A stretch of DNA of 53,431 nucleotides, from IMG/VR virus record IMGVR_UViG_3300014152_000002, positions 1 to 53,431 of that record; one strand, written 5' to 3'. Below, in pieces: positions 1 through 53,431 of this stretch (positions are counted from its first letter, which is position 1; every line of letters begins with the position of its first letter). Below the pieces are notes generated by a model. That model was not told the DNA's origin and did no database searches. It saw nothing but the letters and a program-made list of their open reading frames with translations. This DNA is from a virus (Duplodnaviria > Caudoviricetes). The translations under genes and the position numbers were made by a program.

Positions 1-123
1 CCGGCGGCTTCTCGACTGTCGGCGCATACACGATCACGCTCACGGCGACGGGGGCCACGACGCTCACGCTGCCCAACAGCGGCACGCTGGTTACGACGGG
101 GGTGACGTCGCTTAGCAGCCTAG
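1..123. repeat. Terminal overlap, copy 1 (identical to 53309-53431)
   Basis: The first 123 nt (ccggcggcttctcg...agcagcctag) match the last 123 nt. The reading frame continues across the junction. Confidence 0.97.
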
Positions 124-932
124 CGACGATCGGGACGGTCACGACAGGGGTTTGGAATGGCTCGAGCATCCCGCTCGGCTATGGCGGCACCAACGCGGCG
201 CTTACGGCGTCGAATGGCGGCATCGTCTACTCCACGGCGTCGGCCTTCGCTATCCTTTCAGGAACCGTGACGGCAGGCCAATGTCTCTTGAGCGGGTCGA
301 GCGCAGCGCCGACATGGGGTTCGTGCTCTGGCGCCGCCGCGGTCAGTTCAGTTTCAAATTCCGACGGCACGTTGACGATCAGCCCGACGGCAGGGGCCGT
401 TGTCGGGTCATTGGCGCTTGGACACGCGAATACATGGACGGGGGCTCAAACCTTCACCAATGGCGATTTGCTGCTCAAAGGATCAACTTCCGGCTCGATG
501 ACGCTCGAAGCCCCGGCGGCGGCAAGCACTTACGTCATGACATTTCCAGCAGCGACGGATACGGTCGCGGCCCTTGGCGTCGCCAACGCTTTCACAGGCA
601 ACAATTCGCATAGCGGCGTTGAAACCTTCACAGGTTCGCTCAAAGTCGCGACGCGAGTCATCTCGGCCTCGACCGACACGGCCAGCGCGACGACCGACTA
701 TTTCCTGTGTGTCGCCTACACGAGCACAGGCGCCGTCACCGAGACGCTGCCATCCAGTCCGCCAACCGGCCTGACGCTGTTGATTAAGGATTGCGGAGGG
801 GCGGCGGCGACGCACAACATCACGATCACGCCGGCAGCGGGAACAATCGACGGCGCGAGCACCTACGTCATGAGCACGAATTACGGCTCGGTCGCGGTCA
901 CATTCGCGAACAGCCAATGGAGTCTCAATTGA
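1..932 (+). CDS. 3' part of a tail fibre-like protein that starts at 51829 (~803 aa in total across the circular junction)
   Basis: Open frame from position 3 (GGFSTVGAYTITL...) to TGA at 930-932, in frame with ATG 51829 after joining. Gly/Thr/Ser-rich fibre repeats (NTWTGAQTF) and a typical C-terminal fibre domain (TLPSSPPTGLTLLIKD...IDGASTYVMSTNYGSV). Confidence 0.85.
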   Translation, partial: GGFSTVGAYTITLTATGATTLTLPNSGTLVTTGVTSLSSLATIGTVTTGVWNGSSIPLGYGGTNAALTASNGGIVYSTASAFAILSGTVTAGQCLLSGSSAAPTWGSCSGAAAVSSVSNSDGTLTISPTAGAVVGSLALGHANTWTGAQTFTNGDLLLKGSTSGSMTLEAPAAASTYVMTFPAATDTVAALGVANAFTGNNSHSGVETFTGSLKVATRVISASTDTASATTDYFLCVAYTSTGAVTETLPSSPPTGLTLLIKDCGGAAATHNITITPAAGTIDGASTYVMSTNYGSVAVTFANSQWSLN

Positions 933-1804
933 TGCGCGCGCTTCTTGCCATCCTCGCCTTTGCGGTTTATTTCGCAATAGCGCCGGCGTCTGATGCAGGG
1001 TGGCCGAGTTCTGGCCGCGTCTATCCACCATCCGGCGGTGGCGTCGCATGCTCCCAAGCAACAACTTTCCTCGCGCGCACAAGCGGTCTCAGCGGGACGC
1101 AAACGAGCGCATACACTGCGCTCATTTGCGGAATGGTGACGGACGGAACGTGGAGCGTCATGGATGGGCTCTATGTTTTCGCCACAGCCTCGACGGCGAC
1201 AGCCAATCTGAATTTGGTCTCGACAAGCTACGGGCTGACGCAATACGGAACAGTCACGTTCTCGGCCAATGCCGGATATACTGGGGACGGAATAACCGGC
1301 TTTTTCGATACTGGATTCAATCCATCAACCGCCGGCGGACACATGGCCGCGAATAGCGCCTCGCTGGGGGTGTGCGATTTAACTTATAGGGTGCTTGATT
1401 ACTCAAATGAAATTGCGATGGGAGGATATGATGGCTCTGATGATTCATATATCCTTCCGGGGTACACTACCTCTGGCGGGACTTACTTTTTTCTGAACGG
1501 CAGCACAAGCGTTAGCGCATCAACAAACTCGCGAGGTTCATGGGCTATATCGACTACATCGTCATTGACTGGATACGTAGCGCAAAATGGCGTAACATCC
1601 TCATATTCTCCAACTAATTCTAATGTTGTTACACACAACTTATATGTGAGTGCTTTAGATTATGTTGGGTCTGCGGCATATTATTCGGCTGACCAACTCG
1701 CGTATACTTTTTTCGGAGGTGGCCTAACCTCTGTGCAAATGACCGCGATTTACAATCGCCTCCACACGTATCTTGCCACTGTCGGAGCTCCGAGCGGATG
1801 CTAA
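932..1804 (+). CDS. Signal-peptide-bearing tail spike/receptor-binding-like protein
   Basis: ATG overlaps the upstream TGA. N-terminus MRALLAILAFAVYFAIAPASDA. Contains the phage fibre-type segment FLARTSGL...LICGMVTDGTWSVMDGLYVFA. The 3' half is AT-rich. Confidence 0.7.
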   Translation: MRALLAILAFAVYFAIAPASDAGWPSSGRVYPPSGGGVACSQATTFLARTSGLSGTQTSAYTALICGMVTDGTWSVMDGLYVFATASTATANLNLVSTSYGLTQYGTVTFSANAGYTGDGITGFFDTGFNPSTAGGHMAANSASLGVCDLTYRVLDYSNEIAMGGYDGSDDSYILPGYTTSGGTYFFLNGSTSVSASTNSRGSWAISTTSSLTGYVAQNGVTSSYSPTNSNVVTHNLYVSALDYVGSAAYYSADQLAYTFFGGGLTSVQMTAIYNRLHTYLATVGAPSGC

Positions 1805-1815
1805 AGGACACGCGC

Positions 1816-1956
1816 ATGAAAAAGCTACTAGGAATTGTTCTCTCGTTGCTTGCCTTGGCACTGCCGGCGCAAGCGCAAAGCACATGGGAGACGCCCCAAA
1901 CCGCAACAGGCGGCCCCGGTGGCTCCGGTTGCGCGTTCATAGCGTTTCCATCATGA
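1816..1956 (+). pseudogene. Truncated paralog of the N-terminus of the 1970-3709 gene (46 aa)
   Basis: MKKLLGIVLSLLALALPAQAQSTWETPQTATGGP compared with MKRIFGIILALLALAMPAQAQSTWPTPQSPTGGP. Has its own AAGGA RBS and an early stop. Confidence 0.75.
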
Positions 1957-1969
1957 AAAGGGCAAGCAC

Positions 1970-3709
1970 ATGAAACGGATATTCGGAATCATCCTCGCGT
2001 TGCTTGCCTTGGCTATGCCGGCGCAAGCGCAAAGCACTTGGCCGACGCCGCAATCTCCTACGGGTGGACCGTCTGTTGGTGGAGGTGTCGGGTTGTGCCT
2101 CAACGGGAGTGGCTATGCGGTTCCTTGCGCCTCGACTGCCGGGTCGGCGACATCTGGAGCGACCGGGGGATTGGCATTTGGAAGCGTCACAACTTCCGCG
2201 CCAACCTACAGCAACGGGACGGTTAATGCACTCTCGCTGGACGCGAGCGGCAATCTTCGCGTCGCAGCTACTGTCAACGCATCCGTTTCCGGCTTCGCGC
2301 CTGGAGGGGCTTATGCAACCGCGACGGCGCCAAGCGGATCGTCTTCGGCTGCGACACTCCTTCCTGCCGGAACGACGGTTGTCTTCTTTAACACCGGCTC
2401 CAACCCGATTTCGGTCAATCTAGGCGGGTCTGGCGTGGCTGCGGTTGCGACAGACAATATCGTCGCGGCAGGCGGCGCGCTCCCGTTGACGGTCGGATCG
2501 AACACCTATTTCGCGGTTTGGGGCGTCGGCGGCGCTTCGACGGTTGTTGCTTCCGGCGGCGCCGGCCTTGCGACAGGTTGGGGCGGTGGCTCTGGAGGCT
2601 CTGGCGGGACGGTCAACCAAGGCACTGCGGCCTCATCCGGTCCGTGGATTGAAACACCGTGGATCGGCGGAGCGGTCAATTCCGCGACGAACGGATTGTA
2701 TTTCAACAATCTGCAAGGAAATGCCGTCCTCTCCGCCACCAACGGTTTGTTCTCGAACATTCTGCAAGGTAACGCAGCTCTAACAGGGGCAAACCCGATC
2801 TTCGCCGCGCTTTCGATTGGCGGCGCCGTGGATTCCGCGACCAACGGAATTTACGCCAATCTTCTCCAAGGCAACGCGGTTCTCACCGGCGCGAACGGAA
2901 TTTTCACCGATCCGGACATTTCCGCTGTCGGCACGACGATCAATTCCGCGACAGCCAACGCCGCTGTCACGATCAATCTCAGCGCAGGAAAAGGGACTGC
3001 CGCCTTCGTGGTTTCGGGGCTCACTGCTTCCGGCGCTACGCTCACCATCGAAGGAACTGACGATGGCTCGACGTGGGCCGCTGTCAACGGCGTGGCGCCA
3101 CTTACTGGTGCTTTATTTTCAACTTTAGCGACCGATCAGCAGTTCCGCGTCAATGTCGCCGGTCGCGTCGGCGTTCGCGTGCGCGTATCCGCCACAGGCA
3201 CAGGCACGATCACGGTTTCGACCAACGCCGGTAACGGCTCTGGCGTGACATCGCTCGGAACGCCTCTTCCGACAGGGGCGAATGTTCTTGGCAAAACAGG
3301 CATCGATCAGACGACGCCAGGAACTACGAATGCCGTGCAGCATATTGCGGGGACTACTGGCGGCGCGACGCCGGCTCATTACCTATCCGCCGCTTCGAAC
3401 AATGCAACGAACGTCAAAGCGACGGCGGGGACGATCTACGGGCTCTCGCTCATAAACACCACGGCGACTCTCTATTATCTCCGTCTCTATGATGTGGCCA
3501 CGTCCGCCCCAACATGTTCATCCGCCACCGGCGTCGTCCAAAACATTCCCATCCCAGCCAACACAGCCGGCGCTGGCGTGGTTTTGAATTTCGACGGCGT
3601 CGGCATGCTGTTCGCCAATGGCATAGGGTTCTGCCTAACGGGGGCATTTGCCGACAACGACAACACCAACGCCGCTACCGGCGTGGCTGTGAACCTGATT
3701 TACAAGTGA
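1970..3709 (+). CDS. Signal-peptide-bearing fibre/structural protein, 579 aa
   Basis: MKRIFGIILALLALAMPAQA|Q. Gly/Ala/Thr-rich beta-type domains with internal ~17-aa repeats (SATNGLxxNxLQGNAVL) at about 2665-2905. Confidence 0.75.
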   Translation: MKRIFGIILALLALAMPAQAQSTWPTPQSPTGGPSVGGGVGLCLNGSGYAVPCASTAGSATSGATGGLAFGSVTTSAPTYSNGTVNALSLDASGNLRVAATVNASVSGFAPGGAYATATAPSGSSSAATLLPAGTTVVFFNTGSNPISVNLGGSGVAAVATDNIVAAGGALPLTVGSNTYFAVWGVGGASTVVASGGAGLATGWGGGSGGSGGTVNQGTAASSGPWIETPWIGGAVNSATNGLYFNNLQGNAVLSATNGLFSNILQGNAALTGANPIFAALSIGGAVDSATNGIYANLLQGNAVLTGANGIFTDPDISAVGTTINSATANAAVTINLSAGKGTAAFVVSGLTASGATLTIEGTDDGSTWAAVNGVAPLTGALFSTLATDQQFRVNVAGRVGVRVRVSATGTGTITVSTNAGNGSGVTSLGTPLPTGANVLGKTGIDQTTPGTTNAVQHIAGTTGGATPAHYLSAASNNATNVKATAGTIYGLSLINTTATLYYLRLYDVATSAPTCSSATGVVQNIPIPANTAGAGVVLNFDGVGMLFANGIGFCLTGAFADNDNTNAATGVAVNLIYK

Positions 3710-3719
3710 GGTGCGCGCC

Positions 3720-4790
3720 ATGCTGAAAAGACTTCTCATCGCGGCACTCGCTGGAGCGCTGATCGGCGCTCCCGTCCGCGCGCAATTGCTGATGACAGGC
3801 GCGGGACAACCGACAAACGGTTCATCGCAACTTATCGCCCAAACCAATTACGCCCTCGGCTCTCTTGGGAGCGGCGACACGCTTACTAGAAGCACCAGTG
3901 CAAACTATATTGACTCATCCGGTGGGATAAGCACCGCAGCTATTAATGTTCCGCGTTTCGATTATACTTTTTCATCGACTCCGGGACTGCTTGTGGAGGG
4001 AAGCCGGACTAATATTGCTCTATATAACCAAGATTTTACACAAAGCGCAATATGGGTTCCAGGTGCAAGCTATACGTCAACTACGACTTCAACTATTACA
4101 GATACAAGCGCGTCTGGTTATGGGGCTACTACGCAGACGTTTATCACATTAGCGGATACATATGAAAGATATTTTTCGGTTTATATACTAAAGGACACGA
4201 ATCAAACAAGATTTCCAGAATTTCAAACAAACATAAATGGTGGTTCCGCAACCAATATTACCGATGTAAATACACAAACTGGCGCTTATGTCATAAGAAC
4301 ATCGGCGGGCACTAATTCTGTCGCTGTGTCTAGTGTCGGAAATTATTGGAAGATAACGCAAACAATTGTAAATACTAGCCAATTGGGATTTACTTATGCC
4401 CTGTTACCGGCCGCCGGAACAACTATCGGAGTGATTAGTATAGCAGCTACTGGAACCGCGACATTTGCATGTCCACAGATTGAGGTTAATGTCAGCTTCG
4501 CATCGAGTTGCGTGTTTACAACCTCAACATCGGCTATCCGCGCCGCAGATACATTTTCAAACTCAAATTGGTATAATGGCTCGACTGGAAATTATCTTAT
4601 GGTTGAAAGTATCAGTGAAGCGACTGGAACAATGAGCCGCGCGAGCTACTGCGCCAGCGGATGCACGGGAACTAGCTTCTCCCCGAGTTTCATCACCATT
4701 ACCCGCATTTGCCAATTCAACGCCACTCCTGCGGGCGCTACAGCGGCGCAAACGGCGGCTGGACAAGCAAACGGAACGGTGTGCTCATGA
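3720..4790 (+). CDS. Signal-peptide-bearing head/tail spike-fibre-like protein
   Basis: MLKRLLIAALAGALIGAPVRA|Q. Motifs TRSTSANYIDSSG...PRFDY...GLLVEGSRTN and QIE...FASS..TT....RAAD are typical of phage spike/fibre carbohydrate-binding modules. Confidence 0.75.
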   Translation: MLKRLLIAALAGALIGAPVRAQLLMTGAGQPTNGSSQLIAQTNYALGSLGSGDTLTRSTSANYIDSSGGISTAAINVPRFDYTFSSTPGLLVEGSRTNIALYNQDFTQSAIWVPGASYTSTTTSTITDTSASGYGATTQTFITLADTYERYFSVYILKDTNQTRFPEFQTNINGGSATNITDVNTQTGAYVIRTSAGTNSVAVSSVGNYWKITQTIVNTSQLGFTYALLPAAGTTIGVISIAATGTATFACPQIEVNVSFASSCVFTTSTSAIRAADTFSNSNWYNGSTGNYLMVESISEATGTMSRASYCASGCTGTSFSPSFITITRICQFNATPAGATAAQTAAGQANGTVCS

Positions 4791-5146
4791 CGATGCAATC
4801 CCCTCAAGACTTTGAAGTCTGGACGCCGGACGCGGCGACGATGCAAGCCGCCATATCCTCACTCGGCGGCTCATGGGATGGGATCACGTATCCCTATGAT
4901 TCGCCAAGCGGACGCTTTCCGAATGGCGACCAGTTCGCGTTGCATGTCTACGGGACCAAATATCTGCCGACCGGCGCAACGACAACCGACTCCTTTGGCG
5001 ACACAGTCCCCGTCATGGCGGCGCAGCCCGGCGTGTTCGGGATCGCCCGCTACATCCCGGCGCAAGTCGGCAACACATCGCCAAGGCCAACGGGCGTCAC
5101 ACTTATTCCGCTTTCGCAGGCCGTCGGCGCGCCGAGCTGGGAATAA
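4787..5146 (+). CDS. Small protein after the spike gene (possible fibre chaperone or tip protein)
   Basis: ATGA overlap with the upstream stop. 119 aa, no signal peptide. Call rests on position only. Confidence 0.55.
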   Translation: MTMQSPQDFEVWTPDAATMQAAISSLGGSWDGITYPYDSPSGRFPNGDQFALHVYGTKYLPTGATTTDSFGDTVPVMAAQPGVFGIARYIPAQVGNTSPRPTGVTLIPLSQAVGAPSWE

Positions 5147-5263
5147 GACTCCGCCGCTACATCAGTGGTGCGGGTTCGCTCGCGCCGCAACAATCCCTCA
5201 TGGCCCCAAAGAGGAAGGAAGCCCAACGCTGGCCGCAACCCGCAACTCACCAAAGGATCAAAA

Positions 5264-5809
5264 ATGACACGCATGATTATTCTCGTCTCGCTGTTGCTGA
5301 CCTCGGCGCCGGCGCGGGCGGACTTTCTTCAAGATTTGTTCGGCGCTCCAACTATCCGGCAATCCCGGATGGCTCGATTGCACCCTCCAGGGCGCTTCAT
5401 TCATGGGCGCGTCGCCTCAGAGAGGGGCGCACGTTCGTTTCTCGGAACATGGCGCGGGGATAGTAGCGTCTCGCAACTTATTGCGTCCAGCGTCTCCGCT
5501 CGCATCGGGGCGCAGTGGGTTCCCGTGGCGCTCAAAATCGCCAAGATCGAAAGCGGCGGCCGATGCAATGCGGCCAACCGTTCCGGCGCCGTGGGCGTGT
5601 TTCAGGTGATGCATCCAGCCCAATTTGGGATTTCGCGCGCGGCGGCCCTGACATGTTCGGGCGGCGTGGCGGCGGGCGTCGCGCACATGGCGCGCTGTGT
5701 CGCGCATGGGGCGCGGACGGCTGGACAGATGATGGCTTGCCACAATGGCGGCAGTCCGTTTGCCCGCCGTCTTGAGCCGGCCTATCGCCGGGCGCTCGCC
5801 GGCCTATGA
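5264..5809 (+). CDS. Exported lytic transglycosylase (SLT domain)
   Basis: AAGGA RBS. Signal peptide MTRMIILVSLLLTSAPARA|D. SLT motifs IAKIESGG, GAVGVFQV and CHNGG. Confidence 0.8.
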   Translation: MTRMIILVSLLLTSAPARADFLQDLFGAPTIRQSRMARLHPPGRFIHGRVASERGARSFLGTWRGDSSVSQLIASSVSARIGAQWVPVALKIAKIESGGRCNAANRSGAVGVFQVMHPAQFGISRAAALTCSGGVAAGVAHMARCVAHGARTAGQMMACHNGGSPFARRLEPAYRRALAGL

Positions 5810-6043
5810 CCGATCTTCTCCCCGCGCTCGCGATCTACGCTGGCGCGGGCGCTGTCCTTCTATGGCTCGCGAGGGCGCGATGACAAATGTAAAAGCCCGC
5901 GTGCCGTGAGCGTGCCGCTTGCCTTCCGGCTGCACTTCGCTTGGGTGTGCCTCGCTATCGCGATACGGGCGGTGTGGGCGCGGAAGGCGCGGAGATTGTG
6001 AGCCCGCGTTTTTGTGGTATCCTGACCCAAAGCGAGGTCTGCC

Positions 6044-6283
6044 ATGACTGATGACCAAATCGCCGGCGCCTGTTTGATCGGAGCTACCGCCCTCGCGATC
6101 GCTTGGATTTTGTCTTGGTCTGCCGAGGAACCGAAGATCGACAAGCCTTGGAAGACTGGCGATCCGCCGCGCCGGCCTAATCGCCCAGGCGCTTCGACTG
6201 TCGGAACGGTCATTCATATCGTCGGGTGCGGATTTTGGCTCATGTGCATCGTTTTCGTGATGCAGAAAATGGGCTTTGGGTGA
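6044..6283 (+). CDS. Small two-TM membrane protein
   Basis: GAGGT RBS and two hydrophobic stretches. Confidence 0.55.
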   Translation: MTDDQIAGACLIGATALAIAWILSWSAEEPKIDKPWKTGDPPRRPNRPGASTVGTVIHIVGCGFWLMCIVFVMQKMGFG

Positions 6284-6287
6284 CGCC

Positions 6288-6521
6288 ATGCCGCTCCCGC
6301 AAGATCACGACACGCTCTGCCGGTGGAGCATGTTCGCGGTCAAATATTGGCTCATAGATATTCACCCGCATTTCTCGTGCATTTGTGCGGTGATGCTCGG
6401 GATGAATATGCGGCGCGCGGATTTTATGGAGATCGTGCGCGTCTATGTGGATCACAAAGACAACTCAGAATGCAACGGGCCGTGCGATCCCGACTTCAAC
6501 CTCAAGGAGTGGATGCGATGA
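6288..6521 (+). CDS. Hypothetical protein
   Basis: Tightly packed ORF in the lysis region. Confidence 0.45.
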   Translation: MPLPQDHDTLCRWSMFAVKYWLIDIHPHFSCICAVMLGMNMRRADFMEIVRVYVDHKDNSECNGPCDPDFNLKEWMR

Positions 6522-6603
6522 TCCGAGACCTGTTCACGCCATCACTATTCGTCGCCGCGCTTTTGATCGGGGTGGCGTGCGCGATAACAAAATGGTGGTT
6601 CCG

Positions 6604-6770
6604 ATGAACTCCGCAAAATTCTATTCTGCGATACGGGAAACACTTTTTCACCCGCTCACGCCAACGCAAGTCGAGGGCGTAAATTCGATCCTTGACGCCT
6701 GGACGAAATGGGCGCCGGCAAGCGACGCGCGCGCGACATCGCCTATTCGCTGGCGACAGCCTATTGGGAG
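6604..6770 (+). pseudogene. N-terminal remnant of a GH19 (chitinase-like) endolysin, frameshifted
   Basis: MNSAKFYSAIRETLFHPLTPTQVEGVNSILDAW...SDAR, then an extra 2 nt in a (CG)n run at about 6726-6735, then DIAYSLATAYWE, which matches the GH19 endolysin AY.LAT..HE motif. Confidence 0.8.
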
Positions 6771-6833
6771 ATCGGAACTGGAAGACGCGCGCACGCCGCC
6801 GTTATCAACGCGATGGCAAAACAGGAAACCGCT

Positions 6834-7514
6834 TCATTTTCTGAAAGTTCTCCTAACCGGCTCTTGGACGGCTCGCACATGATCCCACCCAAGCCTAATT
6901 CGACGGTAGATCGTGAACTCGCTAATCCCACGTCTTCGCGCCCATTCCGCGACTGTGAGGCGCTGATCTCCAATCTGAATGATTATGTTGTCGCGGCGAT
7001 TGGAATTTTGCCCTTTACGATCCATCCACGCGCAATTTCCGGGTTCGTATCCTTGCGAGTTTTCAAGCCTGTCTATTGTGTGGCTCGCTGTCGGTTTGTC
7101 CCTCATATCGGACAGAAAGCATTCAAACCCCGTCACGGAGCCGACGCCAGATACCCATCGTTCACAAACAGAAATTCCTCGACCTCCATAATCATTGAAA
7201 GACCTATTTTTTGTGTTCACGCAACGATCAATCATCGCCGCCCATGTTTTGAAAAGCGGATGTTTCGTTGCTGTGCTGTAGGAAGTTCGACCGCCTCTAG
7301 CGCACGTTCGGCACGATGTCTTTTTCCCAAATATAAGATTCGATCTTTGAACGGTTTCTTCTCTTCCGCATTCGCAACGACATTGGAAATATACCGCCAT
7401 CCCACGCTTAAATGTTCGCTTGCCGGCGACCGCGACAACGGTCAACCGACCAAACGAAAGGCCGGAAATGTCATTGATCGGCTTCTCGCCGGTCAGGTTC
7501 GTTATATCACACAT
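6834..7514 (-). CDS. Homing-endonuclease-like protein (phage YGGRGI/HNH-like family with Zn ribbon)
   Basis: FGRLTV...CRCECG...SC; TWAAMIDRC...YGGRGISVCERW; TIDRLENSQGYEPGNCAW...QNSNRR; C-terminal HTH-like segment. Confidence 0.8.
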   Translation of the reverse strand: MCDITNLTGEKPINDISGLSFGRLTVVAVAGKRTFKRGMAVYFQCRCECGREETVQRSNLIFGKKTSCRTCARGGRTSYSTATKHPLFKTWAAMIDRCVNTKNRSFNDYGGRGISVCERWVSGVGSVTGFECFLSDMRDKPTASHTIDRLENSQGYEPGNCAWMDRKGQNSNRRDNIIIQIGDQRLTVAEWARRRGISEFTIYRRIRLGWDHVRAVQEPVRRTFRK

Positions 7515-7571
7515 AACATATGCTTATAGCATGTTGTTAAGTGCGTAAAGCGGAAACTACTGGAGTTAAAA

Positions 7572-8054
7572 ATGACTGCGGAAGAAACCTTCAAATCTGG
7601 CGCGCCGTCTGGCGTCGATCTTCTCGTTCGGCGGTTCCATCTTGCTGCATTCCAAGCCTCCGGTCCGGTCGGAAACTTCGGCCACGAAAGCACGGGGCTC
7701 ACCCAATTGCGAGAGATTGGCCAACCGCCGGGGCGTGGCGGCTACGGCTATGGCCAGTGGACTGGGCCGCGTCACATCCTTTTCCTGAATTGGTGCGCCG
7801 CGAACAAGTTAGATTGGCGAACCCCTGCCGCGAATTGGGGCTATCTCGTTCACGAGCTTTCCGGTGCCGATCCGCGTAACAATTACGCCTATGTCGTCGT
7901 GCATTTGCGCGAGGCGACAACCGTTGAAGAAGCGACGCGCGCATTTATGAACTATTACGAGCGCCCAGGTGTTCCAGCGTTCTCTGATCGTCTGCATTGG
8001 GCGAAAATCGCGCTGGAGGCTTATCAGGCGTCAAGAACAGCGAAGGTGGCCTGA
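7572..8054 (+). CDS. Lysozyme-fold endolysin (phage tail lysozyme / Phage_lysozyme2-like)
   Basis: GGAG RBS. Motifs GNFGHES, GGYGYGQWTGPR, YLVHEL and AFMNYYERPG. Confidence 0.82.
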   Translation: MTAEETFKSGAPSGVDLLVRRFHLAAFQASGPVGNFGHESTGLTQLREIGQPPGRGGYGYGQWTGPRHILFLNWCAANKLDWRTPAANWGYLVHELSGADPRNNYAYVVVHLREATTVEEATRAFMNYYERPGVPAFSDRLHWAKIALEAYQASRTAKVA

Positions 8055-8055
8055 C

Positions 8056-8175
8056 GTGAAATCTCATTCCGATTGGCAAGGCGCGCGCCGGATTATCAAT
8101 GGACAGGACAAGGCCGCGCTAATAGCTGGCCTCGCGCTGCAATTTTATCACGCTCTCACCGCTGCAGAGAACTGA
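8056..8175 (+). pseudogene. C-terminal remnant of the GH19 endolysin
   Basis: DWQGARRIINGQDKAALIAGLALQFYHAL matches the characteristic C-terminal ARRIING.D motif of GH19 phage endolysins. Confidence 0.8.
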
Positions 8176-8176
8176 C

Positions 8177-8434
8177 ATGCCTGGGCCCTCAACATCTGAA
8201 ATCGTCGGCATGCTTCTCGCCGCCGTGTTTGTTGTCTTCATGGTGATTGGCTGGGCGCGCGGGGCCCACGCGGCCGATGCGTCTCAATGCAGCGCGGCGA
8301 CCGAGCGCGGCGCGATGGCGGAATACGACACGTTCGCGGGCATGCTTGGGATGCCGGCGAACGCGCCGATCCGCACGCTGGAAAAAAAACAATATATAGC
8401 TGCAGTGTGCCTGCACGAGGAGCTTCGCAAATGA
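8177..8434 (+). CDS. Small membrane-anchored or exported protein
   Basis: Hydrophobic N-terminus ending in AHA and two Cys residues. Confidence 0.55.
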   Translation: MPGPSTSEIVGMLLAAVFVVFMVIGWARGAHAADASQCSAATERGAMAEYDTFAGMLGMPANAPIRTLEKKQYIAAVCLHEELRK

Positions 8435-8526
8435 CGCGCGCTCTTGCCGTAATTCTCATGCTCGCGCTATCGTCATGCGCGGCTGGTAACTGTGAACGGT
8501 CGCATCTGTTCTGCAACGTAAATTAG
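8431..8526 (+). CDS. Tiny predicted lipoprotein (31 aa)
   Basis: MTRALAVILMLALSS|CAAGNCERSHLFCNVN with lipobox LSSC, a GAGGAG RBS and an ATGA overlap. Confidence 0.6.
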   Translation: MTRALAVILMLALSSCAAGNCERSHLFCNVN

Positions 8527-8534
8527 GAGCTAAA

Positions 8535-8621
8535 ATGGACGCCGAAACTCAAGCGTTTCTCAAGGCTCAAGAAGAGCAAATCAGCGCCCTGACACAGCGC
8601 GGCGACGATCACAGAGATTAA
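8535..8621 (+). CDS. Short ORF (28 aa)
   Basis: Strong AGGAG RBS. MDAETQAFLKAQEEQISALTQRGDDHRD. Confidence 0.45.
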   Translation: MDAETQAFLKAQEEQISALTQRGDDHRD

Positions 8622-8695
8622 CTGAATCCTTGCGGGAGGTCCGGGGTGGCCCGCAAGGTAACTCCAGCGCCCCGGATCATCTGGAGAATTGAAAA

Positions 8696-9067
8696 ATGGT
8701 TGATATCGTCGGAACGGCCCTCAGCACCGTGGGCTCTCTGATCGGCGCTAATTCGTCCACAACCGCGTCGGCTGTCGTCGGTCAGGTTGTTCAGAACGTC
8801 GCGCTTGGCGCCGCGAGCAGTGCATTGCTCGCCTCGTTCACGCACCCGGATGTCGTCAAAGCGCTCGATCCGCTTGGCATCACCAATCTGTTTCACCCCG
8901 TCACGGGTGGCGCGGTCGCCGGCACCACGCCGACTTCCGCCGCTGTCGCGGCTACCGCGACTGGCTTTAACCCCATCGCCAAGACGATCACCGTCTCTTG
9001 GTATCAGGCCAACCCGACCGTCTCGCCGCTCTACTTGGCGCAAGGCTGGACCATCATTCCCGGCTGA
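8696..9067 (+). CDS. Hypothetical Ala/Thr-rich protein
   Basis: GGAG RBS and coding-like composition. Confidence 0.6.
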   Translation: MVDIVGTALSTVGSLIGANSSTTASAVVGQVVQNVALGAASSALLASFTHPDVVKALDPLGITNLFHPVTGGAVAGTTPTSAAVAATATGFNPIAKTITVSWYQANPTVSPLYLAQGWTIIPG

Positions 9068-9203
9068 TAGGGATTAAAAATCATGAGCAGCGGCGCGATT
9101 ATTGCGGCAATCTTGGGCGCTCATTTCGTCGCGACGCCTCTCGCGAATGAGATAGTCCCGCCGCTGCTCAACTTCGGCCTCAAAATCTTCAAGGAGAAGG
9201 TGC

Positions 9204-9725
9204 TTGACCAGCCCGCCGCTCCGCGTCTCTCCGCCCCCGCCGGGCTTCGCCAGGATTCGGTTTGTCACGCAAGAGACAAGCCTGTTCGGGCGGTTAATTC
9301 GCTGGCGAACCATGTCTCAGGTCAGCCACGCCGAATGCGTCCTCCCGAACGGGACGATCATCGCGGCGCTGAGTGATCGAGGCGTTCGCAACGTCCCTGG
9401 AGATTACGACACGACCTCAACGAGTCAAATCTTCGTCGACGTCCTCATGCCGCCTAACGATCTCAAGCGCTGGGTGGCCTATCTTTGGAGCCGCGTCGGG
9501 CGCCCGTACGACTGGACCGCGATCTACGGCGAGGCGATGCATCTCAATTGGCGGATGCCCGGCGGCTTCATTTGCTCTATGCTCTGCGCTCTGTCCTTGC
9601 GAGAGGCGGGAACATTCACGCGCCCGCTATCCGAGGCGGCGCATAAACTGTCGCCTCGCGATCTTCTCTTAATCCTGTCGGCGCATCCCGCCGCGCGCGT
9701 TCACCCTACCGAAAAAAGGAACTGA
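9204..9725 (+). CDS. Permuted papain-like NlpC/P60 (YaeF/YiiX-like) amidase
   Basis: His motif SHAECV precedes GRPYDW and the Cys motif FICSMLC. Ends with LSPRDL. Start position uncertain. Confidence 0.72.
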   Translation: MTSPPLRVSPPPPGFARIRFVTQETSLFGRLIRWRTMSQVSHAECVLPNGTIIAALSDRGVRNVPGDYDTTSTSQIFVDVLMPPNDLKRWVAYLWSRVGRPYDWTAIYGEAMHLNWRMPGGFICSMLCALSLREAGTFTRPLSEAAHKLSPRDLLLILSAHPAARVHPTEKRN

Positions 9726-9729
9726 AATC

Positions 9730-10032
9730 ATGAAGCCCGCCTTCATCGCCGCCATCCTCATTCTCGCCGCGACGTACGCATTCGCTGGTGAACCCGCTCC
9801 GCCGAGCATCGACCAGGTTCAATCCGCGCTCGGCTCGACCAAGACCGCGCTCGCCGCTATCTCGGCCGCGTGGGCCAGCTGGTCGCCGATCATCGCGTGG
9901 GTCGCGGTTGTCGCTCACGCGCTTCCGTGGTTCTCGACGCCCGCCGCCAATTCGCCTTGGGCTCCCGTGCGGAAGGTCTTCGACGTTCTCGCCGGCAATT
10001 ACGGCTCGGCGACGAACGCCCCGAAGGCTTAA
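9730..10032 (+). CDS. Membrane protein, holin-like
   Basis: AAGGA RBS, signal/TM N-terminus, a second hydrophobic segment and a DVLAGNYG tail. Confidence 0.55.
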   Translation: MKPAFIAAILILAATYAFAGEPAPPSIDQVQSALGSTKTALAAISAAWASWSPIIAWVAVVAHALPWFSTPAANSPWAPVRKVFDVLAGNYGSATNAPKA

Positions 10033-10053
10033 CCCTAAAGGCGGAGCGAGAAA

Positions 10054-10302
10054 GTGCCGGACGAAAGCTGTCACGCGGCATTGGCCAATTTTGGCCGGTG
10101 CTTCCTCGACACAACTCTGGAAAAAATAGGAGCCGCAATCGCGATGGTTGGATTAGCGGCTCCATTGTGGCATCAGATTTTGAATGACTACGTGACGAAC
10201 CTCCCGATTATTTTGCAGACGTTGAGTTGCTTGTGGATCGTGCTTCAAATTATATTTGGAGTGCATAAATTTGTGAGGGAGAGAAGGCGGAGGCTGGATT
10301 AG
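10054..10302 (+). CDS. Two-TM holin-like protein
   Basis: Two hydrophobic helices and a basic C-terminus (RERRRR). Last gene of the lysis operon. Confidence 0.55.
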   Translation: MPDESCHAALANFGRCFLDTTLEKIGAAIAMVGLAAPLWHQILNDYVTNLPIILQTLSCLWIVLQIIFGVHKFVRERRRRLD

Positions 10303-10312
10303 CCCCGACGAT

Positions 10313-10569
10313 AAGGCCAGAAGGCACAACGCTCGCTACATCGAAGCTGACGAACGATGGACTTCCCAAACGTGCTCGTGCTGCGGGACAATTCCCGCCA
10401 GCAGTCCGAAAGGTATGGGCGCGCTTGGAATAAGACGCTGGCGGTGCAGCGACTGCGGAGCGGACCATGATCGGGACGTGAACGCGGCTCAAAACATTCT
10501 CCGTGTCGGGCTGGCACGTCAGCCTCCAGTAGTGGGAATCCTCGGCCTTTAGGCCGGGGAAGACGTTAA
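10313..10569 (+). mobile_element. tnpB: IS200/IS605 remnant: 3' end of tnpB plus right end
   Basis: Startless frame KARRHNARYIEADERWTSQTCSCCG...RRWRCSDCGADHDRDVNAAQNILRVG (Zn ribbon plus RuvC-III). Right-end hairpin tcctcggcct-tt-aggccgggga followed by agacgTTAA. Confidence 0.9.
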
Positions 10570-10937
10570 TCCCTCCACGGCGCCAACCTTCGCGCCTGCC
10601 TCGATATGCTCTCCCCGCGCTCGGCGTCGCCTGATGCATCAAACAGCCTGCGGGCGAGTTCTAGGGGGTCTATCCCGTGTGACTGCCACCATACCCGCTC
10701 CCCGGATGAATGTTGCGCGTGCGGGCCTGTTCTGTGGCAGCGCGAGCACAGCGGAACCGTTCGCGCATCGTCTGGCTTCTGCCCAACCGCCGAAACGTGG
10801 CCAGTCGCCGCGTCGCTGTAGCGGACATGCGCGGCCTCGGATCGCGGGAAGTGGCAAATGCAGCATGGCAGTCCCCGGATGAAATTTAGATGGGCTGGGC
10901 GCTTCTCGCCGCGTTGTGGCTTTGGGTGGGGGTTCAA
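10566..10937 (-). CDS. DUF968/HNH-like Zn-binding nuclease-family protein
   Basis: HLNFIRGLPCCIC...EAAHVR...KPDDARTVPLCSRCH...QH. Probable TTG start overlapping the upstream stop. Confidence 0.7.
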   Translation of the reverse strand: MNPHPKPQRGEKRPAHLNFIRGLPCCICHFPRSEAAHVRYSDAATGHVSAVGQKPDDARTVPLCSRCHRTGPHAQHSSGERVWWQSHGIDPLELARRLFDASGDAERGESISRQARRLAPWRD

Positions 10938-11455
10938 TGCTTTTGTCCCTTCGCGCGCGCCGCGCGCATCGCTTTCCTGGCGGCAAGATCGCATTGGCGA
11001 TTCACCCACTGCCGACCGCCGCCCTCTGTGTGGCCTCGGACATGGCGCAGCGACAGAACAAACCCGCGCTCGGAAACGATCTCGACAATGCGCGCGAGAG
11101 CATACTTCACGTTGTCTGAGAATTTCGGCTTCTTTGGCGGGATTAACGCGGCACCGTCCTTATGTTTGCTCTCGACAGCCGTTTTGACCGAGAACAGCAC
11201 GCATCCTAGCGCATAAAGGCAATCGGATTGCAGCATGATCTGCGCGCCGTCTTCGAGCATCCCCGAAGCGTTGGCTTGATGCAGTGCGTTGGCAATTGAG
11301 AACAATTCCGCCTCTCCCGCCGTCGTTGGCGCGCGGCGCTCGAACGCTCCCGACCAGATGACGGAATCGTGGCCATCAGCTTTCGCCCATGCCGCCCATC
11401 CTCCTGCTCCAGACTTATGGCACCAACTGGCGTCGGAAATTATTGTCGCCTTCAT
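10934..11455 (-). CDS. RNase H-like protein
   Basis: IISDASW, GGWAAW, EAELFSIANAL, QSDC and HVRGH...NRQCD. Confidence 0.82.
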   Translation of the reverse strand: MKATIISDASWCHKSGAGGWAAWAKADGHDSVIWSGAFERRAPTTAGEAELFSIANALHQANASGMLEDGAQIMLQSDCLYALGCVLFSVKTAVESKHKDGAALIPPKKPKFSDNVKYALARIVEIVSERGFVLSLRHVRGHTEGGGRQWVNRQCDLAARKAMRAARAKGQKH

Positions 11456-11856
11456 GGGGCTTCCTCGTCTCCCGGGCCGTGGAATTTGACGCCGTGGTTC
11501 GCGGCAAATGAGTCGATGAGCGAAATCATATCCGCCATCTCCTCCTTGGACAGATCAGACGATGATCTGCCTAGATTGACAAAGCCGTCTCCATCGAGGT
11601 TCGGCACGAGCCGCAACTCGCGCTTGAGGCTGTCGAGAAAGATCAGCTTCCAATCGTCCGCATCGAGTTTCACGCCATGCCAAGGCAACTGATCGGCAAT
11701 CTCCGTGAGCATCGCCCACATCTTCGCGTTCTGATCATTCGTTCGCCGCGGGCCCCTTATCTCGCAGCGCGACTCCTTCGGGCAGAGCCGGATCATCTCG
11801 ATAGCCCGCGCGCGCATGGCGTCATTCCAGAGCACGAAAAGAGACCTGCCACTCAT
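11452..11856 (-). CDS. ninB: NinB-family recombination protein
   Basis: RRTNDQNAKMWAMLTEIADQ.W.G..L..DDWK and SSSDLSKEEMADMISLI.SFAA.HGV.F. Confidence 0.88.
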   Translation of the reverse strand: MSGRSLFVLWNDAMRARAIEMIRLCPKESRCEIRGPRRTNDQNAKMWAMLTEIADQLPWHGVKLDADDWKLIFLDSLKRELRLVPNLDGDGFVNLGRSSSDLSKEEMADMISLIDSFAANHGVKFHGPGDEEAP

Positions 11857-12269
11857 ATCCGCGTTCCCATTGGGGCGCTTAACGCCACAGATAATGGCCA
11901 TCCACGATCTTGAATTCGCTTGACGATGGGGCGATAGGGGAGGCAGTTAATTCTGCAATATTCACGCAGGGTTATTCTAGTGCCGTCAAATTTCACATAG
12001 ATGCAGCTTCTCCGATTGCTGTTCTGCTCTTTCCGGGTTGACCATTTACAATTCTCTGGGGAATATCCATTATCATTTTCAATGCGGTCGAGCATTCCCC
12101 CTTCTGGTCGCGGCCCCATATCCTCTGCGAAGTTAGAAAATAAAAACCATCGTGCGCATACAGAAATTCCGCGACCACCATAGTCTTTAAACTGGCGATG
12201 ATTTTTGTTGCGGCAACGCGATAGCATTTCCGCCCAAACCCAATATAGGCGCTTTCTCTCGCTCATCAT
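11853..12269 (-). CDS. Homing-endonuclease-like protein (second YGGRGI-family member)
   Basis: WAEMLSRC...YGGRGISVCARW...LDRIENDNGYSPENCKWST.KEQNSNRR. AT-richer than its neighbours. Confidence 0.8.
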   Translation of the reverse strand: MMSERKRLYWVWAEMLSRCRNKNHRQFKDYGGRGISVCARWFLFSNFAEDMGPRPEGGMLDRIENDNGYSPENCKWSTRKEQNSNRRSCIYVKFDGTRITLREYCRINCLPYRPIVKRIQDRGWPLSVALSAPMGTRI

Positions 12270-12895
12270 GCGCCACCATATCGGCTACGTAAGTTTTCAA
12301 TCTTAGCATTTATCTCTTCCAAAAACGCCATGACCTCGCGCTCAAGTTCAGCTATCAATTTATCGTCACGGACGATGCGCGCGACAAAAAGACGCATAGA
12401 TTCAGGTAGCCTTGGATCAAACGATGCAAAATCGCACCATTCTCGACCAGTGCATGCCATCTGCCACATCATTTGTGTGATGTATTTTCCTGGAACGCCA
12501 TGTCCTAATAGAGTGTCCAGATGCGTCGCGGTATTTGGAGCCTTAATCTCGACAAGTCCGCTGTGACCTTTCACAATCCCGTCAGGGCTCGCCCCCGTCA
12601 TTGGGATCGTTGGGTGATCGACGAAGGCGACCTGTTCAACCTCAAAGTCGTGATAGAACTCATAGGCGCGGCGAGCATCGGCCTCGTGGTCGGTTCCCCA
12701 TTGCATCGCGGTATTGGTTAATCTCTCTCCTGGGACGCCCGTGAGGCGCTCCGCGATCAATTCGGCCATGTAGTTCGCCCGCGATGCGCTTGGGCCGCTC
12801 TTGGTCTTCGCAACAACGTCTGCGACACGCGAGGCCGTGACCTTGCCGATCCTGAGTTGCCTCCAGGCGTCGCTTCCCTGTTCGATCTCGCTCAT
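12266..12895 (-). CDS. YqaJ/lambda-exonuclease family protein
   Basis: EQGSDAWRQLRIGKVTAS, MQWGTDHE, GASPDG, VEIKAP and QMMWQMACTGREWCDF. Confidence 0.92.
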   Translation of the reverse strand: MSEIEQGSDAWRQLRIGKVTASRVADVVAKTKSGPSASRANYMAELIAERLTGVPGERLTNTAMQWGTDHEADARRAYEFYHDFEVEQVAFVDHPTIPMTGASPDGIVKGHSGLVEIKAPNTATHLDTLLGHGVPGKYITQMMWQMACTGREWCDFASFDPRLPESMRLFVARIVRDDKLIAELEREVMAFLEEINAKIENLRSRYGGA

Positions 12896-13731
12896 TTCGC
12901 CACCTTCGCCTCAAGCGCCTTCACCGCGCGGTCAAAGTCCTTCGCCGGGAGGTCGAAGACGGCCCCAACCTTGAAATAATCGAGAAACGTCTTTTCGGCT
13001 GTCGGCTTGTCAATCCGTTTGATGAGGTCGAGGATCGTCGCGACTTGTTCGCTATCGATCACGGCAGGCTCGCCCGCATTCTTTCCGTCGTCGTCGGCGT
13101 CCTGTGGCGCGTGCGAGACGATTGGAAGCACAGCCAATAAGGCATATCGCTTTCCGTATTTCATCGACGACCCGACGCTCTGAACATTATTCTTAGACCC
13201 TGATGAATCCTGCATTAACGGCGGAGTTTCAGCGTCCTCTGAATGACCTTTTTGATGCGTCAGAATCGCGATTGTCTTAATGCGATAACTGTCGCCAGTA
13301 GGAACGGTTTCATGCTTGAACCGAACCGCAAACCCGAACTCAGACAATACGGGATTTATTCCCTCAAGAATGTCGTCTATCGTCGCGTAAGGCGTGTTCT
13401 GGATTGGTTTGGCTCCAGGAGGATATTCGCCATTATTTTTTGCGGCATAATCCCTGTCTGACTTGCTATAAACTGTAATCCCTCCATTGCGATCAATGGA
13501 TGGAAGTCGAGGAACCATTTCAGAGAACGCCTCATCGAATGCAATCTTCGCCTGCCTTTCTAGGAAGCGCTCGCGCATGTCCATGAGTTTCATCATCTTG
13601 TCTACATCGACGGCAGGATTCAGCGCCGCGCGCTCAATCATCGCCAAAAATGCAGACGTCTCGCTGATAGGCGCCGGAGGTGTTTCGATCCGCTCGACTA
13701 TCTCAGTGGACGCTTTTTCGTTCTCAGACAT
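12892..13731 (-). CDS. erf: ERF-family ssDNA annealing protein
   Basis: YATIDDI...PVLSEFGF, LTHQKGHSE, SGSKNNVQSVGSSMKYGKRY and DDDG. Start taken at MSENEK. Confidence 0.88.
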   Translation of the reverse strand: MSENEKASTEIVERIETPPAPISETSAFLAMIERAALNPAVDVDKMMKLMDMRERFLERQAKIAFDEAFSEMVPRLPSIDRNGGITVYSKSDRDYAAKNNGEYPPGAKPIQNTPYATIDDILEGINPVLSEFGFAVRFKHETVPTGDSYRIKTIAILTHQKGHSEDAETPPLMQDSSGSKNNVQSVGSSMKYGKRYALLAVLPIVSHAPQDADDDGKNAGEPAVIDSEQVATILDLIKRIDKPTAEKTFLDYFKVGAVFDLPAKDFDRAVKALEAKVAK

Positions 13732-14062
13732 TAGCGGCTTCCTTGATAAGCACTTCGATAAATTCCGGGTAGTTCTCGAACGAGTCGCGCAAATGGGCGT
13801 CGCGCTCGGACTGCGGCCGATCCTTCCAAAGCAGCAATATCCTCGCCCCATAGGGCAGGCGGAACACGCAAATGAACCGTGCGATGTAGCCGATGGAGAG
13901 GATGGACCTTTCGTCGGCAGCGATTGCCGCGGCGAACAGGTCGGCGCGGATTACTGCGGAGAGGAAGCTGCCAGGCTCTAGGCCGCGCACGATCCAGCGC
14001 GCCAGCCCAGGCCTCAAATGCTCAGGTATGCGTGACCACAAATCGTCTGGTGTATTTCTCAT
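13724..14062 (-). CDS. Hypothetical phage protein
   Basis: IPEHLRPGLARWIVRGLEPGSFLSAVI..DL..A, a recurring phage hypothetical motif. Confidence 0.65.
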   Translation of the reverse strand: MRNTPDDLWSRIPEHLRPGLARWIVRGLEPGSFLSAVIRADLFAAAIAADERSILSIGYIARFICVFRLPYGARILLLWKDRPQSERDAHLRDSFENYPEFIEVLIKEAANV

Positions 14063-14188
14063 GGTGTCCCCAACATCGGGTTGTGCATCGGCGGCATGGC
14101 GGGCGCGGGATAGTAGCGATCCGCGATTAGCGTGCCGATGGTGACAAGGATTAGGAAGGCGTAGGCGGATGCGTTGCCGGGCATGGTG

Positions 14189-14461
14189 TCATCCTTCCGA
14201 GATGACGCGCTCGCCGGCATGGCCGAACATTTGCGCGAGCCGCAAGGCGGAGTTGACGATCTGGCCTTGAAGAATGACCGCATCGTCAGAGGTTTCGGCG
14301 TTAAAGTTCGACGAAATTAGCTTTGTCAGGCTCACTTGCAGAGACGTTAAAGCCGGAAGCGTCGCCTCACCAACGAAGTTGATTTTTGTCGCCTCCGTTT
14401 GCGTGATGACGACAATCGTCAGCTTACACAATTCCTTGTCTTCTTTTTCTCCGCTCATCAT
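14189..14461 (-). CDS. Hypothetical protein
   Basis: Coupled ORF in the leftward early operon. Confidence 0.5.
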   Translation of the reverse strand: MMSGEKEDKELCKLTIVVITQTEATKINFVGEATLPALTSLQVSLTKLISSNFNAETSDDAVILQGQIVNSALRLAQMFGHAGERVISEG

Positions 14462-14697
14462 TCCCCCTTCGCGGCCAACACCGCCGCCTCATTCGTCGCC
14501 ACGCCGAGCTTGGACCGAATCAGGCCAAAGCGATCCGATATTGAAGCGCACTTGAGCCCGAGCGCCTTGCAGACGCCTTTGTAATTCCCATGGACGGCGT
14601 AGGCCTCGATAAGCTCGCGCTCCCGTGGCGTCAGAGCAGTCTGGTCGCGGAACTGATGGCGCGTGTCCGCCGGGAATTTTCGATCTACAATGGGCAT
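14458..14697 (-). CDS. LuxR-type HTH regulator
   Basis: LTPRERELI...YKGVCKALGL...I......IRSKLGV. GGAG RBS. First gene of a divergent operon. Confidence 0.72.
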   Translation of the reverse strand: MPIVDRKFPADTRHQFRDQTALTPRERELIEAYAVHGNYKGVCKALGLKCASISDRFGLIRSKLGVATNEAAVLAAKGE

Positions 14698-14699
14698 GT

Positions 14700-14790
14700 G
14701 TTTTCTCCGTTGCACGATGCAATATTGCTTGATTTATGAAACATTGCAAGTTAAAAGTGAGCGGCGATGAAAATTTAATGGAGGACGGCA
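14700..14790. promoter_or_regulatory. AT-rich divergent promoter region
   Basis: Lies between divergent operons. TTGCAA/TTGCAC-like -35 hexamers and the palindrome gcaatattgc. Confidence 0.55.
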
Positions 14791-14793
14791 GGA

Positions 14794-15414
14794 ATGGCGC
14801 AAAACACAAGCCCCGCAGTCATGGCGCAGCGCAAGGAAGCGCACGACTCGTTGGATTTTTTACCGACGCCGGCTTGGGGCACGCGGGCACTATGCGAATG
14901 GTTGAAGCCGCGGACTATGGCGTTTAATAAGGCGCGCGTCCATGAGCCGGCCTGCGGCGAGGGTCACATGGTTCGCCCATTGCGGGAATATGTCTCACAG
15001 GTCGCCGCATCAGATTGTCGCGACTATGGCTTTCCAGATGCGGTTGTCCACGATTTCCTGTTCGGGATCGCAACGGACGCGGACTGGATTATCACGAATC
15101 CGCCATTCCGTCTCGCCGAGCAATTTGCGACAAAGGCGTTGGGAATCGCCGAAGATGGCGTTGCATTGCTCGTTCGCACTGCCTTTCTAGAAGGTGCGAC
15201 GCGATATGATGCTCTGTTCTCAAAGTCCCCGCCGACCGAAATCCTGCAATTTGTCGAACGACTGCCTATGGTCAAGGGGCGCGTCGATGAGGATGCGGCG
15301 AGCGCGACGGCCTATTGCTGGCTCGTTTGGCGCAAGGGGGTCTACCAGACGACGCAATTCCATTGGCTCGCGCCCTGCCGCAAGCGCCTAGAACGGCCTG
15401 GAGATTACGCATGA
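14794..15414 (+). CDS. DNA N6-adenine methyltransferase
   Basis: DFLPTP, EPACGEGHM (motif I) and IITNPPF (motif IV). Confidence 0.85.
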   Translation: MAQNTSPAVMAQRKEAHDSLDFLPTPAWGTRALCEWLKPRTMAFNKARVHEPACGEGHMVRPLREYVSQVAASDCRDYGFPDAVVHDFLFGIATDADWIITNPPFRLAEQFATKALGIAEDGVALLVRTAFLEGATRYDALFSKSPPTEILQFVERLPMVKGRVDEDAASATAYCWLVWRKGVYQTTQFHWLAPCRKRLERPGDYA

Positions 15415-15686
15415 CCTACAAAACCCTAAACGACCTCCCCGGCTGGCCCGTGGGGCGACCGAGAACCGTCGATCAAGACCTCGCGAGAGACCTAGCCGCC
15501 CTCGGCTGCCGCATCACGGACATCGCCGCCCACTTCGGCGTCACGCAGGGGCGAATCAGCCAGATCATCGGCGTTCGGCACGCGCCGACGGTCGCGGAGG
15601 CGCTGGCGGTGATCGGGGCGGGCGAGCGGAAATGCGAGGGGTGCGCCGCGCTGCGGCTGCTAATCTCTGCGGTAAGGAGCATTTGA
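15411..15686 (+). CDS. HTH DNA-binding protein
   Basis: GRPR...ITDIAAHFGVTQGRISQII. Confidence 0.7.
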   Translation: MTYKTLNDLPGWPVGRPRTVDQDLARDLAALGCRITDIAAHFGVTQGRISQIIGVRHAPTVAEALAVIGAGERKCEGCAALRLLISAVRSI

Positions 15687-16289
15687 AATGCGCGGCTGCC
15701 GCTTACGTGACGACGACCTTGACTAAACGGATTGGAGGGTCGTAAAACAAGAAAGCCCGCCGGGATTTCTCCAAGCGGGCATTTCAGGTCGATAAGGGGT
15801 TAGCCGCCCCAGTCTCGATCACAACCGCACGAACGGTCATGAAAAACGAGCCACTTTTTACCAAATCCGCGCCAAGGGCGCAACCCTTCCCCATCAATTT
15901 GTCGTAGACGCACGGCACGCCCCAAGGCGAGCCAGCGCGCTCATGACGCGCTGACCCAGCCAAATCACCATCAAATGACGCCGCAACTTTGCGATGCGCA
16001 GCCTCCTGTCTGAAAGATGGCGGATAACCTGCGATTGCTTGCGGCGTCACGTTTTCGCCGGCGCCGTCCCCCGGGCGCTCGCGCGCGGCAGTACCGAGAA
16101 TCTAAATTAAGATTCTTGTTACTGTACCGTACACCAACAATCTAAATTATTGATTCACCGGGGACACCAGCAAGCCCCAACGGGGCGCTTGCGGTGGATG
16201 TCCCCCACTCGGTAGCCAAAAGATCGTTGCCACAACCCGAATATGGGGAAGTACGGATCCACAAGACTCGGGAGTACGTACGGTGAAAA

Positions 16290-16664
16290 ATGCAAAATCC
16301 GAAAATCTGTCCGCGCGTTGTCCGGCGCCGCGCGGCGGGCAATTGGGGGCAGTGGGAGCGTCTGCCGCTGCCAAATGGCACAGGCGGCGGGGGATGGAAC
16401 CGCGAGGTTCGTTTCGCGTATAGGAACGCTGTTTTTGCCGTTTTGGAGCGGCAGACAACCGGGGCCACGCATTACGCGGTATCATCGCTTTCGGGGGGCC
16501 GCCCCACCTTCCACGAAATGCAGCGGATCAAAAACGAGATAGCCGGGCCGGAGGCGACGGCAGTCGAGGTCTACCCTCCTCAATCGCAACTTGTTGACGA
16601 AGCCGACATGTTTCATTTTTTCGTGGTTGATCCACTACCCTTCACAATTTTCAGTCCGCCATGA
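16290..16664 (+). CDS. Conserved phage hypothetical protein
   Basis: PTFHEMQRIKNEIAGPEATAVEVYPPQSQLVDEADMFH is a widespread phage motif. Confidence 0.75.
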   Translation: MQNPKICPRVVRRRAAGNWGQWERLPLPNGTGGGGWNREVRFAYRNAVFAVLERQTTGATHYAVSSLSGGRPTFHEMQRIKNEIAGPEATAVEVYPPQSQLVDEADMFHFFVVDPLPFTIFSPP

Positions 16665-16732
16665 CCTCTTGCGCCTCGCCGCTCCCGCGTTTATGATGTT
16701 TCACGGATAAAACAGCGGCGATGGATTAAAGC

Positions 16733-17119
16733 GTGATCGACAGGACAAAGTTCGATTTTAAGTCCATCCCTCGGGGCGTTGACGGCAACTTGTCCGTGGC
16801 GCTCGCCTCATACATTGAGGTCTTCCGCGCGATCGCCGGGATTTCTGATCGAACAATCTCGTGCGAATCGGGTGGGACAAGCGCGTTCCTGTCGAATTGG
16901 CGTCGCAGCGCCAACCCGCTTACTCTCAGGCAATACGAGCGGATCGTCGCCTACATGGACCGGGCGCTGATGGAGCAGTCAGGCGTCGCGTTTGACAAGC
17001 TCGGCGCGTGGATCAATCGGAAACTGAAGGAGAAAAATCGTGATGACCGACACACAGGGCGCAGCCAAAAAGCGCGGTCGACCGGCCGGAAGCAAGAAAG
17101 CCGCGAAGCCGGAAAATGA
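16733..17119 (+). CDS. Cro-like HTH protein
   Basis: GISDRTIS...FLSNWRR...TLRQYERIVAYM resembles alphaproteobacterial phage Cro-like proteins. Confidence 0.55.
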   Translation: MIDRTKFDFKSIPRGVDGNLSVALASYIEVFRAIAGISDRTISCESGGTSAFLSNWRRSANPLTLRQYERIVAYMDRALMEQSGVAFDKLGAWINRKLKEKNRDDRHTGRSQKARSTGRKQESREAGK

Positions 17120-17594
17120 GAACGCCAAGGCGAAGGAGCCGAGGACGAACGTAAGCGAAAGCCTTGTGCTGCTGCATCTGTCTAAGATCGTCGCCGCCGA
17201 GGAGAAAAAAGACACGGCTGTCGCTAACCTCCGCGCCGCGCGCAAACTGGCTAAGGGCGACGGGGTTGACCTCAAGACGCTTGACGCCGTGCGCCATTTG
17301 GCGAGTTTGGACGAGCACGAATTGACAAGCCAATTTAATTCTGTCGCGACTTACAGCAAATATTTGTCGGTGCCGTTATATTCCACCTTCGACCTCTTCG
17401 ATAGCCCACAGGCCGCCGAGGAAGCTGTCAACGAACGGGCTTTTCTGAGCGGCATTAAGGCCGGCAAGTTTGGGCACGGGCCTGAAAAATGTCCATACGA
17501 TCCAACATCGGTCGCCGGCCAAGAGTGGATGAGGGGATGGAATGAGGGCCAAGCGATCCTCATGAAGGGATTTGGCGAGATAGGAAACGCATGA
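17040..17594 (+). CDS. GapR-like DNA-binding domain fused to an Rmf-like C-terminal domain
   Basis: AT-hook-like KKRGRP; EEKK......LR..RK.AKGDGVDLKTL; AF..G..AG......CPY......QEWMRGW.EG. Confidence 0.65.
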   Translation: MMTDTQGAAKKRGRPAGSKKAAKPENENAKAKEPRTNVSESLVLLHLSKIVAAEEKKDTAVANLRAARKLAKGDGVDLKTLDAVRHLASLDEHELTSQFNSVATYSKYLSVPLYSTFDLFDSPQAAEEAVNERAFLSGIKAGKFGHGPEKCPYDPTSVAGQEWMRGWNEGQAILMKGFGEIGNA

Positions 17595-18133
17595 CCACGA
17601 TCCTCGCGCTCGACCTTTCAAAAAACGTCGGGTGGGCGCGATGGCGCGAGGGCACCGACCGTATCGCGTCCGGCTCGGTGAGCGTTGGGCGCGAATCGGC
17701 CGGGCAAACGATGGCCTGTTTCCGAGATTTTCTCATGGATCAGGTAATCGGCAACAGCGTGACGCATCTCGTAATCGAATCGGCGTTCGTCTCCGAAAAG
17801 AACGCCTCCTCGGCGGCGCGGTTATTTGGTCTGGCGGCTTTCGCGGACGAAGTGGCCTACAGGCGCGGCATTGGCCCCGTGGAGCGCGTGACTGCCTTTG
17901 CATGGAGGAAACACTTCATCGGGCAGGCGACGGCCCCGAAGACGCTGGCAGCGAAGCACCGGCGGGCATGGTTGAAAAATGAGGCCGTGGCGCGCTGCCG
18001 CAACCTCGGGATCGACGTTAAATCTGATGACGAGGCCGACGCGATCGGGGTGCTTTACTACGAGCGGGCCCGCCTCTTTCCAGCGTATGGCGTAGAAGGC
18101 GAGTTAGGTCTACGGATGAACGAACCTTTCTGA
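17591..18133 (+). CDS. RuvC-like Holliday junction resolvase
   Basis: ILALDLS..VGWA, LVIES, WRKHFIG and DDEADAIGVL. Confidence 0.8.
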   Translation: MTTILALDLSKNVGWARWREGTDRIASGSVSVGRESAGQTMACFRDFLMDQVIGNSVTHLVIESAFVSEKNASSAARLFGLAAFADEVAYRRGIGPVERVTAFAWRKHFIGQATAPKTLAAKHRRAWLKNEAVARCRNLGIDVKSDDEADAIGVLYYERARLFPAYGVEGELGLRMNEPF

Positions 18134-18162
18134 TTTGCTCAAACCTCTGCGGAGGGTGCTGT

Positions 18163-18504
18163 ATGGAAATGCGTCTTGCTGATTTATCGTCTGAATTGCG
18201 TCTCAACGACGCCGAGCGCGAGTTGGTCGCGCAATTTGTCCGCCAGTTGCGGGGCAACCATATCGCCGGGGGCGTGCGGCGAGCGGTGAAATACCAGGAA
18301 TGTCTTGAGGCGCTTTGGCGCACGGCGTATCGCAAGCAGGAGGCCGCCGAGCGCGCCTGCCAGCCAGTGAGCGCGACAGCCGAGGCGCTGGACGCCGCAG
18401 CCAATATCATCGTCGCTGTGTTACTGCATCAGCCCGACATCAAGCCTCTCCTCGACGGTCTCGGCAAGCGCGTGCGCGCCGCGAATTGGGGCAAGCGGGG
18501 ATGA
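18163..18504 (+). CDS. Hypothetical protein
   Basis: GGAGG RBS. Coupled to the helicase gene. Confidence 0.55.
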   Translation: MEMRLADLSSELRLNDAERELVAQFVRQLRGNHIAGGVRRAVKYQECLEALWRTAYRKQEAAERACQPVSATAEALDAAANIIVAVLLHQPDIKPLLDGLGKRVRAANWGKRG

Positions 18505-20189
18505 GCGACCCGCTCCGCAACGTCGAAGCGGAACAAACGCTGCTTGGAACGATCCTGCTGCGCCCTGACGGACTTGATTGCGTCGCTGGCATGATCGGGA
18601 CGGATCATTTCTCTGAACCGCTCCACGGCGAGATTTACCGCGCCGCGACGCTGGCGAAGGCGCAGGGGTTAACGCCGTCGCTGATGACGGTCGGCCAAGC
18701 GATGAGTTCGCTTGAAATGCCGGAAGGGTTCGAGCTTAGGCCATATCTCGCGCGGCTTGTCACCGGTGCGGTTCCGAGCGCGATGGCCGTCGAATATGCC
18801 GAGATGATTGTCGAGCTATGGCGCCGACGCGAGATCGTCGCCTCATTGAACACGATCCGCGATGCGGCAGCGAAAGGCGACGTCGGTCCCCTCTCGACAA
18901 CCGCGCTGGCGTTGGCGCGCGAGGAATTCGGGCGGCTTGAATCACGGGTATCAACCGCGGGGCATGGACGCGAGAAGCGGCTAGGGCGCATTTCCATAGG
19001 CGAGATCGCTGGGCGTCCCATTGCAGCGCCTGACTTTGTGATTGACGGCTGGATGATCGCCCGCGAGCAATCATTCATGGCCGGCGAGCCACAGAGCGGC
19101 AAGAGCTTCCTCGCGCTGCACGCGGCCATGTGCATCTCCACGGGGCGCGACGTGCTCGGTCTCAAGACGAACAGGGGGCTCGTGATCTATCAAAGCGGGG
19201 AATCGGGCGTCGGGGTGGCGCAACTCCGCGGGCCCGCATGGCTGAAGCACTTCGGCTCCGACGAGGATCCTGCAAGCATCCCATTCGAGCTTATCCCGGC
19301 GCGCGTGAATCTATTTCGTCCGGATGGCAACGCCGAGGAGTTCCACCAGGTCGTCAAAGCCATCGCCCGCGAATGGGAGGACCGCTACCCGCTGCGCGCC
19401 ATCTTCATCGACACCATGAGCAAGGTGATGAGCGGGGCGAACGAGAACGATGGGCGCGACGTCGGGCGGGTGCTCGAACAGGCCGAGCGGCTATCGCGCG
19501 ACACTGGCGCCCATGTGTGCCTCGTCCACCATCTGCCCAAGAACGGAACCGGTATGCGCGGCCACGGCTCGCTCAAGGGCGACACGGACACCGTAGCCAT
19601 GATCTCTGTCGAGGAGACGAAGGTGAGGACGATCCGCTTCGACAAGGTGAAAGACGGCGAGAACGGCGGGAAATTGAATTTCGAGTTGATGCAGGTTGAC
19701 CTGGGCCAGCGCGAGGACGGCGCGCGGATCACAAGCTGCGTCGTGCTTCAGGTCGGGCAGAAAGACCTTGCGCGCAAGACCGCCGAGGCCAAAGGGTTTG
19801 CGCTTGGCGTGAACGAAGCCCCGATATTCGATGCGCTCGCCAAGGCGATCAAGCGCGCCGGACGCTTCGCGGACAATGAAATGGAAGAGCAAGGAGTCCC
19901 CGCCGCGACATATGCCGTCGATTGGAATATATGGAAAGAGGAATATCGTCTTTCTGCAACCCCCGAGGAAAACGGCTCCGCGCCGACTGACGACCTAATC
20001 CGCAAGCATTATAAGAGATATGGCGAGCCGATGGCGAAGCGGTTTAAGATCATCGGGCGCAGCGGGCGCTGGTTGTGGATCGGAAACAAGCCCGTGCGCG
20101 GCTATCCAGAAACATATCCTGAAAAGGACAAATCAGAGACGCGGGGCGGACAAATCCCGCCGAGCGAGGAAGTAGCGGGGGCGTTTTGA
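18501..20189 (+). CDS. Replicative helicase: DnaB N-terminal domain plus AAA_25/RepA-type ATPase
   Basis: NVEAEQTLLGTIL...DHFSEPLH..IY; Walker A GEPQSGKS; IFIDT; LVHH; MRGHGSL. Confidence 0.88.
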   Translation: MSDPLRNVEAEQTLLGTILLRPDGLDCVAGMIGTDHFSEPLHGEIYRAATLAKAQGLTPSLMTVGQAMSSLEMPEGFELRPYLARLVTGAVPSAMAVEYAEMIVELWRRREIVASLNTIRDAAAKGDVGPLSTTALALAREEFGRLESRVSTAGHGREKRLGRISIGEIAGRPIAAPDFVIDGWMIAREQSFMAGEPQSGKSFLALHAAMCISTGRDVLGLKTNRGLVIYQSGESGVGVAQLRGPAWLKHFGSDEDPASIPFELIPARVNLFRPDGNAEEFHQVVKAIAREWEDRYPLRAIFIDTMSKVMSGANENDGRDVGRVLEQAERLSRDTGAHVCLVHHLPKNGTGMRGHGSLKGDTDTVAMISVEETKVRTIRFDKVKDGENGGKLNFELMQVDLGQREDGARITSCVVLQVGQKDLARKTAEAKGFALGVNEAPIFDALAKAIKRAGRFADNEMEEQGVPAATYAVDWNIWKEEYRLSATPEENGSAPTDDLIRKHYKRYGEPMAKRFKIIGRSGRWLWIGNKPVRGYPETYPEKDKSETRGGQIPPSEEVAGAF

Positions 20190-20404
20190 TGACCTTCCCG
20201 CCCCAACTCATGCTCGACCAGCTCGCCGCCGATGGCGTAGACATTCAGGTGATGCGCGAGCGGTACGATCGGCTTTTCCCGCGCCAATTGGACCAGGTGA
20301 CGCCAAACGACCTGCTTTGGTTTGCTCGGTTCGTGGTCGATCGGCGGAAATATCTGCGGGCGCTTGATGTCGTTGAGCGGCGCGTTGCTGTAGGAGGAGA
20401 GTGA
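20186..20404 (+). CDS. Hypothetical protein
   Basis: Coupled ORF. Confidence 0.5.
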   Translation: MMTFPPQLMLDQLAADGVDIQVMRERYDRLFPRQLDQVTPNDLLWFARFVVDRRKYLRALDVVERRVAVGGE

Positions 20405-20405
20405 A

Positions 20406-20684
20406 ATGAGACCATTAGCACCGCCGGCATGGAGGGAGCGCGCTAAGGCCATGAGCGCCGCCGGTCTCTCAACGCGGCAAATCGGCGAACAATTAGGGAT
20501 CGGCCGCACAACAATCTGGCGATGGCTGAAATCGGAAAATGGCCGGCCGCAACGCCGCGAGCGCGAGCAAGTTGTTTTTGATCGACGGGTGGCGGTCGCA
20601 AAGGCCGAGGCCAAGACCTACTCGCCTGACATTCTCGCGGCGGGACGGTTTCTGCAACCACAATTTCGGAGATATGGGCGATGA
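20406..20684 (+). CDS. HTH DNA-binding protein
   Basis: GLSTRQIGEQLGIGRTTIWRWL with an AGGAG RBS. Confidence 0.75.
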   Translation: MRPLAPPAWRERAKAMSAAGLSTRQIGEQLGIGRTTIWRWLKSENGRPQRREREQVVFDRRVAVAKAEAKTYSPDILAAGRFLQPQFRRYGR

Positions 20685-21016
20685 AGAAACAAGTCCTCAA
20701 AGACCTTTTGACCATCGCCAACGAGCACGCACGTCAGCGCGTCGCCCGCGCGGAGGAGTTGCTACGGTCAAACGATGATTTGCTTTCGCGCGCCCGTGAC
20801 GCGGAAACCGACCGACGCCTGGCGCTAGACCACATCCGCAAGCTCTGCAACGTCGCGCCCGCCGGGATAATCTGCGACGAAGGTCTGCGGATATTGGCGG
20901 GAGGGCTTCCCGCTGCGGCTCGTGGAGGCAATGTTAGTCATGGCGTGAGGCGAAATCCTCGTATTCGTGCTGTTGCCGGTGAAGCGAGAAGCCCCCGCCT
21001 GAAGGCGGGGGAGTAG
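20681..21016 (+). CDS. Hypothetical protein whose C-terminus derives from a TnpB tail
   Basis: Coiled-coil N-terminus. The last ~40 aa are ILAGGLPAAARGG...EARSPRLKAGE. Confidence 0.6.
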   Translation: MKKQVLKDLLTIANEHARQRVARAEELLRSNDDLLSRARDAETDRRLALDHIRKLCNVAPAGIICDEGLRILAGGLPAAARGGNVSHGVRRNPRIRAVAGEARSPRLKAGE

Positions 21017-21020
21017 TCAC
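20890..21020 (+). mobile_element. IS200/IS605 right-end remnant (omega-RNA-sized)
   Basis: gaagcccccgcct-ga-aggcgggggagtagTCAC is a typical IS605-group right end. It is preceded by a TnpB-type C-terminal tail sequence. Confidence 0.78.
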
Positions 21021-21108
21021 GCCTACCTCTCAGGGGCTTGCGGCGCTCGCTACGCCCACGAGAACCCACGACAAGACGCAGAGATAATGCGCGTGCTCCC
21101 TCGGAACC

Positions 21109-21699
21109 TCAAACACGGGCCTTCTCCTTGGCATCGGCGCTATCGGCCACCCCAAGAAGTTCAGGCATAAACTCGCGAATTTCCTCTTTCGTGAGGATTG
21201 AGATTCCCGAGAGCCACTTGTCGAAATGCGCGCGGCCCTTCTTTGCTTCGAACTCGGCCATTCGATAGATGCTGACATGGCCTCCGAACGGCTCCGGCCC
21301 CGGATCGGCCGCAGGGGTGTCATCTCCGGTTAGGACCGGGTGAGCTTCCCCCGCGGCCTGCGGCGGCGGTGTTGCGCCCGCATCGCCGGTTCCGGTATTC
21401 TTCGGGCGTCGCTTCAATTCGCCCGCGTCGCGCCGCGCTCGCGCGATCTGCGTCCCGGCGGCTTCGAACGCCTCGGACAGTCCCGAGTCCTTGCGGGCCA
21501 ACGCGGCCTCGATCTGCTCGACAGTCAAGCCCGCGAGGCGCTGCGCCAAGGATCGAGGCTCATGCGCGATAATCTCGGATTCAAGGACGTTGATCTCCTC
21601 GTTATCGAGACCGATGTAAATGAGACCGTTTTCGAGCGAGGTAACTTTCGCGCGGATCGTCACCATGTCGCCCACGGAAAACTTAGTTACGTCAACCAT
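21109..21699 (-). CDS. Hypothetical protein
   Basis: 196 aa, coupled leftward operon. Confidence 0.6.
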   Translation of the reverse strand: MVDVTKFSVGDMVTIRAKVTSLENGLIYIGLDNEEINVLESEIIAHEPRSLAQRLAGLTVEQIEAALARKDSGLSEAFEAAGTQIARARRDAGELKRRPKNTGTGDAGATPPPQAAGEAHPVLTGDDTPAADPGPEPFGGHVSIYRMAEFEAKKGRAHFDKWLSGISILTKEEIREFMPELLGVADSADAKEKARV

Positions 21700-21892
21700 T
21701 TGTCGTCCCTCTCTGTGCCGCCTTCGCCGCCGCGGCTAGCCGCAGCCGGCTTTCCAACTCCCGCCGCGCCATCGCGCGCGTCACGGTATCGCTCCATGCT
21801 CCCGAAATGATCTCGCGCAGTTCTGGAAGCGTCTTCTCTCTGATGCGGGTTTGTAGCGCGTCGGTGCCGTCTGTGTTTGGATCGCTCATCAT
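21692..21892 (-). CDS. Hypothetical protein
   Basis: Coupled ORF. Confidence 0.5.
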   Translation of the reverse strand: MMSDPNTDGTDALQTRIREKTLPELREIISGAWSDTVTRAMARRELESRLRLAAAAKAAQRGTTNG

Positions 21893-22224
21893 CTATTCCT
21901 ATCCGGGTCAGGTTCATCGGCTTCCAGTTTGTCAACATCGACGGCTTCAATCAGCAGCCTTTCCAACCAAAGCGGACAATCGAGGTAGAAAATGACCTCT
22001 TGCGGTAGACCTAGCCACGCTTCGCCAGGATACCGTTTGCGCGTCGTGTAGGGCCGCACGCGGATGATCTCGATCTCCGGCCCTTCGGCGGGTTGCTCCC
22101 ATGTCTGAGGAGAGCCCGGCGTGATGTAGAAATCTACCTCGCAGTAAAACGCCGCGTCGTCGTTTTCGTTTAGGGTGATGACTTGCGTGTCTGTGTGTTT
22201 GGTGCGGAAACGTGATCGTGTCAT
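21889..22224 (-). CDS. Hypothetical protein
   Basis: PGSPQTWEQPAEGPEIEI, a phage-type motif. Confidence 0.6.
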   Translation of the reverse strand: MTRSRFRTKHTDTQVITLNENDDAAFYCEVDFYITPGSPQTWEQPAEGPEIEIIRVRPYTTRKRYPGEAWLGLPQEVIFYLDCPLWLERLLIEAVDVDKLEADEPDPDRNR

Positions 22225-22583
22225 GGCTTCATCTCCCGCGCGATAACTCCGATCTCGATTGCCGCTTGAACCGCAAGCGATGGTAGGACGGCCCGCAAGG
22301 ATTCAAGCTCTTCCGAGTATTGGAAGAGAAGATGGTCGCACTCGCGTTTGCCGCGCGCCGTCGCTTCTATGGTGGCTTTTCTGACAACGGATGCGAAAAG
22401 TTCTTTCACATGGTCTGGCGCTCGATATCCGGTATATGAGGATTCGTTGAGCGTCATTCGTGCCACATCGGCAGTAAGACGCCTCGGGATAGCGCGAGCA
22501 CTGGCGACAAGCCCGTAATCCGCATCGCTCGTCAGTTCTTCGATGCGCTTCACCGTGGCGAGAAATTCAGCGAGCTTGCTCAT
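22221..22583 (-). CDS. Hypothetical protein
   Basis: Start taken at MSKLAEF. Confidence 0.5.
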   Translation of the reverse strand: MSKLAEFLATVKRIEELTSDADYGLVASARAIPRRLTADVARMTLNESSYTGYRAPDHVKELFASVVRKATIEATARGKRECDHLLFQYSEELESLRAVLPSLAVQAAIEIGVIAREMKP

Positions 22584-22683
22584 ATCGCGCCCGCCCATTG
22601 AATCGCGAGCACCAACAGCACACCGCCGATGCAGCCGATGGTCACGCCCCAGAACATTATGTTCTCGTCGTGGGTGAGGAAAC

Positions 22684-23139
22684 TCAGCCGCATGGTGTTT
22701 CTCCCTTGGCTTTCGCGAGCGCGGCAAGAGCACGACGAAATGCTCCAACGGTAAGTTTCGGCGCATGGTTGAAATTTGCCGGACGATAGATGTCCTGATC
22801 TGTTTCATCAGAGCCAATGTCGCGCTCTGCGACGGCGGCGAAGGGCTCAAGGGCCTCGATCAGCTCGCCGACGCCAGCGGCCTTGAGCGCGGCGAGATAA
22901 CGGTCAAAATGTTCCTTCCTGTTTTTCTCGGTCATTATCTTCCACCGATGATCGATTTCTCCCTGATAAAAGCCATAGCTTTTCATGAGGCCCGCCTTCG
23001 CCGCCCGTTCGATTATCGCTTCCGGTATTGTCATTCCGCTTCCCTCCGCGCGCGCTTCATTCCAAAGATTTCCTGTCGCGACAAACACCGCGCTATAGGC
23101 CCGCGCCGCCGCCTCGACCATCGCATCAGTGACTTTCAT
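22684..23139 (-). CDS. Hypothetical phage protein
   Basis: GAGGAGG RBS; MKVTDAMVEAAARA; EALEPFA...TVGAFRRA. Confidence 0.65.
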   Translation of the reverse strand: MKVTDAMVEAAARAYSAVFVATGNLWNEARAEGSGMTIPEAIIERAAKAGLMKSYGFYQGEIDHRWKIMTEKNRKEHFDRYLAALKAAGVGELIEALEPFAAVAERDIGSDETDQDIYRPANFNHAPKLTVGAFRRALAALAKAKGETPCG

Positions 23140-23149
23140 GACATCCTCC

Positions 23150-23377
23150 TCAGTTGCAATTCGTGAACTGACCGACATGACTGCAAACTCGTCGATGCAG
23201 TTGCCCATTCTGATAGGTGTCCGTATATTGCACGTTACCAACGCGATCAGTGGTTGAAGCGCCGGAGTCCGAGCCATCGCAGTAAAGCACCTGGCCAACA
23301 TAGTGGCAGGACGCGAAGGCACTGCTTGGTGCGATCAAGACTAAGAGGATAAGCGTCGTTTTCATGTTCGTCTCCAA
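23150..23377 (-). CDS. Small exported Cys-rich protein
   Basis: MKTTLILLVLIAPSSAFA|SC with the repeated motif C..VG....C (4 Cys). Confidence 0.7.
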   Translation of the reverse strand: METNMKTTLILLVLIAPSSAFASCHYVGQVLYCDGSDSGASTTDRVGNVQYTDTYQNGQLHRRVCSHVGQFTNCN

Positions 23378-23443
23378 TGTTGCTTTCAGTTGCCGCTATT
23401 TCGGCTCGAATCGTGTCCAAGAACGGCCCAAGCCCCGCGCCGA

Positions 23444-23713
23444 TCATGTCGATACCTTATCGCGCTCGCGCTGAATCCTGATAGTCAGCTCGCCGTCCAA
23501 TATCCCCAAATCCCACGCTGAGAAGCGCGACGGGGATTCGCCCTTGCCTTTCTCGGCCCAGGCGGCGACATCGCGCTCGATCCGCTCAACACGCGCCCGC
23601 TCGGCGTCGAGCACCCGCAAGCGCGCCTCTAGCTCTGGGATCGCCGCTAGGTGCGTATCGAGGCCGGCGAGGTAGTCGGAGACGTCTTGGGCTCTCATGT
23701 CCGCACCGCCCAT
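23444..23713 (-). CDS. Hypothetical protein
   Basis: ORF in the leftward operon. Confidence 0.5.
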   Translation of the reverse strand: MGGADMRAQDVSDYLAGLDTHLAAIPELEARLRVLDAERARVERIERDVAAWAEKGKGESPSRFSAWDLGILDGELTIRIQRERDKVST

Positions 23714-23858
23714 ATTCCAGCCGCGAACACAACGGCAAGCGCGAGAAAAGGGGACGCAAAGGCCAACGCGGCCAGTTGTGCGTCTGTCAGGTCGGCGGTG
23801 AGCATTTCAAGTGCGTAAGACATCTGGGTGGCTCCGTGGCAGGATAATAATTCAGCGG

Positions 23859-24383
23859 TTAGCGTGCTTCGGTTTCATTGCAGATTTTGATGAAGTGTGC
23901 GGTTTGAGCGGCCCCAGCGGCGTCCCAAGCGGCGGCCCTAGCGGCGGCCCAAGCGGCGGCCCCAGCGGCGGCCCCAGCGGCGGCCCCAGCGGCGGCCCCA
24001 GCGGCGTCCCCAGCGGCGGCCCAAGCGGCGGCCCCAGCGGCGGCCCTAGCGGCGTCCCAAGCGGCGGCCAATTCGTCGTCTGTCGCTTGTCCGTTCGCAT
24101 GACGCTCCGCGACATCTAAAGCGTGTTTTGATCGCTCATCCTTCATCAAATGCTCGACCTGACGCGCGCACCAGACTGCGAACAGCCGCCATTCCTTCGC
24201 GTGTTGCGGCTCGGCGCGGCATGCCCAAAGCGTATCATAAATTCCATTGATCTCGATGATGCGCGTATAGGGCAATGGTTCATCGTCAGCCTCGGTTTTG
24301 CCGAGGCCTTTGAGCAATTTCGCCCAACCGTCATGACACGGATGATGCGCGCGGATTCGGTTCAATGTGGTTGTGATAGGCAT
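23859..24383 (-). CDS. Phage protein with an Ala-rich (AAW/AAG/AAR) repeat
   Basis: GGAG RBS; TTLNRIRAHHPC.DGW.KLL..LGK; RLFAVWCARQV; repeats AAWDAARAAAGAAA. Confidence 0.85.
   Translation of the reverse strand: MPITTTLNRIRAHHPCHDGWAKLLKGLGKTEADDEPLPYTRIIEINGIYDTLWACRAEPQHAKEWRLFAVWCARQVEHLMKDERSKHALDVAERHANGQATDDELAAAWDAARAAAGAAAWAAAGDAAGAAAGAAAGAAAGAAAWAAARAAAWDAAGAAQTAHFIKICNETEAR
23907..24069. repeat. Tandem 12-bp variant repeats (about 13 units)
   Basis: Units gcggccccagcg, gcgtcccaagcg, gcggccctagcg and gcggcccaagcg. Confidence 0.9.
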
Positions 24384-24696
24384 TGATATTTCTCCATATT
24401 GGCAGGATAGAGGGCGGCGCTAGGCCGCCCGTGGGGGTTAGGCTTAAATAAGCGAGACCAGAGAAATCGCAGGATTGAGTGAAGCCTCGACAGCCTCGCA
24501 GGGTTGCCACTTAATGACGCCCCGCGCTTCATCGCCTTCGGCCCGGCAACGCAGGCAAAAGAATTGCACATGGCCGCTCTTGTGAGTGCCAGCCCACATC
24601 GCAGGCTTGCCGCATTCATGGCCGTAAGTTCCGATGTTGGCGTTCGAGCACTTCGTCATTTTCTCGCCCCGTGGCAGTTCGTTTCTCAGTGAATTT

Positions 24697-24798
24697 AATT
24701 TAGCACATAAAGCGGCGGTTGCAATAAGAATGTTTGGAAAAAGAAACATTATTTGGTGTGAGGCGAAGGTTGACGGCGAGGCGCGCGCTTGGTAATTT
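24697..24798. promoter_or_regulatory. Divergent sigma70-like promoters
   Basis: Rightward TTGACG (24770-75)-17 nt-TAATTT (24793-98). Leftward TTGCAA...GCTAAATT (24724-24697). Confidence 0.6.
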
Positions 24799-24804
24799 CA
24801 AATC

Positions 24805-25263
24805 ATGCCATGGCCAAACGAACTATGGGCAAAGCCGGTCTAACCCACGCTGCGGCGATCGGACGGGGTTCGGAGTAGGCGCAGCAGGCGGCGCGCATCG
24901 TCTGCCCCCTCGGATGCTTAATTTGCCGAGGGTTGTTTCGCCCGAGTGGGCAATAAGTTTCGAGCGCGCGAGGCAATGGCTGAATATGCTTCGGGATCAA
25001 AAACCGTCGATGGCCCGCTCGAAAACCTGAAACCGCGCGCACTGAGGGGAAAGTATGGGCTGCGCGGTGCCTGCACTCTTTCCCCGCCAACGTCCGAGCG
25101 GCGGCGCGAATCAACGCCCGTGAACTGGTAGGATGGACTGTCAGCGGCCCCCGCTCTTGACGCCCCACCAAACCCATGCGAACCTCACACTTCGCAACGG
25201 TTCCTCCGGGCGAGACTCCCTTAACTCAGCCCGTGCCCAGCGATGGAACGCGGGCTTTCTTTC
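24805..25263 (+). ncRNA. Candidate structured noncoding RNA upstream of terS
   Basis: Promoter upstream, terminator downstream, no convincing ORF, consecutive helices and a pseudoknot. Confidence 0.45.
25229..25263 (+). terminator. Rho-independent terminator
   Basis: Stem gcccgtg...cgcgggc followed by tttctttc. Confidence 0.6.
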
Positions 25264-25305
25264 GGCCGATTGCAAAACAAGCCGAAATGCCGCATATTCT
25301 AGGGC

Positions 25306-25770
25306 ATGATGAGCACAGACGAAGAACATTACAATCAAGAGCAAGCGGAAAAGCACGCCGGCGGGCGTCCGACGCTCTACAGGCCAGAGTATTGCGCCAG
25401 AGCTAAGGAGTTCATGGGACAGGGTTTTTCGTTAACAGCATTTGCCGGAGAGATAGACGTTTCGCGTGAGACTGTTTACGCATGGGAGCGCGGAATCCCT
25501 GAGTTTTCTGACGCAATAAAGGTCGCTAGGGCAAAACGTGTTGGTTTCCTTGAGGTTGACTTGCTCAATGCGGAAAGCGGACCAAAAGTCACATCCCGCA
25601 TATTTGCCCTGAAAAACGCTTGCGCCGACGAATGGTCGGATAAGGTTGTCCAGCAGCATCAAGGCCCGAACGGCGGCCCTGTCGAATATCGCAATCTCGA
25701 CAAGCTGACGGACGACGAGCTGCGGGTGTTGCAGGCTATCCAGATGAAGCTGGGAGATGGTGCGCAATAA
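25306..25770 (+). CDS. terS: Terminase small subunit
   Basis: GGRPTLYRPEYC, HTH (AGEIDVSRETVYAW...PEFSDAI), IFALKN and GPNGGPVE...LTDDEL. Own promoter-like TTGCAA...TATTCT just upstream. Confidence 0.82.
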   Translation: MMSTDEEHYNQEQAEKHAGGRPTLYRPEYCARAKEFMGQGFSLTAFAGEIDVSRETVYAWERGIPEFSDAIKVARAKRVGFLEVDLLNAESGPKVTSRIFALKNACADEWSDKVVQQHQGPNGGPVEYRNLDKLTDDELRVLQAIQMKLGDGAQ

Positions 25771-25807
25771 GTTTGACGAGACTAACTTATTGCGCTATGG
25801 GTTGGGC

Positions 25808-26053
25808 ATGGCAAAAGAGCCCCACACTGACCCCTTCCCGAATCTTCGCCCGCCGCGCCTATTTGCTGCGGCGTCTGACTCAGCGCCGCCGCGCGATCCA
25901 GCGCCGGCGGTCCCGGAGAAGATCGAGCAGGCCAAGGCAGCACTCGCCAAGCCGAAGCGTGGGCCGAAGAAGGGGACTGGTGGTCGGCCTCCGAAATCCG
26001 GTTCGGTTTCCAAGCGCACCGAGCAGTGGCGCAAAAAGAAGGTGCAGCCATGA
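25808..26053 (+). CDS. Small basic protein
   Basis: KRGPKKGTGGRPPKS. Start uncertain. Confidence 0.5.
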   Translation: MAKEPHTDPFPNLRPPRLFAAASDSAPPRDPAPAVPEKIEQAKAALAKPKRGPKKGTGGRPPKSGSVSKRTEQWRKKKVQP

Positions 26054-26325
26054 CGCCTGAACGAGTCAAATTGATCCGGCAAACATGGGAATATCGCCCA
26101 CATTCGGCTATGGATTATTTGCGCCAGAATGGGCGCGTATCGCTGCCGATCCGCTATGGGATTAAATCTCCACCCGAACACGACTTTACCGCTGGCCCGC
26201 GCCCTTACGATGAAATGGCTCTCGATTACGTTCACCGGCGACAATATGACGACCTAATGATGTTTCGTATTGATCGGGTCGTTTGCGACGGGATTATTGT
26301 CGCGGAGACGATAACTACTCTCTAG
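26050..26325 (+). CDS. Hypothetical protein
   Basis: ATGA coupling. Confidence 0.5.
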   Translation: MTPERVKLIRQTWEYRPHSAMDYLRQNGRVSLPIRYGIKSPPEHDFTAGPRPYDEMALDYVHRRQYDDLMMFRIDRVVCDGIIVAETITTL

Positions 26326-26341
26326 AAACGAGGAAACACGC

Positions 26342-26644
26342 ATGAAAATCTTCATTTTTTCCGTCACAGCCTTTATCGCTCTCGCTGGCGTCGCTCTGGC
26401 GCAACAGCCTCTGGCCCCGCCCCAAACCGTCGAGCAGGTGAGTGAGCAGGCCAACGGGATCATCACCGCCTTGCAAGCCCAACGCAATCAGGCCGCCGAC
26501 CAAGCCGTAACGGCCCAGGCGGCTGCGAGCAAGGCTAACAACGAGATCGAGAAGCTACGGAAGGAACTTGCCGAGGCGAAGGTTGACGCCATCAAGGCGC
26601 GCGCGGAGAAGCACGAGGCCCCGGAGCCAGAACCCGCGAAGTGA
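26342..26644 (+). CDS. Exported coiled-coil protein
   Basis: GAGGA RBS; MKIFIFSVTAFIALAGVALA|Q; heptad-rich body. Confidence 0.7.
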   Translation: MKIFIFSVTAFIALAGVALAQQPLAPPQTVEQVSEQANGIITALQAQRNQAADQAVTAQAAASKANNEIEKLRKELAEAKVDAIKARAEKHEAPEPEPAK

Positions 26645-26653
26645 GTTCGGCCG

Positions 26654-27196
26654 ATGTCGAGGACCAGATCAAAAGAGCTTCGCCGTCGCCACCCCAACGG
26701 CAAGCTCGTTCAGCCGACGAAAGAACAGCGCGCCGGGTTTGAGCGCCAGATCGAGGAGGCCGAGATGCAGACCGTTCTTGCCCAAGGCCACAGACGCGGC
26801 AACCGAGACCAGCTTTGCGAATCGCCGTTGGGGCGGTTTTTTTTAGAGAATACGATGCTGCGGAAAGAGTTGCGGGAGTCCGCCGTCGAGTTTGCGTCGA
26901 TCAAGCGCCGCTGGCGCGCGGCCAAGGGGATACCGACAGATATTCGACCCGGCGAGAGTTCAGGGACGGGCGACGGCCCATCCGATGAAACCGTGCGGGC
27001 TTGGGGGAACAAGCTCGATCTGGTGGAATCCTCGATCAAGCAGCGCAGCCCGCGCGCGCTTGGGCCGTTCATGCACATGGTCATCGACGAGAAGGATATT
27101 CGGCCAGATCAGGCCATCGCGGTCGTCTTCGCCCTTCACGCGGCGGCTATCGCGCTCGGTGTTCTCGATCCGCACGACGCGCCATGGGGCTGTTGA
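26654..27196 (+). CDS. Conserved alphaproteobacterial phage protein, possible late regulator
   Basis: R.PNGKL...TVLAQ.HRRG....ESPLGR motif. A promoter-like TTGACG...GATACA follows immediately. Confidence 0.55.
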   Translation: MSRTRSKELRRRHPNGKLVQPTKEQRAGFERQIEEAEMQTVLAQGHRRGNRDQLCESPLGRFFLENTMLRKELRESAVEFASIKRRWRAAKGIPTDIRPGESSGTGDGPSDETVRAWGNKLDLVESSIKQRSPRALGPFMHMVIDEKDIRPDQAIAVVFALHAAAIALGVLDPHDAPWGC

Positions 27197-27267
27197 CGGG
27201 AAAATAATCCGGTGATACAAATTACCGTTATCCAAGCCCGATTTTGTGAAACAACCTCGCCGCCGCC

Positions 27268-28863
27268 ATGACATCATCTCTGGCCGCGCGGCCTTCTCTC
27301 GCGAAAATCCCCCCGCTTGCCGTTATCGAGGCCGAGATTGCTCGTCGCGCGCGGGAGCGTGAACGGATCGACGTCGAGAACAACGCTGCGGCGATTAGGG
27401 CGCGATGCCAGACGTTCGCCGGCTTCGTCCGCGAGGCATGGCATGTGCTTGAGCCGAACTCGACGTATATCCATTCTTGGCACATCGACGCTATTTGCTC
27501 ACATCTTGAGGCGGTTACGGACGGTCGGATTACGCGGCTTCTGATCAACGTCCCGCCAGGCTCGATGAAATCGCTACTTGTTTCTGTCCTCTGGCAGGCT
27601 TGGGAATGGGGGCCGAAGGGAATGCGCTCAATGCGCTACCTTTCGACGAGCTTCAACGATGTCCCGGTGAAGCGCGACGTTCGCAAGAGCCGCGACTTGA
27701 TGCTTTCGGAGTGGTATCGCGGGCTTTGGCCAGATGTCATCATGACCAGGACGGGCGAGACATCATTTGCCAACGCTTCGACAGGAACTCGGGAAGGCGT
27801 CGCCTTCGGGTCGCTTACCTCGCAGCGCGGCGACCGCCTACTGATTGACGATCCTCATTCGACCGAGACGGCGGAATCCGAGACCGAGCGCGCCACGACG
27901 ACGCGACGCTTCCGCGAGGGTGCCGTGAACCGCCTCAACGATCAAGCGCGGTCTGCCATCGTCGTTATCATGCAGCGCCTCCATTCCGAGGATGTTTCCG
28001 GGATCATCAAAAAATACGGGATGGAATTCGTCACGCTTTGCCTCCCGATGGAATTTGAGACGGCAAGCGCCTGCTCGACGGTAATTGGATTTTCGGACCC
28101 ACGCACGCACGAAGGTGAATTGCTCGACCCAGTGCGATTCCCGCGCGAAACGGTTGAAAAGCTCAAGCGCGACATGGGCTCTTATGCGTTCTCCGGGCAG
28201 TATCAGCAGCGCCCGGCCCCGCGCGACGGCGGATATTTCCAGAGTGAATGGCTTATCCCCGTCGATGCAATGCCGCCTCGGGACAGCCTGCGGATTTATG
28301 GGGGCTCTGACTATGCCGTCACGTCAAATGGCGGTGACTACACTGTTCATGCTGTCCTTGGCCTGGACGTTGATGGCAATCCGTGGCTTCTGGACCTTTG
28401 GCGCAAGCAGGCGGCGTCAGACGAGTGGGTCGTGGCGCTATGCGATCTGGTCAAGAAGTGGAAGCCGATGGCCTGGGCTGAAGAGTCCGGGCAGATCAAA
28501 AGCGGCGTCGGCCCGTTTCTGGAGCGAGAGATGCGTGCTCGTAAGGCCTACACCGCGCGAGAGCAATTCCCGACGAAGGGCGACAAGGCCGTCCGGGCAC
28601 AGTCGTTCCGAGGCCTGATCGCAACATGTGGGTTGAGAATACCAGCTCTGGTGCCTTGGCGGTCGGACTTCGAATCGGAGTTGATGAATTTCCCGGCCGG
28701 CGTTCATGATGACGCGGTGGACGCCTGTGGGCTAATTGGGCAGCTCCTCGACAAGATGATTTCAGGGCCGTCGCAGATCAAGCCGGAAGTCAATGCCCGC
28801 GACGACTACCGCGAAACTCGCTCGGTTGAGCGAGATGAGGCGCTTGATCCGCTCACGATATAG
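27268..28863 (+). CDS. terL: Terminase large subunit
   Basis: LLINVPPGSMKS, LLIDDPH, VVIMQRLH.ED, QYQQRP, SDYA and FPAGVHDDAVDA. Confidence 0.95.
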   Translation: MTSSLAARPSLAKIPPLAVIEAEIARRARERERIDVENNAAAIRARCQTFAGFVREAWHVLEPNSTYIHSWHIDAICSHLEAVTDGRITRLLINVPPGSMKSLLVSVLWQAWEWGPKGMRSMRYLSTSFNDVPVKRDVRKSRDLMLSEWYRGLWPDVIMTRTGETSFANASTGTREGVAFGSLTSQRGDRLLIDDPHSTETAESETERATTTRRFREGAVNRLNDQARSAIVVIMQRLHSEDVSGIIKKYGMEFVTLCLPMEFETASACSTVIGFSDPRTHEGELLDPVRFPRETVEKLKRDMGSYAFSGQYQQRPAPRDGGYFQSEWLIPVDAMPPRDSLRIYGGSDYAVTSNGGDYTVHAVLGLDVDGNPWLLDLWRKQAASDEWVVALCDLVKKWKPMAWAEESGQIKSGVGPFLEREMRARKAYTAREQFPTKGDKAVRAQSFRGLIATCGLRIPALVPWRSDFESELMNFPAGVHDDAVDACGLIGQLLDKMISGPSQIKPEVNARDDYRETRSVERDEALDPLTI

Positions 28864-28999
28864 GGCGGTGTTTGTCTGGATGACGCTTCCCCGCTTCGTA
28901 TCCAGCGAGAAATATTGCCCAAACAAGAACTCCTGACCCAATAAACATCAAAATCAGCGGAATGAACGCCGGGTCTGCCACAAGATCACTGATCGTCAT
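28853..28999 (-). CDS. Antisense single-TM small protein (48 aa)
   Basis: GGAGAAAC RBS; MTISDLVADPAFIPLILMFIGSGVLVWAIFLAGYEAGKRHPDKHRPIS. Confidence 0.6.
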   Translation of the reverse strand: MTISDLVADPAFIPLILMFIGSGVLVWAIFLAGYEAGKRHPDKHRPIS

Positions 29000-29180
29000 C
29001 ACGTTTCTCCTTCTGCCGTCTAAACCAAGTCCTTCGGCTCATGCCGAGCGCAAGCCAAGGCCGGGTCGCTTCCAATGTGGACGTGGCGTCTCCAAGTCTA
29101 GGCCGTCCACCATTACTGGCGCGCTTATGGCACAAACGTCAAGCGCACAGATGGCACTAAAGCAAGATGAGCAATTAAGC

Positions 29181-29414
29181 ATGAGCCCCACCTTCAAAGA
29201 TTGCACCAGCACAACCATCGCCTCAATCGTCCCCGGCCGCTCCGACGCGGAAGTAGCTGTTGATTTGCGAAAGCGCCTCGAAGCCGCTCTCGGCAATGTC
29301 GTCTCGATCATGGACGATGCGAACGAAAGCGGGCTTCAGGTATCGTTTCAGTTGGGGCGCGATAGTTACGGAAAGAACCGCATCAACGAACTTGGCATTG
29401 TACGCCCGCTGTGA
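29181..29414 (+). CDS. Hypothetical protein
   Basis: Coupled to the GNAT gene. Start uncertain. Confidence 0.55.
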   Translation: MSPTFKDCTSTTIASIVPGRSDAEVAVDLRKRLEAALGNVVSIMDDANESGLQVSFQLGRDSYGKNRINELGIVRPL

Positions 29415-29938
29415 TCCATGCGCGGGGCGTCATCCTTCGGCTCCCGACGCTTGGCGACTATCCGGCATGGCGGGCGCTGCGAGAGGCGTCCGCCGACTAT
29501 CTCGCCCGAGTGGAACCGGACTGGCAGCCGCCCGTGGACGAAGAGAGTTTCGCGCGTCAGGTCGCCGAGGCCGAAGCCGTCGCGCGGGAAAGCCGGGGCT
29601 ATTCGTTCCTGATATGCCGGCCGAACGGCGATCTTGTCGGCGGCGTTACGCTCGGACCGTTCGTCGATAGAGTCGGGTTGCTCGGAACATGGATCGGGAC
29701 TCCGTTCGTTGGGCGAGGTTACGCGGTGCGCGCGGTCGGCGTGGTTCTCGACATTGCGTTCGAAACGCTTGGGCTCAACAGCGTCGCGGCTTCTGTCCTT
29801 CCCGACAATGACCATTCGATAAGGGTGCTTGAGAACTTCGGATTCGAGCATGACCCGGATCGCAATATCGTGCTTCGCGTCGCGGACGCGCCGAAATTGC
29901 ATTGTGTCTACGTCCTGAAAAAGGAAGATCGACGATGA
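29411..29938 (+). CDS. GNAT N-acetyltransferase, RimJ-like
   Basis: LRLPTLGDYPAWRALREASADYLARVEPDW, LVGGVTL, GTWIG...GRGY and PDNDHSIRVLENFGF. Confidence 0.88.
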   Translation: MIHARGVILRLPTLGDYPAWRALREASADYLARVEPDWQPPVDEESFARQVAEAEAVARESRGYSFLICRPNGDLVGGVTLGPFVDRVGLLGTWIGTPFVGRGYAVRAVGVVLDIAFETLGLNSVAASVLPDNDHSIRVLENFGFEHDPDRNIVLRVADAPKLHCVYVLKKEDRR

Positions 29939-30681
29939 GAAAATTCGCATTGGCCGTCGCCGCGGCGATGTTCGCAACCGGCTCTCTGGCGCAGACGGTC
30001 GTCCTAGACCAGACGCCGGCCCCATCCCCGACGCAAAACACAATCTCCGAGCTGATGACGGAGAGTATCGCCGTTTCGGGCGGGACGCTGTATGTCAGCA
30101 CGCTCGCGCAGTCGCGCCAGAACGGCGGCAACGGCCAGCCGCAAGCGGTGTCGTCGGTGTTTGTTCCGACAGGCGCGGGCGGCGGCTTGGTTCGCTATCT
30201 CGCCTTGACGAACGCGAAGTCTGACCTCGGCGTCCCGATGACGGCCGCCGCCGGCACGCCAGCGGGCACGGTCGGCATATCGCGCTCGGTTGGCGCGAGC
30301 ATGGTTCTGGTCGGCGAGGCTACGTCGGGCGCCGCGAACAAGACCGACAAGGCGATGTTTGAGTTGGACCTGGCGGATACCTATGTCGCCGGCGCGTCCA
30401 TCGCGGTCACCGTCAACTGCAATTACTCTGGCACGGTCGTCACCGCGGCGAACACGACGATGACGGTTGCGGCTTACACCGAGGTCAACGGCGTCGAGAC
30501 GGCGATCTCCGGCATTACGGCGGCGCAGCAAATCCCGGCCACAGCGGGAAACCTGACGTTTACGATCCCCGGCACGGGCTTGGTTCCCGGCTCGCATGTC
30601 GCGGTTGAACTGGTGATGCTCGTTACGTCGGCGTCCGGCGCCGTGATTGGTTCCATCAATTCCGTCGCGATGACGATGTAA
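29935..30681 (+). CDS. Signal-peptide-bearing beta-rich protein (possible virion component)
   Basis: MRKFALAVAAAMFATGSLA|Q; Thr/Ala/Gly-rich body with a jelly-roll-like pattern. Confidence 0.7.
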   Translation: MRKFALAVAAAMFATGSLAQTVVLDQTPAPSPTQNTISELMTESIAVSGGTLYVSTLAQSRQNGGNGQPQAVSSVFVPTGAGGGLVRYLALTNAKSDLGVPMTAAAGTPAGTVGISRSVGASMVLVGEATSGAANKTDKAMFELDLADTYVAGASIAVTVNCNYSGTVVTAANTTMTVAAYTEVNGVETAISGITAAQQIPATAGNLTFTIPGTGLVPGSHVAVELVMLVTSASGAVIGSINSVAMTM

Positions 30682-30746
30682 TGGCTGAATCGACCGTTCA
30701 GTCCAACAATGCGAAAATAGAGTTTCGCGGCAAAGCGGAGCATGAA

Positions 30747-30950
30747 ATGCCAGTTGTGAGCAAGGCCCAAAACGCCGCGATGCATAGCGCCGCCGAGGGC
30801 AAATCAACGCTCGGGATACCGGCCAAGGTCGGGAAAGAGTTCGTCGCGGCGTCGCGCGGCAAGAGCGTCAAGAAGCTGCCGAAGCATGTCCGCAAGGCCG
30901 CGAAGCGCGGGCTGATCTCTCCCAAGCAGATGGCGAAAATGCATGACTGA
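30747..30950 (+). CDS. Small basic protein
   Basis: MPVVSKAQNAAMHSAAEGKSTLGIPAKVGKEFV...LPKHV, a recurring phage late-region peptide. GGAG RBS. Confidence 0.75.
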   Translation: MPVVSKAQNAAMHSAAEGKSTLGIPAKVGKEFVAASRGKSVKKLPKHVRKAAKRGLISPKQMAKMHD

Positions 30951-31356
30951 GTTCGGCCGCAGAATTTACACGCAAAATGTCGTGTTGCGCGGCTCTCTCT
31001 CGGAAGTGCAATGGCGCTATTTCCTTGTGCGCGCGGTCCAGGCGCTTGGGATGACGCCGGCCGGCGCTCCGGCGGTTTGGAGATATCCAACGGAAGACGG
31101 CAAGGGCGGAAACGGCATGACGGCGTGCCAGCCCCTTACCGAAAGTTTTATAGTCCTCGACACTTGGGATCAACACGACGGGGCTTATTTACACATTTCG
31201 TCCTGCCAGAAATTCGACATTACGGGGCTAATTGCGCCGGCTAGAGAATTTTCGCTCGGCGTCGATTTCATGGGTCGTTGCGAGACGCTTTCTCTCGACG
31301 CACCGATGCACGAGGGCGCTCCCAGCGATCCACGCTTTGACCCGGTAGAGGGGTGA
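30943..31356 (+). CDS. Pyruvoyl-dependent S-adenosylmethionine decarboxylase-like proenzyme
   Basis: G.T...PLTE|SFIVLDTW...GAYLHISSC.KFD aligns with the AdoMetDC pattern L.ESH...HTWPE......D...C. Confidence 0.75.
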   Translation: MTEFGRRIYTQNVVLRGSLSEVQWRYFLVRAVQALGMTPAGAPAVWRYPTEDGKGGNGMTACQPLTESFIVLDTWDQHDGAYLHISSCQKFDITGLIAPAREFSLGVDFMGRCETLSLDAPMHEGAPSDPRFDPVEG

Positions 31357-32732
31357 GCATGGAGAATCTGCGGAAGAAGACGGCCATTGTCTGGGAGCCC
31401 GGTGGCATATTCGTCGAGATCGCCAAGCGGCTTGCAAAGGACTTTGGGCGGGTTCTCTACTGTAACGATTGGGTCGGATCGTATCCGACTTCACGGGGCC
31501 TTGTTGTCGGCGCTGGCGACCCTGACTTTGAGCGCGTGGTCAACCCATGGGAGCATGCCGACGACATTGATCTTTGGGTCTTCCCAGACGTTTATAACGC
31601 TGGGTTGCACACTTACCTCCGATCACAAGGCAAGCGCGTTTGGGGATGTGGCTATCCTGGGTCGATGCTGGAGCTAGATCGCGTCTTCACAAAGAAGATG
31701 ATGGCAAAGGCGGGGCTCCCTGTCGGCGACTACAAAGAAATCAAGGGGATTGCCGCCCTCCGCAAGCACCTCAAGGCCAACGAAAAGCAGTTCGTCAAAT
31801 TGGGCGGACACCACGGCGAGCGCGGCGACATCGAGACGTTGAACGCGCTCAACTATGATCACGCCGAGCCAGTGTTGGACGAGGTGGAACATCGTCTCGG
31901 CGCGCGAGCGCACGTCATGGATTTTGTCGTCGAGGCGGCTATCGATCCTGCCATTGAGACCGGGTGGGATGGCGTGGCAGTTGACGGGAAATTCTGGTCG
32001 AAGACTATGTGCGGGATCGAGAAGAAAGATCAAGCTTACGTTTGCCGGGTCATTGATCGCGCCAAAGTCCCCGATCAGGTCTGGGACGTTAACCGCGCCG
32101 TATCCGCCTACATGCGCGAGAATGAATATCGGGGCTCTTGGAGCACGGAAGTCCGCGTGACGCCTGACGGCAATGGATATCTGATTGACGGCACAGCGAG
32201 ATGCGGGAGCCCGCCGAGCGAGTTGATGCAGATCATGTGCAACAACCTCTCCGAGGTCATGTGGTATGGCGCCGAGGGGATACTGATCGAGCCAGAATTT
32301 GACGGGAATGTGTGGGGCGCGGAAGTTCTCCTTCACTCGACATGGGCCGACCAGAATTACGCGCACATTCGCTTCCCGGACGAATACCGGGACAACATAA
32401 AACTGCGCCACTACACCGTTATCGACGGCGACATTTACGTTAGCCCGCAAGCGACAGGAATGCCGGAAATCGGTGCGGTCGTCGCAACTGGCAAGACGGC
32501 AAAAGAGGCAATAGATAAAGCCAAGAAAATCGCAGAGACCGTGGAAAGCCATCAGCTTGAAATCCCCGTTGAAGCGATGGACGATGCGCTTGAGGATTTG
32601 AAGAAAATACTGTCTCAGCCCGCGAGCGCTCCTATGTCGAAGGAACAGAGCGCGGCGGAAGAGGCCAAGAAGGCCGGCAAGATTTCACAGCGCCAGTATG
32701 ACAAGCTGGTCGAACGCAACGGATGGGCCTGA
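31353..32732 (+). CDS. ATP-grasp ligase, PurD (GAR synthetase)-like
   Basis: VWG....MLELDR.FTK..M.KAGLP...Y, FVK, FVVE..I, YRG....E and YLID.TAR.G.PP. Confidence 0.75.
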   Translation: MSMENLRKKTAIVWEPGGIFVEIAKRLAKDFGRVLYCNDWVGSYPTSRGLVVGAGDPDFERVVNPWEHADDIDLWVFPDVYNAGLHTYLRSQGKRVWGCGYPGSMLELDRVFTKKMMAKAGLPVGDYKEIKGIAALRKHLKANEKQFVKLGGHHGERGDIETLNALNYDHAEPVLDEVEHRLGARAHVMDFVVEAAIDPAIETGWDGVAVDGKFWSKTMCGIEKKDQAYVCRVIDRAKVPDQVWDVNRAVSAYMRENEYRGSWSTEVRVTPDGNGYLIDGTARCGSPPSELMQIMCNNLSEVMWYGAEGILIEPEFDGNVWGAEVLLHSTWADQNYAHIRFPDEYRDNIKLRHYTVIDGDIYVSPQATGMPEIGAVVATGKTAKEAIDKAKKIAETVESHQLEIPVEAMDDALEDLKKILSQPASAPMSKEQSAAEEAKKAGKISQRQYDKLVERNGWA

Positions 32733-32734
32733 AC

Positions 32735-33043
32735 ATGCCAAAAGGTGAGAGCGCGTCCAACAAGAGCGGGCTTAGCACGAACGCTCCCGAAGCAATGCAC
32801 GAATACAAGGAGCCACACGAACGCAAGGACGGTCCTTGGGAAGATTATGAATTGGAGCATGCCGGCCGCACTATCGATCACGCCGAGAAGATCAAGGCGA
32901 ATCCTAAATTAGTCGAGGCCGTCGCCAAGCATCACGAGAAAAAGGCCAAGATGCACCATAAGCTGGCAAGCGGCCTAAAGCATCACATGGCGCGCGGGCT
33001 GGTTTCAGAGAAGGCCCTCGCAAAGGCGTCGAAGCGTGGCTGA
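32735..33043 (+). CDS. His/Lys-rich small protein
   Basis: Coupled ORF directly before the portal gene. Confidence 0.7.
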   Translation: MPKGESASNKSGLSTNAPEAMHEYKEPHERKDGPWEDYELEHAGRTIDHAEKIKANPKLVEAVAKHHEKKAKMHHKLASGLKHHMARGLVSEKALAKASKRG

Positions 33044-34970
33044 GGTCTGGGACCAGGCTGCATCCGGCGACTCCGCGCGATGGGCGCCGCAGGTTGCCAC
33101 CCGCGAGAATAATGACAAATCTCCAGAGAATAGACCGCAGGATATTGACGAAGAAAAGCAACAGTTTCTTGATGTTCGTAAGTTAAGAACAATGTTCTTG
33201 GACTATTTGACCAGTAAGGTTGACGAGATCGAAGAACAAAAAGATGCTCGAAGGTATTACCATGGAGCTCATTGGACGCCTGAGCAAATAAATACTATGC
33301 GCCGCCGCCGCCAGCCGCCGCTCACTTGGAACCGCGTATCGCGCAAGATCAACCAGATTGTCGGCATTGTTGAGCGCGGGCGCTCCGACCCGAGGGCGCT
33401 CCCCCGCCACGTCCGCAGCGAGCAGGGCGCGGACCTCGCGACGCAGGTCATTCGCTACGTGCTGGAGGCCAATGACTTCAAGGGTATTGATCCTTGGTGC
33501 TTGCTTCAGTCAGGGATTGATGGCGTCGCCGGGGTGCAGCGCGTCCTGACTAAGGACGACAAAGGGAAGGTCGATATTGCCATTGCGTGGGTAGTTGGAG
33601 ACGAATATTTCTATGACCCGAAGTCCTATCGCGCCGACTTTTCCGATGCTCGTTATGAGGGCATAAGCAAGTGGTTCGATATCGATGAGGCGATTGAGCT
33701 TTTCCCTGACAAGGAAGACGAACTTCGCGGGCTCATTGAAGGCGACAGCGATCTCACGACGAACGCCGACCGCGAGTATAAGTGGGTCATCACTTCGTCG
33801 CAGCGCGTTCGCATCATTGAGCATTGGTATAAGAACCGAGGCAAATGGTGCTGGGCATTCTATGTCTCGACCGTCATCCTCGACCAAGGCGTTTCTCCAT
33901 TCTTTGACGAGCGCGGCAAGAGCGATCGATCATTCAATATGTTCTCGGTCGCGGTGGACCATGACGGCGACCGCTACGGCTTCGTCCGCAATCTGAAGGG
34001 GCCGCAGGACTCGCTCAACCAGAGCAAGTCGAAGCAATTGCATATCGCCAACTCGCGCCGGATCGTCGCGGACAAAGGCGCGGTTGATGATGTGGAGAAA
34101 GCCCGCATCGAAATGGCGCGGCCTGACGGCTATATCGAGGTCAATCCTGGCCGCACGCTAAAGCCTGACGACAAGCCGCAGGACGTGGCGGTCTTCGGCG
34201 AAATGGCTTCCGGTGCGGCGAACGAAATCGACCAGTTCGCCAGCATCAACATGGCCGTCCTATCCGGCGCGTCCATCGCGAACATATCGGGCCGGGCGAT
34301 CAAGTTGCTCCAACAGCCTGGAATGGCCGAGTTGGGGCCGTTCATTCTGAATTATCGCCAGTGGAAGCTGAAACTCTATCGGGCGATTTGGAACGCGGCG
34401 CAGCGTCATTGGACTTCGGAAAAGTGGATTCGCATATCTGACGACGAAAATCAAAAAAAGGCGTTCGTTCAGATCAACACCATGTCTCTCGACGAGTTTG
34501 GTCGACCTGTGATCGTCAACGCGCTCGGTGCGCTGGACGTGGACATTGTGCTTGAGGAAGGGCCGGACACGGGGTCTTTGACCGAAGACCTATTCGATAT
34601 GCTCAAGGGATTGCCGCCTGGCGCGGTCCCGCCCGCCGTGCTCATTGAGCTGTGGCCTGGGCCCCGCGCCGAGAAGCAGCGCCTCATGAAGATGATGTCT
34701 CCGCAGCCGACACCGCAGCAAATGGCGATGAAGCAGGCCGCTGATAAGTTGCAGATGGAGCACGCCGCGATCACAAACGCGAAAACTGCCGCTGACGCTC
34801 GCAAGTCGGATGCGCTGGCGTCGAAAGCCATCGCGGAAAGCCAACAGGCCGGTGCGCAGACGCAACTCGACGCCACAGAGTTGCAGCACAAGATTTGGAC
34901 CGAGGCGCTGGCATTGTTCCAGCCTCCGCAACAGACAGCCGCGCCAGGCCAAGCGCCCGCGCAGCAATAG
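33036..34970 (+). CDS. Portal protein (P22-like)
   Basis: YYHGAHWT.EQ...MRRR.QPPLTWNR, FYDP.S...DFSDARY, YGFVRNL..PQD..N, SGRAI..LQQ and a Gln-rich C-terminal barrel. Confidence 0.9.
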   Translation: MAEVWDQAASGDSARWAPQVATRENNDKSPENRPQDIDEEKQQFLDVRKLRTMFLDYLTSKVDEIEEQKDARRYYHGAHWTPEQINTMRRRRQPPLTWNRVSRKINQIVGIVERGRSDPRALPRHVRSEQGADLATQVIRYVLEANDFKGIDPWCLLQSGIDGVAGVQRVLTKDDKGKVDIAIAWVVGDEYFYDPKSYRADFSDARYEGISKWFDIDEAIELFPDKEDELRGLIEGDSDLTTNADREYKWVITSSQRVRIIEHWYKNRGKWCWAFYVSTVILDQGVSPFFDERGKSDRSFNMFSVAVDHDGDRYGFVRNLKGPQDSLNQSKSKQLHIANSRRIVADKGAVDDVEKARIEMARPDGYIEVNPGRTLKPDDKPQDVAVFGEMASGAANEIDQFASINMAVLSGASIANISGRAIKLLQQPGMAELGPFILNYRQWKLKLYRAIWNAAQRHWTSEKWIRISDDENQKKAFVQINTMSLDEFGRPVIVNALGALDVDIVLEEGPDTGSLTEDLFDMLKGLPPGAVPPAVLIELWPGPRAEKQRLMKMMSPQPTPQQMAMKQAADKLQMEHAAITNAKTAADARKSDALASKAIAESQQAGAQTQLDATELQHKIWTEALALFQPPQQTAAPGQAPAQQ

Positions 34971-34973
34971 GAA

Positions 34974-35103
34974 TCGTCCGCGCCAACGACATGGCGTGCA
35001 AGTTCGGGACTTGAAGTCATCCCGCCGCAAGCGATCCGCGATATGGCGCAACGTCTCCCCGGAGCAGACGCAAAAGCCCCGCCGCTTCACAGCGATACCG
35101 TGA
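34974..35103 (+). promoter_or_regulatory. Array of small H-type pseudoknots in the scaffold leader
   Basis: Four to five consecutive units with crossed stems (see findings). Confidence 0.5.
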
Positions 35104-35112
35104 GAAACCACC

Positions 35113-36153
35113 ATGGCGAAAGACGACGATATTCTGCGCGATGCGATCATCGGCACGGAGAAAGAGGTATTCGGCGACGCCTTCGACAAGGAGGAATTGA
35201 CGCTCGACGAAACCGGCGACCGATCGATTGAAGCGATGGGCGAAGGTCTCGAAGGGCAGAGAGAACCCGAAGATGAAGGCGACGAAGAGGAAGATGTCGA
35301 GACGACAGAAGCCTCTGAGGACAAGCCGGAGGGAGAAGAGGCAGCTACCACCGAGACCACCGCGGAGGTTGCTGCGGAAGCCGCTCACGAAGCGCAGGGG
35401 CGTGTTCCGTCCGGGCGCCTACGTGAAGAGGCAGAGAAGACGCGCGCGGCCCAGGCCGAACGTGATGCGCTCAAGGCGCAACTCGAAGCGGAGAAGACGG
35501 CAAGCCAAAGAGCAATCGCCGAACTCAATGCGAAATTCGAGGGCTTCATTGCTTCCCAACGCCAGCCGGCGCAACCCGTTCAGCCGAAGCCTGAAGAGGC
35601 CACGCCCGACCTTTTCGAAGACCCGACCGCTTTCGTCAACCATCTGCAAAAAGGCTTCGACGCCAAACTCGCCGCCGTCAATCAGCAGATCAAGGAACAG
35701 CGCATCAACATCAGCATGGAGTTGTCTCGCACACGACATGGCGAGGCGTTCGATGCTGCGTTCGGCGCGCTCAAGTCTCTTGACGCCAACAACCCAGACA
35801 ACCGCCAGCTTGTGCAACGCCTCATAGACGCGCCGAACCCCGGCGAGGCCGTCGTGACGTGGCACAGGCGCAACGAGGCCCTTCGCGAGGTCGGCGACGA
35901 TCCCACGGCCTACAAGGCCAAGATCGCCGAAGACACCCGCAAGGCGCTGATGGCCGACCCGGAATTTCGCAAGCAGCTCGTCGCCGAACTCCGCGGCGAA
36001 GCGATGACCGGCGACAACGGCAGGCCCCGCACAACCGTCAAACTCCCGGCGTCCCTGAACCGGGCGGGCGGGAACAACACGCGCGCTCCGAATGATCTCG
36101 AAATTTATGACGGATCGGAAAGCGCGACATTCAGTTCGGCTTGGACAACCTAA
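35113..36153 (+). CDS. Capsid scaffolding protein
   Basis: Acidic N-terminus, VP..RLREE, coiled coil, PDLFEDP and LP.SL. Lies between portal and capsid genes. Confidence 0.82.
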   Translation: MAKDDDILRDAIIGTEKEVFGDAFDKEELTLDETGDRSIEAMGEGLEGQREPEDEGDEEEDVETTEASEDKPEGEEAATTETTAEVAAEAAHEAQGRVPSGRLREEAEKTRAAQAERDALKAQLEAEKTASQRAIAELNAKFEGFIASQRQPAQPVQPKPEEATPDLFEDPTAFVNHLQKGFDAKLAAVNQQIKEQRINISMELSRTRHGEAFDAAFGALKSLDANNPDNRQLVQRLIDAPNPGEAVVTWHRRNEALREVGDDPTAYKAKIAEDTRKALMADPEFRKQLVAELRGEAMTGDNGRPRTTVKLPASLNRAGGNNTRAPNDLEIYDGSESATFSSAWTT

Positions 36154-36229
36154 GTCGCCTCTATCAAGCGTGTTGGCTGAAAGGCCCTAGCGCCGGCTAT
36201 GGACGCGACCAAACAGAAAGGACAGGGTT

Positions 36230-37396
36230 ATGGCCGCTTCCGTAACTCAGGCTAATAATAAACTCATCGTATTCCGTAAGCAGATTTTCCGGGAATACGT
36301 GCGCGAAAACTTGTTCAGCCCCTACATGGGGACGGACATCAATTCGATCATCCGCGTGATCCCCGATCTCGACAAGGGCGGCAAGAACGGCGGCGAGCAG
36401 ATCAACGTCCCGTTGATGGCCCGCCTTCAGGCCCAGGCCATCGCGTCAGGGCCGATGGTCGGAAACGAAGAGGCTCTCGACAACTACGGGATGCGTCTTT
36501 GGATCGATTGGGCGCGCAACGCCGTCGTCATCAACAACGCGGAAGAGCAGAAATCGTCCATCGACCTGTTCGCCGAAGCGAAGCCGATGCTCGTCGATTG
36601 GGGCAAGGAACTCCAGCGCGACGAGATTTGCGACGCCTTCTATGCTCTGCCGGCGCAATCGTCCCCGGCGGGCCTTGGCTCCAACAACGGCCAGCGCGTC
36701 AACGGCCTATTGTTCGACGCGGCCACGGCGGCGCAGCGCAACACCTGGATCACGGACAACGCGGACCGCATCCAGATCGGCCACTCCAACACGGCGAACC
36801 TGTCGGCGGGCAACTTCGCCGCGTCGATGACGGCCATCACCACGACGACGGACGTTATCTCCGGCGCCATTCTGATGACCATGAAGCGCCGCGCGAAGAG
36901 AGCCAACCCGCGCATCCGCCCGTTCAAGCTGAAGGAGAACGGAACGGAGTGGTTCGTGCTCTTCGTCGGGCAGGAACAGTTCCGCGACTTGGCGAACGAC
37001 ACCGACATCAAGACGGCAAACCAGAACTCCCGTGCGCGTGAGCAGCAGGGGTATATGAAGAATCCGATCTTCGTCGATGGCGATTTGCTCTACAACGGCA
37101 TCATCATCCGCGAAATCCCGGAGCTTTCGCTGCGGCTCCCCGTCTTCTATCAGACGGCGGGCGCCGCCAACGTCCAGGTCGCCCCGGCGTTCCTGTGCGG
37201 TCAGCAGGCGCAGGCTTGGTGCTGGGGCAAAATGCCAACCCCGACGTTTAGGAAAGAGGATGATTATCAGTTCCTTCGCGGCGCGGGCCTGAAGATGGCC
37301 TACGGCATTGGCAAGCTCGCCAAGCTGACCCCGGCCAACAACTTCAAGGAATGGGGTGTATTCACTGGTTTTTTCACGGCTATCGCCGACGCGTGA
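36230..37396 (+). CDS. Major capsid protein
   Basis: FREYVREN.FSPYMG, GNEEALD, KNPIF..GDLLYNGIIIREIPE, LCGQQA and DY.F..G. Strong codon bias. Confidence 0.9.
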   Translation: MAASVTQANNKLIVFRKQIFREYVRENLFSPYMGTDINSIIRVIPDLDKGGKNGGEQINVPLMARLQAQAIASGPMVGNEEALDNYGMRLWIDWARNAVVINNAEEQKSSIDLFAEAKPMLVDWGKELQRDEICDAFYALPAQSSPAGLGSNNGQRVNGLLFDAATAAQRNTWITDNADRIQIGHSNTANLSAGNFAASMTAITTTTDVISGAILMTMKRRAKRANPRIRPFKLKENGTEWFVLFVGQEQFRDLANDTDIKTANQNSRAREQQGYMKNPIFVDGDLLYNGIIIREIPELSLRLPVFYQTAGAANVQVAPAFLCGQQAQAWCWGKMPTPTFRKEDDYQFLRGAGLKMAYGIGKLAKLTPANNFKEWGVFTGFFTAIADA

Positions 37397-37458
37397 TGAA
37401 TGACGGCGGCGCGCTGATGCGCCGCCTCTTCCTTCAATTCGAACAGACGAGAAAACCC

Positions 37459-38061
37459 ATGCTGAAAAACTTCCACAAACTCGCGACTGCGCTCGCCATT
37501 GCGATGGCGTTTGTCTTCGCGCCGATCATCTCGGCTAGCGCCTACACAATTGACCCGCAGGTCTACGCCGGGACGAAGATAATCCCGATGCGGACATGCT
37601 CGGCGACGCAGAACGTCTGCTATACCCGCGTAACGGTGAACTTCAACGACCCAAACATCAAGAACGGTATTTGGTTCGCGTCGATTCCGGCGAGCGCTTA
37701 CATCCTGGCCATCGACGCGGACACGACCACCGCGTGGAACGCGACTACGACCAACGTCCTCACGCTTGGCGTAACGCAAGCGAGCGCCAACGAACTCATG
37801 GCGGACTGTGGCACGGCAACCGCGTGTGTCAGCAACAACACAACCACTATCGCGACCGGCGTCGTTCACTTGACGACAGCGGCCGGCCTCGGCGTGGCGG
37901 TGACAGCGAATACGTCGCTCCAAAAAGCCTACAGTTCGTCGGGGACAAGCGTAGTGCCTGCATATCTTGCTCTCTATGCGAAATATACGCAGACCGGCAC
38001 GGCGGCGACGACTGGCTCCACGACCTTCGTTATTACTTGGGCAAAATCGGACGACCAGTAA
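37459..38061 (+). CDS. Capsid decoration/cement-like protein with N-terminal signal peptide
   Basis: Directly after the capsid gene. R.TVNFND......ASIPASAYIL......TTAWNATTTNVLTLG resembles decoration proteins. Starts MLKNFHKLATALAIAMAFVFAPIISASA|Y. Confidence 0.68.
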   Translation: MLKNFHKLATALAIAMAFVFAPIISASAYTIDPQVYAGTKIIPMRTCSATQNVCYTRVTVNFNDPNIKNGIWFASIPASAYILAIDADTTTAWNATTTNVLTLGVTQASANELMADCGTATACVSNNTTTIATGVVHLTTAAGLGVAVTANTSLQKAYSSSGTSVVPAYLALYAKYTQTGTAATTGSTTFVITWAKSDDQ

Positions 38062-38063
38062 AA

Positions 38064-38597
38064 ATGGCCTGGCCGAAAGGGCGTCCTCGGAAGGCGAGAG
38101 TTGATCTCCCGCCTTCCATCACCATTACCGAGGAACCAGATATGCAAGACGAGTTCGAGGAATTTGTGACCTATCTCCCCGGTGAAGGCGATCCGGTTAA
38201 GACCAAATGGCGGGGGGTCGAATTCATTGCCAACATCCCGACTCGCGTTGCGAACAAAGACCACATCGAGGCGGCGCGCGCCAATCGCTTCTACCGCGTC
38301 GGCAATGACGCGCCGCAAGAGAACCCAAACCGAGCGCCGACTGACGCGATGGAATACCGCGGGCATGTCCTCGGATGGATGGAAGGCGTTTCGACGATTG
38401 AGCAGCTCGTCAAGAATTGGGCTCAAGATCGCGACCTCCGGCTGAAATGCGAAATCGGCCACGACGACATCTCCTATCTCGGAACTCTGATTGAGCCGAA
38501 GCTGCGCCAGATGCGGCTGTCGGAGGGCTTGAGCGATGCCCAGACGGCCGAAATATGGATGCGGTATGGCGTTTTTGAATTGCCCTGGAGGGCCTGA
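38064..38597 (+). CDS. Hypothetical head-module protein
   Basis: VTYLPGEGDP...KWRG.EF.AN.P...NRFY.V. Confidence 0.65.
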   Translation: MAWPKGRPRKARVDLPPSITITEEPDMQDEFEEFVTYLPGEGDPVKTKWRGVEFIANIPTRVANKDHIEAARANRFYRVGNDAPQENPNRAPTDAMEYRGHVLGWMEGVSTIEQLVKNWAQDRDLRLKCEIGHDDISYLGTLIEPKLRQMRLSEGLSDAQTAEIWMRYGVFELPWRA

Positions 38598-38983
38598 TGG
38601 TTTCGACGCCGTATTACACAGCGAGCGATCTCGTCACCGAGGCGCTTGCCAATCTCGGCGTCATCGCGGCCGGCCAGACGATTGCACCCGAAGATTTCAA
38701 TTACGTCAACGACCGCCTCGATGCGATATTCCGCAAACTTGGCGCGTTGGAAATCGTCTACGTCGCGGATCCGGGGAACATTCCGGGCGAATTCTTTGTG
38801 GATTTGGCATCTATCGTCGCCGGGGAGTGCGCGACGAAGTTTGGCGCGAGCGCGGACTTCATTGGGCCGCTCATCTCTGCGGGGTTGGGATCGCCGCCAG
38901 GTTCGGGGACGGCTGCGATCTCGCTCAAACAAATGACGCGAGGAAGACCTACGGGAGAAATCTTGCGAACAACATCGTTCTAG
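38597..38983 (+). CDS. Head-tail adaptor, P22 gp4-like
   Basis: T..DLVTEAL.NLGV.AAGQT...ED, plus position and size. Confidence 0.75.
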   Translation: MVSTPYYTASDLVTEALANLGVIAAGQTIAPEDFNYVNDRLDAIFRKLGALEIVYVADPGNIPGEFFVDLASIVAGECATKFGASADFIGPLISAGLGSPPGSGTAAISLKQMTRGRPTGEILRTTSF

Positions 38984-39068
38984 CCTAAGTTATTATGGCG
39001 TAAAGCGAAGCCGCCACTCCCTGCCAGGAGACGACGGCTTCTGACCCTCAACCCGAAGGAACCGGGCG

Positions 39069-39890
39069 ATGGCTGAGATAGACATAGAGCATTTGCCTTT
39101 CACGCGCAAAGAGGCTCTAGAAACCGGATCGAAGCATTTTTTCACCGGCGAGGCATGCGGCAAGGGGCATATCTCGCCAAGGCTCGCATCGAATGGCATA
39201 TGCACCGGCTGCACTCGCGCTTGGTATGCCGCTAACGCAGAGAAGAGCATCGCGGCGGCAAAGGCTTGGCAAGCAGCCAATCCTGAGAGGCTAAAAGAAA
39301 CAAATCGAGCATATCGCCAGGCCAATTCGGATAAGATTCGCGAGAACAATCACGCTTGGCTGGCAGAGAACCAAGAAAGAAACCGTGAAACACAGCGCGC
39401 ATATCGTGCGGCGCATCGGGATAAATATCGGGAACACAACCGATCTTGGACAAAGAATAACCCGGATAAGGTTCGCGAGTCGATTCGTGCTTGCCAAGCA
39501 GCCAAGCCAGAAAAATATCGAGAGATGAAGGCCGCCTATCGTGCATCTCATCCTGAAATGATGAGAAAATGCAGGAAGGCTTGGAAACAGGCCAACCCTG
39601 GCAAGATCGCAGAACTTGACCGCAATCGCCGCGCCCGTAAACGCAATGCCGAAGGCAATCACACAGCAGCCGATGTTGCGCGCATCCGCCAGGCGCAGAA
39701 AGACCACTGCGCCATGCCAGATTGCCGATCAAAGCTGAATGGAGAAGGCCACGTGGATCACATCATCGCGCTCAGTAAGGGAGGATCGAATTGGCCCCGC
39801 AACCTCCAGCTCCTATGCGAGCCGTGCAATCTCTCTAAGAGCGCGCGTGATCCGATTGAATTCGCACAATCGCGTGGGATGCTAATCTAA
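39069..39890 (+). CDS. HNH endonuclease
   Basis: TRKEA...G.KHFFTG..C.KGH...R......C..C, a helical repeat, and C...C......HVDHII.LS.GG.N...NLQLLC..CN.SK. Confidence 0.92.
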   Translation: MAEIDIEHLPFTRKEALETGSKHFFTGEACGKGHISPRLASNGICTGCTRAWYAANAEKSIAAAKAWQAANPERLKETNRAYRQANSDKIRENNHAWLAENQERNRETQRAYRAAHRDKYREHNRSWTKNNPDKVRESIRACQAAKPEKYREMKAAYRASHPEMMRKCRKAWKQANPGKIAELDRNRRARKRNAEGNHTAADVARIRQAQKDHCAMPDCRSKLNGEGHVDHIIALSKGGSNWPRNLQLLCEPCNLSKSARDPIEFAQSRGMLI

Positions 39891-39891
39891 G

Positions 39892-41985
39892 ATGGGCGTA
39901 CAGGCTCCCGTCCCGATTCCGTTCCCGCTTTCTAGCTTTCCTGGCTCAAGCCCTCAAGAGTCTGAAGGGCGTTTGATAAACGCCTATGCGGATTCGTTGG
40001 GCGAGAACGAGCAGAAAAAGTTCAAACTGGTTCGCTCGGCTGGCCTCTCTCTCTTCGCCGCAACGCCTCAGAGCGGCTATCGCGGCGGGATCGCAGTCAA
40101 CGCCATTTCGTTCGAGTGCTGGTCGGGAAACTGCTCGACGGTCGATGCGGCAGGAAATGTGATCTCGCTCGGGGTTCTCCCCGGAACGAGCAAGGTGTCG
40201 CTCGCGCGCAACCAAGCGTCACCTGTCCCTGATGTTGTTGTGGTCGATCCCGCCGATGGGGCTTTCGTCATAGGCAGCGCCGCCGTGACGCCGGCAACCG
40301 CGACGGTGACGATTGGAGGTTCGGTCTTCACCTCCGGTGATGTGGTCACGCTCGACATCCTCAACCCATATCTTTCGGCGACGAACGCCAACGGGTTTCC
40401 TGTCACGATCAGCCATACGCTCGGGGCTGGCGAGACGGCGGCGACGATCGCGGCAGCGCTCAACTCGGCGCTCAACCTAAACGCGGTCCTGATCGCGGCG
40501 AATGTGTCTTCGACGGTGCTCGGCGCCGTCATCACGGTTGACCACCAAGGGTCGGTCGGCAATTCGACGTCCATCGTTGGGGTGGTGACCACGGGAACCG
40601 AGACGATCACGCTCTCTCCCGTGTCTGGCAATTTGACTGGCGGGCAAGGAACCTACGGGGCGTTCACCGGAGCGCCAACCGCTTACACCGGGCAAGGCGC
40701 GATGGCGCAGCCTAACTCGGTGTGCTTCCAAGACGGGTATTTTTTCTTCACCACGGGCGCGGGACAGGTTTACGCCACGGTGTTGAACGGCCTGATTATG
40801 AACGCGCTGACTTACATCACCGTTCAAGCCAAATCCGACGTTGTGCTGTTGCGCAGCATCCCGTTCTCTGGCCTTCTCATGCTGTTCACGACTGGATCAT
40901 GCGAGGTTTGGCAAGACGCGGCGATACCGTCTCCTAACTTCCCATATTCCCGCCTCGTGGTCCTCGACATCGGGCTCATTCAATCATCGGCTATCGCCGG
41001 GTTCGAGACGGGGTTTTCCGAGCTTCTATGGGTGGCGCAAGATTTTGGCGTGCATTGGATGACATCTGGTGCTTTGGCGCACATAAAGGCTTCCCCGCCC
41101 GATCTTGACCGGCTGATAGAGAATGCAGTCGTCGCCGGACAAACAATCGAGGCCGGCTGCTACATCACGGCGGGCAAGAAGTTCTGGACCATCTCGGCGC
41201 CGGGGTGGACGTGGGAATTTAACCTTCAGACGCGGAAATGGACCGAGCGCTGGTCGCTTAATTTGGCTTCGGTTTATGGACGCTGGCGCGCGACGGACGG
41301 CCATCCCGCTTTCGGGAAGTGGCTTGTCGGCGATCAGCAATCAGGCAACGTGCTTTATGCCGACGACAGCAATCCAACCGAAGTCGGAGCGCCGGAACTG
41401 TATCGCGTCGAATCCGGGCCGGTGAAGAAGTTCCCTGCACAACAGCGCGTCGCTCGCGCGGATTTTGATTTTGTGGTCGGCGTCGGCCAGGCCGTTGGAT
41501 CAGTGACAACGAAAGTGCTCGGAACATCGGCGGCGGCAGACGGGGACGTGAAGCTCATCGTGGCATCTACGGCGGGCATGAAAACCGGCGACGTGATCGA
41601 GGTTTCCGGCGTTCTCGGAACGACAGAAGCCAATGGCGTCTGGTCGATCAAAGACCTCGACCTGACGCACATCGAACTGGAAGGCAGCGCCTACGCGAAC
41701 GCCTATGTTTCCGGCGGTAGCGCGGTCGATTTGACCTCCCCGCCGAATGAACAAGCCCCGAGCGTGGCGATTTCAATGAGTAAGGACGGCGGCCAGGATT
41801 GGGGCAATCCGTTGGTGCGACCTCTCGGGAAGCAGGCGGCCGGCGGGCGCGTTCGCGTCTCGGTGACGAACATGGGGCTTGCCGGACCAATGGGCGTGCG
41901 CTGGCGGTTGGATGTGACCGACCCTATCTACGTCAGCTTCCTCGGCGCTACCATGTCATCTGATGTAAGGGCCGTGGGAACATGA
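39892..41985 (+). CDS. Tail hub / DNA-stabilisation protein, P22 gp10-like
   Basis: GRLINAY, SVCFQDGYFFF, TW.FNL.T.KW.ER.S and ISMSKDGG..WGNP..R.LG. Confidence 0.8.
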   Translation: MGVQAPVPIPFPLSSFPGSSPQESEGRLINAYADSLGENEQKKFKLVRSAGLSLFAATPQSGYRGGIAVNAISFECWSGNCSTVDAAGNVISLGVLPGTSKVSLARNQASPVPDVVVVDPADGAFVIGSAAVTPATATVTIGGSVFTSGDVVTLDILNPYLSATNANGFPVTISHTLGAGETAATIAAALNSALNLNAVLIAANVSSTVLGAVITVDHQGSVGNSTSIVGVVTTGTETITLSPVSGNLTGGQGTYGAFTGAPTAYTGQGAMAQPNSVCFQDGYFFFTTGAGQVYATVLNGLIMNALTYITVQAKSDVVLLRSIPFSGLLMLFTTGSCEVWQDAAIPSPNFPYSRLVVLDIGLIQSSAIAGFETGFSELLWVAQDFGVHWMTSGALAHIKASPPDLDRLIENAVVAGQTIEAGCYITAGKKFWTISAPGWTWEFNLQTRKWTERWSLNLASVYGRWRATDGHPAFGKWLVGDQQSGNVLYADDSNPTEVGAPELYRVESGPVKKFPAQQRVARADFDFVVGVGQAVGSVTTKVLGTSAAADGDVKLIVASTAGMKTGDVIEVSGVLGTTEANGVWSIKDLDLTHIELEGSAYANAYVSGGSAVDLTSPPNEQAPSVAISMSKDGGQDWGNPLVRPLGKQAAGGRVRVSVTNMGLAGPMGVRWRLDVTDPIYVSFLGATMSSDVRAVGT

Positions 41986-42203
41986 CGGCAAATCGCAAAG
42001 CCAATCTCCCGCCTGTCTCAGCCCCGTGGGCTGACGGGCGCGGCGTGCCGAGCATCCCATTTGGACAGTGGGCGTCAGCTATCGCAGCGAACATCATCGG
42101 GCCTCTCCCGGCGGCGGCGAACGATGCGGCAGCGGCCAAGGCCGGCGTGCCGATAAATGCTCTCTATCAGGCTTCCGGCGTCGTCAGAATAAGGATCGTC
42201 TAG
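41982..42203 (+). CDS. Small tail-module protein
   Basis: AANDAAAAKAGVPINALY.....VRIR motif. Confidence 0.7.
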   Translation: MTANRKANLPPVSAPWADGRGVPSIPFGQWASAIAANIIGPLPAAANDAAAAKAGVPINALYQASGVVRIRIV

Positions 42204-42205
42204 CC

Positions 42206-43153
42206 ATGAGTTTCCTCAGCAATCTCTTCGGCGGCGCGAATACAGCCGCGGCGGACCAAACCCAAGCGATGCTCGCGGCGATTGGCGCTGGCCAGCAGGG
42301 CGCGCAAACGGCTGACCAACAATTAGCAGCCGCCACGCAGCAGGGCGTCGCCCCTCTTCAGCAGAATTTGACGACCGCAAACCAAGGCGTCACGGGGCTC
42401 GGGAACGCGCTCGGGCTCAACGGCCCGGCTGGCAATCAATCCGCGCTTGCTCAATTGGAGACCACGCCCGGCTATCAGTTCTCGCTTGGACAGGGCAACA
42501 ACCAGATAAACGCGGCGGGCGCGGCGAACGGGACGCTTAATTCCGGCAACCAGCTCACGGCACTGGCGAATTACGGCTCCGGCCTAGCGCAGCAAAACTA
42601 TGGGAACTATGTCAGCCAGCTTCAGCCCTATCTGGGAGCGTCCAACCAAGCGGCGCAAGGCATAGCCGGGATGTATCAAAACCTCGGCAACCAACAGGCC
42701 GGCGTGCAGAACAATCTCACCAATACCGAGATTTCCGCACTCACTGGCGCGGGCAATGCGAACGCAAACGCGGCTCTCGCCAACCAGAACCAAGCGCAGA
42801 GTTTGCTTGGCGGCGCTGGGAAGGCGATAGGTGGGCTATTAGGAACGCCTACAAGTTCGGCGCTTAACCCAACTTATGGGACGAGCCTCCTGACCGGCCT
42901 CGGTTCACTCTTCACTGGAAGCGACGAGCGCATAAAGGACGACATCGAACCCGTCGGAGAGCTTTACGACGGGCAGCAGATTTACCGCTACCGCTACAAG
43001 GGAGAAGATCGGACCAACATCGGGCTTATGGCTCAAGATGTTGAAAACTTATTCCCCGATGCGGTGAGGGAGTTCTCCGGCTATAAGGCCGTGAACTATA
43101 AGGACGCGACTGACTTCGCGGCTCAGCTCGGCGGCCTATTGGAGGCTGCTTGA
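42206..43153 (+). CDS. DNA ejection protein (gp7-like) with C-terminal intramolecular chaperone (peptidase S74-like) domain
   Basis: TPGYQF...QG, SGN.L.AL..YG.GLA.Q; SDERIKDDIEPVG...IYRYRY...GLMAQDVE...PDAV. Confidence 0.75.
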   Translation: MSFLSNLFGGANTAAADQTQAMLAAIGAGQQGAQTADQQLAAATQQGVAPLQQNLTTANQGVTGLGNALGLNGPAGNQSALAQLETTPGYQFSLGQGNNQINAAGAANGTLNSGNQLTALANYGSGLAQQNYGNYVSQLQPYLGASNQAAQGIAGMYQNLGNQQAGVQNNLTNTEISALTGAGNANANAALANQNQAQSLLGGAGKAIGGLLGTPTSSALNPTYGTSLLTGLGSLFTGSDERIKDDIEPVGELYDGQQIYRYRYKGEDRTNIGLMAQDVENLFPDAVREFSGYKAVNYKDATDFAAQLGGLLEAA

Positions 43154-45318
43154 TGGTTGCGCCTTTCGTCGCCGGTCCATCCTACCCGACGCTGGACAAC
43201 ACGCAGCTCGGGACGGCGCTCGGGAACTTGCCGGGAGACTATCGAAAGGCGCAATCCGACCAACTCACGCTGCAACAGCAACAGCAGGAAATCGAGCGAC
43301 AGAGGATTCTTGCCGAGCAGCAAAAGGCGCAACAAACCGCCTTCGCTGGCGGCCTTCCGATGGCCAATGGCCAATTGGATACGGCCAGTTATATGCAGAC
43401 GCTCGCTCAGAAGGGCTTGCTCCCCCCGGACCAAGCGGCGAAGCTGGCGGGCCTTCAGCTAGAGCAGCAGCAATACCAGCCGGCGCCCGCCGATCAATTC
43501 CTTGGCGGCGGCGGTGGCGCTCCACAGGCAGGCGCTCCGCCATCGGCCGGTGGCGACGCTCTTGGGCGCATTGAGGCCGGAATCGCGCGCGTCGAAAGTG
43601 GCGGCGAAAAAGACCCATATCGCGCCATTGGACGGGAGACCGGAAGCGGCGACCGCGCCTATGGCAAATATCAGGTCATGGGCGCCAACATCCCAAAATG
43701 GACCGAGGAGGTTCTTGGCCGCAAGATGACGCGGCAGGAATTTCTCAACGATCCACAGGCTCAGGAAGCTGTCGCTAAGGCAAAACTCGGACAATATCTC
43801 GAAAAATACGGCGACGCCCCGGACGCGGCTTCAATGTGGTTTACCGGCAAGCCCTTAGCGCAAGGAGCGAACCGCAAAGACGTGAACGGTATGACTGGCT
43901 CCCGCTACGCCGAATTGGCGACGGGAACCCAGAATGATGCATCTCCGTCCATCCCCGCCGTCGCGCTGACTGCCGGAAGTTCAATCCCGCGCTCGAATGG
44001 TGGCGCGCAGCCGGCGGGCGATACCGGCGGCATCGGTCTTGGCGCGCGCGCGGCAGGCCTGGGACAAGTTGGTGGCGGTCCGCAACCAACGCTCGGCGCG
44101 GGTCAGACCGTGGCGAGTCTTGCCCAAGGACTATCTCCGAACCAAGCATCGAACCTTGCGAAGGCCATCGGCGCTCCAAACGTCAACGCGCCTCTAAATC
44201 CAGATCAAACCCAAAAGTTGCAGCGCATCATCGCGGGGAACTATGGCGGCGGTCAGGGCCAACAGCCGGCTCAGGGCGGCGCTCAACCGGCCCAATCGCC
44301 ACAGCAAGGCGGGCAGCCCCTCGTCTATCAGCCGCCGCTTGATCGAGGGTTCAAGACGCAGCAGGAAGAAATTGCGGCGGAAACGAAGAGAATTTCCGAG
44401 CTTCGGCAAACGATGAGCAAGCCGGCGCAACAGCGCGCCGACGAGCTTGAAAAGGATCGCGACGCGAGGATCAAGGCAATCTCGCCGCAAACGGTCCATC
44501 CCGGCACACAATTCGTTTCGCCAACGGGAGAAACGCTTTTCGAGGCTCCGACGGCCGGCGAACGCACCTTGGCGGAAAGAAAGGACGAAGCGCACGAAAT
44601 AGCGCAAGGAATTAAAAACGGGACAATTCCGCCAACAGCGGCGACGGGCTACGGAGTTGGGCCGCTAGTTCGGGCTGAACTTGCCAAAGGCGGCGATTAC
44701 AATCTCACCAAAGCCAACCTCGAATATGAGGCGGCGAAAAAGCAAGTAATGTCGCTTAATGGTCCTCAGATGGTCCGATTTAACGCGCTGGCGGAAAGCG
44801 TCGTCAACACGATCGATAGGACGGTTGAGACCTCGAAGGAATTGAGACTTTCTGGCATTCCTCTCGCGAACAAGGTTGAACTTGGCGCGTGGATGCAAGC
44901 GAATGGAAATAGCCCGAAAGGCCAACTTGTCGCAAAATATATGACTGATATCAATACATTGAAGGAAGAATACGCAAACTTGGCGAATGGCGGTTATGCA
45001 CCAACGGAATCGGCGTGGAAGCTGTCGAACATGGTTGTCAACGGCGACTATGGCTCGAAGCAACTTGAGGCGAGCTTAGAAGAAGCGCAGCGCCTTATCA
45101 ATTTCCGACGCGCCGCATTTTCCGATCTTTCCACGATGGGTCCGGGGGCTCCAAACCCATATATGCCGGGACGTGGGGCGGGTGGCGCTGTGCAGCCATC
45201 AACGGAAGGCGGCGCGAGAGGACAAGGCGGCGTTCCCCAACCAGGCCATATCGAGCAAGGCTATCGCTTCAAGGGCGGCGATCCATCTAAGCCTGGAAGC
45301 TGGGAAAAGGCTCAATAA
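43153..45318 (+). CDS. DNA ejection protein with an internal muralytic (lysozyme/SLT-like) domain
   Basis: Gln/Gly-rich. IARVESGG...AYGKYQVM...W...FL.DP.AQ...AAS.WF.G; C-terminal GYRFKGGDP....WEK. Confidence 0.75.
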   Translation: MVAPFVAGPSYPTLDNTQLGTALGNLPGDYRKAQSDQLTLQQQQQEIERQRILAEQQKAQQTAFAGGLPMANGQLDTASYMQTLAQKGLLPPDQAAKLAGLQLEQQQYQPAPADQFLGGGGGAPQAGAPPSAGGDALGRIEAGIARVESGGEKDPYRAIGRETGSGDRAYGKYQVMGANIPKWTEEVLGRKMTRQEFLNDPQAQEAVAKAKLGQYLEKYGDAPDAASMWFTGKPLAQGANRKDVNGMTGSRYAELATGTQNDASPSIPAVALTAGSSIPRSNGGAQPAGDTGGIGLGARAAGLGQVGGGPQPTLGAGQTVASLAQGLSPNQASNLAKAIGAPNVNAPLNPDQTQKLQRIIAGNYGGGQGQQPAQGGAQPAQSPQQGGQPLVYQPPLDRGFKTQQEEIAAETKRISELRQTMSKPAQQRADELEKDRDARIKAISPQTVHPGTQFVSPTGETLFEAPTAGERTLAERKDEAHEIAQGIKNGTIPPTAATGYGVGPLVRAELAKGGDYNLTKANLEYEAAKKQVMSLNGPQMVRFNALAESVVNTIDRTVETSKELRLSGIPLANKVELGAWMQANGNSPKGQLVAKYMTDINTLKEEYANLANGGYAPTESAWKLSNMVVNGDYGSKQLEASLEEAQRLINFRRAAFSDLSTMGPGAPNPYMPGRGAGGAVQPSTEGGARGQGGVPQPGHIEQGYRFKGGDPSKPGSWEKAQ

Positions 45319-47003
45319 TGCCGGGACCGTGGGAAAACTACACCCCTCAGCCTTCGGGCGCGCAGCCGGCGGAAGATGGACCATGGACCAAATATCAGCC
45401 AGCGGCGCATCAAGGCGGCGCACAGGCTCCAAGCATGTCGTGGGGAGAAGTAGGGTCACAAGCGCTCCATAACGCCCCGGAAAGCGCCGGACGATTTATC
45501 GAAGGCATTGCCCAGCCATTCATGCACCCCATCGATACCGCAACGGCGCTTTCTAATGTCGGAACTGGCGCGATTGCAATGGGGGGCTCGGCGCTCGCGG
45601 CGGCTGTTCCGAGCGAGGCCCTGCCCGAGAAAACCTTCGGCGAGCGCTATCAGCACGGGCTTAATGTCGTAAAGGAAAAATCCGGCGCGTCCGAGGCTTA
45701 TCCCGAGGCTGTGGGTAAATACTTCACTGATCGCTACGGAAGCATCGAGGGCTTCAAAAAGGCGGTCGCGACTGATCCAGTTGGCGTGATCGGTGATCTT
45801 AGCGCGGGGCTAACTGCCGGCGGCGCAGCGGTCGCCCGCGCTCCCGGCGTCATCGGTAAGGTTGGCGAGACGGCACGCGCGGCGGGGGATATTCTCAACC
45901 CCGCAATGAGACCGGCGAAGGCTGCTGGCGCGGCGGGAGAGGAAGCGGCGAGGCTCCGGCGCCCTATCGAGGCTCCAACGAGCGATGAGCTTTACGAGGC
46001 TGCGAGCGCCGCATACGAGCACCCGTCCATAAAAGAGATTGTCGTCAAGCCTAGCGCCTTCAAAACGTGGAAGGACGAGCTTCTCGCCACGAACGATATC
46101 GTGGATGAGGATTTGTCGCCAAAAACATTCAAGATACTAAATCGTCTTGATGAACCGCCAGAAGGATCATTCCTTGACGGGCGGAGCATCCAGTCTCTTC
46201 GGCGCAAGCTCGGGCAAGCGGCGGGTTCCGTCGATCCTACCGAAAGGAAGGCAGCGCGGGACGCCATCTCGTCCCTGGACGACTTTCTCGCGGACATTCC
46301 TAAAAAGGCGGTCTTGAAAGGCGACCCCAAGGCGGTTTCCGCCGCTCTTGAGGAGGCGAGAGGGAACTACGCGGCGGCAAAACGTAGCGACGTAATCGAG
46401 GGAAAACTTGAGGCGGCGGAACTTCAAGCTGGGAGCGCCAACAGTGGGATGAATCTCGATAACGCGACGCGCCAGCGCCTTAAAGACGTTCTCAAGAGCG
46501 ATAAGTTGCGCCGTGGATTTTCCCAAGAAGAACTTACGCAGATGCGGAAGATCGTCACGGGAACCCCCGTTGAAAACATCACGCGTCGCGTCGCGAATAT
46601 GCTTGGCGGCGGGGGAGGGATGGGTGCCACCGTCACCGGCGCTCTTGGCGGGGCCGCTGGCGCCGCCGTGGGGCATGTCCCCGGCGCGATGATCGGGGCG
46701 GCGATCCCCGCCGCCGCTGGGTATGCGCTCAAGAAACTGAGCGCGGCCATGTCGCAGGCAGATGTCCGTAGGTTGCAAGAGATGGTTCGGTCTAGATCCC
46801 CGCTTGGCCGTCAAATGCAGTCCTCCTTGGGTAAGTTCGGGAAGGCGAGCACAGCGGCCAAAGGGTCACCAACGTCCAAGAATATAGCCCGCTTCATGCT
46901 GGCGGCGAGAAATCTATCCACGAACCTTGCCGATGCCGGGATGAACGTCCCTCCCGAGGATATTGCCGGTGGCTTTGCGTCGGCGGACGGAAACGAGAAA
47001 TAG
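45318..47003 (+). CDS. DNA ejection protein
   Basis: N-terminal GPW..Y repeats, Ala/Gly-rich hydrophobic segments, third gene in the ejection cluster. Confidence 0.68.
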   Translation: MPGPWENYTPQPSGAQPAEDGPWTKYQPAAHQGGAQAPSMSWGEVGSQALHNAPESAGRFIEGIAQPFMHPIDTATALSNVGTGAIAMGGSALAAAVPSEALPEKTFGERYQHGLNVVKEKSGASEAYPEAVGKYFTDRYGSIEGFKKAVATDPVGVIGDLSAGLTAGGAAVARAPGVIGKVGETARAAGDILNPAMRPAKAAGAAGEEAARLRRPIEAPTSDELYEAASAAYEHPSIKEIVVKPSAFKTWKDELLATNDIVDEDLSPKTFKILNRLDEPPEGSFLDGRSIQSLRRKLGQAAGSVDPTERKAARDAISSLDDFLADIPKKAVLKGDPKAVSAALEEARGNYAAAKRSDVIEGKLEAAELQAGSANSGMNLDNATRQRLKDVLKSDKLRRGFSQEELTQMRKIVTGTPVENITRRVANMLGGGGGMGATVTGALGGAAGAAVGHVPGAMIGAAIPAAAGYALKKLSAAMSQADVRRLQEMVRSRSPLGRQMQSSLGKFGKASTAAKGSPTSKNIARFMLAARNLSTNLADAGMNVPPEDIAGGFASADGNEK

Positions 47004-47006
47004 CTC

Positions 47007-47960
47007 ATGGCTGGCACTCTGAATCTCGCGCTCGCGCAACAACTCAACATCAACGGCCAGCCGCTCGCCGGGGCCTTGCTGTATTTTTTCCAGGTCGGAA
47101 CCGTCGCGACGCTTCAAAACTCCTATCAGGATTTTGGTCTCACGATCCCGAACGCGAATCCTCTTGTGGCCGATCAATACGGCCGTATCCCGATGTTTTA
47201 TCTCGCGGACGGCCAGGTTCATGTGCGCCTGACCGATGCGAACGGAACGGTGATTTTCGATTATCCTTCGATGCAGGTCGTGGGGCCTTCTTTCGGCGGC
47301 GGTGGCGGCGGGGGGGCTGTCGATCCTTCGACGGTCGCGGCGACGGGCGACGTCAAATACAGGCTTACGACTGAAATCCTAACGGGGTGGGTGAAGCTCA
47401 ACGCCCAAACGATAGGGGCTCCGTCTTCCGGCGCCACGCAACGCGCGAACGCCGACACGCAAAACCTCTTCGTCTATCTGTGGAACAACTTCTCCAACGC
47501 GCACGCGCCGGTCTCTGGAGGGCGCGGGGCGTCCGCCCTAGCCGACTACAGCGCCAACAAGACAATCAGCCTCCCTGACCTCCGTGGGCGCGTTATGGCC
47601 GGCCTCGATGACATGGGCAGCACGGCTGCGGGGATCATCCTCCCGGCGAATGTGACCTCGGGCGGCGGCGACGGGCCGACGACGCCAGCGGCGCGCGGCG
47701 GCGAAGCAAACCACATCCTAACGCTTGCCGAGGCCCCGGCGGGACAATTCACGATCAACGATCCGAGCCATTCTCACAACACCGCATTTGGCGGCAATTC
47801 TGGCGGCGGGCCGTATCTCGGCGGAACCCTTGCAGGATCGAGCAACCCTGCCGCAACCCAAGCGGCATCGACCGGAATTACGCTGACGGATAATGCTGGC
47901 GGCGGAAGTCATAACAATATGATGCCGTTTGTTTTGGGCACTTGGCTGATGCATCTATAG
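47007..47960 (+). CDS. Tail fibre with N-terminal virion-binding domain and tail-collar domain
   Basis: NGQPLAGALLYFF..GT...NPL.AD..GR; TGDVK...GW..LN..TIG; LPDLRGR..AG.D.MG; GGE..H.LT..E; HNNM.P. Confidence 0.85.
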   Translation: MAGTLNLALAQQLNINGQPLAGALLYFFQVGTVATLQNSYQDFGLTIPNANPLVADQYGRIPMFYLADGQVHVRLTDANGTVIFDYPSMQVVGPSFGGGGGGGAVDPSTVAATGDVKYRLTTEILTGWVKLNAQTIGAPSSGATQRANADTQNLFVYLWNNFSNAHAPVSGGRGASALADYSANKTISLPDLRGRVMAGLDDMGSTAAGIILPANVTSGGGDGPTTPAARGGEANHILTLAEAPAGQFTINDPSHSHNTAFGGNSGGGPYLGGTLAGSSNPAATQAASTGITLTDNAGGGSHNNMMPFVLGTWLMHL

Positions 47961-47969
47961 GAGGCGGCC

Positions 47970-48479
47970 ATTTACGATTATCCAGTCCTGTTCCCGGCGA
48001 CGAGCAATCGCGCGAATTGGGCACAAATCATCCAGATCGCCGACGACGACACCGGTGATTTGGTTGCTTTGACGGACTCCAACGGCGTCCCTCTATGCCA
48101 GATATATCTTGAGATTTCGCCGCCTCGCCATCATGGAGGCGGCCACGGCTATGGGCCTTATTCTTCGCCTTACTATGGCAACGAAGGCGAACCTTTGATA
48201 TTCGGGTCTCTCGCGGATTATATTTCAATAATAGATGTCGGAACAATTCAAATAAATATACCTTATACGGTGATGCAGAAAATGCGCGGCAGCATGACTT
48301 ACGACGTTTATTTGCGGCTTGAATCACTGCAAAGCGGAATAGACGTAAACGGCGACTTTAGCAGCGATTTCAGCGGCGACTTCAACGTAGTCCAAAGCAG
48401 CGTCTCAAGCAACCAACCCGACGCGCGTCAGCTTCTAATCGGTAAACTTCCAATCGCCTTTGGAGGACGTGGCGTATGA
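47970..48479 (+). CDS. Fibre adaptor-like protein, probable ATT start
   Basis: AGGAGG RBS followed by an in-frame ATT at 47970, giving (M)YDYPVLFPATSNRANW... Confidence 0.65.
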   Translation: MYDYPVLFPATSNRANWAQIIQIADDDTGDLVALTDSNGVPLCQIYLEISPPRHHGGGHGYGPYSSPYYGNEGEPLIFGSLADYISIIDVGTIQINIPYTVMQKMRGSMTYDVYLRLESLQSGIDVNGDFSSDFSGDFNVVQSSVSSNQPDARQLLIGKLPIAFGGRGV

Positions 48480-48952
48480 ACCTGCGAGAGATTGTTAAAT
48501 ATGACCCAGAAACCGGCTGCTTCTCATGGCTGATCTCAGGGAAGGGAATCCGCCAAGGATACCCGTGCGGGGCCATCACTACTCAAGGTTATCATCGCAT
48601 CAAGATACAACAACGTGAATATCTAGCACACCGGTTGGCGTGGTTTTTTATGACAGGTTCATGGCCAGATGGAGAAATAGACCACATAAACATGGATAAA
48701 GCGGATAATAGATGGATAAATTTGAGAGATGCGACAACTAAGCAAAATCAATATAATAGGACTGCTCCATCAAATAATACATCTGGATTTAAGGGCGTCA
48801 CGTGGAATAAGAAATGCAAAAAATGGCAATCATCTATAGGTTATGAAGGAAGATATGTTTATCTAGGTCTGTTCGACTGCCCCGCAGCGGCCCATTTCGC
48901 TTATGTGATAGGCGCTGACAAACACCACGGAATGTTTGCGAGGTCGTCATGA
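48476..48952 (+). CDS. HNH-AP2 homing endonuclease
   Basis: YDPETG.F.W, YLAHRLAW...G.WP...IDHIN....DNR..NLR, NTSGFKGV.W and YLGLF. Confidence 0.92.
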   Translation: MNLREIVKYDPETGCFSWLISGKGIRQGYPCGAITTQGYHRIKIQQREYLAHRLAWFFMTGSWPDGEIDHINMDKADNRWINLRDATTKQNQYNRTAPSNNTSGFKGVTWNKKCKKWQSSIGYEGRYVYLGLFDCPAAAHFAYVIGADKHHGMFARSS

Positions 48953-49416
48953 GCCTTCCCGCAAATATCAGGATCAACGTCCGCGTTCCGTTCCCCACGT
49001 ATGTTCAAGGCGTCGCGTTCATTGGAGTGAACAAAGCCAACGGAATCTGGTCGATTGTCCCGGACTATCGCCGCCTCGCGCCGAGCATCGGAATCGCGCC
49101 GACGCAAATGGTGGCTCTGCAAGACTCGATAACCGGAGTTTGGTCATATATCCCCGCAAGCAGCCTTTCGTCTGGATCAGCCTCCGGGTCGGTAACGAAG
49201 CGGCAATGGTTCGAGGCGGTTGCATCGCTTTACAACATGAACACGCTACTATCCGCCGTCACCGCGAATGCAAACAACGCGGCTTGGATACAGTTCAACG
49301 CTGGCGCAATCGTTATTTCAGGCGACCCTCTCTCGACATTGACGCAATCCGTTTTTGCTTTGAGCGGCGCGCAATTGGCCGCGTTGTTCACGCTCGCCGC
49401 AACTCTCTCGCCATAA
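48949..49416 (+). CDS. Tail fibre-associated protein
   Basis: LPANIRINV..PFP..V.G; VTKRQ...LF..AATL C-terminal motif. Confidence 0.65.
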   Translation: MSLPANIRINVRVPFPTYVQGVAFIGVNKANGIWSIVPDYRRLAPSIGIAPTQMVALQDSITGVWSYIPASSLSSGSASGSVTKRQWFEAVASLYNMNTLLSAVTANANNAAWIQFNAGAIVISGDPLSTLTQSVFALSGAQLAALFTLAATLSP

Positions 49417-49435
49417 CCACAAGGCGACCAAAAAA

Positions 49436-51829
49436 ATGAAGAGACTTGTCCTAGCGCTGTCGCTGGCGCTCACTTTCGTGCGCCCGGCGCCCGCCGATAC
49501 GTTCACGCAATTGCTTCTCGGCGTCGATACCACGCCGACGCCTTCGCCGGTTTGCATCATGTCGCCAACGGGGATTTGCGCGGCGCAGTTGGGGACGTGG
49601 AACATCGGTACGAGCACATGGACGCCAGCGGGTGGGGGTGGCGGCGGTGCGATCTCTTTCCCGCAAACCGTCGCTGGCACGACGACGAGCGGCGGCGTCC
49701 CCTATTTTTCGTCCGCGACTCAGCTTTCTTCCAGTGGGTTGCTCGCCGCTAATGCTTTGATGGTCGGCGGCGGCGCTGGAGCTGCTCCGGCAACCGTCAC
49801 CACGGGGATGGGAGTTGTCACGGCGCTCGGTATCGCGGTCAATAATGCCAGCGGCTTCCCGCTTCTCAACGCGACGCTTCCCACGGTCGGACATTGCATC
49901 CAGTGGGGATCGTCTGGACTGACGGACGCGGGCGGGGCCTGCACCACGGGCGGAGGCGGCGGCACGGTATCATCCGGCAACGCGGGCCAGCTTACCTATT
50001 ACGCTTCGACGGGAACGGTCGTGTCCGGCGCGACCACGGGAACAGGCGTTCTCACGGCGCTAGGACTCGCTACCAACGCGCTCGGCGGGGTTCTGACGAC
50101 GCCGAGCGGGGCCTGCACGTCCGGGCAATTCTTGACGTTTCAGACAGCCGGCTCGGTCCCGACATGCGCGACACCAGCCGTTTCCGGGCTGACGGTTGGC
50201 TCCACGACCATCTCCGGCGGCACGAATGGATATGTGCAATACAACAACGGTGGCCTTCTTGGCGAGAAGGCCACCACGGGAACCGGCAATGTCGTCCTAA
50301 GCGCTTCGCCGACGTTTAGCGGCACGATTGGCGGAACTCAGGTTGTCCCATATTCGGCGCTCGTGAACATTGGCGCCAACACCGTTCTTGGACAAGTCCT
50401 AGCAGGAACTCCGACGCAGCTCTCTGTGCCATCATGTTCGGGAACCGGGCAAGCATTGAACTTTACGAGCGGCGGCGGCTTTGGATGCGCGACAACAAGT
50501 GCTGGTGGAACCAGCGCGCCGGCGGTCAATGCCGTGGCGACATGCGGCGTTTTGATCGGGGGGTCGGTCGACCAATCTACGAAGATCAACTCATGCCTCG
50601 CGACCTACAGCGCTGTGTCGTTCCCTTGCGGAACTTACTACACGACAAATTCGATAGTCGTCGCGTCTAGCCAGTCGATATTTGGAGGCGGGCCTTATTG
50701 CACCATCTTCAACATCAATTCGACGACCGCCCCTGCGATCCATGTGACGCCGACGCCGTTTAACGTGACGCTTCGAGATTTTGCGGTCCTTCGAACAGGG
50801 ACTCCAACATCGGGAGCCACGGGGATACTAATTGAAGACTGCAACGCTGATGTGCAGATAGATCATATTTGGATAACGGGGCAGTGGGATGGAATAAGTT
50901 TAGGGTCAACCGCAGGTGGAAATGCTCAATTCATCGTAGCTACTGAGAATTACGGCAACGGCTTTATTTTGACGACATCTGCTTCATGCGGCCAGCCGAT
51001 GCAGTGGAACCTATTGACTACGGCTTCGACGTATAACGATGGGTGGGGATATTACACAAACCCAGCTCTGACTGGTGGAGATGTCGCAATTCTCCTCCCT
51101 TGGCTTAATGCTAACTCGTTCGCCAACACAGCGGGAGGCTTCGGCTTCCTTGGCACGGCGGCGCATCCGATCCACGGCGTCTCGCTCTATAACTGCGTGT
51201 CGTCGACTGACGGCGGTGTGAACGGCGGCCAGATCGTCATTAACAGCGGCAGTGGACACACAATTAAGGGGTGCTATATCGAGCTTCCCGGAGCAGGGAC
51301 AACTGGTCACACGACGACGACCCCGGCGTCAAATTCAGGCTACGGCATATCGCTTGAAGGAAGCAACGGCATTGGGTGGATCTCCATTCAAAATAATAAC
51401 ATAGCAAATACGGCTTACAGTGGCATAAGCATCGCGGCAAACACCGTATATTCATTGAATGTGACGGGAAATATGATCCACGATCCAGGTTGGGCCGCGA
51501 ATAACACGTATGACGGCATAGTCACTACTAGCGCGATAACAAACGGCATCATATCGGGAAACACGGTTGACCACAATGCGTCGGGTGCGTCAAATGCAAA
51601 CCTGTTTAGAAACGGCATAAACATTTTCGGGACTCAGACGGCGCTCAGTATGGTTGGTAACGTCGTGCAGGAATCGGGTTCTTACGGACTGTTTTATAAT
51701 TCAGCGCCTAGCTCTTACGGAATGACAACAGGCAATATTTTCAGCGGCGCAGCAGGCGGCTGCACGGGGACCGGCTATGTGGCTGCTTCAAACTATCATG
51801 TCGGAAATGTCGGGGGCGCGGGATGCTAA
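49436..51829 (+). CDS. Signal-peptide-bearing tailspike with right-handed beta-helix (depolymerase-like), 797 aa
   Basis: MKRLVLALSLALTFVRPAPA|D; DQSTKINSCL.....FPCGTY; repeated GI.I/NN.I beta-helix rungs. Confidence 0.8.
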   Translation: MKRLVLALSLALTFVRPAPADTFTQLLLGVDTTPTPSPVCIMSPTGICAAQLGTWNIGTSTWTPAGGGGGGAISFPQTVAGTTTSGGVPYFSSATQLSSSGLLAANALMVGGGAGAAPATVTTGMGVVTALGIAVNNASGFPLLNATLPTVGHCIQWGSSGLTDAGGACTTGGGGGTVSSGNAGQLTYYASTGTVVSGATTGTGVLTALGLATNALGGVLTTPSGACTSGQFLTFQTAGSVPTCATPAVSGLTVGSTTISGGTNGYVQYNNGGLLGEKATTGTGNVVLSASPTFSGTIGGTQVVPYSALVNIGANTVLGQVLAGTPTQLSVPSCSGTGQALNFTSGGGFGCATTSAGGTSAPAVNAVATCGVLIGGSVDQSTKINSCLATYSAVSFPCGTYYTTNSIVVASSQSIFGGGPYCTIFNINSTTAPAIHVTPTPFNVTLRDFAVLRTGTPTSGATGILIEDCNADVQIDHIWITGQWDGISLGSTAGGNAQFIVATENYGNGFILTTSASCGQPMQWNLLTTASTYNDGWGYYTNPALTGGDVAILLPWLNANSFANTAGGFGFLGTAAHPIHGVSLYNCVSSTDGGVNGGQIVINSGSGHTIKGCYIELPGAGTTGHTTTTPASNSGYGISLEGSNGIGWISIQNNNIANTAYSGISIAANTVYSLNVTGNMIHDPGWAANNTYDGIVTTSAITNGIISGNTVDHNASGASNANLFRNGINIFGTQTALSMVGNVVQESGSYGLFYNSAPSSYGMTTGNIFSGAAGGCTGTGYVAASNYHVGNVGGAGC

Positions 51830-53431
51830 TGAAAATGAGAAACGCTCTCGCGGCGCTTTTCCTCGCGCTATCTCTGCTCATCGGTGTCGGCTCGGCGCGC
51901 GCGCAAACTCCGACGTGCTCGGATAACTTCCTCGCGATTCAAAATCTCATCAACCAAGACATCATTTCTGGCGTCGGGGGCGGGATCAAAGCTACGACCG
52001 TCAATTCGCTGATGACGATCCAAAATAATTGCTACCTTAATGTCGAAAACTATAATTCGTCGGCGTTGGCGGGGCTCGCTATCGCGCCAAATACGTCAGG
52101 CGGATTCGCGACGTGGCCGGTTGCCGGTGGCGGCGCTCCGGGCGGCGGAAGTGGTCAACTGCAATACAACAACGCCGGGGTGTTTGGAGGATTCACGCCG
52201 ACCGGCGATTTGACGTTTTCGGTTCCGAATTTCACACTCAACACCGTCAACTCAAGTCCAGGGTCTTTCGGATCGTCAACCCAATGCCCGACGATCACGG
52301 TTAACGGGAAGGGGCTCGTAACGGCGGCTTCGCAAACCGCGTGCGCCGGCGGCGGAACATTGTTTTTCCCTCTCACGGTCTCCGGCACGACGACCAGCGG
52401 CGGCATTCCATATTTCGCGAGCACAACCTCTCTAGCGTCAAGCGGACTATTGACGGCGAACGCTCTCATGATTGGCGGCGGTGCTGGTGCGGCGCCGTCC
52501 ACAACAACGACAGGCGCTGGGGTGCTGACCGCGCTAGGGGTCGCGGTAAACGCAGCGACTGGCCTCCCGCTGATCAACGCGACGCTCCCCACGGTCGGCC
52601 ACTGCCTGCAATGGGGCTCGTCCGGCATCACCGACGCGGGCGGGTCTTGCACCACGGGAGGCGGCGGTGGAACCGTGTCAAGCGGCAACTCTGGGGCTCT
52701 CACCTATTACGCATCCACGGGCACGACTGTTTCGGGCACGGCCACCACAAACGCGAGCATATCTGGCGCTGCCCTGTCTCTCGGTTCGTCCGGCGTAAAC
52801 GGATCAATCATATTCGGCGGATATACGTCGGGGACCGTCACATTAGAGCCCGTGACCGCCGCGCTTGGCTCCGCTATAGCATTTTTGCCCGCGAATACAG
52901 GCGAGATCGCCGAGCTTAACTTTGCTCAGACGTGGAGTGCCGCGCAGACGTTTGGCGCCAGCGACATCGTGCTCACCGGAGCTTCTGGTTGCGCGACATT
53001 TTCCGCCGGGGTTTTGTCAGGCACTGGTTTGGCGTGTAGTGGTGGCGGCGCGGTTTCCTCGGTCGCAAACAGCGACGGCACATTGACGATTAGCCCGACC
53101 ACTGGCGCCGTTGTGGCGTCCTTGGCGCTCGGCCATGCGAATACATGGACCGGAAATCAAACATTCCCTTCTTCGTCAATTGCGACGACGACGCTCACGG
53201 GGGCGCTACAAGCTGGCCAATTCCCCGCCATGACCGGAGATGTGACGAATACCGCCGGGTCGCTGTCGACGACCGTGGGGAAGATCGGTGGCCAATCGGT
53301 CTCGCTTGCCGGCGGCTTCTCGACTGTCGGCGCATACACGATCACGCTCACGGCGACGGGGGCCACGACGCTCACGCTGCCCAACAGCGGCACGCTGGTT
53401 ACGACGGGGGTGACGTCGCTTAGCAGCCTAG
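51829..53431 (+). CDS. 5' part of a signal-peptide-bearing tail fibre-like protein (continues at 1-932)
   Basis: TAATG overlap; MKMRNALAALFLALSLLIGVGSARA|Q; open to the window end; GQLQYNNAG.FGG and ITVNGKGLVTAAS fibre motifs. Confidence 0.85.
   Translation, partial: MKMRNALAALFLALSLLIGVGSARAQTPTCSDNFLAIQNLINQDIISGVGGGIKATTVNSLMTIQNNCYLNVENYNSSALAGLAIAPNTSGGFATWPVAGGGAPGGGSGQLQYNNAGVFGGFTPTGDLTFSVPNFTLNTVNSSPGSFGSSTQCPTITVNGKGLVTAASQTACAGGGTLFFPLTVSGTTTSGGIPYFASTTSLASSGLLTANALMIGGGAGAAPSTTTTGAGVLTALGVAVNAATGLPLINATLPTVGHCLQWGSSGITDAGGSCTTGGGGGTVSSGNSGALTYYASTGTTVSGTATTNASISGAALSLGSSGVNGSIIFGGYTSGTVTLEPVTAALGSAIAFLPANTGEIAELNFAQTWSAAQTFGASDIVLTGASGCATFSAGVLSGTGLACSGGGAVSSVANSDGTLTISPTTGAVVASLALGHANTWTGNQTFPSSSIATTTLTGALQAGQFPAMTGDVTNTAGSLSTTVGKIGGQSVSLAGGFSTVGAYTITLTATGATTLTLPNSGTLVTTGVTSLSSL
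53309..53431. repeat. Terminal overlap, copy 2 (identical to 1-123)
   Basis: Direct sequence identity. Confidence 0.97.

Follow-up and report, generated by a model that had tools for sequence, protein, structure and literature searches.

The window, a complete phage genome of 53,431 bp, carries three enzyme genes and a set of small Lys-rich genes that are tightly coupled, all on the plus strand, between the genes for the large terminase subunit (27268..28863, plus strand; phrog_38 E 1e-84, with Pfam Terminase_6C at 20.1 bits, below its cut-off) and a P22-type portal protein (33036..34970, plus strand; Pfam P22_portal E 1.1e-95), which is where the initial annotation had placed them. Every junction from orf150 through to the portal gene is either overlapping or abutting (GTGA, ATGA, TAATG, ATGACTGA and GTGA). 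Further downstream on the same strand, the product of 35113..36153 is acidic (pI 4.6) and has no family match in Pfam or PHROG; from the position of its gene between those for the portal and the capsid, and from its composition, it is probably the scaffolding protein. The major capsid protein is encoded at 36230..37396 (plus strand; Pfam Phage_capsid_3 E 6.8e-40, phrog_334). The interval holds one further gene, orf259 (29935..30681, plus strand), that was absent from the initial annotation.

The genes for orf150 (28962..29414, plus strand), the stop of which overlaps the GNAT start within GTGA, and orf259, which shares an ATGA overlap with the GNAT stop, belong to no family in Pfam, PHROGs, NCBIfam or PADLOC, and homologues are found at only 4 (by tblastn) and 6, respectively, of 81 related IMG/VR viral loci. 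The orf259 product is rich in Thr, Ala and Gly and has a signal-peptide-like N-terminus (MRKFALAVAAAMFATGSLAQ), as judged by eye rather than by a predictor; the gene is probably a moron encoding a secreted protein. Between these two lies the gene for the GNAT N-acetyltransferase (29411..29938, plus strand), which is of the Acetyltransf_3 type (Pfam 73.3 bits versus a cut-off of 25.4) and falls far under every NCBIfam equivalog cut-off; at 13 bits versus 190 for the RimJ equivalog, its earlier description as RimJ-like is not supported. GNAT homologues are present at 13 of the 81 loci (11 of the 64 with at least 2 kb of upstream sequence), all of them close relatives of the window, and in relatives the slot between terminase and K89 is filled by orf259-like genes or, at 10 loci, by an O-antigen-ligase-like gene. 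Given its rarity and the failure to reach any equivalog, the GNAT appears to be accessory and to occupy a moron slot, outside the conserved module. It had been proposed that GNAT, decarboxylase and ligase constitute one three-step late pathway modifying virion proteins or packaged DNA, and all three genes do share one overlapping terminase–portal operon, with the GNAT a genuine Acetyltransf_3 member. Nevertheless, such a pathway is improbable, as the GNAT is confined to close relatives whereas the decarboxylase–ligase pair is adjacent at 58 loci, the slot accepts other cargo, and a PHROG scan of 37 further genome ORFs found no hydroxymethylase-type DNA-hypermodification genes. Hence, the anticipated co-occurrence of the three enzymes holds for the decarboxylase and ligase, but not for the GNAT.

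The SpeD-like gene (30943..31356, plus strand) encodes a putative self-processing pyruvoyl decarboxylase with the class 1 AdoMetDC fold, an assignment drawn from Pfam, profile and AlphaFold/Foldseek comparisons. The Pfam AdoMet_dc score is barely above the cut-off (26.6 versus 25); however, a 32-sequence profile matches the solved AdoMetDC proenzymes 2iii, 1tlu and 1vr7 (E 2e-5 to 2e-3), and the AlphaFold model (pLDDT 91.3) has five PDB matches at E<=0.001, exclusively AdoMetDC proenzymes, with T. maritima 1vr7 giving a Foldseek E of 4.7e-6 and a TM of 0.62. On alignment to solved SpeD structures, T-E-S68-F and D73-T-W occupy the places of ESH and HTW, Cys88 coincides with the SpeD Cys, and the predicted cleavage site is Glu67-Ser68. 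Only G5, P49, G58, S68 and C88 are invariant across the 32 sequences (mean column identity 29%). The processing His of SpeD is Asp73 in the window protein and, therefore, self-cleavage is not assured; the family nonetheless appears to keep an acid/base residue at the position of T. maritima His68, where inspection of the alignment blocks by eye finds Asp in most sequences, His in 4 and Glu in 1. The Glu of the HTWPE motif, which we take from the T. maritima structure to be the residue that binds the ribose of AdoMet, is replaced by Gln in the window protein and by Asp or another residue in relatives. Moreover, the complete genome contains no spermidine synthase (PF01564), although the same search was positive in 10 of 14 control genomes. 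Taken together, the changed residues and the missing spermidine synthase suggest that SAM is an unlikely substrate. The initial annotation had already recorded the retained E|S site and Cys, both motif changes and the missing synthase, and had suspected a different substrate, and our analysis supports it on each of these points, as it does on the SpeD, PurD and GNAT fold assignments.

That the SpeD-like enzyme still decarboxylates SAM, thereby starving SAM-dependent restriction or other defences, is a notion prompted by its AdoMetDC homology and its retained Ser and Cys. We regard it as highly improbable in view of the replaced HTWPE Glu, the change from ESH to ESF and the marginal Pfam score; additionally, the gene belongs to a late operon, whereas anti-restriction functions are early, and an obligate ligase partner would be left unexplained. 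The enzyme might instead decarboxylate Arg, Orn or Lys to supply, late in infection, a polyamine as a counter-ion for the packaged DNA, with the ligase conjugating the polyamine in the manner of glutathionylspermidine synthetase. Phage SpeD homologues without AdoMetDC activity are described as having become ADC or ODC (Li et al.; PMC9992855, PMC10407285), and both the lack of spermidine synthase and the late, head-linked expression context would suit this proposal. It is doubtful, however, since a tblastn search of 50,697 phage records finds no match to the SpeD-like clade, from which we infer its absence from the enzymes tested in PMC9992855 and PMC10407285, and since term searches of these two articles return 0 occurrences of an ATP-grasp partner. 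Furthermore, a free polyamine would not need a ligase, and the lineage-specific tail and the intein-bearing member of the ligase family suggest that the module is centred on the ligase rather than on the decarboxylase.

The PurD-like ATP-grasp carboxylate–amine ligase (31353..32732, plus strand) comprises a four-domain core, approximately residues 1–420, followed by a C-terminal tail. It is without a Pfam or PHROG match, and its NCBIfam PurD score is 30.5 versus a cut-off of 288 (TIGR00877); the best structural matches of its AlphaFold model (pLDDT 87.6) are PurD structures (3mjf, E 7.7e-23; 2yw2, TM 0.70/0.75), with which it shares 15-17% identity. Residues K149, E194, E266, D279, R283 and G285-S286-P287-P288 are invariant in the family alignment, and the GSPP loop region aligns with the NcRfGDPE loop of PurD. 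At the ATP-grasp Mg site, the Asn that PurD has in NcR is replaced by Thr or Cys in the ligase family, and the PurD N-domain region gives no sequence alignment. Based on the model, the ligase is a very diverged PurD relative. The family runs to 907 cluster representatives at E<=1e-30, almost none from cultured phages, and relatives have inteins in the active-site loop, P0065 with an intein-like 354-aa insert within the D279/R283 loop; both features may be read as signs of selection on the ligase.

A SpeD-like gene lies immediately 5′ of the ligase gene at 58 of the 81 viral loci (57 of the 74 having at least 500 bp of upstream sequence), and also at 3 of 12 genome loci, Bradyrhizobium among them. 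At 10 of those 74 loci, both a SpeD-like gene and c7, a small alternative partner, are absent, as they are, judged by HMM, alongside the homologue from a Thermocrinis virus, indicating that the ligase can stand without the decarboxylase. This uncharacterised pair recurs across hundreds of uncultured phages. Relatives of the ligase carry fused domains that would speak for small phosphorylated metabolites or nucleotides more than for a function in the capsid: some have a HAD domain, which in P0166 exceeds the Pfam HAD_2 and Hydrolase cut-offs and which weakly resembles the T4 polynucleotide kinase 3′-phosphatase (PDB 5uj0 E 0.033; phrog_415 E 1.3e-4), and one, P0218, has an acylphosphatase domain (52.5 bits). 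PurD and SpeD both use ribose-linked substrates. By descent, therefore, as well as by virtue of these fusions, the target of the pair might be a nucleotide, a nucleoside conjugate or the end of a nucleic acid: the ligase would attach an amino acid to an amino- or phospho-sugar nucleotide, much as PurD does with phosphoribosylamine, and the SpeD-like enzyme would decarboxylate an amino acid linked to a nucleoside, in the way that SpeD decarboxylates SAM, yielding a modified nucleotide, modified DNA or a molecule that is toxic or mimics a signal. We consider this unlikely, as the PurD N-domain region is not alignable, the HAD similarities are weak, and Pfam and PHROG reveal no nucleotide-metabolism partner genes in the operon of the window.

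The small basic proteins flank the pair and are indeed Lys-rich, as first described. K89 (30681..30950, plus strand; 14 Lys in 89 aa, pI 10.4) matches phrog_16759, a PHROG family of unknown function (E 2.8e-5), whereas K106 (32723..33043, plus strand; 16 Lys in 106 aa, pI 9.5) is helical, and its gene overlaps both the ligase stop and the portal start. Their likeness is confined to a 19-column helix–loop–helix motif at the C-terminus of K89 (KRGLISPKQMAKM) and of K106 (ARGLVSEKALAKA), which is also found in the tail of the ligase (32640..32720, plus strand; residues 430–456). In the AlphaFold model, helices 430–440 and 446–456 of this tail are joined by the turn A-G-K-I-S (441–445). The turn Gly and Ser are invariant in all three families (G442 and S445 in the ligase, G77 and S80 in K89, and G92 and S95, the only invariant columns, in K106). 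A strict regular expression for the motif which, like that for the K89 N-terminus, was composed after the sequences had been seen, occurs three times in the six-frame window, at precisely these C-termini; in shuffles the mean is 0.46, and three are reached in 1 of 200. The SpeD-like protein and the putative scaffold lack the hairpin, and profiles of the motif match no solved scaffold at the sequence level. Where at least 3 kb of downstream sequence is available, all 37 loci with a tailed ligase have the portal type of the window and all 18 with a tail-less one are without it; small motif-bearing ORFs accompany 48 of 55 ligases with the tail versus 0 of 21 without. This association is a single lineage split, not many independent events. 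At tail-less loci, the neighbours of the pair are DarB-like, Alt-like and minor-head or virion proteins, or else terminase and portal. Additionally, the N-terminus of K89 (residues 1–24) aligns with capsid protein residues 1–24 (36230-36301, plus strand; hhalign E 4.6e-5). The corresponding regular expression matches 54 of 7,065 ORFs, namely 21 capsid proteins, 32 small upstream ORFs, 29 of which also end in the helix–loop–helix, and 1 other.

In P22, a helix–loop–helix of the scaffold is described as binding the coat N-arm (PMC9965877), and the internal proteins of T4 are reported to have only a capsid targeting sequence in common (PMC3012670). By analogy with P22 scaffold–coat binding, the bearers of the motif may dock to the capsid. 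The motif could, less plausibly, be a DNA-binding or oligomerisation hairpin, or else a recognition site through which the ligase engages K89 and K106 as substrates, in which case its own tail would be a pseudo-substrate. Such roles might be entertained because basic, helical proteins carry the motif, translation of K106 is coupled to that of the ligase, and the combination of ATP-grasp, small peptides and GNAT recalls graspetide clusters; they are unlikely, as the invariant Gly and Ser are helix C-cap and N-cap residues rather than Lys, Glu or Asp residues that could serve as acceptors, the residues at the C-terminus itself are variable, the enzyme resembles PurD and not RimK, and tail-less ligases in phages without such peptides retain the same active site.

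Overall, the explanation that we favour, with a probability of roughly one-half, is that the interval is a three-layer mosaic within one late operon that would be expressed together with the head genes. Its core would be the two-enzyme module that is found widely among uncultured phages, in which the SpeD-like protein most likely self-cleaves at Glu67|Ser68 to generate a pyruvoyl group and would then decarboxylate a non-SAM amino acid or amino-acid conjugate to a primary amine, whereas the PurD-like ligase most likely converts a carboxylate to an acyl phosphate and couples this to an amine, giving an amide, with the two enzymes acting in either order. A second, lineage-specific docking layer would have arisen as the ligase gained the basic C-terminal helix–loop–helix common to K89 and K106, K89 also copying the start of the capsid protein. 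By analogy with the scaffolding protein of P22 and with the capsid targeting sequence of T4, the motif would dock its bearers to the capsid protein N-terminus or to the scaffold inside the procapsid, in which case the ligase and the two basic proteins may be loaded into the capsid as packaged cargo. The third layer, orf150, GNAT and orf259, would consist of exchangeable accessory genes.

The nearest known relatives of the decarboxylase are class 1 SpeD (PF02675; T. maritima 1tlu/1vr7 and A. aeolicus 2iii) and its ADC/ODC derivatives (PMC9992855, PMC10407285). Like SpeD, it is a small single-domain proenzyme (about 120–140 aa) of the same fold, with the Glu-Ser site and catalytic Cys at matching positions and, like the derivatives, it is found in phages without spermidine synthase. 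It differs from SpeD in having ESF for ESH, Asp for the processing His and no conserved HTWPE Glu, in scoring at the Pfam threshold and in having no match in cultured phage records; unlike the derivatives, it is always paired with a PurD-like ligase, a pairing absent from PMC9992855 and PMC10407285 by term searches. The ligase resembles PurD (glycinamide ribonucleotide synthetase; TIGR00877; 3mjf, 2yw2, 1gso) in its four-domain ATP-grasp architecture, including the C-domain, and in the aligned R-x-G-x-P loop and acidic Mg ligands, but departs from it in the replaced Mg-site Asn, the unalignable N-domain, the additional C-terminal helix–loop–helix of the window's lineage, and its setting in phage head modules rather than a purine operon. 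Microviridin/graspetide clusters likewise unite an ATP-grasp enzyme, a GNAT and small peptides in one operon. Graspetide ligases, however, are of the RimK type, with Thr/Ser/Lys and Asp/Glu core motifs as their targets, whereas the operon of the window has a PurD-like ligase and a non-conserved GNAT, and in its small peptides only the turn Gly and Ser are invariant. The proposed docking motif is closest to two signals that load proteins into procapsids: like the coat-binding domain of the P22 scaffolding protein, it is a short, terminal, basic helical hairpin, albeit with no sequence similarity to a solved scaffold and with no hairpin in the putative scaffold of the window; like the T4 capsid targeting sequence, which is N-terminal and is cleaved, it is a short terminal signal common to otherwise unrelated small basic proteins. 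In the window, this one motif is borne by an enzyme and two small basic proteins, the genes for which lie beside those for portal, scaffold and capsid.

The interval between the terminase and portal genes is best accounted for by a conserved decarboxylase plus putative amide-ligase module, which is surrounded by accessory genes and by a putative docking layer peculiar to this lineage. Seven genes lie between the large terminase gene (27268-28863), which forms the left boundary, and the portal gene (33036-34970), which forms the right: orf150 (28962-29414), a GNAT gene (29411-29938), orf259 (29935-30681), the gene for the small, basic, Lys-rich protein K89 (89 aa; 30681-30950), a SpeD-like gene assigned through PF02675 and its fold (30943-31356), an ATP-grasp gene whose modelled product is PurD-like (31353-32732; hereafter, the ligase), and the gene for a second basic, Lys-rich protein, K106 (106 aa; 32723-33043). 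All nine are on the + strand, and the initial annotation was right to place three enzyme genes and Lys-rich small proteins between terminase and portal. Every junction from orf150 to the portal gene is either overlapping or abutting, and, therefore, the genes form one translationally coupled operon that runs on into the head genes.

The record as a whole is a complete viral genome, 53,431 bp long, that carries direct terminal repeats; a scan of its full length found no tRNA genes. The genes are those of a tailed phage of the P22-portal type, with small and large terminase, portal, putative scaffold, capsid protein (36230-37396), head-closure and tail genes, and it further encodes Erf, an exonuclease, NinB, a RuvC-like resolvase, a primase-helicase and a DNA methyltransferase. 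A PHROG scan of 37 further window ORFs showed no genes for DNA hypermodification, whether of the hydroxymethylase type or another. Just 3' of the capsid gene, two long + strand ORFs (37351-38061 and 37596-38597) overlap by ~470 bases, both being without a family match, and an HNH/endonuclease VII-like gene (39069-39890) lies inside the structural module, between the head genes and the head-closure gene. A 561-aa protein encoded among the tail/ejection genes (45318-47003), away from the capsid gene itself, matches phrog_21712 'major head protein' (E 2.9e-21), and a 173-aa ORF of the early region (9204-9725) matches phrog_1128 'enoyl-CoA hydratase/carnithine racemase-like' (E 1.5e-21). The host is likely to be an alphaproteobacterium of the Rhizobiales/Bradyrhizobium kind, because relatives of the ligase gene occur in a Rhizobiales MAG (59% identity), in Bradyrhizobium sp. 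YR681 (48%) and on the chromosome of B. oligotrophicum S58 (46%). At least half of the words sampled from positions 29400-33050 are found in contigs of nine wetland or peat metagenome runs dating from 2017 to 2020, two possible source samples being left out.

The SpeD-like protein scores only marginally against Pfam PF02675 (26.6 bits; gathering cut-off 25), and precomputed matches to the same family exist for 12 of its 24 close homologues. A profile of 32 relatives matches solved AdoMetDC proenzymes (2iii, E 2e-5), and the structural model (pLDDT 91.3) superposes on the Thermotoga maritima enzyme (1vr7; Foldseek E 4.7e-6, TM 0.62); indeed, all five Foldseek matches at E≤0.001 are AdoMetDC proenzymes, and no other family is represented. 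The relationship is visible only by profile and fold comparison, since single-sequence searches returned nothing from the PDB and nothing from cultured phages. Just five columns are invariant in the alignment (32 sequences; 29% mean column identity), namely, Gly5, Pro49, Gly58, Ser68 and Cys88. Ser68 aligns with the ES of 2iii and 1tlu, and would thus be the pyruvoyl-forming Ser of a predicted Glu-Ser cleavage site, whereas Cys88 is aligned with the catalytic Cys of SpeD (Cys83 in T. maritima). That these two residues should be among only five invariant positions suggests that the protein is a functioning pyruvoyl enzyme and not a remnant with a purely structural role.

The remaining motif positions have diverged. 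In the window, Asp73 replaces the His of the HTW motif, which in T. maritima is His68 and is needed for self-processing; by eye, in the alignment blocks, most of the 32 sequences have Asp in this column, four have His and one has Glu, and an acid/base group would, on this alignment, be kept at the processing position. The Glu of HTWPE, which binds the AdoMet ribose, is Gln77 in the window and Asp or other residues in the relatives. No match to spermidine synthase (PF01564) was found in the complete phage genome, a control search being positive in 10 of 14 genomes. SAM is, therefore, an unlikely substrate, given both the variability of the ribose-binding Glu and the missing synthase. These results agree with the initial annotation in each particular: that ES and Cys are kept, that ESF stands for ESH and DTW for HTW, that spermidine synthase is absent, and that the changed residues hint at a different substrate. 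Among longer SpeD-like forms, there was one protein of 302 aa and none fused to the ligase, which constitutes weak evidence.

The model of the ligase (pLDDT 87.6, pTM 0.84) has the N-B-A-C ATP-grasp fold and matches PurD structures across four domains, ahead of biotin carboxylases (3mjf, Foldseek E 7.7e-23; 2yw2_A, TM 0.70/0.75 over 452 columns), which bears out its earlier description as PurD-like. By sequence, the two are barely related (profile E 3e-4): the ligase belongs to no Pfam or PHROG family, and it reaches only 30.5 bits against the PurD equivalog TIGR00877, for which the cut-off is 288. Its invariant residues include Lys149, Glu194, Glu266, Asp279, Arg283 and G285-S-P-P. The first three would, from their strand positions in the model, belong to the ATP-grasp catalytic set (ATP-binding Lys, hinge Glu and Mg ligands); Asp279, Arg283 and Gly285 align to the Glu, Arg and Gly of the PurD loop viEfNcRfGDPE, with Thr or Cys at the Asn position. 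The N-domain cannot be aligned to that of PurD by sequence, and the gene resides in phage head modules instead of a purine-pathway context; judged on the N-domain as a whole and on gene location, the phosphoribosylamine and glycine sites of PurD are probably missing, and its purine setting is absent. The ligase is thus PurD-like, and not a PurD. In its family, 1,509 cluster representatives (50% identity) are reached at E≤1e-3, 1,235 at E≤1e-10 and 907 at E≤1e-30; some of the weakest of the 1,509 may be true PurDs. Among 50,697 phage records, it is matched only in two assembled Aquificae viruses, and no close viral structure was found in BFVD (best TM 0.41/0.50).

Certain relatives are interrupted. 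In one cluster representative (P0065), a 354-aa insert lies between residues 279 and 281 (window numbering), that is, within the catalytic Asp279/Arg283 loop, and it has intein-like boundaries, with a Cys after the break and Asn-Cys at its end. Among the 150 best representatives, around ten have lengths of 745-793 aa and match the profile in two separate stretches; in the four that were scanned, LAGLIDADG or intein-splicing domains were matched, only one of them above the cut-off. Because the break between stretches does not fall at a constant profile position, inteins may have invaded several times independently. As inteins tend to occupy the conserved sites of important genes, the insertion in the catalytic loop supports a functional ligase active site. 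Intein-like inserts also interrupt the ligase in P0146, P0159, P0179, P0180, P0187, P0192, P0262, P0263, P0280 and P0286. Other representatives are fused at the N-terminus to HAD domains (P0166, P0185, P0188, P0212 and P0257) or, in P0218, to an acylphosphatase domain instead (52.5 bits). The HAD domain of P0166 passes the Pfam cut-offs for HAD_2 and Hydrolase, and those of P0185 and P0257 weakly resemble the phosphatase of T4 polynucleotide kinase (PDB code: 5uj0, E 0.033; phrog_415, E 1.3e-4). Together, the fusions are a weak hint that the chemistry involves phosphorylated small molecules or nucleotides.

When IMG/VR was searched with the profile of the ligase, 206 encoding stretches were recovered, of which the best 80, together with the loci of a first scan, gave a set of 81 loci; counts over this set are not independent, as L002 and L007 are one contig entered twice and several loci are near-identical. 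Using an iterated HMM, a SpeD-like gene was found directly upstream of the ligase in 58 of the 81, or in 57 of the 74 with at least 500 bp of upstream sequence. The decarboxylase and ATP-grasp genes, therefore, do co-occur in other phages, and as neighbours. By contrast, a GNAT homologue was present in 13 of the 81 (11 of the 64 with at least 2 kb upstream), all of them close relatives of the window. Given this confinement and the far greater frequency of the pair, we conclude that the core is the decarboxylase-ligase pair and that the GNAT is an exchangeable passenger; the proposal that the latter belongs to a three-enzyme pathway is, accordingly, not upheld. The GNAT does have an Acetyltransf_3 domain (73.3 bits; cut-off 25.4), and in this sense the label RimJ-like is apt, but it falls far short of the NCBIfam equivalogs for RimJ, the ribosomal protein S5-alanine acetyltransferase (13 bits against 190), and for the spermidine N1-acetyltransferase SpeG (15.8 against 218). 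In the same best-80-plus-first-scan set, homologues of orf259 and orf150 were found at only six and four of the 81 loci, respectively. At 10 loci, the slot between terminase and module is occupied by an O-antigen-ligase-like membrane protein (Wzy_C 23 bits, under the cut-off), as at L025:3180-4364, L048:526-1713 and eight further loci. Morons, perhaps ones that convert the serotype, may insert preferentially at this position.

A second partner, c7, stands beside the ligase with, or in place of, the SpeD-like gene. It is a family of ~134-aa proteins with the motifs H-E-x-x-E and EPG..APY..EH, it has no family match, and the window lacks it. It adjoins the ligase at 14 of the 81 viral loci (best 80 of 206 plus first scan), examples being L055:6558-6962, L064:6543-7004 and L078:1438-1836 in addition to 11 further IMG/VR loci, and at 4 of 12 genome loci (L087, L088, L089 and L093). 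Either SpeD-like or c7 genes are found at 64 of the 74 loci with upstream sequence, and both at six. One representative, P0215, is a possible ligase-c7 fusion or read-through. Assignment of c7 to Peptidase_M78 or as SprT-like was rejected, the ESM Atlas scores (0.77-0.79) being below the tool's own bar; for both c7 and K106, this resource returned only unnamed viral clusters. PADLOC gave no matches for c7 or for any of the seven interval proteins, and there is no PHROG family for c7, the SpeD-like protein, the ligase, K106, orf150 or orf259.

The ligase, K89 and K106 end alike, in ...EEAKKAGKISQRQYDKLVERNGWA, ...KAAKRGLISPKQMAKMHD and ...HMARGLVSEKALAKASKRG, respectively. A strict pattern for this tail, composed after the sequences had been seen, has exactly three matches when the window is read in all six frames, and a stop codon lies 3-8 residues from each; dinucleotide shuffles yield a mean of 0.46, and 1 of 200 reaches three. 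Comparative invariance is the stronger evidence: neither the turn Gly nor the turn Ser varies in the ligase tail (Gly442 and Ser445) or in the K89 family, and the two are the sole invariant columns of the K106 family. The likeness between K89 and K106 is restricted to 19 motif columns (hhalign E 6.2e-5). In the ligase model, the turn AGKIS separates helices 430-440 and 446-456, and, with a pI of 9.5, the tail matches the P22 gp8-type description of a C-terminal basic helix-loop-helix; on our own reading of the model, the Gly would be a helix C-cap and the Ser an N-cap. Profiles of K106 and K89 matched only designed helical bundles and chance entries in the PDB, and no scaffold protein.

Among 76 loci with a complete ligase gene, the tail is present in 55 and absent from 21. 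Where at least 3 kb of downstream sequence is available, a homologue of the window's portal is found at all 37 loci with the tail and at none of the 18 without, and small ORFs ending in the motif occur within 3.5 kb at 48/55 tail-bearing loci versus 0/21 tail-less ones. This association shows joint presence and not repeated co-evolution, since it stems from one lineage split. An alternative end shared by tail-less ligases, ...FGIKL, was considered as a second docking motif and rejected, as it is not common to any neighbouring ORF. In tail-less lineages, the pair is still located within virion modules: it adjoins DarB-like/minor-head polyproteins and 2,150-aa methyltransferase proteins at L061 and L079, an Alt-like protein at L046 and a 1,317-aa virion protein at L055, and it is directly upstream of terminase and portal at L058. 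In a Thermocrinis virus, the portal gene precedes the ligase homologue (BK013347.1, 9615-11578; annotated as a phosphoribosylaminoimidazole carboxylase) by two genes, and the terminase and capsid genes come after both; the homologue is flanked by small conserved hypothetical genes, none of which is matched by the SpeD-like HMM or by that of c7. The virion-module locations of the pair fit a late or virion-linked role, action on the particle, in packaging or post-injection all being compatible.

K89 has a further resemblance, to the capsid protein. It starts with MAESTVQSNNAKIEFRGKAEHEMP and the capsid protein with MAASVTQANNKLIVFRKQIFREYV, and the two profiles align over exactly these 24 N-terminal residues (E 4.6e-5). 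A recent duplication of the 5' end of the capsid gene was rejected as its origin, as the DNA is not alike. Within the window, the start pattern is found only in K89 and the capsid gene, and none of 200 shuffles reaches two; across the 81 loci, it picks out 54 of 7,065 ORFs: 21 encode capsid proteins, one is unrelated, and 32 are small and precede the ligase gene. Of these 32 small ORFs, 29 also end in the tail motif.

Overall, the observations of the initial annotation were confirmed and its interpretation survives in part, through the fold assignments and the pair, though without the GNAT as a pathway member. The two enzymes are new variants of known enzyme kinds, neither AdoMetDC nor PurD proper; what is new comprises the shared tail motif, the capsid-like start of K89, the c7 partner, the HAD and acylphosphatase fusions, and the inteins. 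The pair spans ~900 clusters at 50% identity, with hosts, as labelled in genome records, from Bradyrhizobium to Bacteroides, Armatimonadota and Aquificae, and it has neither a cultured model phage nor a Pfam family; it is one of the commoner unexplained enzyme modules in phage structural operons. Keyword searches of the literature, and of PMC9992855 and PMC10407285 (Li et al.), PMC7824862 and PMC5512222, gave no description of an AdoMetDC-like and ATP-grasp pair in phages. Solving the chemistry of the pair would probably bring to light a novel late-infection small molecule or, alternatively, a novel modification of the virion or of DNA, and the known evolution of SpeD (SAM, arginine, ornithine) would gain a third fate. 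Experiments are within reach, as there are prophage copies in Bradyrhizobium strains that can be cultivated.

In graspetide and microviridin biosynthesis, a RimK-type ATP-grasp enzyme modifies a precursor peptide at conserved core motifs of Thr/Ser/Lys and Asp/Glu. A graspetide-like RiPP cluster was rejected here: the ligase is PurD-like, whereas that of graspetides is RimK-type, and the C-terminal part of the small proteins conserves only the turn Gly and Ser.

Parallels are to be found in capsid assembly. According to PMC9965877, the C-terminal helix-loop-helix of the P22 scaffolding protein binds the N-arm of the coat protein, with Arg293 and Lys296 set against Asp14, Glu15 and Glu18; according to PMC3012670, the otherwise unrelated internal proteins of T4 have in common only a capsid targeting sequence, which directs them into the scaffolding core. 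By analogy, the tail would be the element by which its three bearers (the ligase, K89 and K106) attach to the N-terminus of the capsid protein or to the scaffold, and K89, bearing both the capsid-like start and the tail, could serve as an adaptor or decoy. A bolder reading, to which we would give roughly one chance in four, is that this is natural cargo loading: the helix-loop-helix would recognize the capsid N-arm that K89 mimics, and would pack the ligase and the two basic proteins into the procapsid; the ligase, fed with an amine by the decarboxylase, might then make a new amide in the capsid or on injection into the next host. If the motif is real, nature would have provided a P22-like capsid with a signal for enzyme encapsidation, a matter of interest to phage biology (injected enzymes) as well as to the engineering of capsid nanoreactors. 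The T4 enzyme Alt uses the same capsid targeting signal as the internal proteins, and engineered enzymes have been loaded into P22 shells through the scaffold C-terminus. If the cargo-loading reading is true, the system would be a phage-made counterpart of both engineered P22 enzyme nanocages and T4 Alt.

Follow-up and report, generated by a model that had tools for sequence, protein, structure and literature searches.

We propose that the gene directly following the major capsid gene of this virus encodes a capsid cement (decoration) protein with a signal peptide (SP) and two cysteine pairs, and we favour a reading in which the protein keeps an unchanged molecular job while now maturing outside the cytoplasm. 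Judged from the sequence, export and cleavage of the protein are very likely, and the formation of its disulfides is likely. For its binding to heads at or after lysis, the step that also sets the strength of the overall mechanism, we estimate a probability of about 0.5. The window, i.e., the whole stretch of DNA that was analysed, covers 53,431 bp and is a complete virus record, with 123-bp exact direct terminal repeats (1-123; 53309-53431). The first-pass annotation had described a 28-aa signal peptide (ASA/Y) and the motifs CSATQNVC and CGTATAC in the gene after the capsid gene, and this description was exact for the ORF at 37459-38061. The features of its product are:

37459-37542, + strand: predicted Sec-type signal peptide, residues 1-28, cleavage ASA/Y29 (from the sequence; helix 5-23 in the model)
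37543-38058, + strand: mature protein, residues 29-200, with an N-terminal arm (29-53) and a beta-sandwich core (54-195) in the AlphaFold2 model
37597-37620, + strand: Cys pair 1, C47-x6-C54 (CSATQNVC), found in 57/122 SP-bearing and 0/123 SP-less family members
37807-37827, + strand: Cys pair 2, C117-x5-C123 (CGTATAC), in a loop insertion confined to a subset of members, found in 17/122 SP-bearing and 0/123 SP-less members

The target gene is positioned between the capsid gene and the head-completion genes, within a head module of the following order:

33036-34970: P22-type portal
35113-36153: probable scaffold
36230-37396, + strand: major capsid protein gene (PF13252, E 6.8e-40; phrog_334, E 2.6e-68)
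37405-37426, + strand: GC-rich hairpin (9 bp, 8 GC) with a T/C-rich tail, from a terminator scan, between the capsid gene and the target
37459-38061, + strand: target gene, pre-protein of 200 aa plus stop (ATG 37459, TAA 38059-38061)
38064-38597 and 38597-38983: two small ORFs after the target
After the small ORFs: an inserted HNH endonuclease, then an Hc3-like head-closure/tail-hub protein

The gap from the capsid-gene stop to the target start is 62 nt, and the target is present as a single copy in the window (100% self-match only). The gene order of the phage Pam1, portal-scaffold-capsid-cement-adaptor, is the same as in the window, and the capsid protein of the window shares 32.9% identity with the Pam1 one at 94% query coverage (E 1e-42). 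Among related viral loci, 74/79 have a capsid-gene match upstream of the target homologue, and this match persists even where the capsid protein is only ~25% identical to that of the window. The capsid protein encoded at 36230-37396, of the PF13252 type with an HK97 fold, is the presumed binding partner of the target.

HNH endonuclease ORFs lie within the structural module at 39069-39890 and 48476-48952. The former is an apparent mobile insertion, since close relatives (e.g., L002 and L003) have the 128-aa gene and the Hc3-like gene side by side, without an intervening HNH ORF. A 561-aa ORF in the tail region (45318-47003) matches phrog_21712 'major head protein' (E 2.9e-21), a label that is probably misleading as the true capsid gene is the one at 36230-37396. 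Elsewhere in the window, the C-terminal part of a 184-aa ORF (17040-17594) matches ribosome modulation factor (PF04957, E 1.2e-8), an unusual find in a phage.

The AlphaFold2 model of the target was built on 83 homologues and has a mean pLDDT of 83.7, with a helix at N-terminal residues 5-23, then an arm modelled with less confidence, and seven beta strands. Apart from the SP helix and a four-residue turn at 33-36 the model is beta only and contains no coiled coil. The core fits a beta-sandwich (jellyroll/Ig-like) of ~125-155 residues that matches solved cement chains, and the best structural matches of the model are phage cement proteins, so the earlier claim of kinship to decoration proteins finds its homologues at the level of structure. 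In a structure search independent of Foldseek, covering 48,161 representative chains, the cement proteins of Pam1, GP4 and KHP40 took ranks 1-3. The jellyroll cement chain of Bordetella phage BPP-1 (3J4U chain H), for which we know of no signal peptide, came at rank 6 with a low score. Chain 7eel_H is the 'Cement (decoration) protein' of Pam1 and is identical to Pam1_06. Chains J-R of GP4 are the cement protein gp1, forming trimers at the quasi-three-fold axes according to PMC9698820, which gives different folds for lambda gpD, T4 Soc/Hoc and phage L Dec (tulip, OB, beta-tadpole).

Sequence comparison contributed less to this assignment. The target had no match in Pfam or PHROGs, the 83 alignment members gave only scattered chance matches in Pfam, and the only match in a PDB sequence profile search, to the signal peptide of PmoB, was not significant. 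With hhalign, the alignment of the target family reached a probability of 0.6% against the Pam1 cement sequence and 5.4% against a 46-sequence Pam1-type profile, the latter over 87 co-linear columns, and neither was significant. The ESM Atlas returned unnamed viral clusters and a sub-threshold lead to PF09956 Phage_cement_2 (score 0.77). Complex prediction for the capsid protein with the mature target (29-200) gave no answer (score 0.00) and is neutral on binding. As the profile comparison is not significant, membership in the cement family rests on fold, position and partner and not on sequence. The first-pass annotation had called the protein cement- or decoration-like, and the fold, the synteny in 74/79 loci and the Pam1-homologous capsid partner back this, while sequence-profile homology to the Pam1 cement protein is not demonstrable. 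Together with the model, these results support the target as a predicted member of the family of small beta-sandwich capsid cement (decoration) proteins.

The known members of this fold differ from the target in the features of interest here. Pam1 gp6 (PDB 7EEL chain H; Pseudanabaena phage Pam1) has no SP and a single Cys, whereas the target has both an SP and Cys pairs, and its mature form has an extra loop with C117/C123. GP4 gp1 (8H89 chains J-R) and the KHP30/KHP40 cement proteins (7DN2, 7DOU) belong to T=9 capsids of phages with other hosts (Ralstonia and Helicobacter); we saw no mention of an SP for them, while the target carries a predicted one.

The only PHROG that the family touches carries a different label. 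In total, 42/83 family members match phrog_20969 'Rz-like spanin' (best E 8.4e-9), and the target has an N-terminal hydrophobic segment, which together would make it an Rz-like inner-membrane spanin. Every Rz-like i-spanin has an N-terminal TM anchor, after which comes a periplasmic domain with a helical coiled coil, and its gene would be expected in a lysis cassette with an o-spanin partner. The target model, however, has only beta strands beyond residue 36 and no coiled coil, and 123/245 classified family members have no hydrophobic N-terminus. The PHROG match spans the beta-sandwich core (profile ~33-134 of 147) and is equally good for SP-less members, and P0001 itself falls below the phrog_20969 threshold. 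In addition, the gene lies in the head module, away from the lysis genes of the window, one of which is a separate Rz-like candidate:

5264-5809: SP-bearing ORF with a weak SLT match, likely a secreted SLT-type lysin
7572-8054: Phage_lysozyme2 ORF (E 3.5e-24)
26342-26644: SP/TM-bearing ORF with weak Rz-like spanin matches

A spanin role for the target is thus hardly credible, and given the beta fold, the head-module location and the matches to SP-less members, the phrog_20969 label is most likely an annotation error. The lysis-type genes themselves are scattered in the window, and no holin was identified among its ORFs.

Residues 1-28 of the target are MLKNFHKLATALAIAMAFVFAPIISASA, followed by YTIDP. 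The n-region contains K3 and K7, the h-region (L8-I24) consists of ~17 uncharged hydrophobic residues, and the c-region has P22 at -7 and A26-S27-A28 at -3 to -1 before Y29; there is neither a lipobox Cys at +1 nor a twin arginine in the n-region. On its own, such an N-terminus is not beyond chance, because a loose SP heuristic flags dozens of six-frame ORFs in the window. We nevertheless judge the SP to be real because the n-region charge and the cleavage site are conserved in 103/103 SP-bearing homologues. In these SP forms (dereplicated at 85%), Ala at -1 and A/S/V at -3 are found in 103/103, a count somewhat favoured by construction since our own cleavage-site heuristic prefers A-x-A. Their n-region charge is +1 to +5, their median SP length is 25, and the +1 residue is L/Y/V/I in 94/103 and never Cys. 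As for the start site, the upstream in-frame ATG at 37351 falls inside the capsid gene, and in the relatives L004, L006 and L008 stop codons close that upstream frame just before the conserved M-L/F-K start.

The family is known in no cultured phage, as tblastn of P0001, P0127 and P0111 gave no match in 50,697 phage records. A word-indexed search retrieved 156 relatives, all named only 'hypothetical protein', and when 1.84 billion cluster representatives were scanned in full with an HMM, 1366 passed E ≤ 1e-3, of which 518 also passed E ≤ 1e-10. The typical member has ~135 aa and no SP, and such short forms dominate among the 150 best matches listed. In bacterial genomes the family is found in prophage-like loci of Hyphomicrobiales and other Alphaproteobacteria and, farther afield, in Clostridia MAGs and one Paracidovorax. 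SP forms in genome records were seen in Hyphomicrobiales MAGs only (3/3), and the hosts of SP-form prophage loci are Rhizobiales, Pseudolabrys and Bradyrhizobium MAGs.

We collected 271 homologues and kept 248 after dropping 23 with a partial core. An SP form was defined by an N-terminal extension with a hydrophobic segment and an SP-less form by ≤9 residues before the core, which divided the set into 122 SP-bearing, 123 SP-less and 3 odd members with an N-terminal extension of another kind, such as read-through. The short forms are genuine, since the frame of SP-less genes is closed by stop codons a few codons upstream of the start and the gap to the capsid gene is too small for a signal peptide. 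One SP-less clade (P0077, P0081, P0082, P0127 and P0131; loci L038, L042, L047 and L049) is sister to the main SP clade in FastTree, and its members start with M-[YL]-[LFV]-D-[PQ]-x-K. The predicted mature ends in SP forms are …A/L-V-T-D-P-N-K and ASA/Y-T-I-D-P-Q (slash marking the cut). As the SP-less start equals the predicted mature N-terminus, both forms apparently yield the same mature protein. The capsid proteins at these four loci are ~80% identical to that of the window, and this is the identity between the capsid proteins of SP-form and SP-less-form phages. Across the family, 22 core columns have the same residue at ≥70% in both the SP and the SP-less class, and the conserved core motifs include F93-N94-A95, T97-T98-N99 and Y176-x-QTGTAAT-x-G186.

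We consider it likelier, from these comparisons, that the SP was gained than that it was lost, because Pam1 gp6 has no SP, and the short forms are wider in taxa and dominant among the 150 best matches listed. The first-pass annotation had likewise spoken of a gain, which agrees with most of the family and the Pam1 cement protein being without an SP and with the stops that close SP-less genes upstream, the direction being read from an unrooted tree. The trees are weakly supported, with low backbone support in IQ-TREE, and the 8-9 SP state changes that they imply are an unreliable number. We propose that the SP was acquired by one large clade along with a few small ones, which so far are phages or prophages of Hyphomicrobiales (Bradyrhizobium, Pseudolabrys).

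A cytoplasmic isoform started from an internal ATG was also considered as a general mechanism and was ruled out, since a suitable Met between the h-region and the core is present in only 12/103 SP forms.

Cysteines were counted after the hydrophobic segment in the 122 SP and 123 SP-less members. Among the SP forms, 19 had no Cys, 2 had one, 78 had two, 1 had three, 19 had four and 3 had six; among the SP-less forms, 68 had none, 44 had one, 11 had two, and none had three, four or six. Leaving the members without Cys apart, the SP forms thus have even counts in 100 cases and odd counts in 3, while the SP-less forms have even counts in 11 and odd counts in 44, their cysteines being scattered singles. 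Five recurrent pairs were found, and only in SP forms. The pair 47/54 is present in 57/122; in 40 of these it stands alone, in 14 it is joined by 117/123 and in three by other additional Cys. The pair 87/190 is present in 21, 87/128 in 13 and 56/74 in 3, and a separate well-supported SP clade has further Cys-pair patterns. The ten Cys-pair combinations listed for SP-less forms were each seen just once.

The first-pass annotation had suggested that the SP co-varies with the Cys pairs, which the counts bear out. The association gives a Fisher p of 9e-10 at 60% dereplication, a value that ignores shared ancestry, and an independent-pairs test of SP against Cys pairing was not significant (median p 0.6-1) and was underpowered, with 4-5 usable pairs. 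Sister contrasts with support nevertheless point in the direction of the association; one of them sets P0078 (SP, 87/128) against P0183 (no SP, one Cys) with support of 100/99. More weight than the Fisher tests is carried by several pair positions that are fixed in SP lineages and none in SP-less ones. That paired Cys are fixed only in SP-bearing lineages is what disulfides formed in an oxidising compartment would leave behind, and hence argues for real export. As a counterpoint, 19/122 SP forms are without any Cys.

The N-terminal segment could instead be an uncleaved anchor or a poorly used signal, with a cytoplasmic pool of the protein decorating the heads and the cysteines serving something other than disulfides, e.g., metal binding. 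The uncharged stretch is indeed long for a Sec signal (~17-20 residues), and four Cys arranged as CX6C…CX5C could in principle bind a metal. However, a mere anchor would not keep Ala at -1 and A/S/V at -3 in 103/103 members, and with its positive N-terminus an anchored beta-sandwich would face the periplasm anyway. A metal site fits poorly with the 78/122 SP forms that have just two Cys and with the five different pair positions, and an internal Met for a cytoplasmic start is available in 12/103 only. The first-pass annotation had also allowed that the hydrophobic segment might be a retained structural element; SP-less homologues exist, from which it follows that the fold can do without the segment. 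We therefore regard a non-exported target as very unlikely.

To our knowledge, tailed-phage capsid proteins are all made, folded and assembled in the reducing cytoplasm, and we know of no tailed phage with a capsid protein routed through Sec. The stabilisers of tailed-phage shells, i.e., isopeptide chainmail, cement trimers and insertion domains, reflect this cytoplasmic constraint. For the target, we envisage that the pre-protein would be made late, together with the head genes, exported unfolded via Sec and cut after ASA28. Folding would take place in the periplasm, with both bonds, C47-C54 and C117-C123, closed by the host Dsb system. Opening of the inner membrane by the holin would then bring the stored cement together with finished, DNA-filled heads, to whose outer surface it would bind as in Pam1, GP4 and KHP30. 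The outcome would be a disulfide-hardened decoration that is impossible to make in the reducing cytoplasm.

Addition at lysis is conceivable because lambda gpD, T4 Soc/Hoc and phage L Dec are small proteins that attach to the shell only once it is mature and expanded, and in vitro they can be supplied to heads already assembled. Holin lesions merge the cytoplasm and the periplasm before the envelope breaks, and this, together with the ability of decoration proteins to bind finished heads, makes lysis-time decoration physically plausible, as the first-pass annotation had proposed. These known decoration proteins are all made and bound in the cytoplasm, and lambda gpD is needed during the packaging of full-length genomes; if the target were needed for packaging like gpD, addition at lysis would come too late. 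Virion proteins with cleavable SPs are found in filamentous phages, where pVIII and pIII are routed via Sec/YidC and pIII has periplasmic disulfides. Unlike the phage of the target, filamentous phages belong to another realm and are extruded at the membrane, with no cytoplasmic icosahedral head and no lysis.

The hairpin at 37405-37426 bears on how much cement would be made. The RNA fold of 37390-37470 has a free energy of -27.2 kcal/mol (z -3.28), with 0/200 shuffles as stable, and relatives with over-long gene calls have the hairpin stretch in translation as 'MNDGGALMRRLF', to which extent it is conserved. The hairpin resembles a terminator or an attenuator, and as an attenuator it may set the capsid:cement ratio. 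It may also push cement expression below 1:1, which counts against head decoration.

Before lysis, cytoplasmic heads are out of reach of an exported protein, and this favours another reading in which the cement fold, exported and disulfide-bonded, is now off the virion and has a periplasmic or extracellular job alongside other secreted phage proteins, e.g., in binding to the envelope or to polysaccharide, in release from debris or in keeping out related phages. The phage of the window and its relatives do encode several large, Cys-rich ORFs with SPs, which in the window were called by our own heuristic scan:

49436-51829, + strand: SP-bearing ORF, 797 aa, 18 Cys
51835 to the record end, continuing in frame into 124-932, + strand: SP-bearing ORF that wraps the ends, ~800 aa, 8+4 Cys
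932-1804, + strand: SP-bearing ORF, 290 aa, 4 Cys
1970-3709, + strand: SP-bearing ORF, 579 aa, 4 Cys
3720-4790, + strand: SP-bearing ORF, 356 aa, 6 Cys, matching phrog_5939 'tail protein' in the distal part only (360-651 of 801)

Their Cys counts are all even, while three SP-less tail ORFs of the window have zero Cys, and a Pfam search of this run of large ORFs (49436-4790) returned no family. Similar SP-bearing large ORFs are carried by the relatives G001-G005. One of these, G001, has such ORFs and yet an SP-less cement homologue, which suggests that secretion is a general habit of the group and is not tied to the head.

Two rare fusions, found by profile search, point to a connection between the cement protein and this secreted set. 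P0130 (332 aa) and P0133 (731 aa) combine an SP, the cement domain and Ig-like repeats (three in P0133), and the C-terminal domain of P0133 is 32% identical (E 1e-22) to the secreted 290-aa protein of the window (932-1804). Each is a single-member cluster from one contig. A separate search for longer forms of the family found none, and the gene neighbourhood of the two fusions was recovered neither in the viral scan nor in two metagenome scans. A homologue of the secreted 290-aa protein was found in none of five relatives, and one viral locus was found otherwise. The fusions resemble the Hoc-like display of Ig-like domains and would fit a capsid-displayed adhesin; by tying the cement protein to secreted proteins they would equally feed an off-virion role.

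Several observations stand against such a role. In SP-form loci the gene has kept its position immediately behind the capsid gene, SP and SP-less proteins conserve the residues that define the family to the same degree, and the mature N-terminus is shared by the SP-less clade next to the main SP clade. Moreover, as the capsids are ~80% identical, a head that needs the cement in one phage likely needs it in the other. We consider an off-virion job rather unlikely. An unchanged job on the head, performed by a protein that would now mature outside the cytoplasm, is favoured because the core residues are kept, the gene has not moved, the capsid proteins are ~80% identical and an internal Met is rare.

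Combining these elements, we tentatively suggest, at somewhat less than even odds, a two-compartment maturation. The head would be built and filled in the cytoplasm, while the cement would be exported by Sec, folded by Dsb and stockpiled in the periplasm, to snap on in the seconds that separate holin triggering from rupture of the envelope. If so, the fused Ig-like/adhesin modules of some relatives would take the same route, and perhaps so would the other secreted, Cys-paired, fibre-like proteins. In a full-text literature search, judged mostly from titles and abstracts, no SP-bearing capsid cement or decoration protein was described, and the passages of PMC3556154 and PMC5567305 in which the search terms co-occur are unrelated to SP-bearing cement.

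The family has 1366 cluster representatives but is absent from Pfam, and its 'spanin' label in PHROGs is probably wrong; it deserves a name and a correct annotation. If the target acts off the virion instead, it would be a clear instance of a secreted role being taken on by a capsid protein. A conserved cement clade with canonical SPs and repeatedly evolved Cys pairs suggests that, in some phages, a portion of the shell may be handed over to the periplasm in return for disulfide-bonded armour, with the particle perhaps completed only at lysis. If true, this would be a new assembly step in tailed phages, and the timing of lysis would gain a role in morphogenesis. The varied Cys-pair positions across SP-bearing lineages would in that case reflect selection, in Hyphomicrobiales soil phages, for virion surfaces hardened by disulfides, and the protein would be a natural scaffold to display oxidatively folded domains on capsids.

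Follow-up and report, generated by a model that had tools for sequence, protein, structure and literature searches.

Five consecutive late genes of a podovirus encode fibre/spike proteins that, judged jointly from their N-termini and cysteines, are very probably exported, cleaved and disulfide-bonded, while docking of these proteins onto virions at lysis is plausible, falling just short of an even balance, and evenly balanced if export holds. The window, which is the whole stretch of 53,431 nucleotides analysed, is a complete, soil-type DTR podovirus genome of 53.3 kb with a terminal repeat of 123 b (bases 1-123 are identical to the last 123 bases), and the five genes together take up ~8.5 kb, or 16%, of it. 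The portal, the Hc3/gp10-like hub and the ejection proteins are P22-like (head and tail hub). In textbooks, tailed-phage assembly is wholly cytoplasmic.

The first gene, g49436 (49436..51829, + strand; 797 aa), has a signal peptide at aa 1-20, MKRLVLALSLALTFVRPAPA|D (cleavage APA|D), followed by a Gly/Thr-rich fibre part with Cys-stapled motifs and, C-terminally, a beta-helix at aa ~360-715. The second, g51823/51829 (signal peptide ending GVGSARA|Q), comprises 805 aa on the circular map and crosses the window end; its 5' part lies at 51823..53431 (+), and since the record carries the 123-b terminal repeat, the 3' part continues at 1..932 (+), where the C-terminal tip matches tail-fibre PHROG 972. 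Fibre modules are common to g51823 and g49436. The third gene, g932 (start 917 or 932; 917..1804, +; ~290 aa), has a signal peptide ending FAIAPASDA|G and a domain whose relative in Klebsiella phage KPP5665-2 lies at aa ~88-340 of the tail spike GP20 (1220 aa). The fourth, g1970 (1970..3709, +; 579 aa), is a four-module mosaic with the signal peptide MKRIFGIILALLALAMPAQA|Q (ending LAMPAQA|Q), and its C-terminal module D (aa ~456-579) is a jelly-roll-like knob holding a conserved Cys pair. The fifth, g3720 (start 3711 or 3720; 3711..4790, +; 356 aa), comprises a signal peptide ending GAPVRA|Q, a lectin-like domain and a Cys-rich C-terminal tail, the last being common to its signal-peptide relatives. 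The fibre genes have high GC2.

All five ORFs and their N-termini were found where the original prediction had placed them, as consecutive late genes with Sec-type N-termini. These N-termini and that of g5264 have a basic n-region, an h-region of 8-16 hydrophobic, uncharged residues, and small residues at -3/-1. A lipobox Cys at +1 is absent from all five, the +1 residues being D, Q, G, Q, and Q. The calls come from a crude in-house rule, not SignalP, on ORFs from a greedy length-based caller, and the rule flagged 9 of the 84 ORFs so called in the genome: four of the five fibre genes, g5264, g26342 (an Rz-like protein), g28962, and two minus-strand ORFs that are probably spurious. The signal peptide of g932 fits by eye only; the rule missed it, as the gene starts over 40 codons inside the longest ORF. 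The SLT lytic transglycosylase g5264 (5264..5809, +), which carries a signal peptide (APARA|D) as well as 4 mature Cys, is an internal example of a working export signal, since an endolysin must reach the periplasm.

The Cys motifs quoted in the prediction are also present, and the mature Cys counts of the five proteins are 18, 12, 4, 4, and 6, all even. Most of these Cys lie in local pairs with a spacing of mostly 8-40 residues, and the 12 in g51823 form six local pairs. No phage thioredoxin/DsbA-type CxxC motif occurs in window ORFs of at least 70 aa, and disulfide formation would need the host Dsb system.

The core and proximal proteins had been said to lack signal peptides. None is present in g47007 (47007..47960, +; 317 aa; 0 Cys), which has an N-terminal tailspike head-binding domain and is, by its sequence, a canonical virion-anchored fibre. 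Signal peptides are likewise absent from g48060 (48060..48479, +; 139 aa; 1 Cys), which lies between g47007 and the exported set, from g48949 (48949..49416, +; 155 aa; 0 Cys), and from the cytoplasmic tail proteins g43150 and g45318 (0 Cys each). An atlas search with g48949 gave weak leads only (below 0.9), towards tail-fibre assembly proteins. The adaptor placed by the prediction at 47970 was mislocated: the ORF is really at 48060, and an HNH endonuclease gene (48476-48952), missing in the close relative L003, lies between 48060 and 48949.

Non-fibre folds, named beforehand as evidence against the idea, were not what the models and sequence comparisons gave; instead, a beta-helix in g49436, an Rcc01080-like g3720, and a trimeric module D knob are predicted. 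The AF2 model of g49436 has pLDDT >90 over aa 360-710, and aa 360-715 form a right-handed parallel beta-helix with 64 PDB fold matches at E<=0.001, tailspikes included. In Foldseek its best match was the AlgE4 epimerase (E=7e-9), and CBA120 TSP2/3 and the Pam1 tailspike receptor-binding domain matched at E=7e-6; a sequence search of the PDB with g49436 gave no match. Residues 52-280 of g3720 align to aa 42-276 of the RcGTA head-spike fibre Rcc01080 (PDB 6TB9) over ~230 residues (E=6.2e-5). The model of g1970 is confident for two beta-sandwich modules only, and its PDB fold search gave nothing at E<=0.001, with weak jelly-roll and PRD1 P5-knob-like matches only. Module D is predicted to form a homotrimer, with a score of 0.64 against 0.00 for the best of 3 controls, and the mark applied is reached by 20 of 30 proteins solved as one-chain pairs and by 1 of 23 solved as single chains, in a calibration that differs in set-up from the module D runs (own alignment, three copies). 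At least 81% of contacts agree between these runs, with a partner pLDDT of at least 82. Pfam has no match for any of the five proteins and PHROGs partial tail-protein matches only; a head-binding domain is absent from all five, and within the window set only g47007 has one.

Similar proteins with putative signal peptides and paired Cys occur in many uncultured phages. A signal peptide was called in 84 of 119 listed g1970 homologues, compared with 9 of 348 internal-Met control fragments under the same rule, in 39 of 77 untruncated module-D genes of viral contigs (tblastn-defined frames), and in 71 of 149 representatives of the g49436 homologue search, which gave 1089 matches. The proposed survey for co-occurrence of signal peptides and Cys pairs found them together in three homologue sets. 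Even mature Cys counts were seen in 121/123 g1970-family proteins with a signal peptide versus 43/66 without, in 62/71 versus 46/78 of the g49436 family, and in 11/13 versus 16/52 head-binding spikes. Consecutive Cys are at most 40 residues apart in 323 of 356 pairs with a signal peptide and in 109 of 166 without. Both Cys columns of module D hold Cys (C/C) in 70 of the 74 proteins with a signal peptide, whereas Cys is absent (mostly V/A) in 36 of the 44 without one; Fisher p-values overstate this link because the tree holds few independent events, the C/C state changing 4 times and an independent-pairs test being not significant (median p 1). A scan of genome contigs gave 9 loci, all in MAGs/uncultured bins (beta-proteobacterium, Phenylobacterium, Acidobacteriaceae, Magnetococcales, Gallionella, and Saccharibacteria). 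Among cultured phages, g49436 had one 53-residue match, in Bradyrhizobium phage ppBjS10J-1, g1970 had none, and the matches of g3720 and g932 were marginal.

Spikes with a head-binding domain bear on the virion side of the question. A signal peptide ending 0-8 residues before this domain is carried by 14 of 67 unique spikes; on the tree of this short domain the signal-peptide label needs 7 changes, of which well-supported branches force only 1. The complete genomes G001 and G002 have one head-binding match each, the signal-peptide one, and in one complete genome the sole head-binding spike and all other large fibre-like proteins are in the signal-peptide form. In G001, Cys counts are even in all 10 late-strand ORFs for which a signal peptide was flagged, and the late-strand proteins without one, counting those named by PHROGs only, are the Hc3 hub, a DNA-ejection protein, a lysozyme/endopeptidase-like protein of 234 aa, and a needle-like tail protein of 208 aa. 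The two best of 34 cultured head-binding-domain records (P4282 and PAE2) are without a signal peptide, and searches of cultured records found no cultured phage with the signal-peptide spike arrangement.

The predicted Sec export and oxidative folding gain strong support from the comparative side, as the signal peptide is kept and the Cys are even and paired. Docking gains indirect support from the other phages, where the signal peptide stands directly before a head-binding domain and the only such spike of G001 has one. The best explanation, held at slightly less than even confidence, is a two-compartment scheme of export, periplasmic folding, and docking at lysis. Host Sec would translocate the five late fibre/spike proteins and signal peptidase I would cleave them, with folding, trimerisation, and intrachain disulfide formation to follow in the periplasm. 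Cytoplasmic assembly would yield the head, tail hub, needle (g42068), and the fibre g47007. The cytoplasmic and periplasmic pools would stay apart until lysis breaches the inner membrane, and the exported proteins would then attach as extra receptor-binding or polysaccharide-cutting parts. The scheme fits P22-like assembly, since spike addition is the last step there; in the work of Israel, Anderson and Levine of 1967, that addition is said to be the last assembly step and to be possible in vitro. More broadly, and with somewhat greater reserve, there may be a widespread uncultured group of tailed phages whose heads and hubs are built in the cytoplasm and whose spikes and fibres, in some cases including a primary head-binding tailspike, mature in the periplasm via Sec and Dsb, the particle being completed only once holin/lysis joins the two compartments. 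Caudoviricetes morphogenesis would then have a periplasmic branch.

Observations against docking are that the five proteins have no recognisable virion-docking domain, that g47007 is already in the virion, and that the signal-peptide cluster of the related phage L062 lies between portal and capsid genes, which is odd for fibres. They favour a reading that is weaker than the two-compartment scheme and still deserves weight, in which the proteins are exported and disulfide-bonded and never join the virion, remaining soluble or envelope-bound accessory proteins that are periplasmic or released at lysis. As depolymerases or lectins they could possibly remove or hide receptors on the dying cell and its debris, prevent superinfection, or help progeny escape by loosening capsule or biofilm. 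The prediction's own alternative, free adhesins or receptor-masking proteins, is likewise plausible. No head-binding or other known anchor domain is present in the five, the non-exported g47007 already serves as a receptor-binding fibre, and the beta-helix of g49436 is closest to secreted alginate epimerases and lyases. In relatives of g1970 without a signal peptide, a ~40-aa 'MADN..PGSGG' N-terminus stands in the place of the signal peptide and small Cys loop. The cluster position is also variable, as L062 shows. On the other hand, signal-peptide spikes elsewhere retain the virion head-binding domain, and G001 would be left without any spike. Moreover, ~8.5 kb is a large outlay for accessory functions, and proteins in the periplasm would need a further secretion step to get to outer-surface receptors before lysis.

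It is quite unlikely that the proteins are not exported at all, their N-termini being unused owing to downstream starts or left uncleaved in cytoplasmic assembly, with the Cys oxidising only after release. The public gene call for g1970 (P0001) does begin at residue 68, in several signal-peptide head-binding spikes a Met that could be an internal start lies within the head-binding motif (NGMQQF), and the ppBjS10J-1 fibre sharing a module with g49436 has 6 Cys yet no signal peptide. However, true starts downstream of the hydrophobic segments, raised in the prediction as a possible objection, fit poorly with the five start codons, which abut or overlap the preceding stops, most with an SD-like motif upstream. 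Signal-peptide features are retained despite divergence (g1970 and its L003 orthologue differ at 6 of 20 positions), A-x-A|Q cleavage sites are conserved across families, and an internal Met is missing from at least 6 of the 14 head-binding spikes with a signal peptide. If both kinds folded in the cytoplasm, it would be hard to see why relatives without a signal peptide lack the Cys pair. Depolymerases of other phages occur in soluble and virion-bound forms from alternative starts, and a marginally weaker proposal still, that an exported and a cytoplasmic virion form coexist here through an internal start or late Sec saturation, can point to an internal Met near the cleavage site, seen in g3720 (QLLM|TGAG) and roughly half of the head-binding spikes with a signal peptide, but no suitably placed internal start exists in g49436, g932, or g1970, and a reducing cytoplasm would be a poor place for proteins with many paired Cys to fold.

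The two-compartment scheme has partial parallels among known systems. P22-type tailspikes share the right-handed beta-helix with g49436; however, known ones are made without a signal peptide and fold in the cytoplasm (so described for the P22 tailspike in a figure legend of a 2026 preprint), whereas g49436 carries a signal peptide and 18 paired Cys and lacks a head-binding domain. Rcc01080, to which g3720 is similar over the globular domain, is described in PMC5026251 as a proven particle-bound adsorption protein of RcGTA, and g3720 differs in adding a signal peptide and the Cys-rich tail. Passages on RcGTA make no mention of a signal peptide on Rcc01080, and the SignalP results of PMC5026251 may be in its supplement. 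Sec-exported/SAR endolysins and spanins are phage late proteins that use host Sec, here g5264 and g26342, but they are lysis proteins acting on the envelope and the five are fibre/spike proteins. T5 Llp and T1/phi80 Cor are exported receptor-masking lipoproteins encoded beside receptor-binding genes. They resemble the five proteins in export and location, yet they are small and unrelated to fibres, while the five have 290-805 aa, no lipobox, and homology to virion fibre/spike domains. AlgE epimerases are Sec-dependent, extracytoplasmic beta-helix proteins, and Bdellovibrio fibre adhesins are Sec-dependent, extracytoplasmic, and phage-fibre-like. Both are cellular, whereas the five genes and their relatives run in late operons of complete phage genomes. 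Full-text searches of the literature turned up no account of Sec-exported tail fibres or spikes.

If the two-compartment scheme is true, part of a virion would be made outside the cytoplasm, by a new assembly route tying particle completion to lysis, and host Sec and Dsb would be phage dependency factors. Receptor-binding proteins or depolymerases of this kind would have to be produced by periplasmic or oxidising expression, and spike-less cytoplasmic particles combined with periplasmic extract should yield infectious phage. Pipelines and structural-protein predictors usually class signal-peptide proteins as non-virion and would miss the host-range determinants of such phages. Should the proteins turn out not to be bound to virions, they would still be a large, common class of secreted phage proteins, derived from fibres, that needs explaining.

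A 41-aa ORF (1816..1941, +) between g932 and g1970 repeats the beginning of g1970, its signal peptide and first residues. The N-terminus of the g1970 orthologue in L003 is identical to this ORF, which is probably a recombination remnant.

Five fibre/spike reading frames of the window carry signal-peptide N-termini and start as the original prediction described. They are named, like the other window genes, by their start positions (g49436, g51823, g932, g1970, and g3720). Every start abuts the preceding stop, with an SD-like motif at most starts. The gene g51823 spans the record ends and encodes 805 aa on the circle; a 123-b direct repeat is common to both window ends, and the record is the whole IMG/VR virus, rated 100% complete. 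The many locally paired Cys described for these proteins are likewise present, with 18, 12, 4, 4, and 6 Cys in mature g49436, g51823, g932, g1970, and g3720, respectively, at mostly short spacings. The proteins g47007, g48949, g43150, and g45318 contain no Cys. Signal peptides were called by our own crude rule, on which all signal-peptide counts depend and which visibly misses some signal peptides and wrongly flags a few proteins; 9 of the 84 greedily called ORFs of the whole window genome and 9 of 348 internal-Met control fragments are positive. A 41-aa ORF at 1816–1941 repeats the start of g1970 (the signal peptide plus the first residues of the mature protein) and is identical to how the orthologue in L003 (the contig of a close relative) begins; by its sequence it looks like the scar of a cassette exchange at the 5' end. 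The homologous protein P0127 has a g932-type signal peptide and 'AGWPSSGR' N-terminus fused to a g3720-type domain.

The window phage belongs to the P22-like podoviruses and has a single conventional cytoplasmic fibre, g47007. This follows from PHROG matches for the large terminase (27268), portal (33036), major head protein (36230), Hc3/gp10-like hub (39892), ejection-type proteins (42068–47003), and the Erf and exonuclease recombination genes of the window, from the Peptidase_S74 intramolecular-chaperone domain at the C-terminal end of g42068, and from the tailspike head-binding domain at the N-terminus of g47007 (PDB 7eeq, E = 7.8e-7; 9vyg, 2.5e-6). HNH homing endonucleases lie at 48476–48952 (between g48060 and g48949, missing in L003), at 39069–39890, and on the minus strand at 6834–7514. 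The gene at 29935–30681 lies between the terminase gene and that at 31353; its 248-aa product begins with a signal-peptide-like segment (MRKFALAVAAAMFATGSLA, then Q) and has no match in Pfam or PHROG. The endolysin g5264 (5264–5809), an SLT lytic transglycosylase, has a cleavable-looking signal peptide and four Cys, so that the phage appears to export its lysin via Sec. A weak Rz-like spanin is located at 26342–26644, distant from g5264.

All five signal-peptide proteins are of the fibre/spike type, as indicated by matches of g49436, g3720, and g932 and by a trimer prediction for g1970. In the AF2 model of g49436, aa 360–715 form a right-handed beta-helix with pLDDT >90. Foldseek returns 64 PDB matches to this model at E ≤ 0.001, headed by the secreted alginate epimerases AlgE4/6 (7e-9) and followed by the tailspikes CBA120 TSP2/3, Pam1, HK620, Dettilon, and phi29 gp12. 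The g932 protein matches a Klebsiella phage KPP5665-2 tail spike (1220 aa) over aa ~88–340 of that spike. The g1970 protein is a four-module mosaic that folds confidently in two beta-sandwich modules only; its C-terminal knob, module D (aa ~456–579), carries a conserved Cys pair. Comparison of the g1970 model with PDB folds gave nothing at E ≤ 0.001, the matches being weak ones of jelly-roll and PRD1 P5-knob-like type. In the structure check for trimers that the original prediction proposed, module D is predicted to associate with itself in three copies (score 0.64 versus 0.00 for the best of three controls), with contact agreement of at least 81% and partner pLDDT of at least 82 across the runs. 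In the calibration, 20 of 30 proteins solved as pairs of one chain attain the 0.64 mark, as does 1 of 23 solved as single chains; its set-up differed from the own alignment and three copies used for module D. Finally, g3720 can be aligned to the RcGTA head-spike fibre Rcc01080 (E = 6.2e-5) and also matches tail-protein PHROGs; Rcc01080 is described in PMC5026251 as a particle-bound adsorption protein. No report of signal peptides on tailed-phage fibres or spikes was found in the parts of the full-text literature covered, supplements aside (including PMC5026251, PMC3556154, and 10.64898/2026.07.19.739414). The customary assumption, that a signal peptide is not required by the P22 tailspike, is stated in a figure legend (10.64898/2026.09.13.751334).

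Signal peptide and paired Cys go together in three homologue sets, the co-occurrence that the original prediction proposed to look for in related phages. Even Cys counts are found in 121/123 g1970-family proteins with a signal peptide versus 43/66 without (16 of these have none), in 62/71 versus 46/78 of the g49436 family, and in 11/13 versus 16/52 of the head-binding spikes. Consecutive Cys are ≤40 residues apart in 323 of 356 pairs with a signal peptide versus 109 of 166 without. The module-D Cys columns are C/C in 70/74 signal-peptide proteins and absent (mostly V/A) in 36/44 without, and at least three of the seven exceptions (P0010, L016, and L019) do have a signal peptide that was missed or truncated. 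The C/C state undergoes only four changes on the module-D tree, and an independent-pairs test of signal peptide against Cys pair is not significant there; Fisher values for module D are inflated because the sequences are related and the changes few. Kinship affects the parity result less, since the Cys are spread over many different shuffled modules. In the small g3720 family, signal-peptide members have a four-Cys C-terminal tail that is missing in LamG-type relatives without a signal peptide. Four g49436 relatives (P0143, P0156, P0161, and P0229) carry 'CPTRP.GD.SN.CASTA[FW]V', with two Cys inside a motif that we take to be the common tail-fibre repeat 'P..P.GD.S..IATT.FV'.

Export and oxidative folding of the five proteins are thus considered highly probable. 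They would pass through Sec, be cleaved by signal peptidase I, and then reach their folded, trimeric state in the periplasm with assistance from the host Dsb system; no DsbA-like motif of phage origin was found in window ORFs of 70 aa or more. Holin action or lysis would merge the compartments and let the exported proteins meet the cytoplasmic particle. In P22-type assembly, spike addition is the last step and works in vitro, which is compatible with such late docking. For the five proteins of the window, docking is put at slightly under an even chance. The main rival, held to be possible but rather doubtful, is that they are secreted as depolymerases, lectins, or receptor-masking proteins that do not bind the virion. 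A free role is favoured by the lack of any known anchor domain in the five and by the presence of g47007 on the particle already, but signal-peptide proteins of other phages carry the tailspike head-binding domain. The g49436 search gave proteins in which this domain immediately follows the signal peptide, such as P0153, whose aa 31–102 match 9vyg (1.2e-5) and 7eeq (6.7e-4). A scan for the domain detected it in 200 viral contigs, and 67 unique genes were taken from the best 80. In 14 of these the signal peptide ends 0–8 residues before the 'LLPNGxQQF' motif, and the remaining 53 have a Met start just ahead of the domain, bar two at contig ends. On the poorly resolved domain tree the signal-peptide label needs seven changes, of which well-supported branches force only one. 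P4282 and PAE2, the best two of 34 cultured-phage records with the domain, lack a signal peptide.

P0153 comes from another uncultured phage, whose complete DTR genome (G001) is 61 kb long. In G001 and in G002, likewise complete, there is one head-binding match each, which is the signal-peptide form. All ten ORFs flagged with a signal peptide on the late strand of G001 have even Cys counts (12, 6, 4, 16, 4, 10, 2, 14, 2, and 6). Among those of its late-strand proteins without a signal peptide that were compared with PHROGs, four receive a name: an Hc3 hub, a DNA-ejection protein, a lysozyme/endopeptidase-like protein of 234 aa, and a needle-like tail protein of 208 aa. Secretion without virion binding would therefore leave G001 spikeless, and docking of exported proteins would not.

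The arrangement extends beyond the window. Gene order and signal peptides are conserved in the close relative L003 (95% identity), although the sequences of the signal peptides have drifted. A signal peptide is called in 84 of 119 g1970 homologues among the matches listed, and in 71 of the best 149 representatives of 1089 g49436 homologues. Of 326 viral contigs with module D, 80 were fetched, and 77 of these have untruncated genes: 39 with a signal peptide, 8 starting 'MADN..PGSGG', and 30 starting otherwise, some of the last being signal peptides missed by the rule. At module-D loci, signal peptides are found in 68/271 neighbours within three genes versus 43/445 farther (genes ≥150 aa), and many loci have runs of three to seven signal-peptide genes. 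Apart from L062, the only one with a related portal (57%) and capsid (73%), the fetched phages show no further relationship to the window. In L062, four signal-peptide genes (9764–15693), of which one is g932-like, separate the portal gene from the capsid gene instead of following the tail genes.

Module-D proteins without a signal peptide (P0018, P0064, and P0091; L049, L057, L070, and L074) have a common ~40-aa N-terminus, 'MADNxT..PGSGG..DD..GV.Y.R.K', which, judged from sequence, may be their virion-docking peptide. In the signal-peptide forms the 'MADNxT' N-terminus is swapped for a signal peptide and a small Cys loop. A few g1970 relatives (P0078 and P0089) have lipobox-like ends (..LAAC and ..FAAC) and may be lipoproteins, in which case SPase I would not process them.
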